DNA of 58,725 bases from Gemmatimonadota bacterium (GTDB taxonomy: Bacteria > Gemmatimonadota > Gemmatimonadetes > JACCXV01 > JAHWKZ01). Below, one piece after another: positions 1 through 58,725 of this stretch; the first letter of the stretch is position 1, and the number at the start of each line of letters is the position of its first letter. A program made the position numbers and the translations under genes. The stretch covers positions 1 through 58,725 of the forward strand of contig JBFGIA010000001.1 in the NCBI GenBank assembly GCA_041577935.1. Direction: 5' to 3'. The notes under the pieces were generated by a model. The model was not told where the DNA came from and did not search any database. It was given only the letters and a program-made list of their open reading frames with translations.

Positions 1-1285
1 GCGCGACCAGCGGCAAGAACCCGGTCCAGAACTTGGCCCACAACATCTCCCCGGTCGTGAGCGGGCTGGTCTGAAGCAGCCACAGCGTCTGCCCCTCGAG
101 ACTCACTCCAGGAAGAACGAATCGGGCCGCCAATGCTGTGACGACGAAGCCGACCAGGCCGATGTTCAAGAACGCCAGCAGGTCTCGCAACAAGTAGCCG
201 GTCCCACCGGCGGCATCCAGGGGCAGCACCCTGAAGTTGTACAGATAGATTGCGATCACAGCGAGCAGGAGAAAAAGCTGTGACCATTGTCCGGGGTCAC
301 GAAAAAACGTCGAGACATCCTTCACGATCATCGCTTGCACGCGTCGTGGAAACGGACGTACCAACAACTGCAACGTACGACGCCACCACAACCGGCGCGT
401 CCACTGGACTTGTCGCGCTTCCTGCGATTTCGAGTAACCGGTTCGGAACATCTCGCGAAACACGCCCGCAGCGGCGAGCGTCGATACCATTGCTCCGATC
501 ACCAGCAACGAGCCATACAACGTAACTGCATCCCAATGCACAGCGTTGTATACGCCCAGCACTTCCCCCAGGACACGCGCTGCCCAATACGAAGGCAACC
601 ACGGAAGCGTGGGGTTCGAAAGCGAGACCAGGTACTCGGCCCACGTCCCGAAGTCCTCGGGCCGCACGAACTCCTCGGGTCGGAACGCGCGCAGAAGAAT
701 AACGATGGCGGCTATGAACATGAGCGCAACCAGCGACAGCAAATCTCGCGCGCGACGAGCGGGAAACAGATTCACCAATGCGACGGCAACCAAGACGCCT
801 ATCGATGTCGCGATCGCGACACAGCATCCGACGGCCACAACCAGCGCGGCGTAGTAGGTCCAACCAGCGCCAAAGACCACCCCGTAGGCCACCCATACCG
901 GAATGGCCAGAAAGACGGCTGTCCAGGACGCCAGCGTGGCGACCTCGACGAGCTTCACACGGAACAATCTGCGCAAGGGAATCGGCGCCGCGAGCCACAT
1001 CGGGAGATCGCGCGCCAAAAAGATTTGAGTCACCGCCGTAATCAGCGCCGAGAAAGCGAGAAACGACAACCAGAGCAGAAACAAGAGTGCCAGGAGCTTG
1101 GCAGCCAAAACCCGACCCAAGTCTGGATCGACGCTCGCGAAGTGATCCAGCACCCGAACCATCACCAGATAGAAAGCGGCCCAAAAAACGAGCCCTAGCA
1201 CGATCGGTACACTGATCCGGTGAATCCCGCCGGGTCGCTGCTCGCGCTTCAATCCCGCGAGTCGGGGATAGAACAGGGTCGTCAC
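1..1285 (-). CDS. ABC exporter permease (polytopic membrane subunit); 3' end runs off the window
   Basis: Not in the ORF track because there is no stop inside the window. The reverse frame reads (GTG)TTLFYPRLAGLKREQRPGGIHRISVPIVLGLVFWAAFYLVMV...GEMLWAKFWTGFLPLVA, with repeated hydrophobic helices. The GTG at 1285 overlaps the TGA stop of the upstream ATPase gene (GTGA). Confidence 0.7.
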   Translation of the reverse strand, partial: MTTLFYPRLAGLKREQRPGGIHRISVPIVLGLVFWAAFYLVMVRVLDHFASVDPDLGRVLAAKLLALLFLLWLSFLAFSALITAVTQIFLARDLPMWLAAPIPLRRLFRVKLVEVATLASWTAVFLAIPVWVAYGVVFGAGWTYYAALVVAVGCCVAIATSIGVLVAVALVNLFPARRARDLLSLVALMFIAAIVILLRAFRPEEFVRPEDFGTWAEYLVSLSNPTLPWLPSYWAARVLGEVLGVYNAVHWDAVTLYGSLLVIGAMVSTLAAAGVFREMFRTGYSKSQEARQVQWTRRLWWRRTLQLLVRPFPRRVQAMIVKDVSTFFRDPGQWSQLFLLLAVIAIYLYNFRVLPLDAAGGTGYLLRDLLAFLNIGLVGFVVTALAARFVLPGVSLEGQTLWLLQTSPLTTGEMLWAKFWTGFLPLVA

Positions 1286-2040
1286 ACCAGGGAGGGCTCG
1301 CCGACCGGCCCACCGCCTTCGGTCAGCCCCAGGAAGATTTCCTCGAGCGAGCTGTCTTCCCGACGCGCTTCACGACGCAGTTCGTCGATCGTTCCGCGGG
1401 TGATGATCTCTCCGCGATGGATGATCGCGACCCGCGTGCACAGCGCCTCGGCTATCTCGAGCGTGTGGGTCGAGAGAAACACCGTGTGACCCTTTGCGGT
1501 GAGGTTGGAAAACAGCGTTTTCATCCGGCTCTGGCTACGTGGATCGAGGCCCACGGTGGGCTCATCGATGATGATGATCTCGGGCTCGTGCAGCAGCGCC
1601 GACGTCATGGCCAGCTTCTGTCGCATTCCATGGCTATAGGCTTCGACGAGCTCGTCGATCCACTCACCCAGTTCGAACCGCTCGATCAAGTCGCGTGAGC
1701 GTTCGCGGACCGTCGCCGGACTCAAGTCGTACAGATGCCCCACAAACTCCAGGAACTCCGATCCGGTTAGCTTGTCGTACAGGAAGGGCCGGTCGGGGAC
1801 AAAGCCGACTCGACGTTTGACCTCGTAGGGGTCCTCTACGACGTCGTACCCCGCGACCTCGACCCGACCACTGGACGGCAAGAGGAGACCCGTCATGATC
1901 TTGATGGTCGTCGTCTTGCCCGCACCGTTGGGTCCCAGGAAGCCGAAGAGCTCACCCGGCTCGACGTCGAGCGAGATCCCCCGTAGCACCGGAAACGCGC
2001 CATAAGATTTGGTCAGATCGGTAACGACGATGCCGCTCAA
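1282..2040 (-). CDS. ABC transporter ATP-binding protein (ABC-2 type)
   Basis: Walker A GPNGAGKTTT, Walker B IIIIDEPTVGLD, H-loop LSTHTLE. The longest ORF reaches 2112 but overlaps the upstream gene. TTG at 2040 gives the typical N-terminus MSGIVVTDLTKSYG. Confidence 0.9.
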   Translation of the reverse strand: MSGIVVTDLTKSYGAFPVLRGISLDVEPGELFGFLGPNGAGKTTTIKIMTGLLLPSSGRVEVAGYDVVEDPYEVKRRVGFVPDRPFLYDKLTGSEFLEFVGHLYDLSPATVRERSRDLIERFELGEWIDELVEAYSHGMRQKLAMTSALLHEPEIIIIDEPTVGLDPRSQSRMKTLFSNLTAKGHTVFLSTHTLEIAEALCTRVAIIHRGEIITRGTIDELRREARREDSSLEEIFLGLTEGGGPVGEPSLV

Positions 2041-2063
2041 TGGCTCTGAGTCCTGCCGAGGGG

Positions 2064-2666
2064 TTACCGCGACTCGCGGCAATCGATCAGATCGTTCTCC
2101 GTCACGATCCAATCGACTCGCTGGTCGCGTTCGGTATGTGGAACCCTCTCAACAACTTGCAAGGAGAATGCCAACCCCACCCTCGGGGCCGAGACCGAGG
2201 CCAGCCAGCGGTCGTAGAACCCGCCTCCGAGGCCGAGCCTGTGCCCCGAGCGGTCAAACGCGACGCCCGGCACGATGATCAGGTCGAACTCGTCCTCGGA
2301 AACGCGATCGGCTCGACTGGGATCGGGCTCCCAGAGCCCGGCCGGGGTGAGCTTCAGCTCATCCAGCGAGCTGATCTCGAGCCCGACCATTCCCGGCGGC
2401 TTGAACGTCACGATTGCAGGGGCCGCGACCCGCTTGCCATCGGCTAGCGCGAGGATCGCTAGCTCGTGGGTCGGCACCTCGCCCGGAAGGGCCCCGATGT
2501 AGAGATGGAGTGTGCCCGCCTGGCGGAACTGCTCGAGCGCGACCAGCCGATCGGTGATCGCCTGCCCCCGTGCTGCCAGGAGGCGCGGATCGAGTTCCGA
2601 GCGAGCCTGCAGCATGCGTTTTCTGAGCGCACTCTTGGCCGCCGCCACGACATCGCGATCGGCCAT
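2064..2666 (-). CDS. 5-formyltetrahydrofolate cyclo-ligase
   Basis: About 200 aa. N-terminal LRKRMLQARSEL and C-terminal GVAFDRSGHRLGLGGGFYDRWL are typical of the MTHFS family. Confidence 0.85.
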   Translation of the reverse strand: MADRDVVAAAKSALRKRMLQARSELDPRLLAARGQAITDRLVALEQFRQAGTLHLYIGALPGEVPTHELAILALADGKRVAAPAIVTFKPPGMVGLEISSLDELKLTPAGLWEPDPSRADRVSEDEFDLIIVPGVAFDRSGHRLGLGGGFYDRWLASVSAPRVGLAFSLQVVERVPHTERDQRVDWIVTENDLIDCRESR

Positions 2667-2679
2667 GGGTTGGTCTGGG

Positions 2680-4092
2680 CTACGTCCGTTTGACGTGAAT
2701 GGTCAATCCGTCGACGGCGGTGACTTCGACCTCGGTCCCGGGCTCGAGCGGCTCATCGGCCCGGGCCTTCCACAGCTCGCCGTGCACGAGAACCTGACCC
2801 GTGGGATCGATTCCCCGGCGCACCACACCGCACTCGCCCACCAACCCCTCGCGGCCGGTTGTCGGTTGCGTCCGCCAAGTACGGTAAGCCAACCCGAGAG
2901 CGATCACAAAGAACGCAGCCGTCACGACTACAGCCGGCACGATCACGCTCCAGCTGACCCGGAAGAAGGAACCCGGTGCATCGAACAACATTGTAGCCCC
3001 CAACACAAACGATATAACCCCACCGACGGTCAGCAATCCGAAGCTCACGATCTTCACCTCGGCGATGAATAAGACCAGCGAAAACAGGAGCAGCAGCACA
3101 CCGACGTAGTTCACCGGTAGCGCCTGAAGGGCGAAAAACGCCAGCAGCAGCGAGATCACCCCCACCACGCCAGGCAATATCGATCCCGGGTTCATGAGCT
3201 CGAAGAAAATGCCGTAAATGCCGATCAACATCAGGATGAACGCGATGTTGGGATTGGCGATCGCGTCCAGGATCCGAAACCGCATGCCCTTCGGGATGTC
3301 CCGGATCTCGGCCTGGGCGGTGGCCAGCGTGACGGTACGATCCAGCACCTCGATCTCGCGGCCGTCGATCTCATCCAGCAGCTTGGCGAGGTTAGGTACC
3401 ACCAGATCGATGACATTTAGCTCAAGCGCTTCGGTCTCGGTGATCGCGTCGGCCTCGCGCACTGCGCGCTCGGCCCACTCGGCGTTGCGACCCCGTTTCT
3501 CGGCGATCGTCCGAATGAACGCCACCGTGTCGTTCAAGATCTTGCGCTCGAGATCGCTCTGGCCCTCGGTCTGCTCCTCGGCCACGGAGTCTGCCGGCGC
3601 CGGTCCACCCGGTGAGAAATCCCCGCCGCCGATGTTGATCGGCGTCGCCGCACCGATGTTCGTACCCGGCGCCATCGCAGCCACGTGCGCAGCAAGCGTG
3701 ATGAAAACCCCGGCCGACCCGGCGCGCGCCCCACCAGGTGAGACATATACGACCACCGGAACGCGGCTGCCCAGCATGGCTTGAATGATGTCGCGTGTCG
3801 AATCGACCAGGCCGCCGGGCGTGTCGAGCTCGATGATCAACGCGTCGGCGCGCTCGTCGCCCGCCTTGGCGATGGCGTTGACGAGAAACTCCGCCGACGC
3901 GGGCTGAATGGCGCCATCGATCTCGACCCGGTACACGAACACGCGGTCGGGTTCTGCGGCTGTCGTATCTGGCTCTGCAGCCGTCGTATCCGACCCTGTG
4001 GCGGTCGTACCCTGGGCTGCCGCCGGGCGCGCGGCCAACAACAGCGTGAACGCGGCAAGCACCACACCGAGCAGTCTGGAGGCTGACCTCAT
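2680..4092 (-). CDS. NfeD-family membrane-bound serine protease (ClpP-like domain + TM block + C-terminal OB domain)
   Basis: Signal peptide ending AAAQG, ClpP-class core YVSPGGARAGSAGVFITLAAHVAAMAPGTNIGAATPI, a multi-TM region, and a C-terminal NfeD beta-barrel (GQVLVHGELWKARA). Confidence 0.85.
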   Translation of the reverse strand: MRSASRLLGVVLAAFTLLLAARPAAAQGTTATGSDTTAAEPDTTAAEPDRVFVYRVEIDGAIQPASAEFLVNAIAKAGDERADALIIELDTPGGLVDSTRDIIQAMLGSRVPVVVYVSPGGARAGSAGVFITLAAHVAAMAPGTNIGAATPINIGGGDFSPGGPAPADSVAEEQTEGQSDLERKILNDTVAFIRTIAEKRGRNAEWAERAVREADAITETEALELNVIDLVVPNLAKLLDEIDGREIEVLDRTVTLATAQAEIRDIPKGMRFRILDAIANPNIAFILMLIGIYGIFFELMNPGSILPGVVGVISLLLAFFALQALPVNYVGVLLLLFSLVLFIAEVKIVSFGLLTVGGVISFVLGATMLFDAPGSFFRVSWSVIVPAVVVTAAFFVIALGLAYRTWRTQPTTGREGLVGECGVVRRGIDPTGQVLVHGELWKARADEPLEPGTEVEVTAVDGLTIHVKRT

Positions 4093-4122
4093 GTGTACAG
4101 AAGGTAATGATATATTCGTGCC

Positions 4123-5835
4123 ATGCGTAATCTGATAGCACTGGGGTTGCTGGTCACATCGCTAACCGGTTCGAAGGCCCTGGCGCAGCAACCGCGGTGG
4201 TGGTCACCAGTCGTCGCCGAAAACGCGATGGTGGTGAGCGCCAAGAGCGAGGCGACACGGGTCGGCGTAGAGATCCTACGCCGCGGGGGAAACGCCGTTG
4301 ACGCGGCGATCGCGGTACACTTCGCGCTCGCTGTCGCCCTGCCGTCGGCTGGCAACCTCGGCGGCGGCGGGTTTCTCGTCGTTCGGACGTCAGATGGCGC
4401 GGTCCACACCTACGATTACCGGGAGACCGCACCCTTGGCGGCTAGCGAGGACATGTACCTGGACGAGCTCGGGGAGGTGAGGCCGGACAATCCGTCGTGG
4501 TTTGGCGCGCTTGCCGTGGCCACACCCGGATCGGTCGCCGGGATGAAGCTCGTTCACGAACGCCACGCGACGCTGCCCTGGGCGGACCTCATCCGACCAG
4601 CGATCGAGTTGGCCGAGCGGGGCTTTGCGGTCGACTCATACTCGCGTCGGTTGATCGGCGGCAAGATCGACGACATCCGACGTTTCCCCGGCGCCGCGGC
4701 GATCCTACTCCCGACCGGTCAACTGCCGGCAGTCGGAGACACCCTCCGCCAGCCCGCGCTCGCGCGTACGCTCCGGCTGATCGCGACTCGTGGGCCGGAC
4801 GTCCTCTACCACGGCGAGATCGCCGACTCGATCGTCGGGGCGATGGAACGCCGTGGAGGCTTGATCACTCACGAAGACTTGCGCCGGTATCGCGCCGTAG
4901 AGCGACCTCCGATCACGTTCGATTACCGCGGTTACACCGTTCACAGCATGGGTCCGCCATCTTCAGGTGGGATCACCCTCAAGCTCATCCTCGAGCAGCT
5001 CGAGACGATCGAACTCGGCGCATACCCGTATCATGGCGCGCGCGCGGTTCACCGCATCGTCGAGGCGATGCGACGCGCGTTTGCCGAGCGCAACGCGCTG
5101 CTTGGCGATCCTGATTTTGTCGACATCCCGGAATCGATTTTGACTGAATCGTACGCGTACGATCTCGCGGCTTCGATCGACACGCTGCGCGCCACATCGT
5201 CCATCGATATCCGTCCTGAGCTCAGCGCATCATCGGCCCGGGTCACGGCGGAGAGCACCGAGACGACACACTTCTCTATCGTCGATCCGATGGGGAACGC
5301 GGTCGCATCCACGACCACCATCAACGGCTCGTTCGGATCGCTGGAGACCGTCGCCGGCTTCTTTCTCAACAACGAGATGGACGATCTGACCGTGAAGCCC
5401 GGCGTACCAAACGCGTACGGGCTCGTACAAGGGCCATCGAACGCCATCCGGCCCGGCAAAAGACCGCTATCGGCGATGACACCGACGATCGTTGTACAGA
5501 ACGAAGACCCGAGGTTCGTCGTTGGCTCCCCCGGTGGCTCGACGATCATCACAACCGTCGCACAGATCCTCATCGGCGCGATCGATTACGACATGACGCT
5601 GGCTGAAGCGCTCGACGCTGGCCGGTTCCATCATCAGCACCTGCCGGACACGATTCGAGCCGAGCCGTGGACTCTTTCCGAAGATACGGTGAACCAACTC
5701 GAGTCGATGGGACATCGCGTAGAGACGAGGCGCGGCTACTCTGGCCGTGCCCAGGGGATCGAGCTGGGGCTCGAGACTGGCCTCCTGTATGGGCGGAGCG
5801 ACCTCCGTGGCGGGGGCGAAGCGGCTGGGTTCTAG
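4123..5835 (+). CDS. ggt: gamma-glutamyltranspeptidase
   Basis: 570 aa with a signal peptide. Autoprocessing/catalytic region TTHFSIVDPMGNAVASTTTINGSFGS and C-terminal GGSTIITTVAQ. Confidence 0.95.
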   Translation: MRNLIALGLLVTSLTGSKALAQQPRWWSPVVAENAMVVSAKSEATRVGVEILRRGGNAVDAAIAVHFALAVALPSAGNLGGGGFLVVRTSDGAVHTYDYRETAPLAASEDMYLDELGEVRPDNPSWFGALAVATPGSVAGMKLVHERHATLPWADLIRPAIELAERGFAVDSYSRRLIGGKIDDIRRFPGAAAILLPTGQLPAVGDTLRQPALARTLRLIATRGPDVLYHGEIADSIVGAMERRGGLITHEDLRRYRAVERPPITFDYRGYTVHSMGPPSSGGITLKLILEQLETIELGAYPYHGARAVHRIVEAMRRAFAERNALLGDPDFVDIPESILTESYAYDLAASIDTLRATSSIDIRPELSASSARVTAESTETTHFSIVDPMGNAVASTTTINGSFGSLETVAGFFLNNEMDDLTVKPGVPNAYGLVQGPSNAIRPGKRPLSAMTPTIVVQNEDPRFVVGSPGGSTIITTVAQILIGAIDYDMTLAEALDAGRFHHQHLPDTIRAEPWTLSEDTVNQLESMGHRVETRRGYSGRAQGIELGLETGLLYGRSDLRGGGEAAGF

Positions 5836-6026
5836 CGCTTGAAGACACCGGGCTCGACATGCAGCCCGTGGGCTTCGAAAACTTCGATCACCTGATCGCC
5901 GACCAGTACTCCGCTGTCGGCGATGCGTTTCAGGGTTTGCAGATAGGTCGGTGAGTCCGCCAGCCGTTCGACCGCTTGCAGAAACAACACGCCCAGAAAA
6001 CCGCTTTGCTTGCGGAACATCGGCAA
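5832..6026 (-). CDS. small hypothetical protein (about 62-64 aa)
   Basis: Fills the gap between two genes. GC3-rich codon usage like its neighbours. No recognisable family. Confidence 0.3.
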   Translation of the reverse strand: MPMFRKQSGFLGVLFLQAVERLADSPTYLQTLKRIADSGVLVGDQVIEVFEAHGLHVEPGVFKR

Positions 6027-6067
6027 TCACTCATCCGCGGCGAACGTCTCGTACTCGACGACCCGAG

Positions 6068-6991
6068 CTAGGGCGCGTTCGACGGCTCGCTGATTTTGGG
6101 AAGCGACGTGCGGATCGGGACGCTGAGCACCACGGTGAGTAGGGTGCCGCTGGGCACGATGACTTCGCGGTCGGGTGTCGACGCGACAAGCGTCGCGCCA
6201 GCCACACCGCCCAGAATCGTCCCGACGAGGACCGACCTGGAACCGCCGCCCAATACCTGACCCAGCAGCGCTCCCGTCAGGGCGCCCTTGGCGGCGCCCG
6301 CCACCCGGTCACCACCGGCGTTATCATCGATCTCTGCCTCGAGCTCATCGGCTACAGGATCCACAAGCTCGGCCCTGAAAGGGCGCCGTTCACCCGATGG
6401 CAGGATCAGCGACCGAAACTCGAGTTCGACCTGCGCCGGTTGCTCGTCGTCACCCTCGTCGGCTCTCACAACCCGGCTGACTCGGCCCTCGACCAAAGTG
6501 TGGGCCGGCAGCACGATCGTATCACCGACTTGTACGTCATCGGTGAGCCGAGCAGCAAAGCGGTCTCCGACGAGCGTGGTCGCCGTATGGAGTGGCGTCC
6601 TCAGCTCGAGTTCGAGTTGCGTTCCCTCGGGCAGAGCCGGATCGGGGGTCGTTGACTCGGCCGCTTCTTCGATCATGGTAGCGACCGTGTCGGGCTCTCC
6701 GGCCAGGGTGCCGTGGGGCACCTCGGAAATGTCGACGGATCTCGGTCCCAGGTCTTCCAAGTCGGCGGGGGACGCCGACCGCTCGACGATGACGACCTCT
6801 TCGATCGGTCCTGGAGCTGGCGGGGCGACCGCCGGAATGGTGTCCAACAACGCCCGGACCACGGCGGTCGAGTCGGCCTCGACAACGATCGTGCGGCCGG
6901 GTTCGTGCTGACATCCGAGCGCGACCGCGACCACGACCGCGACGAAGCCGGGCTGGCCACGGACCGCTCGCTTCAGGAGCTTACGGCGCAT
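6068..6991 (-). CDS. lipoprotein with C-terminal glycine-zipper segment
   Basis: MRRKLLKRAV...AVALGC lipobox. C-terminus GAAKGALTGALLGQVLGGGSRSVLVGTILGGVAGATLV. The longest ORF starts at 7012. Confidence 0.6.
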   Translation of the reverse strand: MRRKLLKRAVRGQPGFVAVVVAVALGCQHEPGRTIVVEADSTAVVRALLDTIPAVAPPAPGPIEEVVIVERSASPADLEDLGPRSVDISEVPHGTLAGEPDTVATMIEEAAESTTPDPALPEGTQLELELRTPLHTATTLVGDRFAARLTDDVQVGDTIVLPAHTLVEGRVSRVVRADEGDDEQPAQVELEFRSLILPSGERRPFRAELVDPVADELEAEIDDNAGGDRVAGAAKGALTGALLGQVLGGGSRSVLVGTILGGVAGATLVASTPDREVIVPSGTLLTVVLSVPIRTSLPKISEPSNAP

Positions 6992-8732
6992 GCATCCTCT
7001 TCGTTCGCTCATTCCATATGTTCAACCGTATCGGAGATCCCTTGTCTGGGGGGCGATCTGTATAGCCCTCAGCGCCGGGTTTGGTTCCCTCAGCCCGATC
7101 GTGGTCAAGCTCGCAGTCGATGCGCTCCAAACCGAGGCAAACTGGACCACGCTTTCTGTCTACGCTGGAGCGATCGTCGCAATCGCAGCGATCCAAGGCG
7201 TCTTTCGGTACGCCCAACGACACTTGGTCTACGGCGCTTCGCGAAAGATCGAAACCGATCTGCGTGACGATCTATACGTCAATCTGTTGAGACAATCGCC
7301 GGCGTTTTTTGATCGCTTGCCGACGGGCGACGTCTTGAGTCGTCTCTCCAACGATCTCGGCGCCGTCCGCATGAGCTTGGGCCCGGGCATTCTGTTTGGT
7401 GTCAATACCGTCGCCACGATCGCGCTCGCGATCGCGTTCATGCTCTGGCTCGACCCGTGGCTGACCCTCTTCGCGCTGCTGCCGCTGCCATTCGTTTCGG
7501 TGACGGTCAAGCTAATGGGCCAGCGAATCCATCGCCTGAGCCTCGTCAGTCAGACGGCGCTCGCTGCGCTGACGACAACCGCCCAAGAGAATCTGGCCGG
7601 CCTCAGAGTGGTCCGCGCCTACGGTTTGGGTGGCAGCGAGGAGGAACGTTTTGACGCCCGGAGCGAGGAGTACGCTTTGGCAAACCTGAGGCTGGCTCGA
7701 GTTCGGGCTGTTTTGGGTCCGGCGCTCGGTTTCCTGCTCGGCCTGAGCCTGCTGATCTTGCTCTGGCTAGGGGGCCGCCGCGTCGTGGCAGGACACATGA
7801 CGCTCGGTGACCTGGTGGCGTTCTTGATGTACCTGGGGATGATCAGTTGGCCGCTGATCGCGTTCGGCTGGATCGCCAACCTGATACAGCGCTCGACTGC
7901 AGCGATGCGACGGCTCAACGCGGTTCTGCTCGCCGTGCCAACCATCGACGACGCTGACGCCGACCGATCGGCGACGATTACCGCTGGGAGCATCGCTCTC
8001 GATAACGTGGTCTTCCGCTACCATCCGGATCGACCTCCCGTCTTGGACGGCTTCAACCTATCGATACCCGCCGGAGCGACCATCGGTATCACCGGATCGA
8101 CGGGCAGTGGCAAGACCACACTTCTGCGGCTGATCACCCGGTTGTACGAGGCGCAGGCGGGGACGGTCGAGATCGATGGCCGCCCAATCCGAGACTACCC
8201 GCTCGATGAGCTGCGTCGCGCGGTCGCGGTCGCTCAACAGGAACCACTCTTGTTTGGCGACACGCTGAAAGCAAACCTGGAGTTTGGCAGCTCGGTCGAC
8301 AGTGAGCTGTCGCTCGAAGAGGCGACGTCGATCAGCGGGTTGGCCAAAGAGGTGCAATCGTTTCCAAACCGGTACGAGACCGTCGTTGGGGAGCGGGGAG
8401 TCACGCTATCAGGAGGACAGAAACAGCGCGCGGCGCTGGCTCGAGCGGTGCTAGCCGAACCGACGATCCTGCTGCTCGACGACGCATTCTCTTCGGTCGA
8501 CACAGAGACCGAGGAAAGGATCTTGAGTCGCCTCGAGACGTTTATGAACAACCGGACGACCCTGCTCGTCAGCCATCGCGTATCAACGCTGAGGTTTGCC
8601 GATTCCATTGTCGTCCTCGAGCAGGGTCGCATCGCCGAGAGCGGCACTCACGATGAGCTGCTGGCGGCTGGCGGGCGGTACGCGGAGCTATACCACCGGC
8701 AACAGCTGGAAGCAGCACTGGAAGAGGCTTAA
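6990..8732 (+). CDS. ABC exporter, fused permease/ATPase half-transporter (MdlA-like)
   Basis: Six-TM type I exporter domain followed by Walker A GSTGSGKTT, signature LSGGQKQR and Walker B LLLDDAFS. Confidence 0.9.
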   Translation: MHPLRSLIPYVQPYRRSLVWGAICIALSAGFGSLSPIVVKLAVDALQTEANWTTLSVYAGAIVAIAAIQGVFRYAQRHLVYGASRKIETDLRDDLYVNLLRQSPAFFDRLPTGDVLSRLSNDLGAVRMSLGPGILFGVNTVATIALAIAFMLWLDPWLTLFALLPLPFVSVTVKLMGQRIHRLSLVSQTALAALTTTAQENLAGLRVVRAYGLGGSEEERFDARSEEYALANLRLARVRAVLGPALGFLLGLSLLILLWLGGRRVVAGHMTLGDLVAFLMYLGMISWPLIAFGWIANLIQRSTAAMRRLNAVLLAVPTIDDADADRSATITAGSIALDNVVFRYHPDRPPVLDGFNLSIPAGATIGITGSTGSGKTTLLRLITRLYEAQAGTVEIDGRPIRDYPLDELRRAVAVAQQEPLLFGDTLKANLEFGSSVDSELSLEEATSISGLAKEVQSFPNRYETVVGERGVTLSGGQKQRAALARAVLAEPTILLLDDAFSSVDTETEERILSRLETFMNNRTTLLVSHRVSTLRFADSIVVLEQGRIAESGTHDELLAAGGRYAELYHRQQLEAALEEA

Positions 8733-8739
8733 CGGGAGT

Positions 8740-8765
8740 TTAGCCCCCCAGCTTAGCCCCCCAGC
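8740..8765. repeat. perfect 13-bp tandem duplication TTAGCCCCCCAGC x2
   Basis: Copies at 8740..8752 and 8753..8765 are identical. The second copy contains the dsbA-like stop codon and its last codons. Confidence 0.9.
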
Positions 8766-9472
8766 AACTCGTCGATGACTTCGGCGAAGACCTCGGCGGG
8801 CAGCGCGCCTTCGAGGCGTTGACCGTTCACAAAAAAGGTCGGGGTCCCGAGGATGTAGAACTTCTGCGCTTCCTTCAAATCGGTGGCCACCTCGGCGGCG
8901 TGATCGGCGTTTCGATAGCACGCCTCGAACTGCCCCTGGTCGACCTCGATCGCCCGTCCTGCAGCCGCTATCGCCTCGTCATTGGTACCGAACCGGCCGC
9001 TGAACATGGCGTCGTACCACTCCCAAAAGAGACCTTGCTCGTGGGCGCACTCGCCAGCCAGCGCGAGGTCGTACGCTCTGGGGTGGATCGATTGCAGCGG
9101 GTTGTTGACAAAGATCCAGCGGATCTTATCGCCGTACTGACGCCTCAGCGCAGGCGCCGTTTCGCGCGCAAACTTCTCGCAGAACGGACACTCGAAATCG
9201 GAGAACTCGACGATCGTGATCGGGGCGGTCTCGGGACCGAGCACCGGATCCGCACCGACATCAACGCCATGCACCAGCACAGACGGCTCGGGCGAGGTCC
9301 CGGCGGCCACAGCGGGGTCCGAGCTGGGGGTTCCGCGCCACGCCAGCCAGCCGATCCCGAGTCCGATCAGGATGCCCAGGACGAGCATGCTGGCAGCGGG
9401 TCCAAGACCCCGTTGACGACCCCCGACGGATGGGCTTCCGGGGGCGTCCGGTGTTACTGGCGAATCGTCCAC
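8753..9472 (-). CDS. DsbA-family thiol:disulfide oxidoreductase, N-terminally membrane anchored
   Basis: TM anchor MLVLGILIGLGIGWLAW. Thioredoxin-fold active site FECPFCEKF. Confidence 0.85.
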   Translation of the reverse strand: MDDSPVTPDAPGSPSVGGRQRGLGPAASMLVLGILIGLGIGWLAWRGTPSSDPAVAAGTSPEPSVLVHGVDVGADPVLGPETAPITIVEFSDFECPFCEKFARETAPALRRQYGDKIRWIFVNNPLQSIHPRAYDLALAGECAHEQGLFWEWYDAMFSGRFGTNDEAIAAAGRAIEVDQGQFEACYRNADHAAEVATDLKEAQKFYILGTPTFFVNGQRLEGALPAEVFAEVIDELLGG

Positions 9473-9789
9473 TCGTACTCTCCTCCCTCTTCGATCGTCA
9501 GCTTTGGCAATCCATAGTGGCGCTCGCTCACCCGCCCCACACCGTAGATTGTGACTTCGCGCGTGGGCAGGTTTCGGAACGTATACGCCGTGCCCGGCGG
9601 AACCGAATACAACTCTTCACCATCCAAATAGACCGTTACCGGCTCGTCGGCACTGTTCATGACCTTGAGCGAACCCAGCCGCTCGTCGATGCGAGCCTCA
9701 TCGACCACAGTTTCGCCGCTTTGCCGACACGCACCAGATGCCAAGATGGCAACGAGCAACCACGGTACAGCCACCGCCCGCACTCTCAT
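9454..9789 (-). CDS. small lipoprotein (111 aa)
   Basis: Internal ATG at 9789 gives MRVRAVAVPWLLVAILASGAC (lipobox). The long upstream part of ORF 9454..10290 is R/Q-rich junk antisense to the ABC gene. Confidence 0.55.
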   Translation of the reverse strand: MRVRAVAVPWLLVAILASGACRQSGETVVDEARIDERLGSLKVMNSADEPVTVYLDGEELYSVPPGTAYTFRNLPTREVTIYGVGRVSERHYGLPKLTIEEGGEYEWTIRQ

Positions 9790-9993
9790 CGGGACTCCTT
9801 CCATGCAGCAGATCAACGATCGATTCGTGGACATGTACCCCAAGCTGAGGGTACGGGTCCGGATCGACACCCGCTGAACGACTGAACTTAGCCCCGCCGG
9901 GTCGCTTGACCCACGCTTCGCGGGCCGGCACCTTTGCGCAACGATGAAACGATCCGAATTTCTTCCCGGCCCGAGAGAATCGTGAGCCGCAGC

Positions 9994-11781
9994 ATGGACG
10001 AACCGCTCCACGCCCCTTATGACGCCCACGTAGCGCGGCGGTTGCTGGCGTTTCTGGTCCCGTACCGAAAGCAGGTAGCCGGAGCGTTGGCGTTGCTGCT
10101 CGCGCTGGCGACCATCGAAGCGCTTCAGCCGTATTTGGTCAAGGTCGCCATCGATCGTTACATCGCCACCGGTGACCTGGCTGGCCTGTTCACAATCGCG
10201 CTTGTCTATCTGGGGCTGCTCGTGCTCGAGCTCGGTGTCGGCTATGGTGAAACGTATCTCACCGCTTGGGTCGGCCAGCGAGCCATGCACGATCTGCGCG
10301 AACGGTTGTTCGGGCGTCTTCAGCGATTGCCGGTGTCGTTCTTCGATCGTCAGCCGATCGGCCGGTTGGTGACACGGGTGACGTCGGACGTCGAGGTGCT
10401 GAACGAGCTCTTCTCATCTGGCGTCGTGGCGGTGCTCAGCGACGCCCTGATGTTGGTTGCGATCGCCATCATGATGTTCGCGGTCAACGCCGAGCTGGCC
10501 ATCATCACGCTGCTGGTTGTCCCGCTGGTACTCGCGATTTCGTTCCCGCTCAGACGCCGCATGCGTGACGCGGAACGCGAGATCCGACGACAGCTGGCCA
10601 GACTCAATGCCTATCTTCAGGAGCGCGTTTCGGGTTTGGTGGTCGTCCAGCTGTTCCGTCAAGAACGGACCAGCGCGGATGAGTTCGCGGACATCAACCG
10701 TGAACACCAGGCCGCGCAGCTCGCGTCTGTGCGCTACTACGCCTTGTTTTACCCGCTGATCGAGCTGGTCGGAGCGCTTGCGATCGCGCTCATCGTTTGG
10801 TACGGAGGCGGCGAAATCCTGAGAGGAGCCCTTACGTTCGGCGCGTTGGTGGCTTTTCTCCAGTACGCCCAGAAGTTCTTCCGTCCGATTCGAGATCTGG
10901 CCGAGAAGTACAACCTGCTCCAAGCGGCGATGGCTTCCGGGGAACGGCTGATCACCTTGCTCGACGAACCGCCGGCGCCGGTTCCAGCCACCAAGAGGCA
11001 ACAACTGCCACATCCACGCGGCGAGATCGTGTTTGACGACGTGTGGTTCCGATACACCGCCAATTCCTGGGTCCTGCGAGGCGTGTCGTTTGGTGTCCGA
11101 CCAGGCGAGAAGCTTGCGCTGGTGGGCCCGACCGGCTCTGGAAAAACGACCGGCGCCAGCCTCTTGTGCGGGTTCTATGAGCCCACCAAAGGCCGCATCT
11201 TGCTCGACGGACTCGACGTGCGGGAATACCCCCGCGACGAGCTCAGTCGTCGTGTCGGCCTGGTCTTACAAGACGTTTTCCTGTTCTCGAGGTCGGTGGC
11301 GGACAACGTTCATCTGGACGCCGCCGGCGTCGGCGATCGCGAGGTCGCTGCGGCCTTGGAGGCGATCGGAGCCAACGGATTCGTGGCCGAGCTGCCCGAC
11401 GGCGCCGATACCGAAGTCGGCGAGCGGGGGCGATCCCTGTCGACCGGTCAGAAGCAGCTCGTCGCGTTCGCCCGAGTCCTGGCTCATGATCCCCCGGTGC
11501 TCGTCCTGGACGAAGCGACTTCGAGCGTTGACAGCACCAGCGAGGCGCTGATCGAGAAGGCGATCGGACAGCTGATGGCTGCCCGTTCGTCGATCGTAAT
11601 CGCTCACCGGCTGTCGACGATTCGGCGTGTCGATCATATCGTCGTACTGCACAAGGGAACTGTTTGCGAGCACGGTACCCACCAAGAGCTGCTGGCTCGC
11701 GAGGGTGTTTACGCGCGCCTGTACGAGCTTCAGTTCGCTGACCAGGAGGGGCGGCGGCGCTTGGCCACCGAGCCGACTTGA
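9994..11781 (+). CDS. ABC exporter, fused permease/ATPase half-transporter (MdlB-like)
   Basis: Type I exporter TM domain, Walker A GPTGSGKTT, signature LSTGQKQL, Walker B LVLDEATS. ATG at 9994 (MDEPLHAPY) is preferred over the TTG at 9934. Confidence 0.9.
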   Translation: MDEPLHAPYDAHVARRLLAFLVPYRKQVAGALALLLALATIEALQPYLVKVAIDRYIATGDLAGLFTIALVYLGLLVLELGVGYGETYLTAWVGQRAMHDLRERLFGRLQRLPVSFFDRQPIGRLVTRVTSDVEVLNELFSSGVVAVLSDALMLVAIAIMMFAVNAELAIITLLVVPLVLAISFPLRRRMRDAEREIRRQLARLNAYLQERVSGLVVVQLFRQERTSADEFADINREHQAAQLASVRYYALFYPLIELVGALAIALIVWYGGGEILRGALTFGALVAFLQYAQKFFRPIRDLAEKYNLLQAAMASGERLITLLDEPPAPVPATKRQQLPHPRGEIVFDDVWFRYTANSWVLRGVSFGVRPGEKLALVGPTGSGKTTGASLLCGFYEPTKGRILLDGLDVREYPRDELSRRVGLVLQDVFLFSRSVADNVHLDAAGVGDREVAAALEAIGANGFVAELPDGADTEVGERGRSLSTGQKQLVAFARVLAHDPPVLVLDEATSSVDSTSEALIEKAIGQLMAARSSIVIAHRLSTIRRVDHIVVLHKGTVCEHGTHQELLAREGVYARLYELQFADQEGRRRLATEPT

Positions 11782-12869
11782 GTCCCAACTGGGAAAAATG
11801 GGCGACGGAACTGGGTGCGCGACACGTTCCCGATGCCCGATTGGGGGTGTGGGACATAACCGTCGATCGCACATCCAACGGCGAGGTGCACCTGAGCGGT
11901 GCAACGACGTCCGCCAAAGGGCTGCGGGAGCTCCAGGCCAAAGCCGCTGATCACGCTGAGGTCGACGTACAGCTCTTGCCCGAGCGGGGGCTAGAAGGTG
12001 CGATCCGCGTCGTGGCACACAGGAGCTTGGCGTACCTGCGACGCGACCCAAGTCACGCCAGCGAGATGGTGTCCCAGATGATCATGGGTGAGGAGGCGCT
12101 TGCGCTTCGCCGCAGCGCTGATTGGCTGCAGGTACAGACCAGTGACGGCTACGTGGCGTGGGTTCACCACGGCGCGTGCCTCACGTCCGACCCCGGTGAT
12201 CTTGGTGAGTATCGGGACCGGCTCGCGGTCAACCGACCCCGCGACGGATCGTGGATCGTCGTCGCTCGCGGAGCAGTGGCACGGCAGGCACCACGTCTCG
12301 AAGCGCCGATCGTGGCCGACCTTGTGCAAGGTGCGATCGTCGACGCTCGCGTCAGCAACACCGCCCTCGAGCTAACGCTCCCCGATGGCACCCGGGGGTG
12401 GATCAGAGCCGAAGCGGCGGTACGGTGCGACCGCCTGAGCGATGTTTTTCCACGCAATGGCTCAGCAATCGTCGCCCACGCCGCAACCTTCATGGGCCTC
12501 CCCTACCTGTGGGGCGGGACCTCCGAGAAGGGGTTTGACTGCTCGGGTCTCGTTCAGCGAGTCTACGCACTCCACGGGGTGCGCCTACCGCGCGACGCGG
12601 ATCAGCAATCCGTGATCGGAGCCGAGATCGACCCCGGCGCCGGTTGGAGTGCGATCCACGACGGAGATTTGGCTTTTTTTGTCGAGCCGCCCGGCGAGCG
12701 CGTGACTCACGTCGGGATTCTGACCACCGGCGGGCAGATGGTGCATGCGTCAACGACCCACAACGGGGTCGCGTGGGATACGCTCAACCCGGCGGATCCG
12801 ATGCAGTCGGAGTTTGGGAATCGTCTGGCGAGCTGGCTCGTTGGTGTGCGGCGCGTGCTGGAGCGCTAG
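11778..12869 (+). CDS. NlpC/P60 (C40) peptidase with SH3b-like N-terminal domains, no signal peptide
   Basis: Catalytic region GLPYLWGGTSEKGFDCSGLVQRVY ... HVGIL. The TTG start overlaps the TGA of the ABC gene (TTGA). Confidence 0.85.
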   Translation: MSPNWEKWATELGARHVPDARLGVWDITVDRTSNGEVHLSGATTSAKGLRELQAKAADHAEVDVQLLPERGLEGAIRVVAHRSLAYLRRDPSHASEMVSQMIMGEEALALRRSADWLQVQTSDGYVAWVHHGACLTSDPGDLGEYRDRLAVNRPRDGSWIVVARGAVARQAPRLEAPIVADLVQGAIVDARVSNTALELTLPDGTRGWIRAEAAVRCDRLSDVFPRNGSAIVAHAATFMGLPYLWGGTSEKGFDCSGLVQRVYALHGVRLPRDADQQSVIGAEIDPGAGWSAIHDGDLAFFVEPPGERVTHVGILTTGGQMVHASTTHNGVAWDTLNPADPMQSEFGNRLASWLVGVRRVLER

Positions 12870-13390
12870 TCGTCCGACTCCGGGATTATCGAAACGAACC
12901 TCGTACCCGCCAGCTGGTAGCGGAAGTCGCACCGACCCCCACGGTTGTGATTGATCAACGCACGAAGATCGGGAGACCGCACGACGTACAGACCCTCGAA
13001 CCCATCGCGGTCGAAGTCAGCAGCCAGCGTATAGGTAATGATGTCCAGCGAGTCCGCCGGGGTTGCGCGCGCCAGGATAGAGTCGGGTAGCGAAACGGGC
13101 TGGTCGACCCGCATCGAGACTTCGACGTGATCACCGACAAACTCACCCTCGAGCTCGACGATTGGATTCATCTTGATCGTCGTCTTGTTGGTCGTCAACT
13201 GAATCACGTCCATGATGAACCCAGTCATTACCGGTGGTCCGTCGGCGTCGACGCAATCGGTCGACGACTGCACAATCCGAGTGGCGTATTTCCCGGTCCA
13301 ATTGGAGGATGGGAACTCCTCGGCGCCCGAGCCACAGGCGACCAGCAGGCCCATACAGAGAGGCGGGATCGTGATCGAGAGGCGTGGCAT
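12866..13390 (-). CDS. lipoprotein, unknown function
   Basis: ATG at 13390 gives MPRLSITIPPLCMGLLVACGSG (lipobox). It lies 2 nt downstream of the methyltransferase stop. Confidence 0.55.
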   Translation of the reverse strand: MPRLSITIPPLCMGLLVACGSGAEEFPSSNWTGKYATRIVQSSTDCVDADGPPVMTGFIMDVIQLTTNKTTIKMNPIVELEGEFVGDHVEVSMRVDQPVSLPDSILARATPADSLDIITYTLAADFDRDGFEGLYVVRSPDLRALINHNRGGRCDFRYQLAGTRFVSIIPESDD

Positions 13391-13392
13391 TT

Positions 13393-14172
13393 TCACTTGA
13401 CCGGCTTTCGAATCTCGACGTTGACTTCGGCCGCCAACGCGGGAAGCCGGCGCCCTGCTCTGCGATTGATGAGATAAAACCAGCGATAATCCTCCAGCGG
13501 CAACCACTTACGCGCTGAAATCAACCGAAAACCCCGGATCGCACTGACCGAGTAGGGACTCAACAGCTCGTTCAGCGAGCGCATTGAAAAAAAGTGGCAA
13601 TGAGCTCGGGCGCGTTTCCGACCCCGGTGGCGGAAGCGCGCGCGAGCCAACCTGGCGACCAACCCCAAATGCATGGGAACGCCGAGGATCAGCAAGCCGC
13701 CGGGGCGCAACACGCGCATCCAATCCTCCAGCGCTGCGTGCGCATGCTCCAGGTGCTCTAAGACATGGCTGGCGATGACGACGTCGAAAGAGTCCGCACC
13801 CATGGGAAGCGGACCCTTCTCGAGATCGTGATCGTCGATGATTCGGTCGTAGCCCAATTGTCTGCAGAGTTCGACCCGGTCCGGGTTGATCTCGATCCCC
13901 GTCCAGCGGGCTACCACACCGGCATGATCGATAAAGCGCTTGGCCAGTCCGGTTCCAGACCCGACGTCCAGGATCTCTAGAACCTCGCCCGATCGCGCCA
14001 GGTCACGCACCGCGGGGACCATATCCTGATAACGAGCGCATCGCAGCTCATAACGCCGGTAGGCGGGGACCACGTCGAACGCCAACACCGGGCGGCGGGG
14101 TGTGCGATAGAGATGCTCTGTGACACCGATTGCGGCGTTCCTATTCAACATGGAATCAGGGAGTTTGGGCAA
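13393..14172 (-). CDS. class I SAM-dependent methyltransferase
   Basis: Motif I ILDVGSGTGLA and post-I/II region VIASHVLEHL. Confidence 0.8.
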   Translation of the reverse strand: MPKLPDSMLNRNAAIGVTEHLYRTPRRPVLAFDVVPAYRRYELRCARYQDMVPAVRDLARSGEVLEILDVGSGTGLAKRFIDHAGVVARWTGIEINPDRVELCRQLGYDRIIDDHDLEKGPLPMGADSFDVVIASHVLEHLEHAHAALEDWMRVLRPGGLLILGVPMHLGLVARLARARFRHRGRKRARAHCHFFSMRSLNELLSPYSVSAIRGFRLISARKWLPLEDYRWFYLINRRAGRRLPALAAEVNVEIRKPVK

Positions 14173-14224
14173 CGTCGATCGCTAGGTTGACAAACCTAGT
14201 TCAGCCCCACTTAGCGGGAAAGAC

Positions 14225-14731
14225 TTACGGTGAGCCGCCGGTTGGCACAATCAAAGCGACAATTGACCGCTCGCCGCGAGCCAGCGGGTAGGCGACAACG
14301 ATCGTCTCGTCGAAGCGCGAGATCATTTCCTTGACAAACGCTTCTTCGCCGCCGTCGACTTCGACACGCAGAAACATCCGGTCACCGCGGGGCTCCTTGA
14401 GAACTCCATTCACCCGCACGGTCACATCGCCCAACTGGATAACCGGGGTCTCGCGGCCGGGGAGGATCGTCACTTCGTCCAACCGCCGGACCTCGCCGGT
14501 AGCGAGTAGCTCCCGCAAGCGCGTCGCACCCTCGCCCTCGCGCCAGACTTCGTTGAGGCGCCGGATCTCGACATCCCTCGGCGCTCCGTCCTCAGCCAAG
14601 AACAGTATCACCCGATACGACCGCGAAGCGCGGTCGGTCGGTTCCTGGGCCATCGCAGTCACAGCGAGTGACGCCGTCGCCACCAAAGCCAGCGACAGTG
14701 AGACAGTCGAACGCGGTAGGTATGTCAGCAT
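14225..14731 (-). CDS. secreted hypothetical protein (168 aa)
   Basis: ATG at 14731 is preceded by GAGGAGGGG. Signal peptide MLTYLPRSTVSLSLALVATASLAVTAMAQE. Confidence 0.5.
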   Translation of the reverse strand: MLTYLPRSTVSLSLALVATASLAVTAMAQEPTDRASRSYRVILFLAEDGAPRDVEIRRLNEVWREGEGATRLRELLATGEVRRLDEVTILPGRETPVIQLGDVTVRVNGVLKEPRGDRMFLRVEVDGGEEAFVKEMISRFDETIVVAYPLARGERSIVALIVPTGGSP

Positions 14732-14737
14732 AGAAAA

Positions 14738-14773
14738 CCCCTCCTCGAGCGGAATGTACCACCCGAGGAGGGG
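14738..14773 (-). terminator. 10-bp perfect GC-rich hairpin + U-tract; its 3' arm contains the RBS of the downstream gene
   Basis: Minus-strand RNA: CCCCUCCUCG-(16 nt)-CGAGGAGGGG-UUUUCU-AUG. The arms are at 14764..14773 and 14738..14747. Confidence 0.6.
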
Positions 14774-14789
14774 AAGGGTTCCGTGGACC

Positions 14790-16196
14790 TTATTCGGTCG
14801 GGGCGAAGCCGCTCGGAGCGGGCACCGGCTGTGAAGCCGGGCGCTCGGGGGTTTCCCCGTTGCCCCAGTTGTAGCGGGTCCCAAAGCGGGTCAGCAGGAA
14901 CAACCCGAAACCGATCGTCAAGGCGGCGAACTGAATCACGATCCCGATCACCATCAGGATCACGCCAAAGACCCCAAACGGTCCCCCGATCAACCCGAGG
15001 GCGCTGCCAAAGAGCAGCAACACGCTGAGAAAACCAACACCGACCAGAATCGAAAGGTACGGGTTGGTGTGCTCCCACCCGAACCGACGCTCGGCTTCAT
15101 GCCCGACGTACTTGGCGACGGCAACGAAACCCAGCAGGATCCCGATCTTCAACGCCAGCAGCGCAAATGGGATGACGAGCAGCAATGGGATACCGATAAT
15201 CGAGATGGCGAGAATGACCACCGTCAGGACCAACACCGGGATGAGCAGCAGCCACGCGACCAACCCGATGGCGGTGGCCTTCCACGCCGAAGTCGCCATC
15301 CGGTACTCCATCCGTTCGATCGGGCCGCGCCCAAGCAGGAACAACAGGGCGACGATGAACGCCAGAAAGGCGATCCACAGCACGGTCCCGATCAACCCAC
15401 CGATATTCCCGATTATCGGGCTGAAGCCCCACTGGGGGTGGATATCGATATTCGGTCCAAAGGCGACCTCATTGACGGCGCCATGAACGACCGCCCCAGG
15501 CGCCCGATGGATCGTGCCACCGACCGAGGTTACCTCGCCTTCGACCACCGCGTTTGGGCCCAACCGGACCGAGCCGCCGACCGCGACGACCGAGCCATCC
15601 ACATGACCATCCACGCGGGCCGAGCCGCCGACCGCCACCACATCCCCTTCGACGTGCCTGCCAGCTGGAACGTTGACGCTTCCGCCGACGCGGACCTGGT
15701 CGCCTTCCTCGCTGATGAACGTGGCGCCCTCATGGTCCTCGTCATCCTGCGCCTCATCTGCTTCACCGGTCGCTCCGGCTGCGGTCTCGTCGATGGCCGC
15801 CGCATCGGTCGTCGGTGGCGGGCCGATCCCGAACAGGACGCGACGCGTGGTCGTGTCCATAAACGAGAGTCGCGTGATATCCTGGGCGTCGTCGCCGATG
15901 CGCTCGGTCAACTCGGCGCCAGTCACCGGTTCTCCATCGATGCCGATGGAGCCATTTGCCAACTCGATCGACTGCACATCCGTGCGGTATCTGGGCATCA
16001 GCACGACGCCGTTCTGAATGGGCAACACCTGGTACCGGCGCTCGACCCGGTCCCGTAGCTCACCCAACGTGGGTGCAACTTCCTGCGCCGCGGATCCCGC
16101 GGTCGCCTGCGCCAGACTGACCGGAGCGAAGCTCAACATGAGCAACGTTCCAAGCGTCAGGGCGCGCCAGAGATTCGTCGACGCGATCATCACCAT
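14790..16196 (-). CDS. membrane protein: periplasmic beta-helical (bactofilin-like repeat) domain + polytopic C-terminal domain
   Basis: Signal peptide, repeats VRVGGSVNVPAGRHVEGDVVAVGGSARVDGHVDGSVVAVGGSVRLGPNAVVEGEVTSVGGTIH, then about 6 TM helices. Third gene of the ECF sigma operon. Confidence 0.6.
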   Translation of the reverse strand: MVMIASTNLWRALTLGTLLMLSFAPVSLAQATAGSAAQEVAPTLGELRDRVERRYQVLPIQNGVVLMPRYRTDVQSIELANGSIGIDGEPVTGAELTERIGDDAQDITRLSFMDTTTRRVLFGIGPPPTTDAAAIDETAAGATGEADEAQDDEDHEGATFISEEGDQVRVGGSVNVPAGRHVEGDVVAVGGSARVDGHVDGSVVAVGGSVRLGPNAVVEGEVTSVGGTIHRAPGAVVHGAVNEVAFGPNIDIHPQWGFSPIIGNIGGLIGTVLWIAFLAFIVALLFLLGRGPIERMEYRMATSAWKATAIGLVAWLLLIPVLVLTVVILAISIIGIPLLLVIPFALLALKIGILLGFVAVAKYVGHEAERRFGWEHTNPYLSILVGVGFLSVLLLFGSALGLIGGPFGVFGVILMVIGIVIQFAALTIGFGLFLLTRFGTRYNWGNGETPERPASQPVPAPSGFAPTE

Positions 16197-16711
16197 GTTC
16201 TCCTCTCGAAAGCCAACAGACGATTCAGACTATAGAGCGCGGAAACACCGATCAGCATGCTCGCCAGCAGTAGTAACGCAACCTGCGGCGTCGCCACCGC
16301 GACCTGGAGTGCGGTTCCGATCCGGGCCAAGAGCCCCCAAAGCGCGAGCCCCGCCGCCAGCCACTCGCCGATCCAAACCAAGGCGCCGGCGCCGGTCCTC
16401 AAGACCTCGCCAAAGCTCGGCGCATCGATCGGCAACCACTGTACGAGCGGCAGCAGCCCGGTGGCCGTGCCAACCAGCGTCACAGCGGCCACGACGGCGG
16501 CTTTCCAACACCACGCACCGAGCGCCACTTGCGGCGCTGGCGCCGGTTGGATCGCCCACAGCACCCGCTCGGCGAAGCCGGCTGACGGCGTCAGCCGGGG
16601 CGCTGAGGCGAGCAGTGTGCCAAACGCATGCTCGGCCTGGCGCTCGTCGCCCGCTGCCTCAGCCGCGAGCCAGCGCTTCAGGTCGTTCTGGAGTCTCCGC
16701 ATCATCTTCAT
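16190..16711 (-). CDS. putative anti-sigma factor (membrane protein)
   Basis: Position immediately downstream of the ECF sigma gene. Short cytoplasmic N-terminus then TM helices. No zf-HC2 motif, so the call rests on context. Confidence 0.45.
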   Translation of the reverse strand: MKMMRRLQNDLKRWLAAEAAGDERQAEHAFGTLLASAPRLTPSAGFAERVLWAIQPAPAPQVALGAWCWKAAVVAAVTLVGTATGLLPLVQWLPIDAPSFGEVLRTGAGALVWIGEWLAAGLALWGLLARIGTALQVAVATPQVALLLLASMLIGVSALYSLNRLLAFERRTW

Positions 16712-16725
16712 TCTCCTATCTGGCC

Positions 16726-17448
16726 CTACGCTGGGCCGGGGGGCTGGGTTTCAGCCGCCGCGCGGAGCGTCGGGGGCCCTGAGGGGCCCCAGCCGGCGGC
16801 CGAGAGGTCGCCCGCCAGCTCCTTGCGCGCCCGGTGGAGGTACGTCTTGACCGTCCCCAGGGGCAACCCCATGATCTCGGCGATCTCCTCGTACGCAAGG
16901 CCTTCCTGGTGACGCAACACCATCGCCTCGCGGTAATCGGGCCGGAGGCGATCGATCGCCGCCGAAAGCGCCGTCGCCAGATCGGTCTGGACCATCGAGT
17001 CGAGCGGTGAGTGAGCCGCTGGGTCTGGGGTCGTCGACGCGTAGTCGGGCTCGTCCTCGCTACCGGCTTCCAATGAAACGGTATCGATAGCTCGCCGTCG
17101 CAGCTGGTCGATAGCGGTGTTGTGGGCGATCTTGAACAGCCAGTTCGAGAACTTCCCCTGTTCTGGCTGGTACGTGTCGAGACGGCTGAACGCTTTGACG
17201 AACGCGTCCTGCGAGAGGTCCTCGGCCAACGTCCGATCGTGCACCATGCGGGCAACGAGGTTGAACACGGGGCGCTCGAAGCGATGCACAATTTCCCTGA
17301 ACGCGCTCTGCGACCCCGCAAGCGCCTCGACCACGAGTTGCTCATCCGCTATGCCCACGTGCACCCCGTACGGAGCGTTCCGCTCACCGGTTTCGGCGTT
17401 GGAAACTGATCGCGACAAGGCGACCCGGGTGCGATCGATGTTCGACAC
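16726..17448 (-). CDS. ECF-type RNA polymerase sigma-70 family factor
   Basis: Region 2 (AFREIVHRFERPVFNLVARMV...AEDLSQDAFVKAF) and region 4 (REAMVLRHQEGLAYEEIAEIMGLPLGTVKTYLHRARKEL). GTG at 17448 has GGAG 5 nt upstream. Alternative GTGs lie at 17364 and 17358. Confidence 0.85.
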   Translation of the reverse strand: MSNIDRTRVALSRSVSNAETGERNAPYGVHVGIADEQLVVEALAGSQSAFREIVHRFERPVFNLVARMVHDRTLAEDLSQDAFVKAFSRLDTYQPEQGKFSNWLFKIAHNTAIDQLRRRAIDTVSLEAGSEDEPDYASTTPDPAAHSPLDSMVQTDLATALSAAIDRLRPDYREAMVLRHQEGLAYEEIAEIMGLPLGTVKTYLHRARKELAGDLSAAGWGPSGPPTLRAAAETQPPGPA

Positions 17449-18100
17449 GATCGCTCCGCGCTACGACTTGTTCAACGATGTTCTGTCGGCCGGCGTCCAT
17501 CGACTCTGGCGGGCGGACGCGATCGACGCGCTGGCTCCGATACCCGGCGGTCGATACCTCGACCTCTGCGCTGGCACTCTCGACCTCGCCCGGGCGGTCG
17601 CTGCACGCGCCCCCGGCGCGGTAGCCGTAGGCCTCGACTTCTCGTTGCCGATGCTGCAACGCGGTACCGGCAAGTTGGATCATCACCGAGCGGTGCTCCC
17701 GGTGGCCGCGGATGCGCTGGCACTGCCCGTGACCGATAGCGTTTTTGCCGGCTGCACGATCGGCTTTGGGCTCCGCAACCTGGTCGACTTCGAGGCCGGA
17801 TTGTCGGAGATGCACCGCGTCCTCGAGCCCGGCGGGAGGCTGGTGGTGCTCGAGTTCACAACGCCACCGGGCAAGCTCTTTCGGACCCTCTATCACGGCT
17901 ACTTTCACCACCTCCTGCCGCGCGCCGGGGCGCTGATCGCGGGAGACGCCAACGCCGCTCGCTACTTGCCCGACTCGGTGGCCGACTTCCCCGACTGCGA
18001 GGCCTTATCGGATATGCTAACCAACGTCGGCTTCTCGCGCGTCCGCTTTCGTCTGCTGAGTCGCGGCATCGCTGCGCTTCACACTGGAGTCAAGGAGTAG
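17399..18100 (+). CDS. ubiE: demethylmenaquinone/ubiquinone C-methyltransferase (UbiE/MenG family)
   Basis: DKATRVRSMFDTIAPRYDLFNDVLSAGVHRLWR, motif I YLDLCAGTLDL, and GGRLVVLEF. The start is ambiguous: ATG 17351, TTG 17399, GTG 17429 or ATG 17438. Confidence 0.85.
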   Translation: METDRDKATRVRSMFDTIAPRYDLFNDVLSAGVHRLWRADAIDALAPIPGGRYLDLCAGTLDLARAVAARAPGAVAVGLDFSLPMLQRGTGKLDHHRAVLPVAADALALPVTDSVFAGCTIGFGLRNLVDFEAGLSEMHRVLEPGGRLVVLEFTTPPGKLFRTLYHGYFHHLLPRAGALIAGDANAARYLPDSVADFPDCEALSDMLTNVGFSRVRFRLLSRGIAALHTGVKE

Positions 18101-18101
18101 A

Positions 18102-19025
18102 ATGGCCGCATCAGACGAAAGACCCGTTCACCTGATCGGAGTACCGATCGACCTCGGCGCCGGGCGACGCGGTGTAGACATGGGTCCTTCCGCGCTGCGG
18201 ATCGCGGGGTTGTGCAATCGATTGATTCGTCTCGGATATGATGTTACCGACACCGGCGACGTGGCGGTGAGGATCCCCGAGTCCGCCGATGCCGGGTCTG
18301 AGCGAGCACGCTTCAGGGACGAGATTGCGGGCACCAATCGGGCACTGGCCGAGCGCGTCGCGGCCTCACTCGAAGCCGGCGCACTGCCGATTGTGCTCGG
18401 CGGCGACCACTCGCTATCGATTGGCTCGATCGCCGGTGCCGCGTCGTGGGCCGCGCGAGAAGGCGACGACCTGGGACTGTTGTGGTTCGACGCCCACGCC
18501 GACATGAACACCCCTGACACCACGATGAGCGGCAACGTCCACGGCATGGGTCTGGCCGCGTCGCTCGGATACGGCGACCCTGTCTTGACCGAGCTTGGCG
18601 GGCCGACCCCCAAGGTCAAACCCGATAAGGTCGCGTTGATCGGCGCGCGCGACGTCGATCCCGGTGAGCGGGGGATGGTCCGCGAATCGGGAATCCGTGT
18701 GTTTACGATGCGTGAGATCGACGAGAAAGGGATCGTCCGCGTGCTCGAGGAGGCGCTGGCGATCGTGGGTCATGGCACCCTCGGTTTCCACGTGTCATGG
18801 GACATGGACTTCGTCGATCCCAACTATGCGCCGGGGGTCGGGACGCCGGTCATCGGCGGTGTCAATTATCGCGAGGGACACCTGGCGCTAGAGCTGGTGA
18901 GTGACGGTGGCGGAATGGTGAGCATGGATTGCGTCGAAACGAACCCGATCTTGGACGATCGCAACCGCACCGGGGCACTCGGCGTGGAGCTCATCCTGTC
19001 GGCGCTGGGCAAGTCGATCCTGTAG
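18102..19025 (+). CDS. rocF: arginase
   Basis: Collinear with Bacillus RocF: GRRGVDMGPSALR, LGGDHSLSIGS, FDAHADMNTP, HVSWDMDFVDPNYAPGVGTPVIGGVNYREGHLA, ETNPILD. Confidence 0.9.
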   Translation: MAASDERPVHLIGVPIDLGAGRRGVDMGPSALRIAGLCNRLIRLGYDVTDTGDVAVRIPESADAGSERARFRDEIAGTNRALAERVAASLEAGALPIVLGGDHSLSIGSIAGAASWAAREGDDLGLLWFDAHADMNTPDTTMSGNVHGMGLAASLGYGDPVLTELGGPTPKVKPDKVALIGARDVDPGERGMVRESGIRVFTMREIDEKGIVRVLEEALAIVGHGTLGFHVSWDMDFVDPNYAPGVGTPVIGGVNYREGHLALELVSDGGGMVSMDCVETNPILDDRNRTGALGVELILSALGKSIL

Positions 19026-19031
19026 CAGACC

Positions 19032-19499
19032 GTGCAGATCGGGATCGTCTCGGATACGCACGACCGGGTCCCAGCCTCGCTACACGAAGCGCTTCGTGAT
19101 ACAGACGAGATCGTGCACTGCGGTGATATCTGCCGCGATCACACCTTGGTCGAGCTCGAGACGATCGCGCCGGTGGCGGCTGTGCACGGTAACTGTGACA
19201 CCATGCGGTTGGTCGAGCGATTCCCTGAAGAGCTCTTACTCGATCGAGGCGAGCTAGCGATCGTGGTCATCCACGGCCACCAGTTCCCCCGCGGTAGCAT
19301 CGAGCATTTGGCGCATCACTTTCAGAGTCTCGGTCCCGACCTCGTGCTGTTTGGACACAGTCACGTCGCGGTGTCGGAGGTCGTCAATGGCATCCGCTTC
19401 TTCAACCCGGGCACTGCGGGCGGGTTCGGCGCTCCGCCGTCGGCAGGCATTCTGACAGTTGATAACGGCGCCTTCGATCTAGCACATATCAAGCTCTAA
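19032..19499 (+). CDS. YfcE/MJ0936-family metallophosphoesterase
   Basis: 155 aa. SDTHD, HCGD, HGNCD, GHSH motifs. Confidence 0.8.
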   Translation: MQIGIVSDTHDRVPASLHEALRDTDEIVHCGDICRDHTLVELETIAPVAAVHGNCDTMRLVERFPEELLLDRGELAIVVIHGHQFPRGSIEHLAHHFQSLGPDLVLFGHSHVAVSEVVNGIRFFNPGTAGGFGAPPSAGILTVDNGAFDLAHIKL

Positions 19500-19535
19500 G
19501 GTCTCGATTGAACACTCACGTTGGAGGACAACACG

Positions 19536-20096
19536 ATGACGAGGATCGACGGCTCTGATCGCGGCGGCTCACCGTTGGCGCGGTACGCGTTTTGGGTCTC
19601 ACGTCGCCGGCACGGCAAGGTCACCGGGCCGCTCAAGCTCTACGCGCGCCATCCAAAGGTGCTGTACGGCGTTGGGCAGATGGAAATGGCGCTCCGTCGC
19701 GCGCGTCGGGTTCCCGTCAATCTGCGGGAGTTGGCGGTACTCAGGGTCGCGACGCGCGTCGGGTGTCCCTTCTGAATCGATATCAACGCTGCCGGGAGCA
19801 GCGACGTCGGGATTACCCATGAGCAACTCGAAGCGCTCCACAACTACGAGCGATCCGACGCTTTTTCCGCTCAAGAGAAAGCGCTACTGCGGTACGCCGA
19901 CGCGATGACAAACACACCGGCGGATGTCAACGACGACGTATTCACAGCTGTGGCCAGAGAGTTCACCGACGAGCAGGTCATCGAGCTGACCGCCTTCTTG
20001 GCGTGGGAGAACTTTCGAGCCCGGTTCAATCATGCGCTTGGGGTTGAATCGGATGGCTTCGCGGAGGGCGCGGCTTGCCCGCTCCCGACTGCCTAA
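19536..20096 (+). CDS. AhpD/carboxymuconolactone-decarboxylase-like protein with in-frame TGA (predicted selenocysteine) in a C-P-F-U redox motif
   Basis: ORFs 19521..19775 and 19905..20096 are in the same frame (offset 384 nt) with no other stop between them. Joined reading: ...LRVATRVGCPF-TGA(19773..19775)-IDINAAGSSDVGITHEQLEALHNYERSDAFSAQEKALLRYADAMTNTP... The TGA replaces the second Cys of the family CxxC. GGAGGA lies 7 nt before the ATG at 19536. Confidence 0.7.
19776..19814 (+). promoter_or_regulatory. candidate bacterial SECIS hairpin
   Basis: CGCUGC(19787..19792)-CGGGA-GCAGCG(19798..19803) is a perfect 6-bp stem that starts 12 nt after the UGA. The G-rich apical loop lies about +21..+25 from the U of UGA. 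Possible lower stems are AAUC/GAUU or CGA/UCG. Confidence 0.5.
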
Positions 20097-20929
20097 CGCT
20101 GACAGACGGGGCAGTAATACGTCGAGCGCTGAGCCTGGACGATCCGTTTTATCGGCCCGCCACATCGACGACAGGGTTCGTCCTCGCGATGGTAGACGTT
20201 TAGCGCTTCGTAGAACCCACCCGGGTCGCCATCGGCGTCGGCGAAATTCAAGTACGTCCCGCCGAGCGATGTCCCCGACCCACCAACCGCCTCGGACAGT
20301 ACTTCGACGATCGCACGGTGGAGGCGTGCGGCGCGCACCGAGCCCACGTTCTTCGCCCGTCGACGCGGGCTCACCCGAGCCCGCCACAACGCCTCGGCGA
20401 CGTATATGTTGCCGAGCCCCGCGATCCGTCGCTGGTCGAGCAGGAACGTCTTGAGTGGTTGGCGGCTGGCGGCCAGACGATCCTCGAGCACGGCTACCGT
20501 GAACGCCGGGCTCAGTGGCTCGGGACCGAGTTTGGCCGCCCGCGCGGCCCAATCGACGGCGGGTACGATCTCCAACCGGCCGAGCGTCCGCGGATCGACA
20601 TACAGGAGCCGCGAGCCATCTTCAAAGTCGAACGTCGCCCGAGTGTAGACCGGAACCGAATCGCTGTCGGCGCCATTTTTCACCACCCGGTAGCTGCCAC
20701 TCATCCTCAGGTGTGTCAGCCACACTCGATCGCTCTCGAGCTCGATCACAATGAACTTGGCGCGGCGGGTAACGGATCGAATCGCAGCTCCCTCGAGCGC
20801 TCGGGTGAGCTTGGCCGTTGAACCGTGGACGATGTTGTCTCTCAAAATCTGAACCCGTTCGACGCGCCTTCCCGGAAGGACTTTCACCAGTTGGCGCACG
20901 ATCGTCTCGACCTCGGGCAGCTCCGGCAC
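20093..20929 (-). CDS. mutM: formamidopyrimidine-DNA glycosylase
   Basis: N-terminal MPELPEVETI and C-terminal zinc finger CRRCGGPIKRIVQAQRSTYYCPVCQ. Confidence 0.95.
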   Translation of the reverse strand: MPELPEVETIVRQLVKVLPGRRVERVQILRDNIVHGSTAKLTRALEGAAIRSVTRRAKFIVIELESDRVWLTHLRMSGSYRVVKNGADSDSVPVYTRATFDFEDGSRLLYVDPRTLGRLEIVPAVDWAARAAKLGPEPLSPAFTVAVLEDRLAASRQPLKTFLLDQRRIAGLGNIYVAEALWRARVSPRRRAKNVGSVRAARLHRAIVEVLSEAVGGSGTSLGGTYLNFADADGDPGGFYEALNVYHREDEPCRRCGGPIKRIVQAQRSTYYCPVCQR

Positions 20930-20935
20930 GAACGG

Positions 20936-22237
20936 TTACTCGGCGAGCGCTCGCGCGAGCTCCCGCCACCCGATGTCGGAGCGCCACCGCAGTGCCGGGC
21001 TCTCGATCCTCCCCAGTGCGTCGTACACACGCTCCCGCGCGTCACCGACATCGGCGCCAACCGCGGTCACGTTGAGCACCCGGCCACCGGCGGTGACCAA
21101 ACGGCCAGCCTCGCGTCTGGTGCCAGCGTGGAAGACCACCAAGCCGTCACGATCAAAGCCGACGTCGGCTTCCAGCTCGGGAGGGATCTCGATCGGCACA
21201 CCAGTTTCGTAGTCCGACGGGTAGCCGACCGATGCCGCAACGACCGTCACGCAGGCGCCGGCGCGCCAACCGATCTCACGCTCACCCAACCGACCTCCCG
21301 GTGTCGCCGCCATCAGCAACGCGAGCAGATCGGTGTCGATAAGCGGTAACAAAGCCTGGGCTTCGGGGTCGCCAAAGCGGACGTTCCACTCGAGCACCCG
21401 CGGACCTGTCGCCGTCAACATGAGCCCGGCGTAAAGACACCCCGAGAACGCCACGCCGTCCGCCTCGAGCGCCGCCAGGATGGGGCGGAAAACCGTCTCC
21501 ACGATTTCTGCCTGCTGCGAGGCATCGAGCATCGTCGCCGGAGCGTACGCGCCCATGCCACCCGTGTTCGGTCCCCGATCACCGTCCGCGGCCCGCTTGT
21601 GATCTTGGGACGGCAATAAGGGCAGCAAATCCCGTCCATCAGTCAGCGCGATCATCGACGCTTCCTCGCCAGCCACAAACTCCTCGACGACGACCTCGTC
21701 CCCGGCGGCACCGAAATCTCGGCGGTCGAAACACGCCGCCAGCGCTTCTGTAACCTCGGCTGTCGTCCCGCACACCAAGGCTCCCTTGCCGGCGGCGAGC
21801 CCGCTCGCCTTGACCACACACGGCACTCCTAGCTTGTCGGCAAACGCCGCCGCCGGTGCCTTCGCAGTGAAGACCTCGAACCGCCCTGTCGGGATTCCAT
21901 GGGCTTGCATGAGGCGCTTGGCATACGCCTTCGATGACTCGAGTCGCGCGCCAGCCCGGGTCGGTCCAAAAACCGCCAATCCTGCATCCCGAAACGCGTC
22001 CACCAGACCCGCTGCCAGCGGTACCTCGGGGCCGACGACGGTGAAGCCGACGCGTTCGCGCTGCGCCATCTCGACCAAGCCATCGATGTCGGTGGGATTC
22101 GTCTCCACGCTTCGTGCGACGGTGTCCAGGCCGCCGTTGCGACCCGTAACCAGGAACTCGTAGTCGGGGTGATCGCGGCGGAGTTTCCAGACGAGCGCGT
22201 GCTCGCGCCCACCACTGCCGACAACGAGGATCTTCAC
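20936..22237 (-). CDS. purD: phosphoribosylamine--glycine ligase
   Basis: MKILVVGSGGREHALVWKL plus an ATP-grasp core. 433 aa. Confidence 0.97.
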   Translation of the reverse strand: MKILVVGSGGREHALVWKLRRDHPDYEFLVTGRNGGLDTVARSVETNPTDIDGLVEMAQRERVGFTVVGPEVPLAAGLVDAFRDAGLAVFGPTRAGARLESSKAYAKRLMQAHGIPTGRFEVFTAKAPAAAFADKLGVPCVVKASGLAAGKGALVCGTTAEVTEALAACFDRRDFGAAGDEVVVEEFVAGEEASMIALTDGRDLLPLLPSQDHKRAADGDRGPNTGGMGAYAPATMLDASQQAEIVETVFRPILAALEADGVAFSGCLYAGLMLTATGPRVLEWNVRFGDPEAQALLPLIDTDLLALLMAATPGGRLGEREIGWRAGACVTVVAASVGYPSDYETGVPIEIPPELEADVGFDRDGLVVFHAGTRREAGRLVTAGGRVLNVTAVGADVGDARERVYDALGRIESPALRWRSDIGWRELARALAE

Positions 22238-22244
22238 GTTGAGC

Positions 22245-23408
22245 TCAGACCTTGGCTAGCGCTCGCTCGAGGTCCGATCGCAGGTCATCGGGATCCTCGA
22301 TTCCGACCGACAGTCGAACTAGATGATCGACCAGACCCATCCGCTCGCGTTGCTCGACTGGGACGGCGGCGTGAGTCATCTCGCCGGGGTGGCTGCACAG
22401 GCTCTCCACCCCGCCCAGACTCTCAGCCAACTGGAAGATCTCGAGGCCCTCCAGGAATCGCCGCGCGCCCGCGCCATCGCCAAACTCGAGCGAGATGACC
22501 CCACCGAAACCGCTCATCTGTCGCGTGGCGAGCTCGTGCTCGGGGTGATCAGGCAGCCCGGGGAAGTGAACCGCTGTTACGGCATCTTGCTCGGCTAGCC
22601 AACCGGCCAGCTCGACCGCCGTCGCCTCCGAGCGTTCCATCCGCAAAGGCAGAGTCTTGAGTCCGCGGAGAGCTAGAAAACAGTCCAGTGGACCCGGCAC
22701 CGCGCCAACCGCGTTTTGGAGAAACCGCAATTGTTCGGCGATCTCGTCGTTATTAGTTACCGCGATGCCGCCCACCATGTCGCTGTGACCGTTTAGGAAT
22801 TTCGTCGTCGAGTGGACAACGATATCAGCCCCAAACTCGAGCGGGCGCTGGAAGAATGGCGACATAAAGGTGTTGTCGACGACCAGCATACAGTGCGCGC
22901 GCTCAGCGATCTCACGCATCGCCGCGAGGTCGGTGATCCGCATTAGCGGGTTGGATGGCGTCTCGACAAACAGCATCTTCGTGTTGGCGGTCATCGCCGC
23001 TTCCACCGCGGCCGCGTCTCGCGTATCGACGTAATCGAAGGAAAGCCCGAACCGTTCGAGCACGTTCTGAAACAGTCGGTGGGTGCCGCCGTAGAGGTTC
23101 TCTCCGGCCACCAGATGATCACCCCCCGAGAGCAGAGTCATCACGGCGTGAATGGCGGCCGTGCCGGAAGCAAAGGCGATGCCGTGGCTGCCGCTCTCGA
23201 GCGCCGCCACACAACCCTCCAACGCAGCCCGCGTGAGGTGGTGCGTGCGCGCGTACTCGTACCCGCGGTGGCGACCGACGCCGTCCTGCACGTACGTCGA
23301 CGTCTGGTAGATCGGCGTCATGACCGCCCCGGTCACCGGGTCAGGATGTTGTCCCGCATGGATCGCCTTGGTCGCAAAATTGCGATCGTCATCGTGGCGG
23401 CTATCCAC
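22245..23408 (-). CDS. Cys/Met-metabolism PLP enzyme (cystathionine gamma-synthase / gamma- or beta-lyase family)
   Basis: TKAIHAGQ, PIYQTSTY, PLP-lysine region STTKFLNGHSDMVGG. GTG at 23408 overlaps the upstream stop by 8 nt. The longest ORF (to 23513) would overlap that gene by 113 nt. Confidence 0.9.
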   Translation of the reverse strand: MDSRHDDDRNFATKAIHAGQHPDPVTGAVMTPIYQTSTYVQDGVGRHRGYEYARTHHLTRAALEGCVAALESGSHGIAFASGTAAIHAVMTLLSGGDHLVAGENLYGGTHRLFQNVLERFGLSFDYVDTRDAAAVEAAMTANTKMLFVETPSNPLMRITDLAAMREIAERAHCMLVVDNTFMSPFFQRPLEFGADIVVHSTTKFLNGHSDMVGGIAVTNNDEIAEQLRFLQNAVGAVPGPLDCFLALRGLKTLPLRMERSEATAVELAGWLAEQDAVTAVHFPGLPDHPEHELATRQMSGFGGVISLEFGDGAGARRFLEGLEIFQLAESLGGVESLCSHPGEMTHAAVPVEQRERMGLVDHLVRLSVGIEDPDDLRSDLERALAKV

Positions 23409-24546
23409 GATCGTTGCTCTCGACTTCGCGTGCTTGGCGGTACATCTCTTTCGCGCGCTCGGTTCGACCCTTGCGATCCCAGATGATTCCGAGGTGGTAG
23501 TAGGCACGTCCAAGAGCCGGATCGTATTCGACCGCGCGCTCGAACGCCTGCGCGGCTTCGTCCAACCGATCGATATGATTGAGGTACACGCCCACGTAGT
23601 AGTGCGCGCGGGCCTGTTCAGGGTTCAGCTCAAGCGCTCGCCCGAGCTGTCCAATCGCCTCTTCGTAGAGTCCCTTCTTGCCGTGCACAATCCCCAACTC
23701 ACAATGACCGCTCGCGTTGTCGGGATCGAGCCGCAGGGCGCGCGCCAGCTCGGCCTCGGCCTGGCTGTACATACCGGCCCGACAGTAGGCTGAGCCCAGC
23801 GCGATGGCTGCGTCAACAGAATCCGGAACGAACTCCTTGGTCTCCAGAAGCTGTGCGATCGCTTGATCGTGCAACCCGCGCTCGAGATGCTGTTTGGCGA
23901 CCTGAATCGCCGCTTCCACATCACGCGGATCACTGCGCAAGGCAGCGTAGAGCTCATCGAGCCCGTGATCGGCTCCGCGGTCGTCTTCGGGCGCCACCGC
24001 GAAGGTCGCCTCGCTCGCCGCGGCCAGCGGTGTTTCAACGGACCTGGTCTCAACAATCGGCGGCTCGACCAATGACGTTTCAGCTGTCGGCGTCTCGACG
24101 ATCGGTGGCTCGACCAACGGGGCTTCCACGAACGGCGTGTCTATTGCCACGGGCTCAGGAGGTGCGACCCCGATCGGCTCAGGCCCAGGCGGTGCAGGCT
24201 CGATTGGCTCGGGCTCAGGCGGCGCGACTTCGATCAGCTCGGGTTCGGGCGGTGCAACTTCGATCGGCTTGGGTTCGGGCGCGCTTTCCAGCGGCGCCGG
24301 TTCCGGCTCTGGAACCAGCGTCAGCTCTGGCGGTTCTGGCTCGACCTGCGCGCGCAACCGCTTTCGGGCTGGCTTGGGCGACTTGCCGAGCTCGGGGGTC
24401 CGAGCCTTCTTCCGCCGCGCTTTCCGCCGTGGCTCCTGACCGAGCAGGGTAGCAACCCGATCGGGATCGAGCGTTGCAAGGGGATCGGTGCCGACCCTTG
24501 TACTCTTGGTCTCGTCGTCGCGCCTAGGCACCGGTGAACCGATCAA
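23401..24546 (-). CDS. TPR-repeat protein with basic N-terminus and long Pro/Glu-rich repeat linker
   Basis: The C-terminal half has several TPR units (AIALGSAYCRAGMYSQAEAELARALRLDPDNASGHCELGIVHGKKGLYEEAI...). The N-terminal half is PEPEP-type low complexity. Confidence 0.75.
   Translation of the reverse strand: MIGSPVPRRDDETKSTRVGTDPLATLDPDRVATLLGQEPRRKARRKKARTPELGKSPKPARKRLRAQVEPEPPELTLVPEPEPAPLESAPEPKPIEVAPPEPELIEVAPPEPEPIEPAPPGPEPIGVAPPEPVAIDTPFVEAPLVEPPIVETPTAETSLVEPPIVETRSVETPLAAASEATFAVAPEDDRGADHGLDELYAALRSDPRDVEAAIQVAKQHLERGLHDQAIAQLLETKEFVPDSVDAAIALGSAYCRAGMYSQAEAELARALRLDPDNASGHCELGIVHGKKGLYEEAIGQLGRALELNPEQARAHYYVGVYLNHIDRLDEAAQAFERAVEYDPALGRAYYHLGIIWDRKGRTERAKEMYRQAREVESNDRG
24151..24270. 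repeat. four tandem 30-bp (10-aa) coding repeats inside a larger Pro-rich repeat zone (about 24031..24342)
   Basis: Encoded units are PIEVAPPEPE / LIEVAPPEPE / PIEPAPPGPE / PIGVAPPEPV. A second motif, EPPIVET, repeats further downstream in the gene. Confidence 0.8.
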
Positions 24547-25309
24547 CCAGTTTGCGGTAATCGACCGCTCCGTGAGAGCGGGGAGCGTACTCGAACACTG
24601 TCTCTTGGTGGCTGGGCGCTTCCGAAAGCCGAACGTTGTCGCGGATCGGATCGGTTACTGCGTTGTCGAAGTGTTTGCGCAGCACGCCCAGAATCTCTTT
24701 GCTCTTTCGCAAATTGTGTCGATAGAATGTGGGCACAACGGCGGCGATCCGTACCTCTTTGCCGTTCCACGATGACATCCGCAGAATGTTCTCGACGATC
24801 TGTCGCACTCCGACCAGAGCTAGGTACTCCATCGAGATCGGTATAATCACTTCATCCGCGTAAGCGAGCGCGCTCGTCGTCAACATGCTCATCGATGGCG
24901 CGCAATCGATAATCGTAAACTCGTAATCCTCGCACTCCTCGATGCTGGCCAGCCGGTTGGCCAAGCCGCGCTCTCGCTCTTGACCCCAGATCAGTCGCTC
25001 CTCGGTTTCGGCCAATCGCCAATCGCTAGCGATCACGTCGAGGTTGTCGCGCACCTCGACCAGCGAATCATACGCATCCAGCTCGCCAGCCAGAAACTCC
25101 GCCATGCACGCGTCTCGTGCGTCGATGCCGAACCATATGCCGACGTTGCCCTGGGGATCGAGCTCCAGAAGCAGCACCTGGTGACCTAGATCGGCCAGGC
25201 CTGCCGCTAGATGGACCGCGGTGGTCGTCTTGCCCGTTCCACCCTTGTGGTTGACGACCGCGATCCGGCGCATCGACGGATTCCGAAATAGCGTGATTTG
25301 ACCAGACAT
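24524..25309 (-). CDS. ParA/MinD-family P-loop ATPase (orphan ParA-like)
   Basis: MRRIAVVNHKGGTGKTTTAVHLAAGLA (deviant Walker A) and LLELDPQGN. ATG at 25309. The upstream part of ORF 24524..25648 is the wrong frame across cutA. Confidence 0.85.
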   Translation of the reverse strand: MSGQITLFRNPSMRRIAVVNHKGGTGKTTTAVHLAAGLADLGHQVLLLELDPQGNVGIWFGIDARDACMAEFLAGELDAYDSLVEVRDNLDVIASDWRLAETEERLIWGQERERGLANRLASIEECEDYEFTIIDCAPSMSMLTTSALAYADEVIIPISMEYLALVGVRQIVENILRMSSWNGKEVRIAAVVPTFYRHNLRKSKEILGVLRKHFDNAVTDPIRDNVRLSEAPSHQETVFEYAPRSHGAVDYRKLVDRFTGA

Positions 25310-25328
25310 GAGGCTGAGGTGAAAGAAC

Positions 25329-25673
25329 CTAAGAGCCGCTCGCGGTTTCAACCACCCAATCGAGATACGCGATCGCCCCCCGATCGACCTTGATGGCAAG
25401 CAGCTCGGGGATATCGTACGGGTGCAGCTCTTCGAGCCGGCGCGCAAGCTGGTCGAGCAGGGAGGTGCGAGTCTTGAGCAGCACCAGGCATTCGGCCTCG
25501 GTGTCGACCCGACCCTGCCACCAGAAGATCGAACGCACGTCGGTGACGATGTTGCCGCACGCTGCAAGCTGCTCCTCGACGAGCGTTCGCACGATCGCTT
25601 CACCAATCCCCCCGTCGGGACAGGTCGTGATGACCAATCGAACGTCACCGCCGGGTTTGGTCGCGTCCGTCAT
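25329..25673 (-). CDS. cutA: divalent-cation tolerance protein CutA
   Basis: 114 aa. Aligns with E. coli CutA: LAACGNI, FWWQG, LLKT, HPYDIPELL. Confidence 0.85.
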   Translation of the reverse strand: MTDATKPGGDVRLVITTCPDGGIGEAIVRTLVEEQLAACGNIVTDVRSIFWWQGRVDTEAECLVLLKTRTSLLDQLARRLEELHPYDIPELLAIKVDRGAIAYLDWVVETASGS

Positions 25674-26243
25674 TCAAGCTCCTTGAGTCGGCGGCCATCG
25701 GTCCACCCTGCGGAGATAATCCCGCGCCGCCCACAATCCAAGCATCGACTTGGCATCGCGGATCTGGCCGTTGGTTGCCCACTCAAGCGCCTGCTGCAAT
25801 GGGATGCGCGTGACATCGATGTCCTCATCGTCCTCGTGATTGGTTGTACTGGGGATCAATCCTTCCGCCAAAAACACCCTCAGCTCTTCGTCACAGAAGC
25901 CGGGAGTCGTATAAAACGCGGCCAGCGGCGTCCAACTCTGCGCGCGATAGCCGACTTCTTCTTCCAACTCGCGCTCGGCACAAGCTTCAAACGACTCTCC
26001 GTCCCCAAGACTGCCGGCCGGGATCTCCCAGATGCGCTGACCGACCGCGTACCGGAACTGGCTGATCAACGCCACGGTGTCATCGTCGAACAGCGGCACG
26101 ATCGCCGCTGCGCCGGGGTGACGAATGACGTCGAATACTGTCTGTCTAGTTTCCTCGCCAGTGGTGATGCGGATTGTGTCTCTCGCGACATCGACGACTC
26201 GACCGGAATAGACTCGCTGCCGGTCGATGCGTTCCCACTTCAC
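25674..26243 (-). CDS. NUDIX hydrolase (ADP-ribose pyrophosphatase-like)
   Basis: Nudix box GSLGDGESFEACAERELEEEVGY. GTG at 26243 lies just downstream of the preceding stop. The longest ORF extends to 26381. Confidence 0.8.
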   Translation of the reverse strand: MKWERIDRQRVYSGRVVDVARDTIRITTGEETRQTVFDVIRHPGAAAIVPLFDDDTVALISQFRYAVGQRIWEIPAGSLGDGESFEACAERELEEEVGYRAQSWTPLAAFYTTPGFCDEELRVFLAEGLIPSTTNHEDDEDIDVTRIPLQQALEWATNGQIRDAKSMLGLWAARDYLRRVDRWPPTQGA

Positions 26244-26263
26244 GCGAGGAGGGTCGACATCTC

Positions 26264-27109
<846 letters not shown>

Positions 27110-27912
27110 CCAGGATCCGCGCTTCTTCGTTTGTCAAGCTAGCCAGTCCGTGCTCCGAGATCTTGTCCAGAATCCGATCGATCTCGGTCTCGACTCGTCG
27201 CGACCCGCGGACCCTCGGTGCATCCCCGTCGATCAGCTTGAGTTTGCGTCGCCGCCAGCGGTTAGCGAGACGCTCGACCGGCGAGCGGTCTCCCCACTTC
27301 ATGTACACGTAGCCGGCCAACATCCCACCCACGTGAGCCGCCCGCGCGATCCCGCTATCCGGCCCGGAGAACAAGTACAACAACTCGAGCCCGGCCAGAC
27401 CCGCAACCAAGTACTTGGCACGGATCGGCACCAAGAACCAGAGGTAGATGTACTGGTTCGGAAACAACATGCCGAACGCGAGCAGCACGCCCAGCACCGC
27501 GCCGGAAGCGCCTATGATAATCGAGTTGTAATTGAATACGAACGACAGGGCGGCCGCGCCGAGACCGCAAACCAGGTAGTAGTGCAGGAACTTGGTAGGT
27601 CCCCACAATCGCTCGATCTGTGTTCCGAACATCCACAGGACGAACATGTTGAACAACAAGTGGAAAAAACCGCCGTGCAGAAACATATAGGTCAAGACCT
27701 GCCAGACCCAGAGACGCTCCACGACCCACGCCGGTCGAAGCCCCAGGATCTCTTCCAGGCGTAGCCCGGAGGTTTGGAACACCGCCAGCGCCAGCAGGTT
27801 CTGAAGCAAGAACACCACTCCATTGACGATCAATAGCCACTTGATCGCCTCCGGGAACGTTCTCCCGGTCGGGTCCTGGGTCCACGTGCTTCTCATCTTC
27901 TGGAGAGGGCCG

Positions 27913-28206
27913 TTACGAGCTCTCGGGTTCCCTTACGGTGAGTTTCTCACCTAGTTCCTCAGGCATGTCGTGCGGCCACCGGCCGTGAAGGGCGCGCTCG
28001 AGCCGGGGCCGGATGATGAGCTCGAACGTGGGCTCCTTGCCGGGAAACAGATTCAAGGCGGTCTCGCGGCACCGCTCGACTTGTTCCAGCGCCTCGAGCA
28101 TAGAGAGATCCGGATCCTGGTATAAACGTGCCAGGGTAAAGTCTACCACCAGCTTAAGACGCCGCAGGCGTTGGTTTTCTTCTCTCAGGGCCGCGTTGAA
28201 ATCCAT
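27913..28206 (-). CDS. hypothetical protein (97 aa)
   Basis: The ATG shares one base with the pepA stop (TGATG), consistent with translational coupling. No recognisable family. Confidence 0.5.
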   Translation of the reverse strand: MDFNAALREENQRLRRLKLVVDFTLARLYQDPDLSMLEALEQVERCRETALNLFPGKEPTFELIIRPRLERALHGRWPHDMPEELGEKLTVREPESS

Positions 28207-29720
28207 CAGCGACTTGTAAGGTACTCGATCACCAACCGCACCCCGGCACCCGTCGCGCCCACCGGCTCATAGTGCCGCGGTTTGGTCACATAGGCGTTGC
28301 CGGCGATGTCGAGGTGCGTCCACTGGATCGAATCGCCGACGAAGAACTTCAAGAACGCCGCCGCGTTTGAGGCTCCACCCCAGTGGCCACCGGCGTTCTT
28401 TATGTCAGCCACCTCGGATCGCATGTTCTCAGAGAACTCGTCGTACAAGGGTAGCGCCCACGCACGGTCGCCGGTCCTAGCGCCCGCTTCCACGAATCTC
28501 GACACTGCGCGTTCGTCGCCAAACACACCCGCCGCCGTTTCTCCGAGCGCCACCATGCAGGCACCGGTCAGAGTTGCGATGTCGATTATCTCGCGCGGAT
28601 TCTGCTCACTGGCCCACGCCAATCCGTCGGCCAGAATCAACCGCCCCTCAGCGTCGGTGTTGATTACCTCGATCGTCTTACCGGAGTACGATTCGACAAT
28701 GTCTCCCGGACGGTAGGCTGTGGCGCTGGGCAGGTTCTCGGCTGCCGGGATCACGCCGATCAGACTCTGCTTGAGCCCCAACAAGGCAGCCGCCTTGAGA
28801 ATCCCGAGCACCGCGCAGCCACCCATCTTGTCGAATTTCATCTCCTCCAGATGACGTGACGGCTTTATCGAGATCCCACCCGCATCAAAGGTGATCGCCT
28901 TGCCGACGACGATTGTCGGCTTGGCCGATGGACGACCACGATCGTAGCGCACGATGATCAAGCGCGGCCCGTTGTGTGACCCTTGGCCGACACCGAGAAT
29001 GGCGCCCATGCCCTGCTGCTTGAGGTCCTCCACCGTCAGCACTTCGACCATCATGGCGTGCTGATCACCGAGTTTCCGCGCATGATCGGCAAGTGCTGCC
29101 GGGGTCATCTCGTTGGGTGGGGAGTTCCCCAAATCGCGTGTGTAGTTGACCGCTTCCGCGATTTTGTTGCCTCGATCGAGCCCGCGGCGGATCTGGGGCA
29201 GCTTTCGGCCATCAGCCTCTACAATGGTCACGTCTTCGAGCTTTGGGACGGGTCGACCATCTCCCGTCGGCCCGGTCGTCGTCTTGAACCGATCCCAACG
29301 ATAGCCACCCATCAACGTGGCTTCGGCAATCGTCTCGGCCAAGTCACGCGGTGTCGTCTTCTTGAGGCTTCCCCCACCGTGCAGAACGGTGTGCCACTTG
29401 GTGATCCCGGTGGCCAGGAGTTGGCGTGTGGCTGTCCCAACGGCCCTGCGCACCGCCTCGAGATCGAGCCCATCGCGCTTGCCTAGACCAACCACCGCAA
29501 CGCGTCGCGCGGGTAGGCGCCCACCAGTATGAACGACTCGGGTCTCGCCCAGGCTCCCGGTGAGCTCGCCATCGGCGATCATCTGTGTGAGCTGACCGTC
29601 CAGTGCTCGGTCGATCGCGCCAGTCGCCCCGGCTGGCTTGGTGACACCCTCAAACAAGTTGACGACTACTGCCCCTGTTTCGAGCTCGGTCACGTTCCCC
29701 TTGATCGCCTTGAGCTTCAT
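28206..29720 (-). CDS. pepA: leucyl aminopeptidase (M17)
   Basis: NTDAEGRLILADGLAWA, GKAITFDAGGISIKP, and MKFDKMGG. Confidence 0.95.
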   Translation of the reverse strand: MKLKAIKGNVTELETGAVVVNLFEGVTKPAGATGAIDRALDGQLTQMIADGELTGSLGETRVVHTGGRLPARRVAVVGLGKRDGLDLEAVRRAVGTATRQLLATGITKWHTVLHGGGSLKKTTPRDLAETIAEATLMGGYRWDRFKTTTGPTGDGRPVPKLEDVTIVEADGRKLPQIRRGLDRGNKIAEAVNYTRDLGNSPPNEMTPAALADHARKLGDQHAMMVEVLTVEDLKQQGMGAILGVGQGSHNGPRLIIVRYDRGRPSAKPTIVVGKAITFDAGGISIKPSRHLEEMKFDKMGGCAVLGILKAAALLGLKQSLIGVIPAAENLPSATAYRPGDIVESYSGKTIEVINTDAEGRLILADGLAWASEQNPREIIDIATLTGACMVALGETAAGVFGDERAVSRFVEAGARTGDRAWALPLYDEFSENMRSEVADIKNAGGHWGGASNAAAFLKFFVGDSIQWTHLDIAGNAYVTKPRHYEPVGATGAGVRLVIEYLTSR

Positions 29721-29729
29721 CGCCTCGTC

Positions 29730-30509
29730 CTACCGCTGGCCGCTCGGAGGCGTCGCGCCACCGCTCTCTGCCAAGAACGCCTTCAGAAAATCGATCGGAA
29801 TCGGGAACAGGGTCGTCGAGTTGTTCTCCGCCGCGATCTCGACCAAGGTCTGCAAATACCTGAGCTGCAGCGCCTCGGGGTGTCTGGAGATGATCCCGGC
29901 CGCTTCGGCCATCCTTCCAGCGGCTTGGTACTCGCCCTCGGCGGTAATCACCTTGGCGCGGCGTTCCCGCTCGGCTTCCGCCTGCCGCGCCATCGCGCGC
30001 TGCATCTGCTGCGGCAAGTCGACGTCTTTGACCTCGACCTTGGCGACCTTGATTCCCCACGGGTCGGTGCCCTCGTCGAGAATACCAGCGATCCGGTCGT
30101 TGATTCGCTCACGCTCAGCCAGCAGCTCATCGAGCTCAGCCTCGCCCACAACCGACCGTAGCGTGGTCTGCGCCAGCTTGCTGGTCGCGTACAGAAAGTC
30201 CTCGACCTCGACGATCGCCTTGTCCGGGTCAAACACCCGGAAATAGACAACCGCGTTGACCTTCACCGACACATTGTCTTTCGTGATGACGTCCTGTGCC
30301 GGCACGTCCTGTGTGATCACCCGCAGGTCCACCTTGACCATCTTTTCGATGATCGGCCAAAGCCAGAAAATCCCCGGTCCCTTGGCGCCGCTCAGGCGAC
30401 CCAATCGGAAGATTACACCGCGTTCGTACTCCTTGAGAATCTTGATCGCGCTCATCGCAATGAACACAAGGAACACGAATACCACTGTCAGCGCGTTGAT
30501 CCCTGGCAT
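29730..30509 (-). CDS. SPFH/band-7 (stomatin-like) protein
   Basis: N-terminal TM helix, [17 protein letters not shown], and a C-terminal coiled coil [23 protein letters not shown]. Confidence 0.9.
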
Positions 30510-30512
30510 TTT

Positions 30513-31280
30513 CTACCTTCTCTCCAAGAGGTTCATCTCCAATCCCAAATCCGCTAGCCATTGCTGCCAACCGGCCATCGAATCGAGCAACATGTCAGGC
30601 TCATAACTGGCCAGTGTCTGCCGAGACGGATTTCCAGTCGCGACCGCCACGGCTATAGCCCCAACCGCGCGAGCACATTGGATATCGGCCGGCGTATCAC
30701 CCACGACTACCACCTCGGTGCCGCGGAAGCGACCGCCTGTCTTCGCTTCGGCCCGCTCGATCGCGATCGCCGGCAGCTGGTCGCGGCCGTGATCATCGGA
30801 ACCGAAGGCTCCCACCTCGAACGCGTCCCACAGCCCGAAATGATCGAGCTTGAGTCGGGCCCCCTGCTCGACGTTCCCGGTAACCAGCCCGAGCACGACC
30901 CGCGGATCGTCAGCCAGCGCTGGGACGAGCTCATCAACACCGGGAAACAAATAGTGGCGGGTTTCGGTCTCGAGCTCGATCGCCAACCCCGCCAGATAGT
31001 CATCAAACAGCCCCTGGAGCCGATCACCGATGTGACCGTCGGTGAAACCGGCGGCGCGCATCAGCTCATACACGATTTGGGGGTCGGTCTTGCCCGAAAA
31101 ATCGTTGTTGGGGGCGTCTCCCTCGGTCCCGAAGTGATCCAGGAGCGCCTGCCGAAACGCGCGCCGCGGGGCGCCGCCAGCTGAGAGCAGCGTTCCGTCG
31201 ATATCAAACAGGAAAAGGCGCTCGCAGGCCGGCACGGAGCCGAACATAGCCCCGCGGATCGGGGGCAACAAGCCGATCAA
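30513..31280 (-). CDS. HAD-superfamily hydrolase (phosphoglycolate phosphatase-like)
   Basis: Motif I LFDIDGTLL, motif III/IV VVVGDTPADI. Confidence 0.8.
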   Translation of the reverse strand: MIGLLPPIRGAMFGSVPACERLFLFDIDGTLLSAGGAPRRAFRQALLDHFGTEGDAPNNDFSGKTDPQIVYELMRAAGFTDGHIGDRLQGLFDDYLAGLAIELETETRHYLFPGVDELVPALADDPRVVLGLVTGNVEQGARLKLDHFGLWDAFEVGAFGSDDHGRDQLPAIAIERAEAKTGGRFRGTEVVVVGDTPADIQCARAVGAIAVAVATGNPSRQTLASYEPDMLLDSMAGWQQWLADLGLEMNLLERR

Positions 31281-31290
31281 GGGTCGTTTC

Positions 31291-32082
31291 CTAGGGCTCG
31301 CCCTCGGCCCGGTACCACCGAAAGAACAGAACCGTGATCGCCGTCCACAGGATCAGCCCACCGCCGATTTTCATCAGGATCCCCGCCAGCTGTTGGTCTT
31401 GCTGCTTGGTCATCCACCCAACCGGTGGCGCCAGCTCGTACGTCGCGTAGACCGGTAGCTGGCTAAACGTCAGATAGAGAAACGGCGCCGTCGAGAGGAT
31501 CGTGTTGGCGATCAGGTACGCGAGCTTCAGCGGATAGGAGAATCCTGGCCGGGCTGGCACCGGGGCCACGAGCGGCCACCAGAAGAGCGTCCCACCAAGA
31601 AACCACAACATGTCGATCGTGAACGAGCCCGCCTGTGAACCCATGAGCGCATCGACAACCGTGGGCCAATGGGTGAACACCAGAATCACATTGAACCCGA
31701 TGATCGCCACCAACGGATGCGTCCCGCGGGAGAGCACGGCGTGAAGAGTCGACCGCCGCCGCAGCGATGCGAACGCATCCGCTGGAACCCCGAGCAGCAG
31801 TAGCGCCGGAGCGACCAAGCCGACCAACAGGAACTGCACCATATGAACGCTGGCCAGATAGCCCGCCGCGAGCGCGCCGATCGGCCAATCGAGGGCCACC
31901 CAAACGACGCCCAAGCCGGTCACAAACGCGACCCCGCGCCAGCCAACCTGCCGCCAGCCGCCCGCATCGCGCACGAGCTTCAGGTACCCCACCGCCATGA
32001 CCAGCACCAGGACCCAGACCCCTACGTAGGGTCGCCAGGTCCAATCCCATGCAACTCCCTGAGCGGAGCACCACCATTGCAC
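31291..32082 (-). CDS. cytochrome c oxidase assembly factor CtaG-like membrane protein
   Basis: Polytopic protein immediately downstream of SCO1/SenC. GTG at 32082 lies 2 nt after the SCO stop. Its composition resembles the caa3-type CtaG family. The call is partly contextual. Confidence 0.55.
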   Translation of the reverse strand: MQWWCSAQGVAWDWTWRPYVGVWVLVLVMAVGYLKLVRDAGGWRQVGWRGVAFVTGLGVVWVALDWPIGALAAGYLASVHMVQFLLVGLVAPALLLLGVPADAFASLRRRSTLHAVLSRGTHPLVAIIGFNVILVFTHWPTVVDALMGSQAGSFTIDMLWFLGGTLFWWPLVAPVPARPGFSYPLKLAYLIANTILSTAPFLYLTFSQLPVYATYELAPPVGWMTKQQDQQLAGILMKIGGGLILWTAITVLFFRWYRAEGEP

Positions 32083-32084
32083 GA

Positions 32085-32744
32085 TTAGCGCGCCACCGCC
32101 TCGTCGCCTCGGGTCGCGACCAGAATCGGTAGATCGTGTACCCAATCCGCCTGTCGAGTGCCGAAGGGATAGGCGACCCTGGCCATCCCCGATGGCGAGA
32201 ATGCGAGCACCTGCGCCGCATGACCGACCTCATACCCAGTGGCTGGTTCGGAAGGGATGACACTCGGCGGCAGGTTCAGCTGGTCCTGAATCGCGGCCAC
32301 TTCCTCGACGGTTCCGCGGAGACCGACAAAGGCAGGATCAAAACGGTCGAGCCACTCGCGTATGCGGTCGGGCGTGTCGCGATCCGGATCGGTGGTCACG
32401 AACACGACTTTCACGCGGCGCCGCGTTTGCCAACCCACCTGGCCGAGGGCCGCGGCGATGTTCGCCATGTGAATCGGGCAGACATCGGGGCAGTGGGTGT
32501 AACCAAAGAACAGCAGCGTCGCGTAGCCTTCTGTCCGGGCATGGAAGTCGAAACCGACGCCCTCGGTGTCGATCAGGGAGAAGTCGGGCCTTGGGATCGG
32601 GTTTGCGAGCCGTGTCCCGCGCAGTTCGTCCGTAGGTTTATCGCCAACGCTCTCGCGAGCCGAATCCGCCCAACCGCAGCTGCTGGCTAACAGAAACACC
32701 AGCATTAGCGATCGAAACGCGGGGCGGCGGCGCACTGGGGCCAT
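32085..32744 (-). CDS. SCO1/SenC copper chaperone (thioredoxin fold)
   Basis: FFGYTHCPDVCP motif. Signal/lipobox-like N-terminus LLASSCG. Confidence 0.85.
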   Translation of the reverse strand: MAPVRRRPAFRSLMLVFLLASSCGWADSARESVGDKPTDELRGTRLANPIPRPDFSLIDTEGVGFDFHARTEGYATLLFFGYTHCPDVCPIHMANIAAALGQVGWQTRRRVKVVFVTTDPDRDTPDRIREWLDRFDPAFVGLRGTVEEVAAIQDQLNLPPSVIPSEPATGYEVGHAAQVLAFSPSGMARVAYPFGTRQADWVHDLPILVATRGDEAVAR

Positions 32745-32803
32745 GTGACGAATATTAAGCTGATCATCCGACGCCCGGCATCACCGCAACTGAAAGGTCC
32801 ACA

Positions 32804-33271
32804 ATGCCCACGCTCAAGGTCGGCGACCCAGCACCGGATCTCGATCTCCCCTCGACCGAAGACCAAAACATTCGGCTCGCCGATCTCGTGGGGAACGTGG
32901 TCGTGCTCTACTTCTATCCCCGCGACATGACACCTGGATGAACAGCGGAGGCGTGCGCCTTCAAGGGCAGGTTGCCCGATTTCACCAACTTGGATGCGAT
33001 CGTGCTCGGCGTTTCGAAAGATTCAGTCGCCAGTCACCGTCGCTTTCAAAAGAGATTCAGCCTGCCGTTCCCGCTGCTCTCCGACGCCGAGAGCGATGTG
33101 TGTGAGCGCTACCATGTGTGGAAGAAAAAGAAGCTTTTCGGGCGCGAGAGCATGGGGATCGAGCGCACCACGTTCGTGATCGACGAGACTGGCCGGATCG
33201 CGCACGTCTTTCCCAAGGTGAAAGTGAAAGGTCACGCCAAGGAAGTGCTGGCGGTGATCGCGGAGATGTAA
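32804..33271 (+). CDS. bcp: Bcp/PrxQ peroxiredoxin with in-frame TGA (predicted selenocysteine) at the peroxidatic Cys position
   Basis: ATG at 32804, then 45 codons MPTLKVGDPAPDLDLPSTEDQNIRLADLVGNVVVLYFYPRDMTPG, then TGA (32939..32941), then TAEACAFKG... in frame with ORF 32972..33271. Collinear with E. coli Bcp: YFYPKAMTPGCTVQAC vs YFYPRDMTPG-U-TAEAC. Total 155 aa. Confidence 0.8.
32947..32977 (+). promoter_or_regulatory. candidate SECIS region (two alternative hairpins)
   Basis: GGAGGC-GUGC-GCCUUC (32947..32962, 6 bp including one GU pair, GU-containing tetraloop). GGGCA-GGU-UGCCC (32965..32977, loop about +32 from the UGA). I cannot tell by eye which one is functional. Confidence 0.4.
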
Positions 33272-33306
33272 AAAGGGCTCCCTTCCGTATGGGAAGGAGC
33301 CCTTTT
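33271..33306. terminator. bidirectional rho-independent terminator
   Basis: AAAAGGGCUCCCUUCC-GUAU-GGGAAGGAGCCCUUUU: a stem of about 15 bp with one bulged C, A-run on one side and T-run on the other. It sits between convergent bcp and the HesB-family gene. Confidence 0.75.
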
Positions 33307-33330
33307 GGCTACCAGCCCGGGAAACGTCCG

Positions 33331-33687
33331 CTATACGCCGAACGACTCTCCGCAGCCGCAGGTCGACTTGGCGTTCGGGTTGCCGATCTTGAACCCAGCG
33401 CCGTTTAAGCCGTCCACGAAGTCGATGTTCGCCCCCACCAGGTAGGGTGCGCTGTACTTGTCGATCAAAAAGTCGACCCCGTCGATCACGAGCACCGAAT
33501 CGGTCTCTTTGTGATCATCGAAGCCGAGCGCGTATGAAAAACCGTGACAACCGCCACCTACCACGCGTACGCGAAGGCCCTTGTCTTCCAAGTTCTCTCG
33601 ATCGCGCAGCTCTTTGATCTTGGCGGTGGCCGTGGGGGTAACGGTCATCACCTGGTCATTACTTTGCACCTCGGCGATCTCAGTCAT
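33331..33687 (-). CDS. HesB/IscA-family iron-sulfur cluster insertion protein
   Basis: GGCHGFSYALGFD and C-terminal STCGCGESFGV. The second ATG (33687) has GGAGGAG 6 nt upstream. Confidence 0.9.
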   Translation of the reverse strand: MTEIAEVQSNDQVMTVTPTATAKIKELRDRENLEDKGLRVRVVGGGCHGFSYALGFDDHKETDSVLVIDGVDFLIDKYSAPYLVGANIDFVDGLNGAGFKIGNPNAKSTCGCGESFGV

Positions 33688-33770
33688 GCTATGCTCCTCC
33701 ATTCAGTATGGTATGTCTTTCGCCACAAAACGGTAACGGAGCGGGCGCCTCTCGTCAACGTTGTCGACTA

Positions 33771-33835
33771 TCCACCGCATTCCCCAGGCCATCCCCACTG
33801 GATCCCCAGGTTTTCCCCCGGATTTCCACCAGATA
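33771..33835 (+). repeat. phased direct-repeat array TCC(C/A)CC/A with 10-11 bp period (6 units)
   Basis: Units start at 33771 TCCACCGCAT, 33781 TCCCCAGGCCA, 33792 TCCCCACTGGA, 33803 TCCCCAGGTTT, 33814 TCCCCCGGATT and 33825 TCCACCAGATA. Confidence 0.6.
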
Positions 33836-33873
33836 TTGTGGATAAAGATCCCCCCGACCACTGTATATTGTAC
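33826..33873 (+). promoter_or_regulatory. two NrdR-box-like operators
   Basis: CCACCAGATATTGTGG (33826..33841) and CCACTGTATATTGTAC (33858..33873), 32 bp start-to-start. Both resemble the acaCwAtATaTwGtgt NrdR consensus and lie upstream of an RNR gene. Confidence 0.65.
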
Positions 33874-33880
33874 TCTAATC

Positions 33881-33909
33881 TTGACAAGCTCGATCGCTCT
33901 TGATAGTAT
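33881..33909 (+). promoter_or_regulatory. sigma-70-type promoter for nrdJ
   Basis: TTGACA (33881..33886), 17-nt spacer, TAGTAT (33904..33909). Confidence 0.55.
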
Positions 33910-34061
33910 GGTCGTCGCCTCATCCTGAAAGAAAACAAGCGCAATCGACGGGTCGCCTGATTGCCCTTCCGCTCGGACGGCGTTCGATCTCAAGCGACTC
34001 CCTTTCGTGCCCTAGGGCGACGACATATGAGCTCCGGTCGTCGTGACAGAAAGGTTCGCTC
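33910..34061 (+). promoter_or_regulatory. structured nrdJ 5' leader with mutually exclusive pairings
   Basis: GGUCGUCGCC (33910..33919) is complementary to GGCGACGAC (34016..34024). That segment can instead pair with GUCGUCG (34037..34043), just upstream of the RBS AGAAAGG (34048..34054). There is also an internal hairpin GCAAUC-12nt-GAUUGC. Confidence 0.3.
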
Positions 34062-36383
34062 ATGGCCAAAGCCTCGTTGGACCAGTACCTCACCTTCCTC
34101 ACCGAGCCCGACGCAGCAACCATACTCAAGCGGTCGAAAAAAACCGAGACCTATTACGACGATTCCCTCGCCGCTGACGTTCTGCGCAATAAGTACCTCG
34201 CGCCGGGCGAAGAAGGTCCGCTCGATTTATGGGAGCGGGTGGCTCGGGCGCTCGCTTCGGTCGAAGAAGACTCCGATTACTGGTTCGAAGAGTTCTTTGC
34301 GATCCTGTTCGATTTCAAGTTCGTACCCGGCGGCCGCGTCATGCACGGTGCGGGTCGCGATGACGCTCGGCGCAAGCCAACGCTCTCCAATTGCTACGTC
34401 ATCCCGATCACCGAGGACAGCCTCGAGGGCATCTACAGATGCCTTGCCGAGAGCGCGATGGTCTATCGCACCGGGGGCGGGGTGGGCACCGACTTGTCGA
34501 TCCTGAGGCCCAAGGGAGCCCCGGTAAACGCCACCGTCGCGGGTTCCCCCGGCTCGACCTCGTTCATGAACCTGCTGTCGGAGTCGACCAATACGGTGAG
34601 CCAGGCCGGACGGCGCGGAGCGCTCATGCTGACGATGCGCGTCGATCACCCCGACATCGAGAGCTTTATCACCATCAAGAACGACCAACGTCGGCGCAAG
34701 GTGGAGTACGCCAACATCTCGTGTCTGATCACTCACGAGTTCATGACCGCGGTGCTCGAAGACACCGATTTCGACTTGCGTTGGGGCGGCGAAGTCTTCA
34801 AGACGGTGCGGGCACGCGATCTGTGGCAGAAGATCATCGACAACGCTCACGCCAGCGCCGAGCCGGGGATCATCTTCTGGGACACGATGCGGGAATACCA
34901 CAACGTCGAATACGCCAACCCGATCGCTTCCACGAATCCCTGCGGCGAGCAGCCCCTGGCCGCTTACACCGCGTGCAACCTGGGATCGATCAATCTGTCG
35001 AGGTTCGTAGACCACGGAGGAACGCTGGATCTCGAGGAGCTTTCCGAGGTTGCCCGCACGGCAACTCGTTTTCTCGACGACGTGATCGATTACAACATGG
35101 ACAACCACGCGTTGAAGAAGATCCGCCGAGCGGTGGCGTCTGATCGCCGAGTCGGTCTCGGGATTACCGGGCTGGCGGACGCGCTCGCCCGCATGCGGAT
35201 CCGTTACGACAGCGAAGAGGCGCTCGAAACAGTCGACGAGATCATGGAGACGATCGCTCGCTCGGCCTATCAAACGTCGATCGACCTGGCGCGTGAGAAA
35301 GGCGCCTACCCGCTCTTCTCGTGGCCCGAAGTGTCAGACTCCAAGTTCATCCAGGCCTTGCCTGATGATCTGCGGGATCAGATTGGTGAGTTCGGGATGC
35401 GAAACTCGACCGTCCTGACCGTCCCACCGGTCGGCACTGGCTCAATCGTCGCTCAGTGCTCAAGTGGGGTGGAGCCGATCTTCTGCACTTCCTATAAGCG
35501 CCGCGTCAAGCAGGACGACGGAGAGACGTTCTCCGAGTACACCGTTTACCATCCGCTGGTGCAGGAACTGTGGGGCGGCGACGACGGTTTGCCCGACTAT
35601 ATCGTGACCGCACACGACATCGACCCCTACTTCCGCGTACGGATGCAGGGCGTGATCCAACGCTGGGTCGACTCTTCGATCTCATCCACGGTGAACCTCT
35701 CAACTGATGTTCCGGTGGAGACAGTGGCAGACATCTACATCGCCGCCTACCGGGCGGGACTCAAGGGGATCACCGTGTACCGCGAGGGCAGCCGTGAGGG
35801 GATCCTCGTGACCGAGACCACGGCAGAACCCAAGGCGGTCGACCTCAAGCCCGCCAAGCCGCGGCCGCGACCGGCAATCACTCACGGTGTCACCGAGCGC
35901 ATCCGCACTGGCGACGGAAACCTCTATATCACGATCAACGAGGACGAATCCGGCCTAGCGGAGGTCTTTGCCTCGCTGGGTAAGGCGGGGGGCACGGCGG
36001 CTGTGCAATCGGAAGCGATGTGCAGGCTGATCTCGCTTTGTCTGCGTTCGGGCCTCGATCCATCGGCGATCGTCAAGCAGCTCAAAGGGATCTCGGGACC
36101 CAACCCGGTATGGGACAATGGTGAGCTGATCCTTTCGGCGCCCGACGCGATCGGGCGCGCGTTGGAGCGTTATTTGGAGCGCAGCGGGCGTGGCACGAAT
36201 GGCAACGGTAACGGCCACACGACCGCCAACTCGGTCGCTCGCGCCGCGGCCGAAAACGACGAATTCCGCGGACCAGGGGCGATGGCGGCCAGGCCGATGT
36301 CGACGTGCCCGGATTGCGGTGGTCCCGTGACACACGAGAACGCCTGCCTGGTCTGCAAGCACTGCGGGTGGAGCAAGTGCTGA
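34062..36383 (+). CDS. nrdJ: adenosylcobalamin-dependent ribonucleotide reductase (class II)
   Basis: 773 aa. Active-site TNPCGEQPL. C-terminal Cys-rich tail CPDCGGPVTHENACLVCKHCGWSKC is typical of class II enzymes. Confidence 0.95.
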   Translation: MAKASLDQYLTFLTEPDAATILKRSKKTETYYDDSLAADVLRNKYLAPGEEGPLDLWERVARALASVEEDSDYWFEEFFAILFDFKFVPGGRVMHGAGRDDARRKPTLSNCYVIPITEDSLEGIYRCLAESAMVYRTGGGVGTDLSILRPKGAPVNATVAGSPGSTSFMNLLSESTNTVSQAGRRGALMLTMRVDHPDIESFITIKNDQRRRKVEYANISCLITHEFMTAVLEDTDFDLRWGGEVFKTVRARDLWQKIIDNAHASAEPGIIFWDTMREYHNVEYANPIASTNPCGEQPLAAYTACNLGSINLSRFVDHGGTLDLEELSEVARTATRFLDDVIDYNMDNHALKKIRRAVASDRRVGLGITGLADALARMRIRYDSEEALETVDEIMETIARSAYQTSIDLAREKGAYPLFSWPEVSDSKFIQALPDDLRDQIGEFGMRNSTVLTVPPVGTGSIVAQCSSGVEPIFCTSYKRRVKQDDGETFSEYTVYHPLVQELWGGDDGLPDYIVTAHDIDPYFRVRMQGVIQRWVDSSISSTVNLSTDVPVETVADIYIAAYRAGLKGITVYREGSREGILVTETTAEPKAVDLKPAKPRPRPAITHGVTERIRTGDGNLYITINEDESGLAEVFASLGKAGGTAAVQSEAMCRLISLCLRSGLDPSAIVKQLKGISGPNPVWDNGELILSAPDAIGRALERYLERSGRGTNGNGNGHTTANSVARAAAENDEFRGPGAMAARPMSTCPDCGGPVTHENACLVCKHCGWSKC

Positions 36384-36391
36384 CCCGCTAG

Positions 36392-36409
36392 GCCGCCGAC
36401 CACGGCGGC
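36392..36409 (+). terminator. hairpin GCCGCCG-ACCA-CGGCGGC after nrdJ
   Basis: Perfect 7-bp stem 9 nt after the stop, followed by a T-containing tract GTTGTTAT. Confidence 0.5.
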
Positions 36410-36423
36410 AGAACCGTTGTTAT

Positions 36424-36498
36424 GGGGGCGATTAGGATGGGGTCGCCCCCTTGAGCGGGGTCGAGTGGCAGAGGAAGTCGACCGGCTCGGCCCCGCTC
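36424..36498 (+). other. two further GC-rich hairpins
   Basis: GGGGGCGA (36424..36431) pairs with TCGCCCCC (36443..36450). GAGCGGGG (36453..36460) pairs with CCCCGCTC (36491..36498), with an inner TCGA/TCGA pairing. Confidence 0.45.
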
Positions 36499-36560
36499 CT
36501 TGGTCTCCTTTCGCGGCCCTGTCCGTTCAACGGCACAGAAGTTGCTTCTCTTTTAACAGT

Positions 36561-36890
36561 ATGAAGGGTGATTTGCACAAGACACGCTGGAGTCGGTTTT
36601 CAATCCGCATGCAGGTGCCGAGCTCGATGGGCGTTTTCATGCTCGCCGCCGGCGACAGCAACAGCCCCGAGCCGGTGCTTCTCGTCGGCAGCGCCAGGAA
36701 CCTGCGCCGCAAGCTGCTTCAACTCTTCGAGATGGAGGAGCTGCGCGGTGTCAGCGCGAAGTTTGTGCATTGGGTCGGCGGACTGTCGATGGAGCAGGCG
36801 CGCTTGGCGGAACGGCAATTTATCCGCCGTTACGACCCCCCGCTGAACCTCTCCGGACATTCCCGTTACATGGACATCCTGGCCGGTTAA
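36561..36890 (+). CDS. stand-alone GIY-YIG (UvrC N-terminal-like) domain protein, 109 aa
   Basis: GVFML-x11-LLVGSARNLRRKLL ... EQARLAERQFIRRYDPPLN matches the GIY-x10/11-YIG, Arg, Glu, Asn pattern of UvrC-type GIY-YIG modules. ATG at 36561 is preferred over the longer ORF starting at 36417. Confidence 0.6.
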   Translation: MKGDLHKTRWSRFSIRMQVPSSMGVFMLAAGDSNSPEPVLLVGSARNLRRKLLQLFEMEELRGVSAKFVHWVGGLSMEQARLAERQFIRRYDPPLNLSGHSRYMDILAG

Positions 36891-36952
36891 CCGGCCGCAT
36901 TAAGAGTCTCGATCGCTGGCCGCAGACCCCGCGAGGGCTTACTGTGCCATCA

Positions 36953-37351
36953 ATGGACGTGACGCTCGCTGTATGCTGCGACGCGGCCAACGTGAGCCGC
37001 GAGGGAAAACTCAACCTGCTCGGGATCTTCAACTCGATCCACGCGTCGGACTTCCCGTGCACCCACCCCCACCTGGCCCTAGTACTCCGAGTCGAGGCCC
37101 ATATAGGTGAGGAAGGCGTGTACCCACTCGAAATCAAGCTCGCTGACGAGGACGGTCAGGAAGTCTTCAAGGTGAACGGTCAGCTTTCGCTCCGCGGGGC
37201 GAAACCCGGCCGTCCCATGACCGCCCAGACGATCATGGACATCAACAACTTCCAGCTTCCCCACGCCGGCACGTATTCGTTCGAGGTGTTTGTCGACAAT
37301 CGACACCTGCGCTCGGTTCCAGTGCACGCGCTGACCAACGACTCCGAGTAG
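36953..37351 (+). CDS. hypothetical protein (132 aa)
   Basis: MDVTLAVCCDAANVSREGKLNLLGIFNSIHASDFPCTHPHLALVLRVE... Coherent composition and good codon bias. No function recognised. Confidence 0.55.
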   Translation: MDVTLAVCCDAANVSREGKLNLLGIFNSIHASDFPCTHPHLALVLRVEAHIGEEGVYPLEIKLADEDGQEVFKVNGQLSLRGAKPGRPMTAQTIMDINNFQLPHAGTYSFEVFVDNRHLRSVPVHALTNDSE

Positions 37352-37356
37352 CGCTG

Positions 37357-38313
37357 GTGGGCCGGGGGCGAAAAACGATCGGCGGGATCCTCGCCGCGGC
37401 AGCGGCAGCCATCACCGCCCGGGCCGCTGTCGCCCGATCGCCAGAACCACCACCACCGCCACCGGGTCGGCCCGATCGGTACGGCTGGCGGCACGCCGAC
37501 ATTTTTCACACCACGCGCGGCAATGGTGCCCCAGCGCTGCTGCTCCACGACCTCTACACCGGTGCGTCTGGACTGGAGATGGCGCCACTCGGCGACCGAC
37601 TCGAGGAGCATTTCACTGTCTACACCGTCGACCTGCCGGGATTTGGCCGCTCGGGTCGACCGTCGATGCGCTACGGTCCGGATTTCTTCTTTGATGCGAT
37701 CGTCGAGTTCGTACGCCACGTCGTCGATCGGCCCACGCTCGTGGTCGGCTGTGGCCTGTCCGCTGCCTACGCAATCGAGGCGGCGGTGCGGCTCGGAAAT
37801 CTCGTCTCGGGCGTCGTTATGCTGGCGCCACCCGAAGCGGAGGGCCCCGAGCTGCTTGAGGCGCCGACCTGGCGTCCCTTGGTGTACCAAGGTCTTCGTT
37901 CGCCGTTCGGGGCCGCATATCACTGGTGGCATGCCAGCCCGGCATGGCGGAAGGCGTCACTCCGCGGGGCGTTGAGGGTCGAGCCATCCGATCTGGAGGC
38001 CCGGGCGGAGCAGCTCTCGCGATCAGCCCGGCAGCCCGGGGGCCGCTGGGCGCTCTGGTCGCTGTGGAGCGGCGACCTCGCGTGGGATGCGCGACCGGCG
38101 CTCGCTCGGCTCGGCGCCCCCACGCTCGTTCTCTGGGGCTCCGAAGCGCGCGCCAACCCGCTCGCGCCCGAGCACTATCACGCCGTGCGCCCCGATATCA
38201 CCCAGCAGGTCGTCCCGGGCACCGCTCGGTGGCCGCACGTCGACACACCGGATACGGTGGCCGCTGAGATCCAGCGTTGGTGGGCAGCCGAAGGCCCCGG
38301 GAGCATACCCTGA
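37357..38313 (+). CDS. alpha/beta-fold hydrolase
   Basis: LLLHDLY...YTVDLPGFGRSGRP, nucleophile-elbow-like GCGLSAAYA, and WPHVD near the C-terminus. The N-terminal Ala/Pro-rich segment may be a signal or anchor. Confidence 0.8.
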   Translation: MGRGRKTIGGILAAAAAAITARAAVARSPEPPPPPPGRPDRYGWRHADIFHTTRGNGAPALLLHDLYTGASGLEMAPLGDRLEEHFTVYTVDLPGFGRSGRPSMRYGPDFFFDAIVEFVRHVVDRPTLVVGCGLSAAYAIEAAVRLGNLVSGVVMLAPPEAEGPELLEAPTWRPLVYQGLRSPFGAAYHWWHASPAWRKASLRGALRVEPSDLEARAEQLSRSARQPGGRWALWSLWSGDLAWDARPALARLGAPTLVLWGSEARANPLAPEHYHAVRPDITQQVVPGTARWPHVDTPDTVAAEIQRWWAAEGPGSIP

Positions 38314-39512
38314 GCGACGGCCGGGGACCGAGGCTGTGGATCAGCATCGCCTGGCTGGACGGCGCGATCGCCCTCACCATCCCATCGCTCATCTTCCGGC
38401 TAACCGACGTGCACGCCACTGCACCCATCGAGGCGCTCGTCTTTGGGGCTGGGATCCTCGGCGCGGCGTTCCTGCTCTCCTGGGCCGCCGAAGTCGTACA
38501 AATGGAAATCAGCCAGGCCCTCGCACTCGCCATTCTCGCGCTGATCGCCATCCTCCCGGAGTACGCGGTCGACCTCTACTTCGCCTGGCGGGCGGCCGAA
38601 GATCCCGTGTACGGCCACTACGCCGCCGCCAACATGACCGGCGCCAACCGGCTCCTCGTCGGCCTCGGCTGGCCGCTCGTCGTGTGGCTCTTCTGGACCC
38701 GCTGGCGGAAGCGCGAAATCGAGCTGGCTCCAAGCGACCAGATCGCGGTCTGGTTTCTCGCCATGGCCACCCTGTACGCCTTCGTGATCGCAGCCGTGGG
38801 CTCGTTCTGGTGGCTCGACACCGTGGTGTTGATCGGTCTCTTCGCGTGGTACCTGTACCGAACCGGCGCACTCGGCGCGGGGGAGCCGGACCTGGTCGGA
38901 CCCGCCCTGATGCTAAGCCGGCTGCCGCGTGTCTGGAGATTGGGCTGCAACGCGGGTCTGTTCGCGTTCGCCGGCCTGATCATCTTCCTGGCCGCGGAGC
39001 CGTTCGCCGAGGCGTTGATCGATACCGGGCACCAATTCGGGATCGACGAGTTTCTGCTCGTCCAGTGGGTGGCGCCGCTGGCGTCCGAGGCGCCCGAGTT
39101 CATCATCGCCGCCATCTGGACCGTCCGTGGCCACGCGACAATGGCGCTCTCGGCGTTGATCTCGTCCAAGGTCAATCAGTGGACGCTGCTGATCGGCACG
39201 ATCTCGATCGTGTATTCGATCTCGGCCGGTCGCATCCAGGCGCTGCAGCTCGACCTCCAGCAGCAGCACGAGATCTTCCTGACCGCGGCCCAATCGTTGT
39301 TCGCCGCCGTGATGCTCTCCGACCGCCGCCTCAGCTGGTGGCAGGCGCTGCTGTTGTTCCTCCCGTTCGCGACGCAGTTGATCATCCCCGCGCTACGGAT
39401 GGAAATCGCGGTCGTCTACCTGCTATTCACTGTGATCTGGGGGTTCCATTACCGCCATCACCTGGCGGCGATCCTGCGGAGCGGTCCAAGGGGGTTGGGT
39501 AACAGGACCTAG
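38277..39512 (+). CDS. CaCA-superfamily (Na+/Ca2+ exchanger-like) cation antiporter
   Basis: About 10 TM helices with two alpha-repeat-like motifs, AILPEYAVDL and ASEAPEFIIAAIW. The start is uncertain (TTG 38277 overlaps the preceding gene). Confidence 0.55.
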   Translation: MVGSRRPREHTLSDGRGPRLWISIAWLDGAIALTIPSLIFRLTDVHATAPIEALVFGAGILGAAFLLSWAAEVVQMEISQALALAILALIAILPEYAVDLYFAWRAAEDPVYGHYAAANMTGANRLLVGLGWPLVVWLFWTRWRKREIELAPSDQIAVWFLAMATLYAFVIAAVGSFWWLDTVVLIGLFAWYLYRTGALGAGEPDLVGPALMLSRLPRVWRLGCNAGLFAFAGLIIFLAAEPFAEALIDTGHQFGIDEFLLVQWVAPLASEAPEFIIAAIWTVRGHATMALSALISSKVNQWTLLIGTISIVYSISAGRIQALQLDLQQQHEIFLTAAQSLFAAVMLSDRRLSWWQALLLFLPFATQLIIPALRMEIAVVYLLFTVIWGFHYRHHLAAILRSGPRGLGNRT

Positions 39513-41248
39513 CCGCGGTAGCGGTTGGTGATCGGCATGCGGCGGTCCTTGCCGAAAGCGCGGGTCGTAATCTTGATACCTGGCGGCGCTTGCCGCCGCT
39601 TGTACTCGTTGCGGTCGACCGCGTCCACGACCCAACGTACCGTTTCCTCGCCGTGGCCGAGCGCGACGATCTCCTGGGTTCCCAAATCACGCTCGATGTA
39701 CGCCTCGAGAATCCGGTCCAACTCGTCGTACGGTGGCAGCGTGTCTTGGTCCAACTGATCGGGCTTCAGCTCGGCGGTCGGCGCCCGGTCGATAACCGCT
39801 TGCGGGATCAGCTCGCGTCCGGATTGGCGATTGATCTCGCGCGCCACGGCGTAGACATCGCTCTTGTAGAGATCTTTGAGAACTGCGAATCCGCCCACCA
39901 TGTCGCCATACAGCGTGCAGTAACCGACCGACAGCTCGCTCTTGTTGCCAGGTGCGAGGACGAGCCACCCACGCTTGTTGGAAAGCGCCATTAACAAGTT
40001 GCCGCGAATCCGCGCCTGCAGGTTCTCCTCGGTGGCATCGGCCGGGGTTCCATCAAAGCTTGGTGCAAGTGCTGTCAGGAACGACTCGAACACGGAACCG
40101 ATCTCGATCTCGTCAAAAGCGATACCTAGGTTCCGGCACAACGCTTCCGCCCCGGCTTGGCTTTCCTGGCTCGAGTACGAGGATGGCATGTAGTAGCCGT
40201 GGACCCGCTCGGGGCCCAACGCTCGCGCGGCGATGGCGGCAGTTACCGCCGAGTCAATGCCACCCGATACGCCGATCACCGCGTCTCGAAACCCGTTCTT
40301 GGTGAAATAGTCGGCCACCCCGAGTGTCACCGCGGCTAAGATCTCCTGGGGCCGAGAGAGGAGCTCGGTTACCGTCAGGCTGACTGGGTCGCGCTTGGCC
40401 GAGCGCCTTGGGCCCAGATCGATGCACTCGACGACCGAAGCGTCCCCTTTCCCCTCGTCACGGAACTTCCGCCGTCGTGGATCGTGAAGCCGCTCGTGAA
40501 ACACGCGCTCGAGCTGGAGGTCAACGACGATCAGATCCTCGTCGAAGGCACGACCGCGCGCCATGAGATCCCCGTCCTCGTCGGCGACTAATGACTGGCC
40601 GTCGAAGATCAACTCGTCCTGGCCGCCGACCAGATTGCAGTAGGCCACCACGATCGCGTTGTCCTCGGCTCGGGTGGTCAACATGCGTTCCCGATCGTGA
40701 CCTTTACCCGCGTGGTACGGCGAGGCCGAGAGGTTGATCGCCACCTGGGCGTGCCCGACCTGTGCCTGTGATGTCAGCGGCTCGCCGGGGTACCAGATAT
40801 CCTCACAGATATTCACCCCGAACCTGACGTCGCCCAGCTGATAGACCGGAATCGTGTCACCGCGACGGAAGTAGCGGTTTTCGTCAAACACCCCGTAATT
40901 GGGGAGATACCGTTTGCGATAGATGTGGCGAACCGCTCCGTCGCGAATGACGGCGGCCGCGTTGTAGACATCCGCCTCTCGATCGGGGAACCCGACCAAT
41001 ACGACGGTATCGTCGACGTCCCCGGCAAACTCGTCGAGCGTGTCGCGCACGGCCGTCAAAAAGGACGGCTTGAGCAACAAGTCCTCCGGCGGATAGCCGC
41101 TGATCGCGAGCTCGGGGAAGACCACCACATCCGGGCAATGAGCCCGCGCCCGATCGAGCCAACGCCGCAGAAGAGTGAGGTTGCCCTCTAAGTCCCCCAC
41201 GGCGGTGTTGATCTGCGCCAGCGCGATACGAAACGGCACCATGGTCAC
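39509..41248 (-). CDS. nadE: glutamine-dependent NAD+ synthetase
   Basis: N-terminal CN-hydrolase domain (VFPELAISGYPPEDL, NICEDIW) plus a C-terminal NAD synthetase with the PP-loop GVSGGIDSAV. Confidence 0.95.
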   Translation of the reverse strand: MTMVPFRIALAQINTAVGDLEGNLTLLRRWLDRARAHCPDVVVFPELAISGYPPEDLLLKPSFLTAVRDTLDEFAGDVDDTVVLVGFPDREADVYNAAAVIRDGAVRHIYRKRYLPNYGVFDENRYFRRGDTIPVYQLGDVRFGVNICEDIWYPGEPLTSQAQVGHAQVAINLSASPYHAGKGHDRERMLTTRAEDNAIVVAYCNLVGGQDELIFDGQSLVADEDGDLMARGRAFDEDLIVVDLQLERVFHERLHDPRRRKFRDEGKGDASVVECIDLGPRRSAKRDPVSLTVTELLSRPQEILAAVTLGVADYFTKNGFRDAVIGVSGGIDSAVTAAIAARALGPERVHGYYMPSSYSSQESQAGAEALCRNLGIAFDEIEIGSVFESFLTALAPSFDGTPADATEENLQARIRGNLLMALSNKRGWLVLAPGNKSELSVGYCTLYGDMVGGFAVLKDLYKSDVYAVAREINRQSGRELIPQAVIDRAPTAELKPDQLDQDTLPPYDELDRILEAYIERDLGTQEIVALGHGEETVRWVVDAVDRNEYKRRQAPPGIKITTRAFGKDRRMPITNRYRG

Positions 41249-41279
41249 AAATCTAATGCACGGACCGCGCCTGGACCGT

Positions 41280-41307
41280 TTGACGCCCCCCCAACCGGCG
41301 CTAGAAT
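41280..41307 (+). promoter_or_regulatory. putative promoter positioned for a leaderless metX transcript
   Basis: TTGACG (41280..41285), 16-nt spacer, TAGAAT (41302..41307). The ATG at 41314 is only 6 nt after the -10 element, and there is no SD. Confidence 0.4.
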
Positions 41308-41313
41308 GGCGTC

Positions 41314-42393
41314 ATGTCAGAGCCATATAGACAGCACTGGACCCACCCCGGCCCGTTCGAGACCGAGTCCCGTGCGACGATGGAGTCCCCGGTCACTGCC
41401 TACGAAACGTGGGGCCGGCACAAGAACGGCAACGCCCTGCTGCTTACGACGGGACTCTCGCCAAGCGCGCACGCCGCCAGCCACGGCCCCGAGGACGAGC
41501 CCGGCTGGTGGGAAGCGATGGTCGGGCCGGGGAAAGCGATCGACACGGAGCGCTGGTTCGTCGTCTGTGCCAATGTTCTCGGTGGTTGCTACGGATCGAC
41601 GGGCCCGGCGTCGATCAACCCCGACACCGGCGAACGCTATCGGCTCGATTTCCCGATCATCACGCTGCGTGACATCGCGCACCTCCAGCATTTGCTCCTC
41701 GAGCATCTCGGCGTTGATCGTCTGCGGGCGGTCGTCGGATCGTCGATGGGCGGCATGGTCGCGCTCGAGTACGCGACGATGTTCCCCGACACCGTCGACC
41801 GTCTGATCGCCATCAGCGCCTCCGGCATGACCCATCCGTATGCCATCGCGCTGCGACGAGTTCAGCGCCGAGCGGTGATGCTCGATCCCGCCTGGCGCGG
41901 CGGTGATTATTACGACCACGGTCAACCCGCAGCCGGCCTGTCGCTGGCCCGGGAGATCGGCACCATCTCGTACCGCTCGGATCTCGAATGGACGCGCCGC
42001 TTCGGACGCAGTTGGCGGGATGGCAAGCTGTTCTCCTTTGATGGTCGGTTCGATATCGAGTCGTATCTCCAACACCAAGGCGAGAAGTATCCCCAAAGCT
42101 ACGACGCCAACTCGTATCTGTATCTGTCCCGGGCCATGGACCTGCACGATCTGAGTCGCAGGCGCGGGACCCTGGCGGAGGCGGTCTCACGGATCACCGC
42201 TGCCCCGTTGATCATCGGCGTCGAAACGGACGTTCTAATCCCACCGTTCGAAATCGAAGAGCTCGCCGAGGCGTTCGCCGACGCCGACCGACACGCCGAC
42301 GTGCGAATGATCGATGTCGACACCGGTCACGACTCGTTCCTTCTCCACCCCGAGATGTTCGGTCCTCCGATCCAGGCCCACCTGGGGGAATGA
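41314..42393 (+). CDS. metX: homoserine O-acetyltransferase
   Basis: Alpha/beta-hydrolase MetX pattern: LLTTGLSPSAHAA, VVCANVLGGCYGSTGP, VVGSSMGGMVALEY, DTGHDSFL. Confidence 0.9.
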   Translation: MSEPYRQHWTHPGPFETESRATMESPVTAYETWGRHKNGNALLLTTGLSPSAHAASHGPEDEPGWWEAMVGPGKAIDTERWFVVCANVLGGCYGSTGPASINPDTGERYRLDFPIITLRDIAHLQHLLLEHLGVDRLRAVVGSSMGGMVALEYATMFPDTVDRLIAISASGMTHPYAIALRRVQRRAVMLDPAWRGGDYYDHGQPAAGLSLAREIGTISYRSDLEWTRRFGRSWRDGKLFSFDGRFDIESYLQHQGEKYPQSYDANSYLYLSRAMDLHDLSRRRGTLAEAVSRITAAPLIIGVETDVLIPPFEIEELAEAFADADRHADVRMIDVDTGHDSFLLHPEMFGPPIQAHLGE

Positions 42394-42504
42394 CCCCGGC
42401 GTTTCCGCGGTCCAAGAGAATCGAAAAACGGCCTGAAACCAACCGCCCTCATCATGCGTAGGGGTCGACAGGAACCAGTGATAACCATTGAGAGGAGATA
42501 CCAA

Positions 42505-42702
42505 ATGCGTGCCATCCATTCTTTTCTAGCCGCGACGTTCTACAGCGCCTCGATTATCGCCTTACTGGCGATGACGACGCCCCCGACGAACCCCGCGGCC
42601 GGACCCACGGCCGAGTTTGGCCCGGTCACGGTCATCGCGGTCGAGGCGCCGGCAACGGTGGCCGACAGCGACGGAACCCAGCTGGCCAGAGAAATCAGCT
42701 AG
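42505..42702 (+). CDS. small membrane-anchored/secreted protein, paralog A (65 aa)
   Basis: AGGAGA lies 7 nt before the ATG. MRAIHSFLAATFYSASIIALLAMTTPPTNPAAGPTAEFGPVTVIAVEAPATVADSDGTQLAREIS. Confidence 0.55.
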   Translation: MRAIHSFLAATFYSASIIALLAMTTPPTNPAAGPTAEFGPVTVIAVEAPATVADSDGTQLAREIS

Positions 42703-42778
42703 GGCTTCCAACCAAATGCGAACCCGCGATATCCAAGGGGCCAGGAAAGCGATGAACCGATTCGAAAGGAGATACACA

Positions 42779-42967
42779 ATGCGCGCGACTATCACGTTAC
42801 TGGCAGCGACCTTCTACGTGCTCTCGATCTCGACCTTAGTGGCGATGACTTTTTCGTCCCCGTCGAAGGCGAGCGCTGAGCTCGGCCCGATCACGGTGAT
42901 TGGCGTAGAGTCACAGCCAACCGTAGTCGACAGCGACGAGATCCGGCTCCAGCTGGAAATGAGCTAG
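42779..42967 (+). CDS. small membrane-anchored/secreted protein, paralog B (62 aa)
   Basis: AGGAGA lies 7 nt before the ATG. MRATITLLAATFYVLSISTLVAMTFSSPSKASAELGPITVIGVESQPTVVDSDEIRLQLEMS. Confidence 0.55.
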   Translation: MRATITLLAATFYVLSISTLVAMTFSSPSKASAELGPITVIGVESQPTVVDSDEIRLQLEMS

Positions 42968-43081
42968 GCTTACACGTCACGCTGGCAGCGACGGGCGGTT
43001 TGGTCGGTTATCAATGGCCAAGCCGCCGTCTTGCATTTGCAACCCCACCTCCGTACACAGCGTCCAACCCTTCGCGTATAA

Positions 43082-44422
43082 TTGCCGAACCCATGCTCTC
43101 CGCGACGACCACCAACTGAAGCTATCAACGGCCGGGCTGCCCCTTTCGCTGCGCTCGTAACGGGTGCACTCACGCTCGTTGTTGTCAGCGTCGCGATGCG
43201 TGCCGGAACTGAACCGTTTGCGACATGGTATTACCCGTTAGCGTGGTTCCCCACGCTGCTCATGCTGGATGCGGTCGCCGCTCTCAGGGGTGGCGGCCGC
43301 CTCTTTTTTGTGGCCCGGCCAAACGCCATCCCCTCGATGTTGGCGTGGTCGGTGCCCTTTTGGCTCTTCTTCGAGCTGCTCAACTTTCGACTCGAGAACT
43401 GGTACTACGTCTTCGTACCCGACGACCCGGTGGCGCGGTGGGCGGGCATCGGGCTTTCGTTCGCCACCGTTCTGCCAGCGATTTTCCTAGCGGAGCGGGC
43501 ACTCGGCGGATTCAAGAATTCGAGCGACGCACCACCCCGTCGGGCCCTCAAACCCACTCCGCTATACGCGATCCAGTTGATCGGCGCGGCGGCGCTGTTG
43601 GTGCCGCTCGTCTGGCCCACCTTCCTTTTTCCGCTCGTTTGGGTCGGCGGTCTGCTGCTGGTTGACCCCTGGGTGTACCGGCGTGATCCGAAGCGGTCGC
43701 TGCTGGCCGATCTGGAGCGCCGCCAGCCGGGCCGTGTGCTGCGCCTGCTTGTCGGCGGAATGATGATCGGGCTCTTGTGGGAGCTCTACAACGTCAGCGC
43801 GCGCGGCAAATGGATCTATACCGTCCCCGGCCTCGAGGAGCTCAAGCTCTTCGAGATGCCACTGCTGGGGTTTTTGGGCTTCCCGGTGTTCGCGCTTGAG
43901 GGATTCGCCGTATATCAGGCGCTGGTGGTGAGCGGGCTGGCGGCGCCCGATCGCGGTCATGCCAAACCACCGTCGCATATCATGGTTGCACTGGCGGCTA
44001 TCCTCGCGATCGTGTTCTCGGCGCTCGTCCTGCTCGGTATGGAGCGGCACACGATCTCGTCGATGACACCACGGTTGGCCGATTTCCAGGGTGTCTCGTC
44101 GTCCGCGCTCGAACACGCCGGGTACGACATTTTCAACCTAGCCGAGGCGGATGCAGCATCGGTGGAGGCTAAAACCGGTCTTTCCGCCCAAACTGCTCGC
44201 GTCTGGGTCGATCGCGCTCAGTTGATCGTTCTGCGAGGGATCGGAAGTGAGAACGCGAAGCGACTGGAAGCCACCGGAATTTTCACGATCACCGAGTTGG
44301 CAGCCATTGATCCCGACCGGTTGGTCGAACGATTGCGCCGAGAACCCGGTCGTCCGGTGTATGCGGCGCGGGTTCGCGTTTGGGTCCGGGCCGCCCGCGA
44401 TGCAATCGGTGCGACACCGTAG
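43082..44422 (+). CDS. polytopic membrane protein with C-terminal helix-hairpin-helix (DUF4332-like) domain
   Basis: About 8 hydrophobic helices, then LRGIGSENAKRLEATGIFTITELAAIDPDRLVERL. The start is uncertain: a TATAAT at 43074..43079 would place the TSS inside the longest ORF, and the next in-frame ATG is at 43196. Confidence 0.6.
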   Translation: MPNPCSPRRPPTEAINGRAAPFAALVTGALTLVVVSVAMRAGTEPFATWYYPLAWFPTLLMLDAVAALRGGGRLFFVARPNAIPSMLAWSVPFWLFFELLNFRLENWYYVFVPDDPVARWAGIGLSFATVLPAIFLAERALGGFKNSSDAPPRRALKPTPLYAIQLIGAAALLVPLVWPTFLFPLVWVGGLLLVDPWVYRRDPKRSLLADLERRQPGRVLRLLVGGMMIGLLWELYNVSARGKWIYTVPGLEELKLFEMPLLGFLGFPVFALEGFAVYQALVVSGLAAPDRGHAKPPSHIMVALAAILAIVFSALVLLGMERHTISSMTPRLADFQGVSSSALEHAGYDIFNLAEADAASVEAKTGLSAQTARVWVDRAQLIVLRGIGSENAKRLEATGIFTITELAAIDPDRLVERLRREPGRPVYAARVRVWVRAARDAIGATP

Positions 44423-44481
44423 CAGAACCCGCCTCGCTGGCTGAAACCCTCGCAGCGGGATTACCGTACTGCCTACCGATC

Positions 44482-45411
44482 ATGCGTTTTCTACAGGCGA
44501 TACTCCTTGTCGTGCTCTCCACAGGAGCAGCGCAGGCACAAATACTCGACGGCTCGTTGTCGGGGCTGGCGTTTGGAGATGGCGTCGAGATCGCGCGTGC
44601 GACGCTCGGACCTGACTGCCGGTCGATCAGCGCATTCGATCTCAGCGCGCCGCGTCTCCCGCTCGCCGCCGAGCGCGAATCGGAGCTCATCTGCTGGAGC
44701 TACGCGAGTCCGGGTGGCTTGAACCTCGACACGCTCGTGCTGCGCTTCGCCGATGGCGGGTTGGTGATGGTCGAGGCTCGGGGTGAAAACGTAACTGCGC
44801 TCCTAAGCCCCGAAGAAGAAACAATGGAGTACGCCGGTTACGTCGGGTACATAGGACCGGACGAGGCGGTCGTGATCGACGGCGACGTGGCGTGGGTCGT
44901 ACGTACCAACGACATGCACTCGCATCCGTTTCTCGGATCTACGCCGGTAGTCACGGAGGAGGGTTTACCGGCAGCATCAGCAACCGCCCACAAGCCGCCC
45001 GACCTCGTCTTCGGCGCCTCACTCGATGAGATCCGCGAGACCTTCGTGCCGCAATGCGCGCGTGCGGTCGAGCGAGAGATTTCGCCACCCGGCCTACCGA
45101 ACCAACCTGAAAAACAAACCCAGATCGACTGCCTCGGCTTCCCTTACGCCGGGTTTCCACGCAAGGTCGAGGCGGTGTTTGCAGACGGGGAGCTCGCGCT
45201 CGTCTGGATCTTGACCGGTAAGCAGGAGGAACCGCGTGTCCGGGACGCCCTGATCGCGGCGTACGGCGAGCCAGTACGCGTCGATGAAGACTCCGAGGTG
45301 TTTGGCGATGGGAGCGTCGTCCTGCGCAAGGACAAGCCAGAGGTTCTGTTCCTCTCGGCGGAGTTAGCGCCGGCTTTCACCGAACCACAAGCCGAGCAGG
45401 AAACCCCTTAA
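44482..45411 (+). CDS. secreted hypothetical protein with internal two-domain duplication
   Basis: Signal peptide MRFLQAILLVVLSTGAAQAQ. FADGGLVMVEARGE and FADGELALVWILTG mark the repeated halves. Confidence 0.5.
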   Translation: MRFLQAILLVVLSTGAAQAQILDGSLSGLAFGDGVEIARATLGPDCRSISAFDLSAPRLPLAAERESELICWSYASPGGLNLDTLVLRFADGGLVMVEARGENVTALLSPEEETMEYAGYVGYIGPDEAVVIDGDVAWVVRTNDMHSHPFLGSTPVVTEEGLPAASATAHKPPDLVFGASLDEIRETFVPQCARAVEREISPPGLPNQPEKQTQIDCLGFPYAGFPRKVEAVFADGELALVWILTGKQEEPRVRDALIAAYGEPVRVDEDSEVFGDGSVVLRKDKPEVLFLSAELAPAFTEPQAEQETP

Positions 45412-45953
45412 GGCGACGGATGGTGGCGGGCCGGGTCGTGCCCTCCCGCGTATCCCCTCAACGCATCGTATCGCTCGACTTGCTCCGGCGTCAGCACGGC
45501 ACGCGTCGCCAGGTGAGCAGCCAAGTGGATGGCGCGAAGCCGGCCTTGGAGCTCGGCGATGGCGGCGGTCTGCCGCTGCAACTGATCGTCATCGATCGTT
45601 CCGCCCGCAAACGCGAGATCCAACTCGCGTTCAGCGGCAACGATCTCGGCACCCAGATCGCGCGCGTTTTCGCGCATCACTTCAAAAATCTGTTCCACCC
45701 GTCTCTTCTGCTCCCCCGAGAGTTCGAGATCACCAGCCAGCTCGAGGACGTGCTTGGGACCCGGGTAGTGGTTGAGCTCCGCGGCCAGCGCGTACCGCAT
45801 CCCGTCGCCGTTCTCGTAGGCCGCGATCTCGTCCGGTCCGAGCGCCTTGATCTGGCGCGCTTCGAACCCCACATACGGGGAAACACCCTCCGGCTCCTGG
45901 GCCAAAACCGGGGTGCCGATCAACAGGGCGACAAACAACCAGCGCGCGCTCAT
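45408..45953 (-). CDS. Spy/CpxP/ZraP-family periplasmic protein (LTxxQ motif)
   Basis: ATG at 45953 overlaps the upstream stop (ATGA). Signal peptide MSARWLFVALLIGTPVLAQE. Helical repeats with LSGEQ and LTPEQ motifs. Confidence 0.65.
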   Translation of the reverse strand: MSARWLFVALLIGTPVLAQEPEGVSPYVGFEARQIKALGPDEIAAYENGDGMRYALAAELNHYPGPKHVLELAGDLELSGEQKRRVEQIFEVMRENARDLGAEIVAAERELDLAFAGGTIDDDQLQRQTAAIAELQGRLRAIHLAAHLATRAVLTPEQVERYDALRGYAGGHDPARHHPSP

Positions 45954-46459
45954 GCCGACGACCCACATTCTTCCCAGCTCACCGGGCTCGACTCGTCTTC
46001 GACCGACCCTGGGGGCGGGAAACTCGACTTGAAAGTAAACGCCGCAGGAGACGGACCCCGCGACCAGAGCGACTCGAACTTTTGCTCCGCTTCCCGAACG
46101 GTCGGGATGTGTCCCTCCGGCACCCACCACAAAACGATGAACGGCTTGTCAAACCGTTCGAACCACTGTTTTCGGTCCCGCAACGGAACCCGGTGGTCGC
46201 TGCGATAGACGTAACTGTGCAGATCTTCGATAGACTCCCATACCGACATGTTGAACAGCAGTGTGTCGTCATCAAAGACCTCTACCGCCGTGGCATCGCC
46301 CTCGTCGGTCTGCAGCCGCCAAACGAACCCCGGACTGCGATCGGCAACCGAGTTGATGTAGTCAAGCTGCGCCACGAACCCTGCCATTACCGGGCTATCG
46401 ATCGGTCCGCGCATGCGACCGATGTTGGCTTGCGCCAGATGAAACTCGGATTTGGACAC
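45950..46459 (-). CDS. DUF3291-family protein
   Basis: FHLAQANIGRMRGPIDSPVMAGFVAQLDYINSVADRSPGFVWRLQ...NMSVWESIEDLHSYVYRSDH...LWWVPEGHIPTVREA. GTG at 46459 is preceded by AAGGAG. Confidence 0.7.
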   Translation of the reverse strand: MSKSEFHLAQANIGRMRGPIDSPVMAGFVAQLDYINSVADRSPGFVWRLQTDEGDATAVEVFDDDTLLFNMSVWESIEDLHSYVYRSDHRVPLRDRKQWFERFDKPFIVLWWVPEGHIPTVREAEQKFESLWSRGPSPAAFTFKSSFPPPGSVEDESSPVSWEECGSSA

Positions 46460-46476
46460 CCGATGCTCCTTTCGAG

Positions 46477-48075
46477 TCAGGCGGGAAAGTCGAGCTGACT
46501 GACCGCTTGAACCCCTTCGATTGCCGAAAGCGCTTCCAGAGTACCAACCGATGCCGGGCTGTCGAGGTTGATAAACGCGAGCGCGGTCTCGCCCGGAGCG
46601 GTGCGACCCAGACGCCACTCGGCGATGTTGACCTGCGCTTCCCCGAGGAGTGTGCCAACCCGCCCGATGACGCCGGGGACGTCACGATTCCAAACCAGCA
46701 AGACCATACCCACCGGCGGCGCGTCCAAGTGGTACCCATCGATTTCGACCGCTCGCGGGTGGGAATGAAACAACGTTCCGGCGACCGATCGTTCGCCGAC
46801 ATCCGTCTCCACTCGGCAGCCGAGAAGGTTGCTGTATTCGGCGGCCGAGGCGCGACGACTGCGGGTGACCTCGATCCCTCTGTCGGCGGCCAGATGGGGG
46901 GCGTTGATGTAGTTGACCGACCCCGCCGAGATAGGCGTCAGGAGCCCCTTGAGGAGGGCTGTCGAGAGCGGCTGCGCGTGGGGCGCGACCTCGCTCCCCC
47001 GAGCCTCGACCCCGACCCGCTGCAGGCGACCGTCGGCGAGCTTACCGACGAGCCGTCCCAAGCGCTCGGCCAGATCGAGCCACGGCCGGAGTTCGCTCCA
47101 TCCACCGGTGTCGACAAACGGCAGGTTGACCGCGTTGCGGTACTCTTCGTCGCGGAGCGCGGCCAGAACCTGGTCGACGATCTGAACTGAAACATCGCGC
47201 TGAGCCTCCTCGGTCGCGGCGCCGAGGTGTGGTGTCAAGACAACGTCGTCGCGACCGAGCAGCGGGCTCTCCACCGGTGGCTCGCTGACAAAGACGTCGA
47301 TCGCCGCGCCGGCTAGCAGGCCACTGTCGAGCGCAGCAACGAGAGCTGTTTCGTCGATCAGTTCACCCCGCGCACAATTAATCAACCGCGCGCCACGCTT
47401 CACCCGCGCCAACTCACGTGCGCCAAGCAAGCCTTGTGTTTCAGGTGTTAGCGGCGCGTGTAGCGAGACGAAGTCGGACTCGGGCAGCAGCTGGTCCAGC
47501 TCGAGCAGCTCCACGTTTAGCTCCCGCGCCGCATCGATCGCTAAGTACGGATCGTACGCAAGCACGTGCATCCCGAAAGCGTGCGCGCGTTGAGCGACGA
47601 GTCGGCCAACACGTCCCAACCCGACGACTCCGATCGTTTTGCCATCAAGCTGGATGCCGGTATACCGGCCGCGATCCCATCCCCCGCTTTGCACATTCGC
47701 GTTGGCTGTCGGGACTTTGCGGCACAACGCCAATAGCAGCGCAAACGTGTGCTCAGCAGTGGCGGTCGCGTTGGCGCCCGGCGTGTTCATGACGAGCACG
47801 CCGCGGCGACTTGCATGGTCGATATCGACATTATCGAGACCGACGCCGGCGCGACCGACAACGCGCAGCTCCAGCCCCCGATCGATCACCTCGGCATCGA
47901 CCTGCGTCGAGCTGCGAACGATCATCGCCTCACACTCGGGGAGGACCTCGAGCATCGCGCTGCGGTCTAGCGGGGCTTTGGCAGCCACCTCCGCGTCAAC
48001 CGCCGACTCCAGCCGCTCGAGACCCGCGTCGGAGAGCGGGTCAGCTACGAGAATGCGGAACTTGTGTTGGCTCAA
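46477..48075 (-). CDS. serA: D-3-phosphoglycerate dehydrogenase (long form with ACT domain)
   Basis: 532 aa. NAD-binding GVVGLGRVGRLVA, catalytic region, and a C-terminal ASB+ACT domain. Confidence 0.95.
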   Translation of the reverse strand: MSQHKFRILVADPLSDAGLERLESAVDAEVAAKAPLDRSAMLEVLPECEAMIVRSSTQVDAEVIDRGLELRVVGRAGVGLDNVDIDHASRRGVLVMNTPGANATATAEHTFALLLALCRKVPTANANVQSGGWDRGRYTGIQLDGKTIGVVGLGRVGRLVAQRAHAFGMHVLAYDPYLAIDAARELNVELLELDQLLPESDFVSLHAPLTPETQGLLGARELARVKRGARLINCARGELIDETALVAALDSGLLAGAAIDVFVSEPPVESPLLGRDDVVLTPHLGAATEEAQRDVSVQIVDQVLAALRDEEYRNAVNLPFVDTGGWSELRPWLDLAERLGRLVGKLADGRLQRVGVEARGSEVAPHAQPLSTALLKGLLTPISAGSVNYINAPHLAADRGIEVTRSRRASAAEYSNLLGCRVETDVGERSVAGTLFHSHPRAVEIDGYHLDAPPVGMVLLVWNRDVPGVIGRVGTLLGEAQVNIAEWRLGRTAPGETALAFINLDSPASVGTLEALSAIEGVQAVSQLDFPA

Positions 48076-49151
48076 GTCTCGAGGAAGGCATCGATCGTAG
48101 CGGTCAGGGTCTCGATCTCCGACACCGTGTGGTCACCCATGTGGCCGATCCGGAATGTCCGGTCTCGAAGTTTCGCGTACCCGTTCGACACGATCATATC
48201 CACGTGCTCGGCCAAGTATCGGTTCATTGCGTCGATTTCAATCGAACGCGTGTTGACGACCGCGGTGACCGTGTCGGATCGATACGGTTCGGGCGCCAGA
48301 ATGTCGAACCGCTCGAGCGACCATTCACGCACATGATCGGCCATCGCGGCGTGCCGATCGAACCGCGCTGCCAGACCTTCATCCAGAATCCTATCGAGCT
48401 GTCGGTCGAGCGCGTAGAGCAATGTGATCGCGGGCGTTGTCGGGGTTTGCCACTTCTCGAGATACCGCTGGAAAACGAGCCAATCGAAGTACCATCCCCG
48501 ATCGGGAATTGTGGCCGCGCGCGTGTGGGCGCGATCCGAAACGGCCGCAAACGACAGTCCCGGAGGCAGTGCCAAACACTTTTGACCGCCGGTCAGACAC
48601 ACATCGAGCCCCCAGCGATCAACCCCCACATCGATCCCGCCCATCGAGGACACGGTGTCGACCAGCACGAGCGCTTCGGGTGCCTTCTCGCGCACCGTCT
48701 CGGCAATGTCGCCAACCGGGTTGGTGACCCCGGTCGAGGTCTCGTTGTGAACGACCGTGATAGCATCGTAATCGGCCCGATCGAGGGCGTCGGCGACGAG
48801 GTCAGGGGTGATCGCCTCACCCCACTCGACCTCCAGTACGTCGCGCGGCTTGCCATTGGCCTCAACCACCTCCGCCCAGCGAGCGCTGAACGCCCCGTTC
48901 ACACAACACAGCGCGCGGCGGCCGATCGAGCTGCGGGCGGCAGCCTCGAACAAGCCGGTTGCCGACGAGGTCGAGATGTACACGTTCTTGGTGGTCTGGA
49001 AAACCTCTTGTAATCGCGGCTGGATCGATTCCAGTAAGGCGGAGATCTCGGGACCGCGATGACCGATCAGCCGTTCCGCTTGTGCGGCCAGGATCTCGGC
49101 GTGCACCTCGGTAGGTCCAGGTAGAAAAAGGCGAGCGGGCCGTGGTTCCAT
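48072..49151 (-). CDS. class V aminotransferase, probable phosphoserine aminotransferase by operon context
   Basis: LFLPGPTEV N-terminus, VHNETSTGV, and PLP-lysine region LTGGQKCLALPPGLS. It lies between the serB-like gene and serA. Confidence 0.85.
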   Translation of the reverse strand: MEPRPARLFLPGPTEVHAEILAAQAERLIGHRGPEISALLESIQPRLQEVFQTTKNVYISTSSATGLFEAAARSSIGRRALCCVNGAFSARWAEVVEANGKPRDVLEVEWGEAITPDLVADALDRADYDAITVVHNETSTGVTNPVGDIAETVREKAPEALVLVDTVSSMGGIDVGVDRWGLDVCLTGGQKCLALPPGLSFAAVSDRAHTRAATIPDRGWYFDWLVFQRYLEKWQTPTTPAITLLYALDRQLDRILDEGLAARFDRHAAMADHVREWSLERFDILAPEPYRSDTVTAVVNTRSIEIDAMNRYLAEHVDMIVSNGYAKLRDRTFRIGHMGDHTVSEIETLTATIDAFLET

Positions 49152-49159
49152 GGTGCCGA

Positions 49160-49933
49160 TTATCGACCGACCAAAGGGCGCGGGCAACCACCGGTCGCGT
49201 CGCCGGCCTCGATCCATGTCAGGCCGCGGGCCCAGACGTCAGCGTGACCACTGGTCTCCAGCTTGGGGTGACCCGCCCGTCCCACGATCATCGGCACGAC
49301 TGGGGCCAAGCTGCGACAGTTGATCCACCCATCGGCGACAACCCGGACCGCGGGTTGAGATTTGACGCCACCGTAACCGATCAGACACCGGACTTCGGAA
49401 CGAGCCTCGGCGTCGGTCGCCCCATCGCCGACGAGAACGGCCGGTTCTCCAGCCCTGATCCGGGCGATGACCCTGGATTGTCCTCCCGCACGTGCCAGCG
49501 GGTTGGCGGCGGTTTCCGCCCACCGATCGTCTGTGTCCCAACGAACTGGCACCGCGACCACATGGTCTGCATCTACACCCAGCCAGACCGCGAATGGCAC
49601 CACCGCGTCCGCCAGCCCACCGCTCACCACCCAAACCGGATACCCACATGCTCGCAGTGCGGCGATCACTTCCGGGGCGTCCTCGATTACGTTTGCGACG
49701 TACGCTTCGGCCAACGCCGCCAGGTCGGCCGGTGTCGGATCAACTCGGCGGAGTCGTTCGGCGTACACTTCTTCAAGGGCGAGGTTACCGGCGACCGCGC
49801 CGGCGGTGAGACCTATCACCTCGGCGCCAACACCATTATGCTCGGCCAGCCAATCGATGCCTTCGACCGACGACAGCGTTGCGTCGCAGTCGAAAACGAC
49901 GATCAGCGGATCGGCTAGTTGCTGGTCCGAGAT
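49160..49933 (-). CDS. HAD-IB phosphoserine-phosphatase-like protein with no canonical start codon
   Basis: HAD motif I VVFDCDATL lies upstream of the first ATG/GTG/TTG (GTG 49819). The frame is open back to a TGA at 49934..49936. GGGAGGA lies 5 nt before the ATC at 49933, and a CTG is at 49906. Other motifs: VSGG and VGDGATDAEA. Confidence 0.6.
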   Translation of the reverse strand: MSDQQLADPLIVVFDCDATLSSVEGIDWLAEHNGVGAEVIGLTAGAVAGNLALEEVYAERLRRVDPTPADLAALAEAYVANVIEDAPEVIAALRACGYPVWVVSGGLADAVVPFAVWLGVDADHVVAVPVRWDTDDRWAETAANPLARAGGQSRVIARIRAGEPAVLVGDGATDAEARSEVRCLIGYGGVKSQPAVRVVADGWINCRSLAPVVPMIVGRAGHPKLETSGHADVWARGLTWIEAGDATGGCPRPLVGR

Positions 49934-49952
49934 TCAATCCTCCCTTGAAGGT

Positions 49953-51158
49953 TCATTCTGCGATCACGATCTCAGATGTCAGCGTGCGATGAACCGGGCA
50001 CCGACCGGCGATCTCCCGCAACCGCTGACGCTGGCCATCCGACAGCGAGCCCTGAAACTCGATGTCGACCGCGATCCTGTCGATCAGACCCTCTTTGGTC
50101 TCGCAATCGGCGCAATCCTCGGCATGCATCCGGTCGTGCGCGAGGCGGGCGATCGTTTTCGTCAGCGGCCAACCTTTTCGATCCGCGTACAGACGCGCAG
50201 TAATAGTCATGCAAGCGCCAAGCGCCGACAGCAGGAGCTCGTACGGGTTGGGACCCGTGTTGGTGCCACCCACGTCGAGCGGCTCATCGGCCGCGAGTCG
50301 ATGCGATGCGGTCTCGATCTCGACCGCGTACCCCGAACGACCGCCGCGCACTTCAACCGTTCCCAGGGGAACACGACCGGTGTGTTGATCCGAGGCCTCG
50401 GCGATCAGGTAACGCGCTGACCATACGGCGAGCAACCCGGCCACGAACCGAGCGTCACGAGGCTCACGCAGCAAGTGATCGGCGCCGTCCAGCGACACGA
50501 AACTCTTGGGATGCCGGGCCGCGTCGTAGATTCTTCGGGCGTGCTCGATCGCAACCGTCTCATCGGTCGGTGAATGAAGCACCAGCAAAGGCACCCCGAG
50601 CCCATCCAGCCGTTGCTCCACGTCCTGTGCCTCGAGATCCTCTAGGAATCGCCGCTTGATGGTGAACTTCCGGCCTTCGAGCTCGATTTCGGCCTCGTCT
50701 GCGGACGCCAACTCGGGCGCGCCTTGAATCAAGGATGCCCGCAGGTGTCTGGTATCGCTCGGTGCGCCGATCGTCGCGACCGCTTTGGCTTCCGGAATTT
50801 TGGCCGCAGCCAGAAGCACCGCAGCGCCGCCAAGGCTATGACCGATCAGGAGCCCTGGCGCTCGGTACTCGCGCCGCAAGTAGTTGGCGGCAGCCACCAG
50901 GTCGTCGACGTTGGATGAAAAGTCAGAGTTGGCGAACTCTCCCTCGCTCTCGCCCAAACCGGTAAAGTCGAATCGCAACACCGCCAACCCTTCGTCGCAC
51001 AACGCGCGGCTGATCTCTCGCACCGCGCGAAGATCCTTGGAGCAGGTAAAGCAATGGGCGAACAACGCGTAGGCGATCGGTTCGCCGGTCGGACGTTCGA
51101 GCCGCGCGGCGAGCTGCGCCGATAGTGCGCCTGGAAACGTCAGCTTCTCGGTCGGCAT
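49953..51158 (-). CDS. bifunctional alpha/beta hydrolase / OsmC-family fusion protein
   Basis: N-terminal hydrolase with GHSLGGAAVL. C-terminal OsmC/Ohr domain GGTNTGPNPYELLLSALGACMTIT ... GRCPVHRTL. Confidence 0.85.
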   Translation of the reverse strand: MPTEKLTFPGALSAQLAARLERPTGEPIAYALFAHCFTCSKDLRAVREISRALCDEGLAVLRFDFTGLGESEGEFANSDFSSNVDDLVAAANYLRREYRAPGLLIGHSLGGAAVLLAAAKIPEAKAVATIGAPSDTRHLRASLIQGAPELASADEAEIELEGRKFTIKRRFLEDLEAQDVEQRLDGLGVPLLVLHSPTDETVAIEHARRIYDAARHPKSFVSLDGADHLLREPRDARFVAGLLAVWSARYLIAEASDQHTGRVPLGTVEVRGGRSGYAVEIETASHRLAADEPLDVGGTNTGPNPYELLLSALGACMTITARLYADRKGWPLTKTIARLAHDRMHAEDCADCETKEGLIDRIAVDIEFQGSLSDGQRQRLREIAGRCPVHRTLTSEIVIAE

Positions 51159-51285
51159 GCCCAGAAGCTACTCGCTCGCACAGCGCCGTCCCGTAGAACG
51201 CATGACGTCCGACCGCCATGCGACGATATTGATGGCTCCAATCAACCGATCTTCGATGTCGTTCAATTCAAGCAAGGAGTGCCGC

Positions 51286-53229
51286 ATGGGCCGCCGTCTC
51301 GTCCTCCTCGCCCTGTTCTCACTCGGGCTGGTCCCTTCGATCACTGCCCAGGAGGCCAGCATCGCCCGGATTGAGATCTCCCCCGACACGCTGCGGTTGA
51401 GGGTCGGCGAGCGGGCGGTACTCGACCTGGCGGCGTTCGATAGTGACGGAAACCCGGTCGCGCCACCCATCGTGGGCTGGTTTGCCGGTTGGGAGAACAC
51501 CCGCATCGACCAACGCGGGAACATCGAGGCGGTCAACGTGGGCGAGACGGTGGCTGGCGCTGTTGCAGAAGACGCCACAGACGCCGATGGTCAGCGGCTA
51601 ATCGATCGGATCGTCGTCATCGTCGATCCTGGTGACCCGGCGGAGATCCGCATGACCGCCCCCGAGTTTCCGTTGCCGGCTGGCTCAGTCGTCAGTGTCA
51701 AAGCCGTTGCCGTCGACGCGACCGGCAACGAGCTGTGGACTCACCCTGTCACCCTTGAGTCGAGCAATACGAGCGTCGTTCAAGCCACCGGACACACGTT
51801 GAGCCTTCTCCAGCCCGGCACCGCGACGCTGATGGCCAAAGCCGGAAACACCGCCCGCGAGCTCGAGGTCACCGTGACCAAAACGGGCGGCGGGCCACTG
51901 ACGCTCGAGGCAGAACGCTCGCGCGTCCGCACCGGCGAGGCGGTCAAAGTCACGCTGACCGCCGGCAACAGCGAGATCGAGTATCCCCGCTGGTGGGTAA
52001 GCCCCAGCGGGGCCTCTATCGAAGCCGACAACTACTTCGTCGCCGATCAGCCCGGGACCTACCAAGTCGCCGCCACGCTGGGTGATCGGAACGTCACCAC
52101 GACGATCGAGGTCGAACCCCGCGGTCTCAAGGGCGGCTGGCTAAAGGTCGGCCACGTCGCGTCGCCGACCCGCACCGCCGACTTGTGGGTGTTCGAGGGG
52201 CAAGACGGACGCGACTACGCATACTTCGGATCGTTTGGCGCTCAGATGCGCGCCTATGACGTTACCGATCCGGCGAACCCGGTCTTTACCGACTCGGTGG
52301 TCGTGTCTGGGCGTCGCGTGAACGACGTCAAAGTCAACGCTGACGCTTCAATCGCGGTCATCACGCTCGAGAACGATCCGACTCGCAAGAACGGCATCGT
52401 GACGCTCGACATCAGCGACCCAGCGCACCCCGAGATCCTGACCCATTTCTACGATGGCCTGACCGGCGGCATTCACAACACTTATCTGGTCGGCGATCTG
52501 GTGTACGCGATCAACGACGGCACGCGTGACGTGCACATCCTCGACATCTCTGACCCCGTGAATCCCAAGCAGGTGGGGCGCTGGGGGCTCGACACAAAGC
52601 GCAAAGCACTGCACGATATCTGGATCGCTGATGGATTGGCGTACCTATCGTATTGGGACGATGGGCTGGTCATCATCGATGTCGGCAAGGGGATCGCCGG
52701 CGGCACACCAACGAAACCGCAGTTCGTAAGCCGCATCAACTACCCGAGTGGGAACACCCACGTGGCATGGCCATGGAAGAATTACGTCTTCCTCGGCGAT
52801 GAGATCTTCCCCAGTCGCTACAGCCCGGACGCGCCGCGCGATCCGCGCGGATTCATGCACGTGATCGACGTCGCAGACCCGTTCAACCCACGTGAGGTCG
52901 GCAAGTACGAGGTGCCCGAGGGCGGCGTCCACAACTTCTGGGTGCACGAAGACATCCTATACGTCGGCTACTATCAGCGCGGATTGCGAGCGATCGACCT
53001 CTCCGATGGACCGCTGCGCGGTGATCTCTACCGGCAAGGCCGTGAGATCGACTACTTCATGACCGAGACTAGCGATCCGGAGAAAGCGTACGATCCAAGC
53101 CAGGTGAACCGGACCAATGTGTGGGGCGCGATGTGGCACAAGGGCCATGTGTACGCGATCGATACCAACTCCGGACTGTGGATCATGAAGCTCGACCTGC
53201 CCGAAGAGGAGGAGATCGCGCTGCGATGA
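51286..53229 (+). CDS. secreted protein with Ig-like (Big_2-type) domains and LVIVD-repeat beta-propeller
   Basis: AAGGAG then the ATG at 51286. Signal peptide MGRRLVLLALFSLGLVPSITAQ. GLVIIDVGKG, VHILDISDP and LRAIDLSD repeats. Confidence 0.65.
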   Translation: MGRRLVLLALFSLGLVPSITAQEASIARIEISPDTLRLRVGERAVLDLAAFDSDGNPVAPPIVGWFAGWENTRIDQRGNIEAVNVGETVAGAVAEDATDADGQRLIDRIVVIVDPGDPAEIRMTAPEFPLPAGSVVSVKAVAVDATGNELWTHPVTLESSNTSVVQATGHTLSLLQPGTATLMAKAGNTARELEVTVTKTGGGPLTLEAERSRVRTGEAVKVTLTAGNSEIEYPRWWVSPSGASIEADNYFVADQPGTYQVAATLGDRNVTTTIEVEPRGLKGGWLKVGHVASPTRTADLWVFEGQDGRDYAYFGSFGAQMRAYDVTDPANPVFTDSVVVSGRRVNDVKVNADASIAVITLENDPTRKNGIVTLDISDPAHPEILTHFYDGLTGGIHNTYLVGDLVYAINDGTRDVHILDISDPVNPKQVGRWGLDTKRKALHDIWIADGLAYLSYWDDGLVIIDVGKGIAGGTPTKPQFVSRINYPSGNTHVAWPWKNYVFLGDEIFPSRYSPDAPRDPRGFMHVIDVADPFNPREVGKYEVPEGGVHNFWVHEDILYVGYYQRGLRAIDLSDGPLRGDLYRQGREIDYFMTETSDPEKAYDPSQVNRTNVWGAMWHKGHVYAIDTNSGLWIMKLDLPEEEEIALR

Positions 53230-53232
53230 GCC

Positions 53233-54081
53233 CTATTTGTCGAGGTCGAACGCGTCAAACGTGAAGGTCACGCCAAACGTCAGGCCGAACTCAGGGTCGT
53301 CGTCCCCTAGCCCGATGATCGTGGCACCGTCAAAGCGGATCGGGTCGGCGCGATAGCGAGCCCCAACTCGAAGTTCCGCTCGATCTTCCGTACCGGGCGG
53401 CGGCGGGCCCTTGAGGTCAATGCGGCCACCGACCTCGGCTACGAGATCGATTGTGGGAGTGGCGCGTTGTGTAATCGAAAGGGCAGCCGTCAACACATCG
53501 TTCTGACGTGCCGCCTCGGTGGGCATCGCGAGCACCGCTGCACCCACGTTCCCGACGATTCGGGTACGGCCAAGGGTCTTCCCGGCAAGCAAGGTGACAA
53601 ACCAATCAAAGGTGTCGTTCCCGAGCCCGCTTTCGTTGCTGGCCGATGGCAGTCGCGTAGCGACACGAAAACCGATCGCTGGGCTACGCCGCGTTTCGTG
53701 TTGCAACAGGATTTTGGTCGCGATCACCGGATCTTTGATATCGGTCGTCGTGTCGCCGGTGAAGTCGACTTTCTCCGAAAGCGGTGCCTCTGTCGCCGAG
53801 TCGACGAACAACAGGGTGAGCCCCGAGTCAACCTGGAATTCGGCGATCGAGCTGAGCCCAACGCTGAAACCTAAATACGGGATCTGCAGGAAATCCCCCT
53901 CTAAGCCAGAAAGCGGGAACTTGGCCCGATGCTCATAACCGACACCCGTCTCGACCAGGATCTGACCGGGACGAATCGGCTGCGGATCCTCGGTCAGAAG
54001 TGGTCGATGCTGAGCTTTCGCGGTTCGATCACCGACCAGCAAAAGCATCATCACCAAGAGCGTGAAGTGGCGTGAGCGCAC
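53233..54081 (-). CDS. outer-membrane beta-barrel protein (MetA-pathway/transporter-like family)
   Basis: Signal peptide ...[12 protein letters not shown], alternating amphipathic beta strands, and a C-terminal aromatic residue. The start (GTG 54081) is uncertain. Confidence 0.5.
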
Positions 54082-54144
54082 GAACCGCAAACTAGAAACC
54101 CTCGTCGACACCGCAACGACGGGGTCGATAACGTTGAGACTACG

Positions 54145-55785
54145 GTGAACGAGAAAACAGCCTCCCTGACGCGACTCCCTGAGTGGCGTGCGCTCGAAAC
54201 CCACCTGACCCGGATCGGGCAGCTCCACCTGCGAACGCTGTTTGCCGAGGATCCGACCCGCGGCGACGAACTGGCCTGCGAAGCCGCAGGACTGTACCTC
54301 GACTACTCCAAGAACCGCGTCACAAGGGAAACTCTGCGGCTGCTGCTTGAGCTCGCCGATTCGGCTGCACTAACGGAACGAATCAGCGCGATGTTCCGTG
54401 GCGAGCGGATCAATACGACCGAGGAGCGGGCCGTCCTTCACGTCGCTCTTCGCGCGCCTCGCGACGCATCCATCGTCGTCGACGGCGAGAACGTGGTCCC
54501 CAAGGTCCACGCCGTGATCGACCAGATGGCTGCGTTCGCCAACCAGGTCCGGGACCGAGGCTGGCACGGTCACACCGGGAAACCGATCCGGAACATCGTC
54601 AACATTGGGATCGGTGGCTCGAGCCTGGGTCCGGTCATGGCCTACGAAGCATTGCGATACTACAGCGACCGCGACCTCAAGCATCGATTCGTGTCCAATG
54701 TCGACGCCACCGACTTCGCCGAGGCCGTGCGCGACCTCGACCCGGCCGAGACGCTGTTCATCGTTGCATCCAAGAGCTTCACTACGCTCGAGACGCTCAC
54801 CAACGCCAAGATGGCGCGAGCATGGGTCCTCGACGCGCTCGGCGATCAAAGTGCCGTGGCGCATCACTTCGTGGCGCTTTCGACCAACGCTCAAGAGGTA
54901 CGTCGATTCGGAATCGACACTGATAACATGTTCGGTTTCTGGGATTGGGTCGGTGGACGGTACTCGATCGACTCGGCGATCGGATTGTCGCTCATGATCG
55001 CCATTGGCCCCGAGCAGTTCGCCCAGTTCCTGGCTGGCTTTCGGGCCATGGACGACCATTTCCGGAGCGCTCCGCTCGACCGCAACCTGCCTGTTCTCCT
55101 CGCGCTGCTGGGCATCTGGTACAACGACTTCTTCGGTTCCGAGTCGTACGCCGTGCTGCCCTACGATACGTATCTGGCCCGGCTGCCGGCTTACCTGCAG
55201 CAACTCGACATGGAAAGCAACGGCAAACGAGTCGACCGCGACGGCGCGCGGGTCGACTATCAAACCGGGCCGATCGTCTGGGGCGAGCCCGGAACCGATG
55301 GACAACACGCGTTCTACCAGCTGATCCACCAGGGCACAAAGCTCGTGCCCTGTGATCTGATCGGCTTTCTCGAGCCGCTGAACCCAAGCGGTCGACACCA
55401 CGACCTCTTGATCGCCAACCTGTTGGCCCAGGCTGAAGCGCTGGCGTTCGGTAAGACAGCTGACGAGGTCGCCGCCGAGGGCGTCCCAGAATCCCTGGTT
55501 CCGCACCGCACTTTCCCCGGTAACCGACCCACCAACGTGATCTTCGGCGCGCGGCTCTCCCCGCTCACGTTGGGCGCGTTGATCGCGCTCTACGAGCACA
55601 AAGTCTTTGTGCAGGGCTCGATTTGGCGCATCAACTCGTTCGACCAGTGGGGTGTGGAGCTCGGGAAAATATTGGCCGAGAATATCGCCGCCGAGATCGA
55701 GGATCCGAGCGAACCGACACTCGGCCATGACAGCTCGACCAATGCGTTGATTCGCCGCTACCGGGCGATGAGAAAGCCGAGCTAG
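54145..55785 (+). CDS. pgi: glucose-6-phosphate isomerase
   Basis: [29 protein letters not shown], and ESNGKRVD motifs. 546 aa. Confidence 0.95.
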
Positions 55786-55826
55786 CGCAGCTCGCAGCGT
55801 TTTCCAGAGATGCTATCTTCCGCCCC

Positions 55827-58541
55827 GTGAACGACTCATTCGGAACCCGCAAGAGCCTCTCTGTTCGCGGTGACGAGTACTCGATCTGGAGCCTGCCGGC
55901 TTTGACCGAGCGGGGACTCGATATCTCACGCTTGCCATATGCGCTCAAGATCCTGCTCGAGAATCTGCTCCGCCACGAGGACGGGCATGCGATCGATAGC
56001 GGCGATATCGAAGCGCTGGCGAGTTGGGATGCTGCTGCTGAACCATCGCGCGAGATCATGTTCACCCCGGCTCGCGTACTGCTCCAGGACTTCACCGGTG
56101 TGCCTGCTTTGGTCGATCTCGGGGCGATGCGCGACGCGATGGCGGAGATGGGCGGCGATCCAGCAGCGATCAACCCACAGGTCCCAGCCGATCTCGTGAT
56201 CGACCACTCGGTCCACGTCGACTCCTACGGCCGAGAGGCAGCATTTCTCATCAATGCCGAGCGCGAGTACGAGCGTAACCATGAGCGTTACGCTTTTTTG
56301 CGTTGGGGGCAGACGGCTTTCAACGGGTTTCGCGTCGTACCGCCCGACACCGGCATCGTCCACCAGGTGAACCTCGAGTATCTCGGCCGGGTCGTCTTCG
56401 CTGGCGACATCGACGGTGAGCGGTGCGCGTACCCCGACACGCTGGTCGGTACCGATAGCCACACGACGATGATCAATGGGCTCGGGATCCTGGGCTGGGG
56501 CGTCGGCGGAATCGAGGCCGAGGCGGCGATGCTCGGTCAGCCGATCGCGATGCTGATCCCGCAGGTCGTCGGCTTCAAGCTCTACGGCACACTTCCCGAG
56601 GGGGCAACCGCGACCGATCTCGTACTGCGCGTCACCGAGATGCTTCGCGAGCGGGGCGTCGTCGCAAAGTTCGTCGAGTTCTACGGCCAGGGGATCGGCT
56701 CACTGTCGCTGGCCGACAGAGCGACGATCGGCAACATGTCTCCCGAGTACGGGGCGACGTGCGCGATTTTCCCGATCGACCAGGAGACGCTCGAGTACCT
56801 ACGGTTCACCGGTCGTGACGACGAGCAAGTGGCGCTGGTCGAAGCGTACGCCAAGGAGCAGGGTCTGTTTCACACCTCGGATGCGATCGAGGCCGAGTAC
56901 TCCGACAGGCTCGAGCTCGACCTCGCCACGGTCGAGCCGTCACTGGCCGGACCCAAACTGCCCCAACGACGGATCGCATTGTCAAGCGCCAAGAAGACGT
57001 TTGATCTAGACCTCACCGACCTGTTCGGTGTCAACGGCGGGAACGGCACCGGCGAGACCGCGTGTGTTTCGGTCACGAGTGAGGCTCCAGATCCCGATGC
57101 GGCGGCAGCCACGTTTGACCTCCATCATGGTTCGGTGGTGATCGCCGCCATCACGAGCTGCACGAACACCTCGAACCCATCGGTCATGATCGGTGCAGGA
57201 CTGCTGGCTCGGAACGCGGTCTCCCGGGGACTCACAAGCCGACCGTGGGTCAAGACGAGCCTCGCCCCAGGCTCGATGGTCGTCACCGAGTACTTGAAGG
57301 AAGCTGGCCTCATGGACGACCTCGAAGCCTTGGGGTTCCATCTCGTCGGCTACGGATGCACGACCTGCATCGGCAACAGTGGCCCGCTGGCCGAGCCGAT
57401 CAGCGACGCGATTCATGACCACGACCTGGTCGCGTGCTCGGTCCTGTCGGGCAACCGCAACTTCGAGGGCCGGATCAACCCGGACACGAGGGCCAGCTAT
57501 CTGGCCTCCCCGCCGCTCGTAGTCGCCTACGCACTCGCCGGTCGGATGGATCTCGACCTAACAGCTGAACCACTCGGACAAGACAGACAAGGCAGCGACG
57601 TATACCTGCGCGATATATGGCCCAGTCAACAAGAGATCACCGACACCGTTCGCGCGGCCGTCAAGACCGAACAGTTCCGCGCCAAGTACGCCCACGTGTT
57701 CGAGGGCGACGAACGGTGGCACGGGTTGAAGATCCCGGCGGGCGATCGGTTTGCCTGGACCAACGAGTCGACCTACATCCGCCGACCGACGTTTCTAAGC
57801 GACATACCGGCCGAGCCCACCCCACCTGGCGACATCGAGAACGCGCGAGCACTAGCCCTGCTCGGGGACTCGGTGACGACTGACCACATTTCGCCGGCGG
57901 GGTCGATCCCGATTGAGTCGCCAGCCGGTCAATGGTTAATCTCGCAGGGTGTCGAGCCGCGCGAGTTCAACTCCTACGGCTCTCGGCGCGGCAACCATGA
58001 GGTCATGATGCGGGGAACGTTCGCCAACATCCGGCTCCGCAATCGGCTCGCCCCGGGCACAGAAGGAGGCTGGACTCGTCACCAACCGAGCGGTGACGAG
58101 ATGACGATCTACGAGGCGGCGATTCGGTACGCGTCCGAGTGTGTTCCACTGATCGTGATCGCTGGCAAGGAGTACGGCTCCGGGTCGTCACGAGACTGGG
58201 CCGCCAAGGGGACACTGATGCTGGGCATCCGTGCGGTTATCGCCGACTCGTACGAACGGATCCACCGCAGCAACCTGATCGGAATGGGTGTGCTACCCCT
58301 TCAGTTCGTGGCCGGGGAGAACGCTGAAACGCTGGGTATCACGGGAAAGGAACTCTTCACCATCGCCGGCGTCGCGGATCTATCCCCAGGCAACGGGCTC
58401 GAGGTGATCGCGTTGTCAAATGGCGATCGCAAGGCGTTCGAGGCGATAGCTCGAATCGACACCCCGGTCGAGCTCGACTACTACCGACACGGTGGCATCT
58501 TGCCGTACGTACTGCGCGATCTCAAGGCGAGCGGAGCCTAA
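55827..58541 (+). CDS. acnA: aconitate hydratase A
   Basis: 904 aa. [14 protein letters not shown], cluster ligands [10 protein letters not shown] and [10 protein letters not shown], and C-terminal swivel domain SSRDWAAKG. Confidence 0.97.
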
Positions 58542-58725
58542 CCACCGCGCCAGTGTTGATATCCCCGCACCAGAGGGGCAAACGCGATCGCGGTCACCGC
58601 CAGGATCTCCGCAGACTCTTCGATCGTCCACTTGTAGATCTCGACACGATCGTAAAAACGGGGCAGATCCAAGAAGCGCTTCGCAAACTCGGGACCGTGC
58701 TCGACCATCATCACGAACAACGCCC
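58538..58725 (-). CDS. hypothetical protein, C-terminal fragment (gene continues beyond the window)
   Basis: The open frame reaches the window edge. No family recognised. Confidence 0.25.

Follow-up and report, generated by a model that had tools for sequence, protein, structure and literature searches.

A predicted AhpD-like selenoprotein gene with an in-frame UGA and a SECIS-type hairpin in a Gemmatimonadota bacterium

AhpD-like proteins of the COG2128/YciW group that carry a CxxU motif are a listed selenoprotein family, documented since 2005 (PMC1088965, PMC2398784, PMC9312934). In the AhpD of Mycobacterium tuberculosis, the second Cys (Cys133) is the residue that cross-links to AhpC (PMC6626918). 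A relay His located four residues after the second Cys is reported to be invariant in AhpD-like proteins, among which the roles of the relay residues have been described (PMC3141380). PcaC-type gamma-carboxymuconolactone decarboxylases have the CMD fold without the CxxC redox motif, and possess a decarboxylase active site instead (PMC3141380).

The gene described here, at 19536..20096 of the window (the whole 58.7-kb stretch of Gemmatimonadota DNA that was analysed), very probably encodes selenocysteine and is a true member of this known redox family. A sequence-only reading had proposed as much, appealing to AhpD-like proteins as a selenoprotein family already documented, which the literature cited above bears out.

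Gene structure and conservation of the UGA codon

The principal features of the coding sequence are:
19536..20096, + strand: complete CDS of a predicted AhpD-like (CMD-fold) selenoprotein, 186 aa including Sec80, with one internal TGA and a TAA stop at 20094-20096
19523..19527, + strand: Shine-Dalgarno-like GGAGG seen in the sequence 8 nt 5' of the ATG at 19536, presumably functional
19764..19766, + strand: Cys77 codon TGT, with which the C-P-F-U motif starts
19773..19775, + strand: in-frame UGA for the predicted Sec80, aligned with the second Cys of CxxC and conserved in relatives and assemblies

The two ORFs that the sequence-only reading had joined (19521..19775 and 19905..20096) are indeed in frame with each other, separated by 384 nt (128 codons). 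When 19521-20096 is translated, the TGA at 19773-19775 is the sole internal stop before the terminal TAA, and read-through from the ATG at 19536 gives a product of the predicted 186 residues with a CMD/AhpD fold. The start of this product (MTRI...) matches the starts of full-length homologues in an alignment of the family (A1). Standard gene calling yields ORFs of 79 aa and 63 aa from the same DNA, and the expectation that gene callers would split such genes proved right: some 40 database records comprise a C-terminal fragment 100-115 aa long. Public databases show the family mostly as fragments of this size or as pairs of short ORFs, and once the TGA is interpreted as Sec, the redox enzyme regains its full length in at least 586 genomes, the relatives confirmed by a scan.

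Alignment A1, which includes 13 full-length Cys homologues, places the TGA in the second-Cys column of CxxC, exactly where it had been expected. The first Cys of the motif is found without exception, both in the 77 distinct sequences with TGA and in the full-length homologues of A1. Among the 80 best-matching species genomes, the codon at the Sec column is TGA in 74 and TGC in six; TGA forms occur in Gemmatimonadota, Acidobacteriota, Planctomycetota, Myxococcota and Binatia. All 79 TGA-bearing sequences, including that of the window, have 103-130 open and conserved codons after the TGA (106 stop-free codons in the window gene), and 66 of the 79 have no start codon directly 3' of it. The most conserved motif of the family, AWENFRARFN, belongs to the C-terminal half of the protein, past the TGA (A1).

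These observations bear on the possibility that the gene is a relic, in which Sec decoding has been lost or become inefficient, so that translation stops at 19773-19775 to leave a 79-residue fragment while the downstream part decays. The pair of ORFs reported by gene callers is what a relic would give, but the 106 stop-free codons past the TGA bear the most conserved residues of the family, and a restart at the first available start codon, 44 codons past the TGA, would lose part of the conserved domain. Furthermore, three relatives from Gemmatimonadota at 82-92% amino acid identity hold the frame, the TGA and the downstream hairpin unchanged. With the evidence from a second gene discussed below, a relic is very improbable.

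An error of sequencing or assembly, or a nonsense mutation that recently turned a TGC or TGT codon into TGA and the gene into a pseudogene, would require a single base change (TGC to TGA), and Cys forms of the family do exist from which such a change could start. However, all 561 of 561 nucleotides, TGA and hairpin included, are identical in five independent assemblies from different sequencing runs, and the occurrence of TGA at the exact codon in 74 of the 80 species genomes is likewise contrary to both origins, which can be considered extremely unlikely.

The hairpin 3' of the UGA

Two elements follow the UGA directly:
19776..19786, + strand: spacer of 11 nt between the UGA and the SECIS stem, of fixed length with no insertions or deletions in 77 of 77 aligned sequences
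19787..19803, + strand: predicted bacterial SECIS hairpin, with 5' arm CGCUGC (19787-19792), loop CGGGA (19793-19797) and 3' arm GCAGCG (19798-19803)

The hairpin is a perfect stem of six base pairs, as originally described, and its first base is the twelfth nucleotide after the UGA. Published constraints on bacterial SECIS elements (PMC13188914) specify an apical loop of 3-9 nt, an upper stem of 4-16 bp, a G in loop position 1 or 2, a distance of 16-37 nt from UGA to loop, and a minimum free energy of -7.5 kcal/mol or lower. The window hairpin falls within all of these limits, with a loop of 5 nt, a stem of 6 bp, G at loop position 2, a UGA-to-loop distance of 17 nt and an energy of -8.7 kcal/mol; so do the hairpins of 64 of the 77 orthologues. 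The SECIS element of Escherichia coli fdhF has a minimal 17-nt upper stem-loop located 11 nt after the UGA, with G23 and U24 in the loop and a bulged U17. Features in common with fdhF are the spacer of 11 nt, the hairpin of 17 nt and, with numbering from the U of UGA, a G (mostly GU) in the loop at positions 22-23, whereas the bulged U is absent, the stem sequence is unrelated, and the window loop is CGGGA rather than GUN.

Several lines of comparative evidence concern the hairpin as RNA. Across 77 distinct sequences, 92% of the cells in the stem are paired, versus 37-55% in slid controls. Compensatory changes are found at pair 24-40 (CG 37, GC 11, UA 11), pair 25-39 (UA 60, UG 9, GC 7) and pair 27-37 (UA 73, GC 3). 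Synonymous sites within the stem are frozen: Ser is encoded by TCT in 68 of 69 sequences, Arg by AGA or AGG in 67 of 70, and Gly by GGC in 59 of 59, versus the use of all four codons for a Gly four codons 3'. In the Cys forms, of which there are only six sequences, 64% of stem cells are paired and a contiguous stem is absent from five. To judge from this covariation, the constrained synonymous sites and the weakening in Cys forms, selection acts on the hairpin as RNA; a pseudogene would not be expected to show the covariation or the frozen synonymous sites. The 17-nt hairpin is near-identical across several phyla, and may serve search models as a compact, well-supported example of a bacterial SECIS element.

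Conservation is essential to the argument because local sequence discriminates poorly. Of all the UGA triplets that the window contains, 9.3% are followed by a hairpin compliant with the bacterial SECIS constraints, and therefore the hairpin carries little weight by itself. Over the 63 nt that follow the UGA, the fold is no more stable than that of shuffled sequence (z = -0.47), a comparison that is uninformative for so small a hairpin. Rfam gave no match anywhere in the window at gathering thresholds, and for 19700-19900 a limit of E <= 10 brought up nothing but noise; this blank is taken to reflect the lack of an applicable model and does not count against a SECIS element. As a background of chance, the window contains 252 TGAs with at least 35 open codons on each side, many of them with Cys, Ser or Thr nearby. 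A motif scan that required an open frame on either side of the TGA and redox-like residues nearby returned dozens of matches among these 252 sites and was dropped as a discriminator. Thus, given these 252 sites, the hairpin background of 9.3% and the unremarkable fold energy, the local pattern by itself could be due to chance; homology and conservation across species place the gene well beyond it.

Decoding of UGA and a second candidate gene

No selA, selB, selD or tRNA-Sec gene is present within the 58.7-kb window, a result that would also suit a relic. Nothing specific was found in the literature on the use of Sec in Gemmatimonadota. Evidence that this organism may decode Sec comes from a second gene of the window:
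32804..33271, + strand: second candidate selenoprotein, Prx/Bcp, whose TGA (32939-32941) occupies the peroxidatic position of TPG[U]T

This gene had been said to show the same pattern independently. The TGA is indeed at the peroxidatic Cys, but the likeness does not extend to the RNA, as no hairpin within the standard constraints follows it. Read through, the product matches the NCBIfam Bcp model NF006960 over its full length with 147.2 bits (cut-off 140). Syntenic relatives about 90% identical, found by protein search, have the identical TGA and a frame open beyond it. At this column, all 79 of the more distant relatives have Cys, and a metagenome scan gave only Cys forms, at 57% identity or less. 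On these sequence comparisons, the Prx/Bcp gene supports Sec decoding in the lineage, and the like pattern in a second gene of the same genome and in its relatives argues against a relic. Together, the two genes indicate that this Gemmatimonadota lineage may decode Sec and employ selenium in defence against oxidative stress.

In some lineages of bacteria, UGA is known to have been reassigned to an amino acid. By this precedent, the codon could be read as a standard amino acid, either under a reassigned code or by SelB-independent near-cognate read-through (Trp, Gly or Cys). However, TGA is the ordinary stop of nine of the 23 confident genes of the window, from which it follows that UGA is not globally reassigned, and it is the terminal stop of 38 of 85 family genes (84 loci and the window). 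The in-frame UGA occurs only at the redox Cys position, and a SECIS-type hairpin, itself conserved, comes after it at a constant distance. In addition, selB is located within about 1 kb of the orthologue in five Acidobacteriota loci; in one of these (L033), selB is 5' of the orthologue on the same strand, and scores 362 bits against TIGR00475 (cut-off 242). Insertion of a standard amino acid is accordingly scarcely credible, and selenocysteine is the preferred reading.

No tRNA-Sec was found next to the orthologues at 15 loci examined, and all-against-all BLAST of flanking ORFs at 83 loci identified no recurrent partner gene: the large clusters consist of shadow ORFs that belong to the family gene itself, and the minor recurring clusters are SDR (10 loci), radical SAM (eight loci) and the five loci with selB. 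The neighbours of the window gene are an arginase-family gene, a metallophosphoesterase gene, and convergent mutM and purD; there is no adjacent ahpC, and the Prx/Bcp gene is 13 kb away.

Fold, active site and comparison with known systems

The read-through product matches the Pfam CMD family (PF02627) from residue 41 to residue 122, spanning the TGA, with 38.3 bits (cut-off 23), and its AlphaFold2 model is all-helical with a pLDDT of 93.3. Three further residues are of interest:
19728..19730, + strand: Glu65 codon, aligned with Glu36 of PA0269, the proton-relay Glu, by profile alignment to 2ijc/2o4d
19785..19787, + strand: Asn84 codon, which profile alignment places opposite the relay His (His55 in PA0269 and His137 in the AhpD of M. 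tuberculosis)
20076..20078, + strand: Cys181 codon TGC, an invariant C-terminal Cys in a coil tail

The canonical Glu...CxxC...His relay of AhpD is therefore incomplete in the window protein, Glu65 being present and the His replaced. The relay-His column among 77 Sec forms contains Gly in 49, Asn in 20, Ala in five and His in only three. Cys181 is invariant throughout the 30 sequences of A1, whether these are Sec or Cys forms; in the AlphaFold2 model, tail residues 171-186 are coil with pLDDT falling from 82 to 65.

It is highly probable that 19536..20096 encodes one 186-residue AhpD-like (YciW/COG2128-type, CMD-fold) selenoprotein, with hairpin-directed Sec at the UGA, that functions as a thiol/selenol oxidoreductase. 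In the proposed mechanism, the mRNA hairpin at 19787-19803, 11 nt past the UGA, would be bound by SelB with Sec-tRNA(Sec), and the UGA would be translated as selenocysteine instead of terminating translation. The redox centre Cys77-Pro-Phe-Sec80 would be positioned at the start of a helix, with Sec80 where AhpD has its exposed, attacking Cys (Cys133 in M. tuberculosis). As a selenol/thiol oxidoreductase, the protein may use Sec80 to attack an oxidised partner, which could be a peroxiredoxin in its sulfenate or disulfide form, a disulfide in some other protein, or a hydroperoxide attacked directly; Cys77 would resolve the intermediate to form a selenenylsulfide; and the centre would be re-reduced by a cellular thiol system, in which Cys181 of the tail may take part. 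Specific recycling of AhpC is unsupported because the relay His is Asn and neither ahpC nor a conserved partner gene is adjacent.

Chemistry other than that of an AhpD-type peroxiredoxin reductase, such as Bmp8-like reductive dehalogenation or direct reduction of hydroperoxides or electrophiles by a genuine selenoprotein, is unlikely but deserves consideration. The debrominase Bmp8 (6ohi/6ohj), a CMD-fold enzyme with a catalytic Cys, is among the best structural matches (6ohi, TM 0.80, 18% identity) and has a sequence-profile match of E = 1.7e-17; the loss of the relay His, the lack of an ahpC neighbour or of any conserved partner gene in 83 loci, and the invariance of the C-terminal Cys would also fit such chemistry. 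On the other hand, neither evidence of a halogenated substrate nor a bmp-type gene cluster is found here, the CxxC/CxxU centre and the relay Glu are retained, and AhpD-type or 'peroxidase-related' structures match as well. In full-length Foldseek comparisons, TM scores of 0.80-0.82 were obtained with the AhpD-core structures of about 185 aa (6k40, 2prr, 3c1l, 2pfx and 6ohi). Among these, Deinococcus radiodurans AhpD DR_1765 (6k40) and the 'peroxidase-related' proteins 2prr, 3c1l and 2pfx, along with 2oyo, align over 178-184 columns at 17-21% identity, and all of them are Cys proteins. Moreover, PA0269 of Pseudomonas aeruginosa, the characterised relative closest in sequence, is weakly active as a peroxidase (PMC3141380).

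An improbable extension of these observations is that the proteins constitute a distinct AhpD-fold clade, mostly Sec-containing, found in several phyla and outside the curated models, that no longer has the relay His, has acquired an invariant Cys near the C-terminus, forms in some Acidobacteriota a string of selB, a membrane protein gene and the ahpD-like gene, and possibly performs other chemistry than peroxiredoxin recycling. Such a clade could carry out reductive dehalogenation in the style of Bmp8 or deiodinases, or a selenenylsulfide relay mediated by Cys181, and could be a main reason why these lineages retain Sec machinery.

One of the nearest curated families is NF053654, 'YciW-related (seleno)protein' (GroundWater_YciW), which includes both Sec and Cys forms and is homologous from end to end (residues 1-174 versus positions 1-175 of the 179 in the model, E = 4.7e-37). 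The score of 127.5 bits is far under the equivalog cut-off of 310, which makes the window protein a member of a sister clade rather than of this family; the score against TIGR01926 is also below its cut-off (42.8 versus 81.8 bits). The protein is homologous to both families, but its clade is captured by neither model. The best sequence-profile matches in the PDB are PA0269 (2o4d/2ijc) and Atu0492 (2gmy), with E of about 1e-22, in which the Glu...CxxC helix-turn-helix core aligns residue by residue. These are Cys proteins of about 145 aa with the invariant relay His (CxxCxxxH), whereas in the window protein Asn84 takes the place of the His, the N-terminus is longer by about 36 residues, and the invariant Cys lies in a C-terminal tail that is absent from the others.

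M. tuberculosis AhpD (1knc/1gu9) similarly has its CxxC centre on the conserved two-helix motif, with the second Cys attacking (PMC6626918), but it differs from the window protein in chain topology (TM 0.41-0.55, E of about 1), in adjoining ahpC and in possessing the Glu/His relay. Identity as a PcaC-type gamma-carboxymuconolactone decarboxylase is ruled against by the CxxU motif; Foldseek comparison with 2q0t gave TM 0.28-0.38 and E of about 1-3.

The AhpD-like (COG2128/YciW, TIGR01926-type) and 'AhpD-like 2'/CMD (pfam02627) selenoproteins of the Sargasso Sea and GOS surveys (PMC1088965, PMC2398784, PMC9312934, PMC13188914) share with the window protein the CMD/AhpD fold, the CxxU motif, widespread Cys homologues, and a SECIS element directly 3' with G in a small apical loop. 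Those proteins are mostly from marine metagenomes, whereas the clade of the window protein is known from MAGs of Gemmatimonadota, Acidobacteriota, Myxococcota and Planctomycetota. The identification of the gene is correct and useful for annotation; the gene represents no new kind of biology but a member of a known family, and the current understanding of selenoproteins is left unchanged.

Reading frame and conservation of the TGA

The AhpD-like gene of the window is laid out as follows.

19523-19527, + strand: GGAGG ahead of the start codon
19536, + strand: ATG start codon
19773-19775, + strand: in-frame TGA, codon 80
19787-19803, + strand: hairpin CGCUGC-CGGGA-GCAGCG, 11-nt spacer from the UGA
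20094-20096, + strand: TAA, terminal stop by translation

As the sequence-only reading stated, ORFs 19521..19775 and 19905..20096 share one reading frame, and on translation the TGA is the single internal stop in 19521-20096. Counted from ATG 19536, the read-through product has the expected 186 residues (...RVGC77-P-F-[UGA]80-I-D-I-N84... around the TGA) and matches the Pfam carboxymuconolactone decarboxylase domain, PF02627, over residues 41-122 with the TGA inside (38.3 bits, cut-off 23). The gene and the convergent mutM/fpg gene (20093..20929, - strand) share 4 nt (20093..20096) where their stop codons meet, leaving no space for an intervening terminator.

Taken alone, this local pattern is weak evidence: the fold of the 63 nt after the UGA has no stability advantage over shuffled sequence (z = -0.47), the window, at 63% G+C, contains 252 TGAs with at least 35 open codons on either side, and a hairpin compliant with the bacterial SECIS pattern trails 9.3% of all its UGA triplets. 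What carries the case is therefore comparison with related sequences.

A protein search found 57 relatives of the product. Thirteen of these span the full length (186-208 aa, at 35-44% identity) and have the motif GC[PES][FW]C, and in a protein alignment of 30 family members comprising both Sec and Cys forms (A1), the TGA column coincides with the second Cys of their CxxC, as had been proposed. About 40 others are C-terminal pieces of 100-115 aa (43-58% identical) that begin one or two residues past the TGA column (MDLNS..., VDINS...), bearing out the prediction that gene callers would truncate such a gene; two of them look like separate genes because in their DNA an 80-aa gene ends ...GCPF-TGA and the "next gene" is called from the following codon.

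With each species represented by a single genome, a scan gave at least 586 relatives, of which the best 80 were examined. Among these 80, the codon in question is TGA in 74 (from Gemmatimonadota, Acidobacteriota, Planctomycetota, Myxococcota, Binatia and "Deltaproteobacteria" MAGs) and TGC in six (Rubrobacterales, further Actinomycetota and a single Dehalococcoidia). Nearest among the matches listed are Gemmatimonadota MAGs, at 82-92% amino acid identity, and the window is assigned to this phylum accordingly. The frame stays open for 103-130 codons past the TGA in 79 of 79 TGA-bearing sequences, window included; the codon right after the TGA is not a start codon in 66 of these, and the first start codon past it in the window lies 44 codons further on. 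Five assemblies, made independently from separate sequencing runs, agree with the gene at every one of its 561 nt, those of the TGA and the hairpin among them. Both an assembly error and a recent nonsense mutation are excluded on these grounds.

The hairpin downstream of the TGA

The perfect 6-bp hairpin claimed 3' of the UGA is present, and RNAalifold predicts a 6-bp stem unaided from a gapless alignment of 57 nt around the TGA (A2, 77 distinct sequences). With a 7-pair version of the stem, used for all pairing and covariation figures, standard pairs occupy 92% of cells in the 77 sequences, compared with 37-55% when the 3' arm is shifted by 1-3 columns as a control, and the covariation score is 0.196 against 0.058 in shuffled alignments, the observed value being reached in 0 of 500 shuffles.

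Composition of three stem pairs in A2
Pair 24-40: CG 37, GC 11, UA 11
Pair 25-39: UA 60, UG 9, GC 7
Pair 27-37: UA 73, GC 3

In the sub-clade of the window, the peptide encoded over the hairpin is AAGSS in place of SAVGR, yet pair 25-39 has switched from U-A to G-C. Codons within the stem are nearly fixed (Ser TCT in 68 of 69, Arg AGA or AGG in 67 of 70, Gly GGC in 59 of 59), whereas a Gly that lies four codons further on and serves as internal control is encoded by GGC 29, GGG 23, GGA 15 and GGT 9 times. The six Cys forms have TCG or TCA and CGG or CGC at the in-stem Ser and Arg codons, with 64% of cells paired. All criteria of the published bacterial SECIS consensus (PMC13188914) are passed by 64 of the 77 orthologue hairpins and by that of the window (loop of 5 nt with G as its second base, stem of 6 bp, UGA-to-loop distance of 17 nt, -8.7 kcal/mol). 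On this comparison, the hairpin at 19787-19803 is maintained by selection at the RNA level. The Dehalococcoidia Cys form (TGC; L013, 3217..3264), unlike the five actinobacterial ones, keeps six of seven hairpin pairs (CUCGGC...GCCGGG) and may be a recent switch from Sec to Cys.

Probable selenocysteine decoding and a second candidate gene

No tRNA genes were found in the 58.7-kb window, and selA, selB and selD were not among the 28 large ORFs tested in it. TGA terminates 9 of 23 confident window genes and is thus a normal stop there. In five Acidobacteriota genomes (loci L011, L014, L018, L033 and L044), selB lies just upstream of the AhpD-like orthologue. The selB of L033 is full-length (362 bits, cut-off 242), and its locus (48..3567) is arranged as follows.

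48..1964, + strand: selB
1968..2927, + strand: 319-aa membrane-protein ORF
3001..3567, + strand: TGA-bearing AhpD-like gene

The common strand and tight spacing suggest an operon. The window itself has another TGA-interrupted candidate.

32804..33271, + strand: Prx/Bcp gene, TGA 32939-32941 at the peroxidatic position (FYPRDMTPG[U]T)

Its read-through product reaches the Bcp equivalog cut-off, and the TGA and the open frame behind it are kept in its closest syntenic relatives from other samples (about 90% identical; L169, L172-L175); more distant relatives (at most 68% identity) all have Cys. The sequence-only reading gave this gene the same pattern as the AhpD-like one, which is borne out for the TGA at the catalytic Cys but not for the hairpin, since none satisfying standard bSECIS constraints follows the Prx/Bcp TGA. 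Two small conserved hairpins are found, GGAGGC-GUGC-GCCUUC (5-nt spacer) and GGGCA-GGU-UGCCC (loop 28 nt past the UGA), and the gene appears to be a Sec form particular to this lineage, its SECIS being non-canonical. Sec decoding in the window's organism is indirectly supported by the use of TGA as a normal stop, selB near orthologues and the Prx/Bcp TGA. Comparative evidence upholds both the observation of an interrupted AhpD-like gene and its interpretation as a C-P-F-U selenoprotein, and Sec is very probably inserted at UGA 19773-19775.

Elsewhere in the window, a 401-aa ORF (49953..51158, - strand) has a lactonase-like N-terminal region and a C-terminal region weakly matching the NCBIfam model NF041052 'OsmC-related (seleno)protein' (38.8 bits against a cut-off of 95); being uninterrupted, it is presumably a Cys form. 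Five ORFs of 331-471 aa are candidate genes without an NCBIfam match, at E <= 1e-5 for 14790..16196 (-) and 38087..39502 (+), and at E <= 1e-8 for 43082..44422 (+), 44380..45411 (+) and 53233..54228 (-).

Active site and relation to known families

The AlphaFold2 model of the AhpD-like product (pLDDT 93.3, pTM 0.88) is all-helical, with the C-P-F-U segment between helices 61-75 and 82-91 and a C-terminal tail of coil. Over its whole length it superposes (TM 0.80-0.82) on AhpD-core/"peroxidase-related" proteins of about 185 aa, including D. radiodurans AhpD (6k40) and the debrominase Bmp8, whereas M. tuberculosis AhpD is a loose match (TM 0.41-0.55). By sequence, Atu0492 and PA0269 come closest among solved structures (E about 1e-22). 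Window residues Glu65, Cys77, Phe79, Sec80 and Asn84 align with Glu36, Cys48, Tyr50, Cys51 and His55 of PA0269, which form a proton relay (PMC3141380). The exposed second Cys of M. tuberculosis AhpD cross-links to AhpC (PMC6626918), so Sec80 would stand in for the attacking residue. The predicted Sec80 would attack an oxidised partner, Cys77 would resolve the Sec80-partner adduct as a selenenylsulfide, and a cellular thiol system would restore the Cys77/Sec80 centre. Cys181 (20076..20078, motif EGAAC[PVA]), invariant in 30 of 30 A1 members whether they are Sec or Cys forms, may act as a third redox residue; the solved relatives 2gmy and 2o4d are shorter and lack the coil tail that carries it.

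Neither ahpC nor any other conserved partner gene was found among the window neighbours or at the orthologue loci, and where canonical AhpD-like proteins have the relay His, the window protein has Asn and most of its clade Gly. With neither the relay His nor ahpC beside its gene, the protein is not a canonical AhpD, and it is no carboxymuconolactone decarboxylase either. A function other than that of AhpD seems improbable for this clade, in which Sec predominates, the relay His is missing and a C-terminal Cys is present.

The gene is a useful annotation case and a clean SECIS example. Established selenoprotein families include AhpD-like (COG2128/YciW) CxxU, CMD-domain CxxU and Prx TxxU proteins (PMC1088965, PMC2398784, PMC9312934, PMC13188914), and the description of AhpD-like selenoproteins as a documented family was correct. 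The window protein aligns end to end with NCBIfam NF053654 "YciW-related (seleno)protein" but scores 127.5 bits against a cut-off of 310, and its score for TIGR01926 is 42.8 against 81.8. Given the established CxxU families and these sub-cut-off scores, the AhpD-like gene belongs to a known kind of selenoprotein gene, in a clade missed by current curated models.

Follow-up and report, generated by a model that had tools for sequence, protein, structure and literature searches.

The window analysed here (the whole stretch of DNA, 58.7 kb) contains a gene for a Bcp/PrxQ-type peroxiredoxin whose reading frame passes through an in-frame TGA (Table 1). From the ATG at 32804, 45 codons ending ...YFYPRDMTPG (VVLYFYPRDMTPG) lead to the TGA at 32939-32941, after which the frame continues unchanged as TAEACAFKGR... 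(TAEACAFKGRLPDF...) up to the TAA at 33269-33271. The original prediction, made from the sequence alone, had placed the start at ATG 32804 behind a GAAAGG, the TGA at 32939..32941 and the upstream codons in frame with a downstream 99-aa ORF, and sequence and translation agree with each of these positions. A mechanical list of open reading frames yields the gene in two pieces only, 32804..32941 (45 aa) and 32972..33271 (99 aa, with a TTG start), and gene callers likewise list a 45-aa and a 99-aa ORF as two entries on the contigs carrying its orthologs. Downstream, between this gene and a convergent ErpA-like gene, lies a terminator-like hairpin that the terminator scan calls on the minus strand; its plus-strand tail, of 4 T, is under the scan threshold.

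Table 1. Features of the peroxiredoxin locus, in coordinates of the window.
Feature	Position	Strand	Description
Shine-Dalgarno-like GAAAGG	32792..32797	+	6 nt 5' of the ATG; read from sequence
Bcp/PrxQ peroxiredoxin gene	32804..33271	+	155 codons + TAA, via TGA at codon 46; translation, profiles
TGA, predicted Sec codon (codon 46, peroxidatic position)	32939..32941	+	in 15/15 distinct Sec-clade genes
Hairpin 1, GGAGGC-GUGC-GCCUUC, 6 bp	32947..32962	+	loop begins 11 nt past UGA and contains codon 51; -7.5 kcal/mol
Codon 51 (TGC), resolving Cys at CP+5	32954..32956	+	present in the window; variable within the Sec clade
Hairpin 2, GGGCA-GGU-UGCCC, 5 bp	32965..32977	+	loop GG[U/A] begins 28 nt past UGA
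Terminator-like hairpin, bidirectional (A5-GGGCUCCCUUCC-GUAU-GGGAAGGAGCCC-U4)	33270..33306	.	between Bcp and the convergent ErpA-like gene

For profile searches, codon 46 of the 155-aa product was entered as Cys. This sequence matches the Pfam AhpC-TSA family (PF00578; E 3e-39, 134 bits against a cutoff of 26) and, over residues 1-154, the NCBIfam equivalog model for Bcp, a thioredoxin-dependent thiol peroxidase (NF006960), at 147.2 bits (cutoff 140). Among solved structures, those of Bcp (5enu; Xanthomonas BCP 5iph/3gkk) align across residues 5-152 with E values from 3e-38 to 1e-34, which puts codon 46 opposite the peroxidatic Cys of ...YFYPKD.TPGCT.... The PxxxTxxC(U) loop and the conserved Arg are both present, and P39, T43 and R121 are invariant in 12 translated orthologs from the clade of TGA-bearing genes (termed here the Sec clade, after the selenocysteine that the TGA is predicted to encode). 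The stretch 32804..33271 is an intact thiol-peroxidase gene of Bcp/PrxQ type, and thioredoxin-dependent peroxidase activity is predicted for its product from family membership. That the TGA replaces the peroxidatic Cys, as first proposed for this gene, is borne out by alignment, in which it coincides with the Cys both in the solved Bcp structures and in every Cys homolog.

When the read-through sequence served as query, a protein search returned full-length Cys homologs at up to 68% identity, many of them labelled Gemmatimonadota, together with a few matches of 99-106 aa at ~90% identity that cover the C-terminal 64% only; each of the contigs from which these short matches derive carries the 45-aa ORF, the TGA and the 99-aa ORF, all in one frame. 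A genome scan, with each GTDB species represented once, located 80 loci, with TGA at codon 46 in the 7 closest (81-86% amino acid identity; six labelled Gemmatimonadota/Gemmatimonadales, one 'uncultured bacterium' only) and Cys at codon 46 in the remaining 73/73. When the part of the protein after the TGA was used as query, all 18 protein clusters at 79% identity or above proved to be short (99-113 aa, with 15 of the 18 at exactly 99 aa), and after a gap in identity there followed relatives at up to 68% that are essentially all full-length Cys forms; two exceptions of 114 aa amongst the latter start at MTSGC, and hence include the Cys. A scan of metagenome contigs for Sec-clade orthologs gave, among the matches listed, only Cys forms at 57% identity or less, the YFYPRDMT pattern being ubiquitous.

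Fifteen distinct Sec-clade genes were available for comparison, from 7 GTDB species-level Gemmatimonadota MAGs and from metagenome and SRA assemblies, and these contain no indels and no further stops. Pairwise nucleotide identity is 78-92% in a 10-sequence matrix of Sec-clade genes, and Nei-Gojobori dN/dS lies at 0.10-0.34 for codons 2-45, except for one listed pair at 0.66 (window vs L001), and at 0.10-0.21 for codons 47-155. The gene is thus intact, with its TGA at the catalytic position, and is conserved in this form across the clade under purifying selection. In addition, the window gene, including the TGA, is identical at 468/468 nt in three independent SRA-run assemblies.

In a neighbour-joining bootstrap tree of 65 sequences the Sec clade is monophyletic (100/100 bootstraps) and sister to the 45 closest Cys-form proteins, which are Gemmatimonadota Bcp. 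The gene is syntenic with Cys orthologs: three Cys-form Gemmatimonadota genes (L177, L178 and L179) occupy the same neighbourhood as the window gene, where the order is SCO1/CtaG <-> Bcp <- ErpA-like -> RNR. Bcp is divergent from SCO1/SenC in 3/3 of these Cys-form loci, with CtaG, HAD and Band-7 genes beyond SCO1 each found in 2/3, whilst an ErpA/IscA-like gene lies downstream of Bcp in 2/3, with a class II ribonucleotide reductase next after it in a single locus (L178). That Cys-form orthologs hold the same syntenic slot suggests a switch from Cys to Sec in situ, and a single conversion at the stem of one Gemmatimonadota sublineage is the most economical reading. Cys-to-Sec events have been inferred repeatedly in Prx, with 5 such events counted (PMC1794560). 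As a side observation, the Gemmatimonadota lineage represented here carries aerobic respiratory genes.

Both hairpins that follow the UGA (Table 1) are part of the minimum-free-energy fold of the window sequence, and a consensus structure computed for ten orthologs, across 72 nt from the UGA onward, contains hairpin 1 as GGAGGC-N4-GCCUUC and hairpin 2 as GGGCA-GG[U/A]-UGCCC, the loop of the latter being GGU in the window and GGA in most orthologs. The stem of hairpin 1 is invariant in 9/10 orthologs and hairpin 2 exhibits one base-pair change, from G-C to G-U, in L015; RNAalifold accordingly detects no compensatory covariation in either hairpin across the ten orthologs, since both are almost invariant. 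The 62-nt fold of the window sequence is not more stable than shuffled sequence (z -0.19), so that structure prediction alone proves little, and we relied instead on a test of synonymous sites. Amongst codons with an invariant, degenerate amino acid, synonymous variation occurs at 1/8 inside codons 47-58 vs 58/69 elsewhere (Fisher p 9e-5), and codons 49-56 form the single longest synonymously frozen run (7 codons; permutation P 8e-4), both P values being approximate as the sequences are phylogenetically related. The frozen stretch spans both hairpins, and the region 3' of the TGA is under constraint at the level of RNA.

Measured against the published model for bacterial SECIS elements, the two hairpins fare differently. 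The model specifies a loop of 3-9 nt, a stem of 4-16 bp, a G in the first two loop bases, a UGA-to-loop distance of 16-37 nt and a minimum free energy of -7.5 kcal/mol or lower (PMC13188914). Hairpin 2 agrees with this model in loop, stem, loop G and its 28-nt spacing, and is borderline in energy (-6.2 kcal/mol alone, -7.6 with 2-4 flanking nt, against the limit of -7.5), whereas the 11-nt spacing of hairpin 1 is outside it. On this basis hairpin 2 is, with moderate confidence, the best candidate for the apical SECIS hairpin bound by SelB; hairpin 1 may contribute to recoding. Hairpin 2 is moreover specific to the Sec clade and absent from the three syntenic Cys orthologs, the peptide at this position being F-K-G-R-[ML]-P in the Sec clade vs F-[QE]-x-x-L-P in Cys forms, and its conserved motif does not recur convincingly elsewhere in the 58.7-kb window. 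A 5-bp version of hairpin 1 is found in the Cys-form syntenic orthologs L177 and L179, with the stem disrupted in L178, and in part hairpin 1 simply results from encoding the conserved E-A-x-A-F (E-A-C-A-F) peptide at the high GC content of the genome. The original prediction had offered both hairpins as features following the UGA; the pair persists in the minimum-free-energy fold and is near-invariant in ten orthologs, but hairpin 1, being largely present in the Cys forms L177/L179, does not set the TGA-bearing genes apart.

Neither selA, selB, selD nor tRNA-Sec was found in the 58.7-kb window (ARAGORN reports no tRNA, and Rfam no match), and SelA, SelB and SelD domains are absent from the 28 window ORFs scanned against Pfam. 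A scan of the window for coding-like sequence flanking an in-frame TGA returned two candidates with a redox motif only, the codon-46 site and a site at 19773. The latter belongs to a second candidate selenoprotein gene (19536..20096), in which a C-P-F-TGA at 19773 represents a TGA-for-Cys replacement. Its product matches NCBIfam NF053654, 'YciW-related (seleno)protein', with E 5e-37, below the equivalog cutoff; a 6-bp hairpin with loop CGGGA stands 17 nt past its UGA, and ~45 of 58 database homologs are C-terminal fragments of ~105 aa, i.e. split at the same place.

A UGA in this position might be decoded as a residue other than selenocysteine, either Cys, if a suppressor or allo-tRNA reads UGA, or Trp, through near-cognate decoding, again with a full-length product. 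Such recoding would be compatible with the lack of Sec machinery in the 58.7-kb window, and any efficient recoding would conserve the TGA and the two halves of the gene in the same manner. However, TGA is the ordinary stop of 14/43 crudely called window genes, so that genome-wide reassignment is rejected and any recoding must act at particular sites, in the manner of a SECIS; the two recoded TGAs in the window each stand at a catalytic redox Cys, in families that include known Sec forms; and Trp at the peroxidatic position would inactivate an enzyme in which P39, T43 and R121 are nonetheless invariant. Decoding to Cys or Trp is in our estimation very unlikely, and we give a slimmer chance still to a split gene, in which translation would stop at the UGA and restart at an AUG/UUG 30 nt downstream to produce separate polypeptides of 45 and 99 aa. 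The nucleotide conservation would then reflect a ribosome-binding site (AAGGG, inside hairpin 2) and not a SECIS, a view to which we attach the same slim chance. The sequence AAGGGCAGG[A/U]UG does resemble a Shine-Dalgarno motif with a start codon, which is why the start of the 99-aa ORF is called there; in 15 orthologs the start-like codon is only ever AUG or UUG, both usable, and the listing of the two ORFs by gene callers is as this arrangement would predict. Against it, the 10 codons from the UGA to the AUG/UUG stay in frame and free of indels in 15 sequences and retain the family peptide T-A-E-A-x-A-F, most of the variation in codons 47 and 48 is at the third position (codon 47 also has a T/A replacement), and the frozen stretch starts ~17 nt upstream of the Shine-Dalgarno-like motif. 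A peroxiredoxin deprived of its peroxidatic residue, furthermore, gives no reason for P39, T43 and R121 to be invariant.

A lone in-frame stop in an otherwise ordinary gene also has the look of a fresh nonsense mutation, and could equally stem from an error of sequencing or assembly. The comparative data refute both, and we regard a pseudogene or an error as having practically no likelihood: 15 diverged orthologs, representing 7 species or more, retain the TGA; dN/dS on either side of it is mostly 0.1-0.3, and frameshifts and additional stops do not occur in the 15. The same 15 distinct orthologs and dN/dS values sustain the earlier argument that the TGA did not arise as a chance nonsense mutation. 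Three independent SRA-run assemblies agree on the TGA, which rules out assembly error.

Accordingly, we consider it highly probable that the gene encodes a thioredoxin-fold peroxidase of Bcp/PrxQ type with selenocysteine as the peroxidatic residue, the Sec form having arisen in place. Judged from sequence comparison, the conserved UGA at the catalytic codon most likely encodes selenocysteine. The proposal of a Sec-containing Bcp/PrxQ protein with which the analysis began therefore has the support of a TGA in the place of the peroxidatic Cys, of purifying selection, of constraint on the RNA and of SECIS-like hairpins, and, indirectly, of the second TGA-for-Cys redox gene in the window, whose family already has an NCBI '(seleno)protein' model. 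Selenocysteine insertion itself, the identity of the SelB-bound hairpin and the catalytic cycle we infer as follows. During translation, a SelB-Sec-tRNA(Sec) complex would be recruited by a SECIS that is itself coding and lies immediately 3' of the UGA, most likely the GGGCA-GG[U/A]-UGCCC hairpin 28 nt downstream, with GGAGGC-N4-GCCUUC possibly acting jointly, to give a product of 155 residues with an active site comprising P39-x3-T43-x2-U46 and R121. The selenolate would attack the peroxide substrate with formation of a selenenic acid, which in the window protein would be resolved by Cys51 to a selenenylsulfide, to be reduced in turn by thioredoxin. In the orthologs that do not have Cys51 (roughly half), the oxidised Sec would be reduced directly by an external thiol, in a 1-Cys-type cycle.

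The resolving Cys of E. coli Bcp lies five residues beyond the peroxidatic position (CP+5), as does Cys51 of the window protein. Within the Sec clade, codon 51 specifies C, L, R or H: of the 14 Sec-clade genes on the tree, 9 have L, R or H in place of the CP+5 Cys, which is retained in 159/165 (96%) of the nearest Cys-form homologs. When the neighbour-joining tree is rooted with Cys orthologs, this Cys has been lost at least 4 separate times, as is exemplified by L013 (Leu) and L011 (Cys), which pair as sisters at 98% support. The U-x4-C motif of the original prediction consequently describes the window protein, in which Cys51 is present, but is not conserved across the clade. These replacements suggest that the resolving Cys may have become dispensable once Sec was in place, leading to a 1-Cys-type cycle. 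That its loss after the gain of Sec created a '1-Sec' enzyme we advance tentatively, as a possibility somewhat short of even, together with the further possibility that the clade supplies the first selenoprotein evidence for Gemmatimonadota. Were this true, the Sec clade would constitute a natural experiment in the passage from a 2-Cys peroxiredoxin to a '1-Sec' enzyme recycled directly by external thiol, whose active-site selenenic acid would resist over-oxidation and be easily reduced.

As automatic annotation yields 45-aa and 99-aa 'peroxiredoxin Q/BCP' fragments in every assembly examined, recognition of the Sec codon corrects the annotation of a whole Gemmatimonadota clade and marks its members as probable Sec users. 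The locus offers a clean syntenic Cys/Sec pair within the Bcp/PrxQ subfamily, in which one identifiable peptide/RNA change, from F[QE]xxLP to FKGR[ML]P, created the candidate SECIS, with repeated loss of the resolving Cys thereafter. It can thereby serve as a small system for exploring the benefit of Sec to a peroxiredoxin and the evolution of a SECIS within a constrained coding sequence; the general picture of selenoprotein biology is unchanged by this gene.

In the literature searched we found no documentation of selenocysteine use in Gemmatimonadota or Gemmatimonas and no mention of a Sec form in the Bcp/PrxQ subfamily, and, in so far as their main texts go, BSepDB and deep-Sep mention neither Prx nor Gemmatimonadota. 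Sec-containing Prx (TxxU) have nevertheless been known since the early 2000s, and the window gene is most likely another bacterial member: 12 such selenoproteins were recorded in 2006 (PMC1794560), 253 sequences in the GOS survey (PMC2398784) and 78 organisms in 2016 (PMC5029168), and the family is listed in a 2026 review (PMC13188914). The catalogued family (PF00578, TxxU; Kryukov/Zhang/Gladyshev; PMC13188914, PMC2398784) has in common with the window gene its Pfam domain, the PxxxTxxU motif and Sec, here predicted, for the peroxidatic Cys, and resembles it further in having many Cys homologs and an in-gene SECIS (in the window a candidate) 3' of the UGA. The catalogues do not split this family into Prx subfamilies, so that novelty of a Bcp/PrxQ form is not claimable.

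PrxU of Eubacterium (Peptoclostridium) acidaminophilum (NF040737), to which the original prediction had appealed as a precedent, is likewise Sec-containing and thioredoxin-dependent, with Sec at the peroxidatic position, but belongs to a different Prx subfamily. Against the NF040737 model, a 233-position profile compared with the 155 aa of the window protein, the latter scores 61.4 bits vs a cutoff of 270, and membership of the PrxU family is rejected; because it exceeds the NF006960 cutoff (147 against 140) but not that of NF040737 (61 against 270), we assign it to Bcp/PrxQ and not to PrxU. The closer likeness is to the Bcp proteins of E. coli and Xanthomonas campestris (NF006960; 3gkk, 5iiz, 5enu), which are colinear with the window protein over residues 5-152 and have in common with it the loop YFYP[KR]D.TPG[C/U]T and a non-catalytic Cys in ...VCE.[YF]GV. 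They differ in possessing a peroxidatic Cys where the window protein would have Sec, and in the residues that accompany it: the helix-3 resolving Cys of Xanthomonas BCP aligns with a Gln in the window protein, and the Cys at CP+5 is not conserved within the Sec clade.

Among the orthologous Bcp genes that share the in-frame TGA at codon 46 (the Sec clade), 9 of the 14 genes on the tree (loci L013, L015-L019, L173, L175 and L176) encode Leu, Arg or His instead of the resolving Cys that lies five residues past the peroxidatic position and is encoded by codon 51 in the window gene. This corresponds to at least four independent losses within the clade. The same Cys is retained by 159 of the 165 nearest homologs with Cys at the peroxidatic position.

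In all assemblies examined, gene callers report a separate 99-aa 'peroxiredoxin Q/BCP'. This ORF is annotated separately because a Shine-Dalgarno-like AAGGG with a start-capable codon after it, UUG in the window and AUG in most orthologs, coincides with the candidate SECIS hairpin downstream of the UGA.

Features of the Bcp region and of the remainder of the window
Feature	Position	Strand	Remarks
AhpD/YciW-like candidate selenoprotein, second in window	19536..20096	+	TGA 19773-19775; hairpin 19787-19803
SCO1/SenC, Caa3-type CtaG, HAD hydrolase, Band-7/SPFH protein	29730..32744	-	conserved block upstream of Bcp
Codon 51 of Bcp	32954-32956		
AAGGG and start-capable codon	32963-32974		
ErpA/IscA/HesB-like Fe-S insertion protein	33331..33702	-	complete, 123 aa; convergent with Bcp
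Class II ribonucleotide reductase	34062..36383	+	773 aa; TSCPD domain
Hydrolase/OsmC-like fusion	49953..51158	-	401 aa
Long ORF	14790..16196	-	468 aa
Long ORF	44380..45411	+	343 aa

The cytochrome c oxidase assembly genes in the block upstream of Bcp imply that this organism, a probable Sec user, has an aerobic respiratory lifestyle. The convergent Fe-S insertion protein scores weakly, under the cutoffs, against the selenoprotein-type HesB models NF038090 and TIGR01911, and its gene contains no in-frame TGA and is therefore a Cys form. At L178, a syntenic Gemmatimonadota locus with a Cys-form Bcp, the ribonucleotide reductase ortholog (5287-7885) extends to at least 1147 aa and carries intein/LAGLIDADG domains. 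Elsewhere in the window, an alpha/beta hydrolase (S33-like) is fused to a C-terminal OsmC-like peroxiredoxin domain. The two long ORFs returned no Pfam match at E <= 1e-5, and GC3 is coding-like in both.

The AhpD/YciW-like gene carries its TGA in the motif C-P-F-TGA (CxxU), and a hairpin with a 6-bp stem and the loop CGGGA is found 17 nt past the UGA. Approximately 45 of 58 database homologs of its product are C-terminal fragments of about 105 aa, and are therefore split at the same place as the window gene. Compared with the NCBIfam model NF053654, 'YciW-related (seleno)protein', the product matches with an E value of 5e-37 and 127 bits, under the cutoff of 310.
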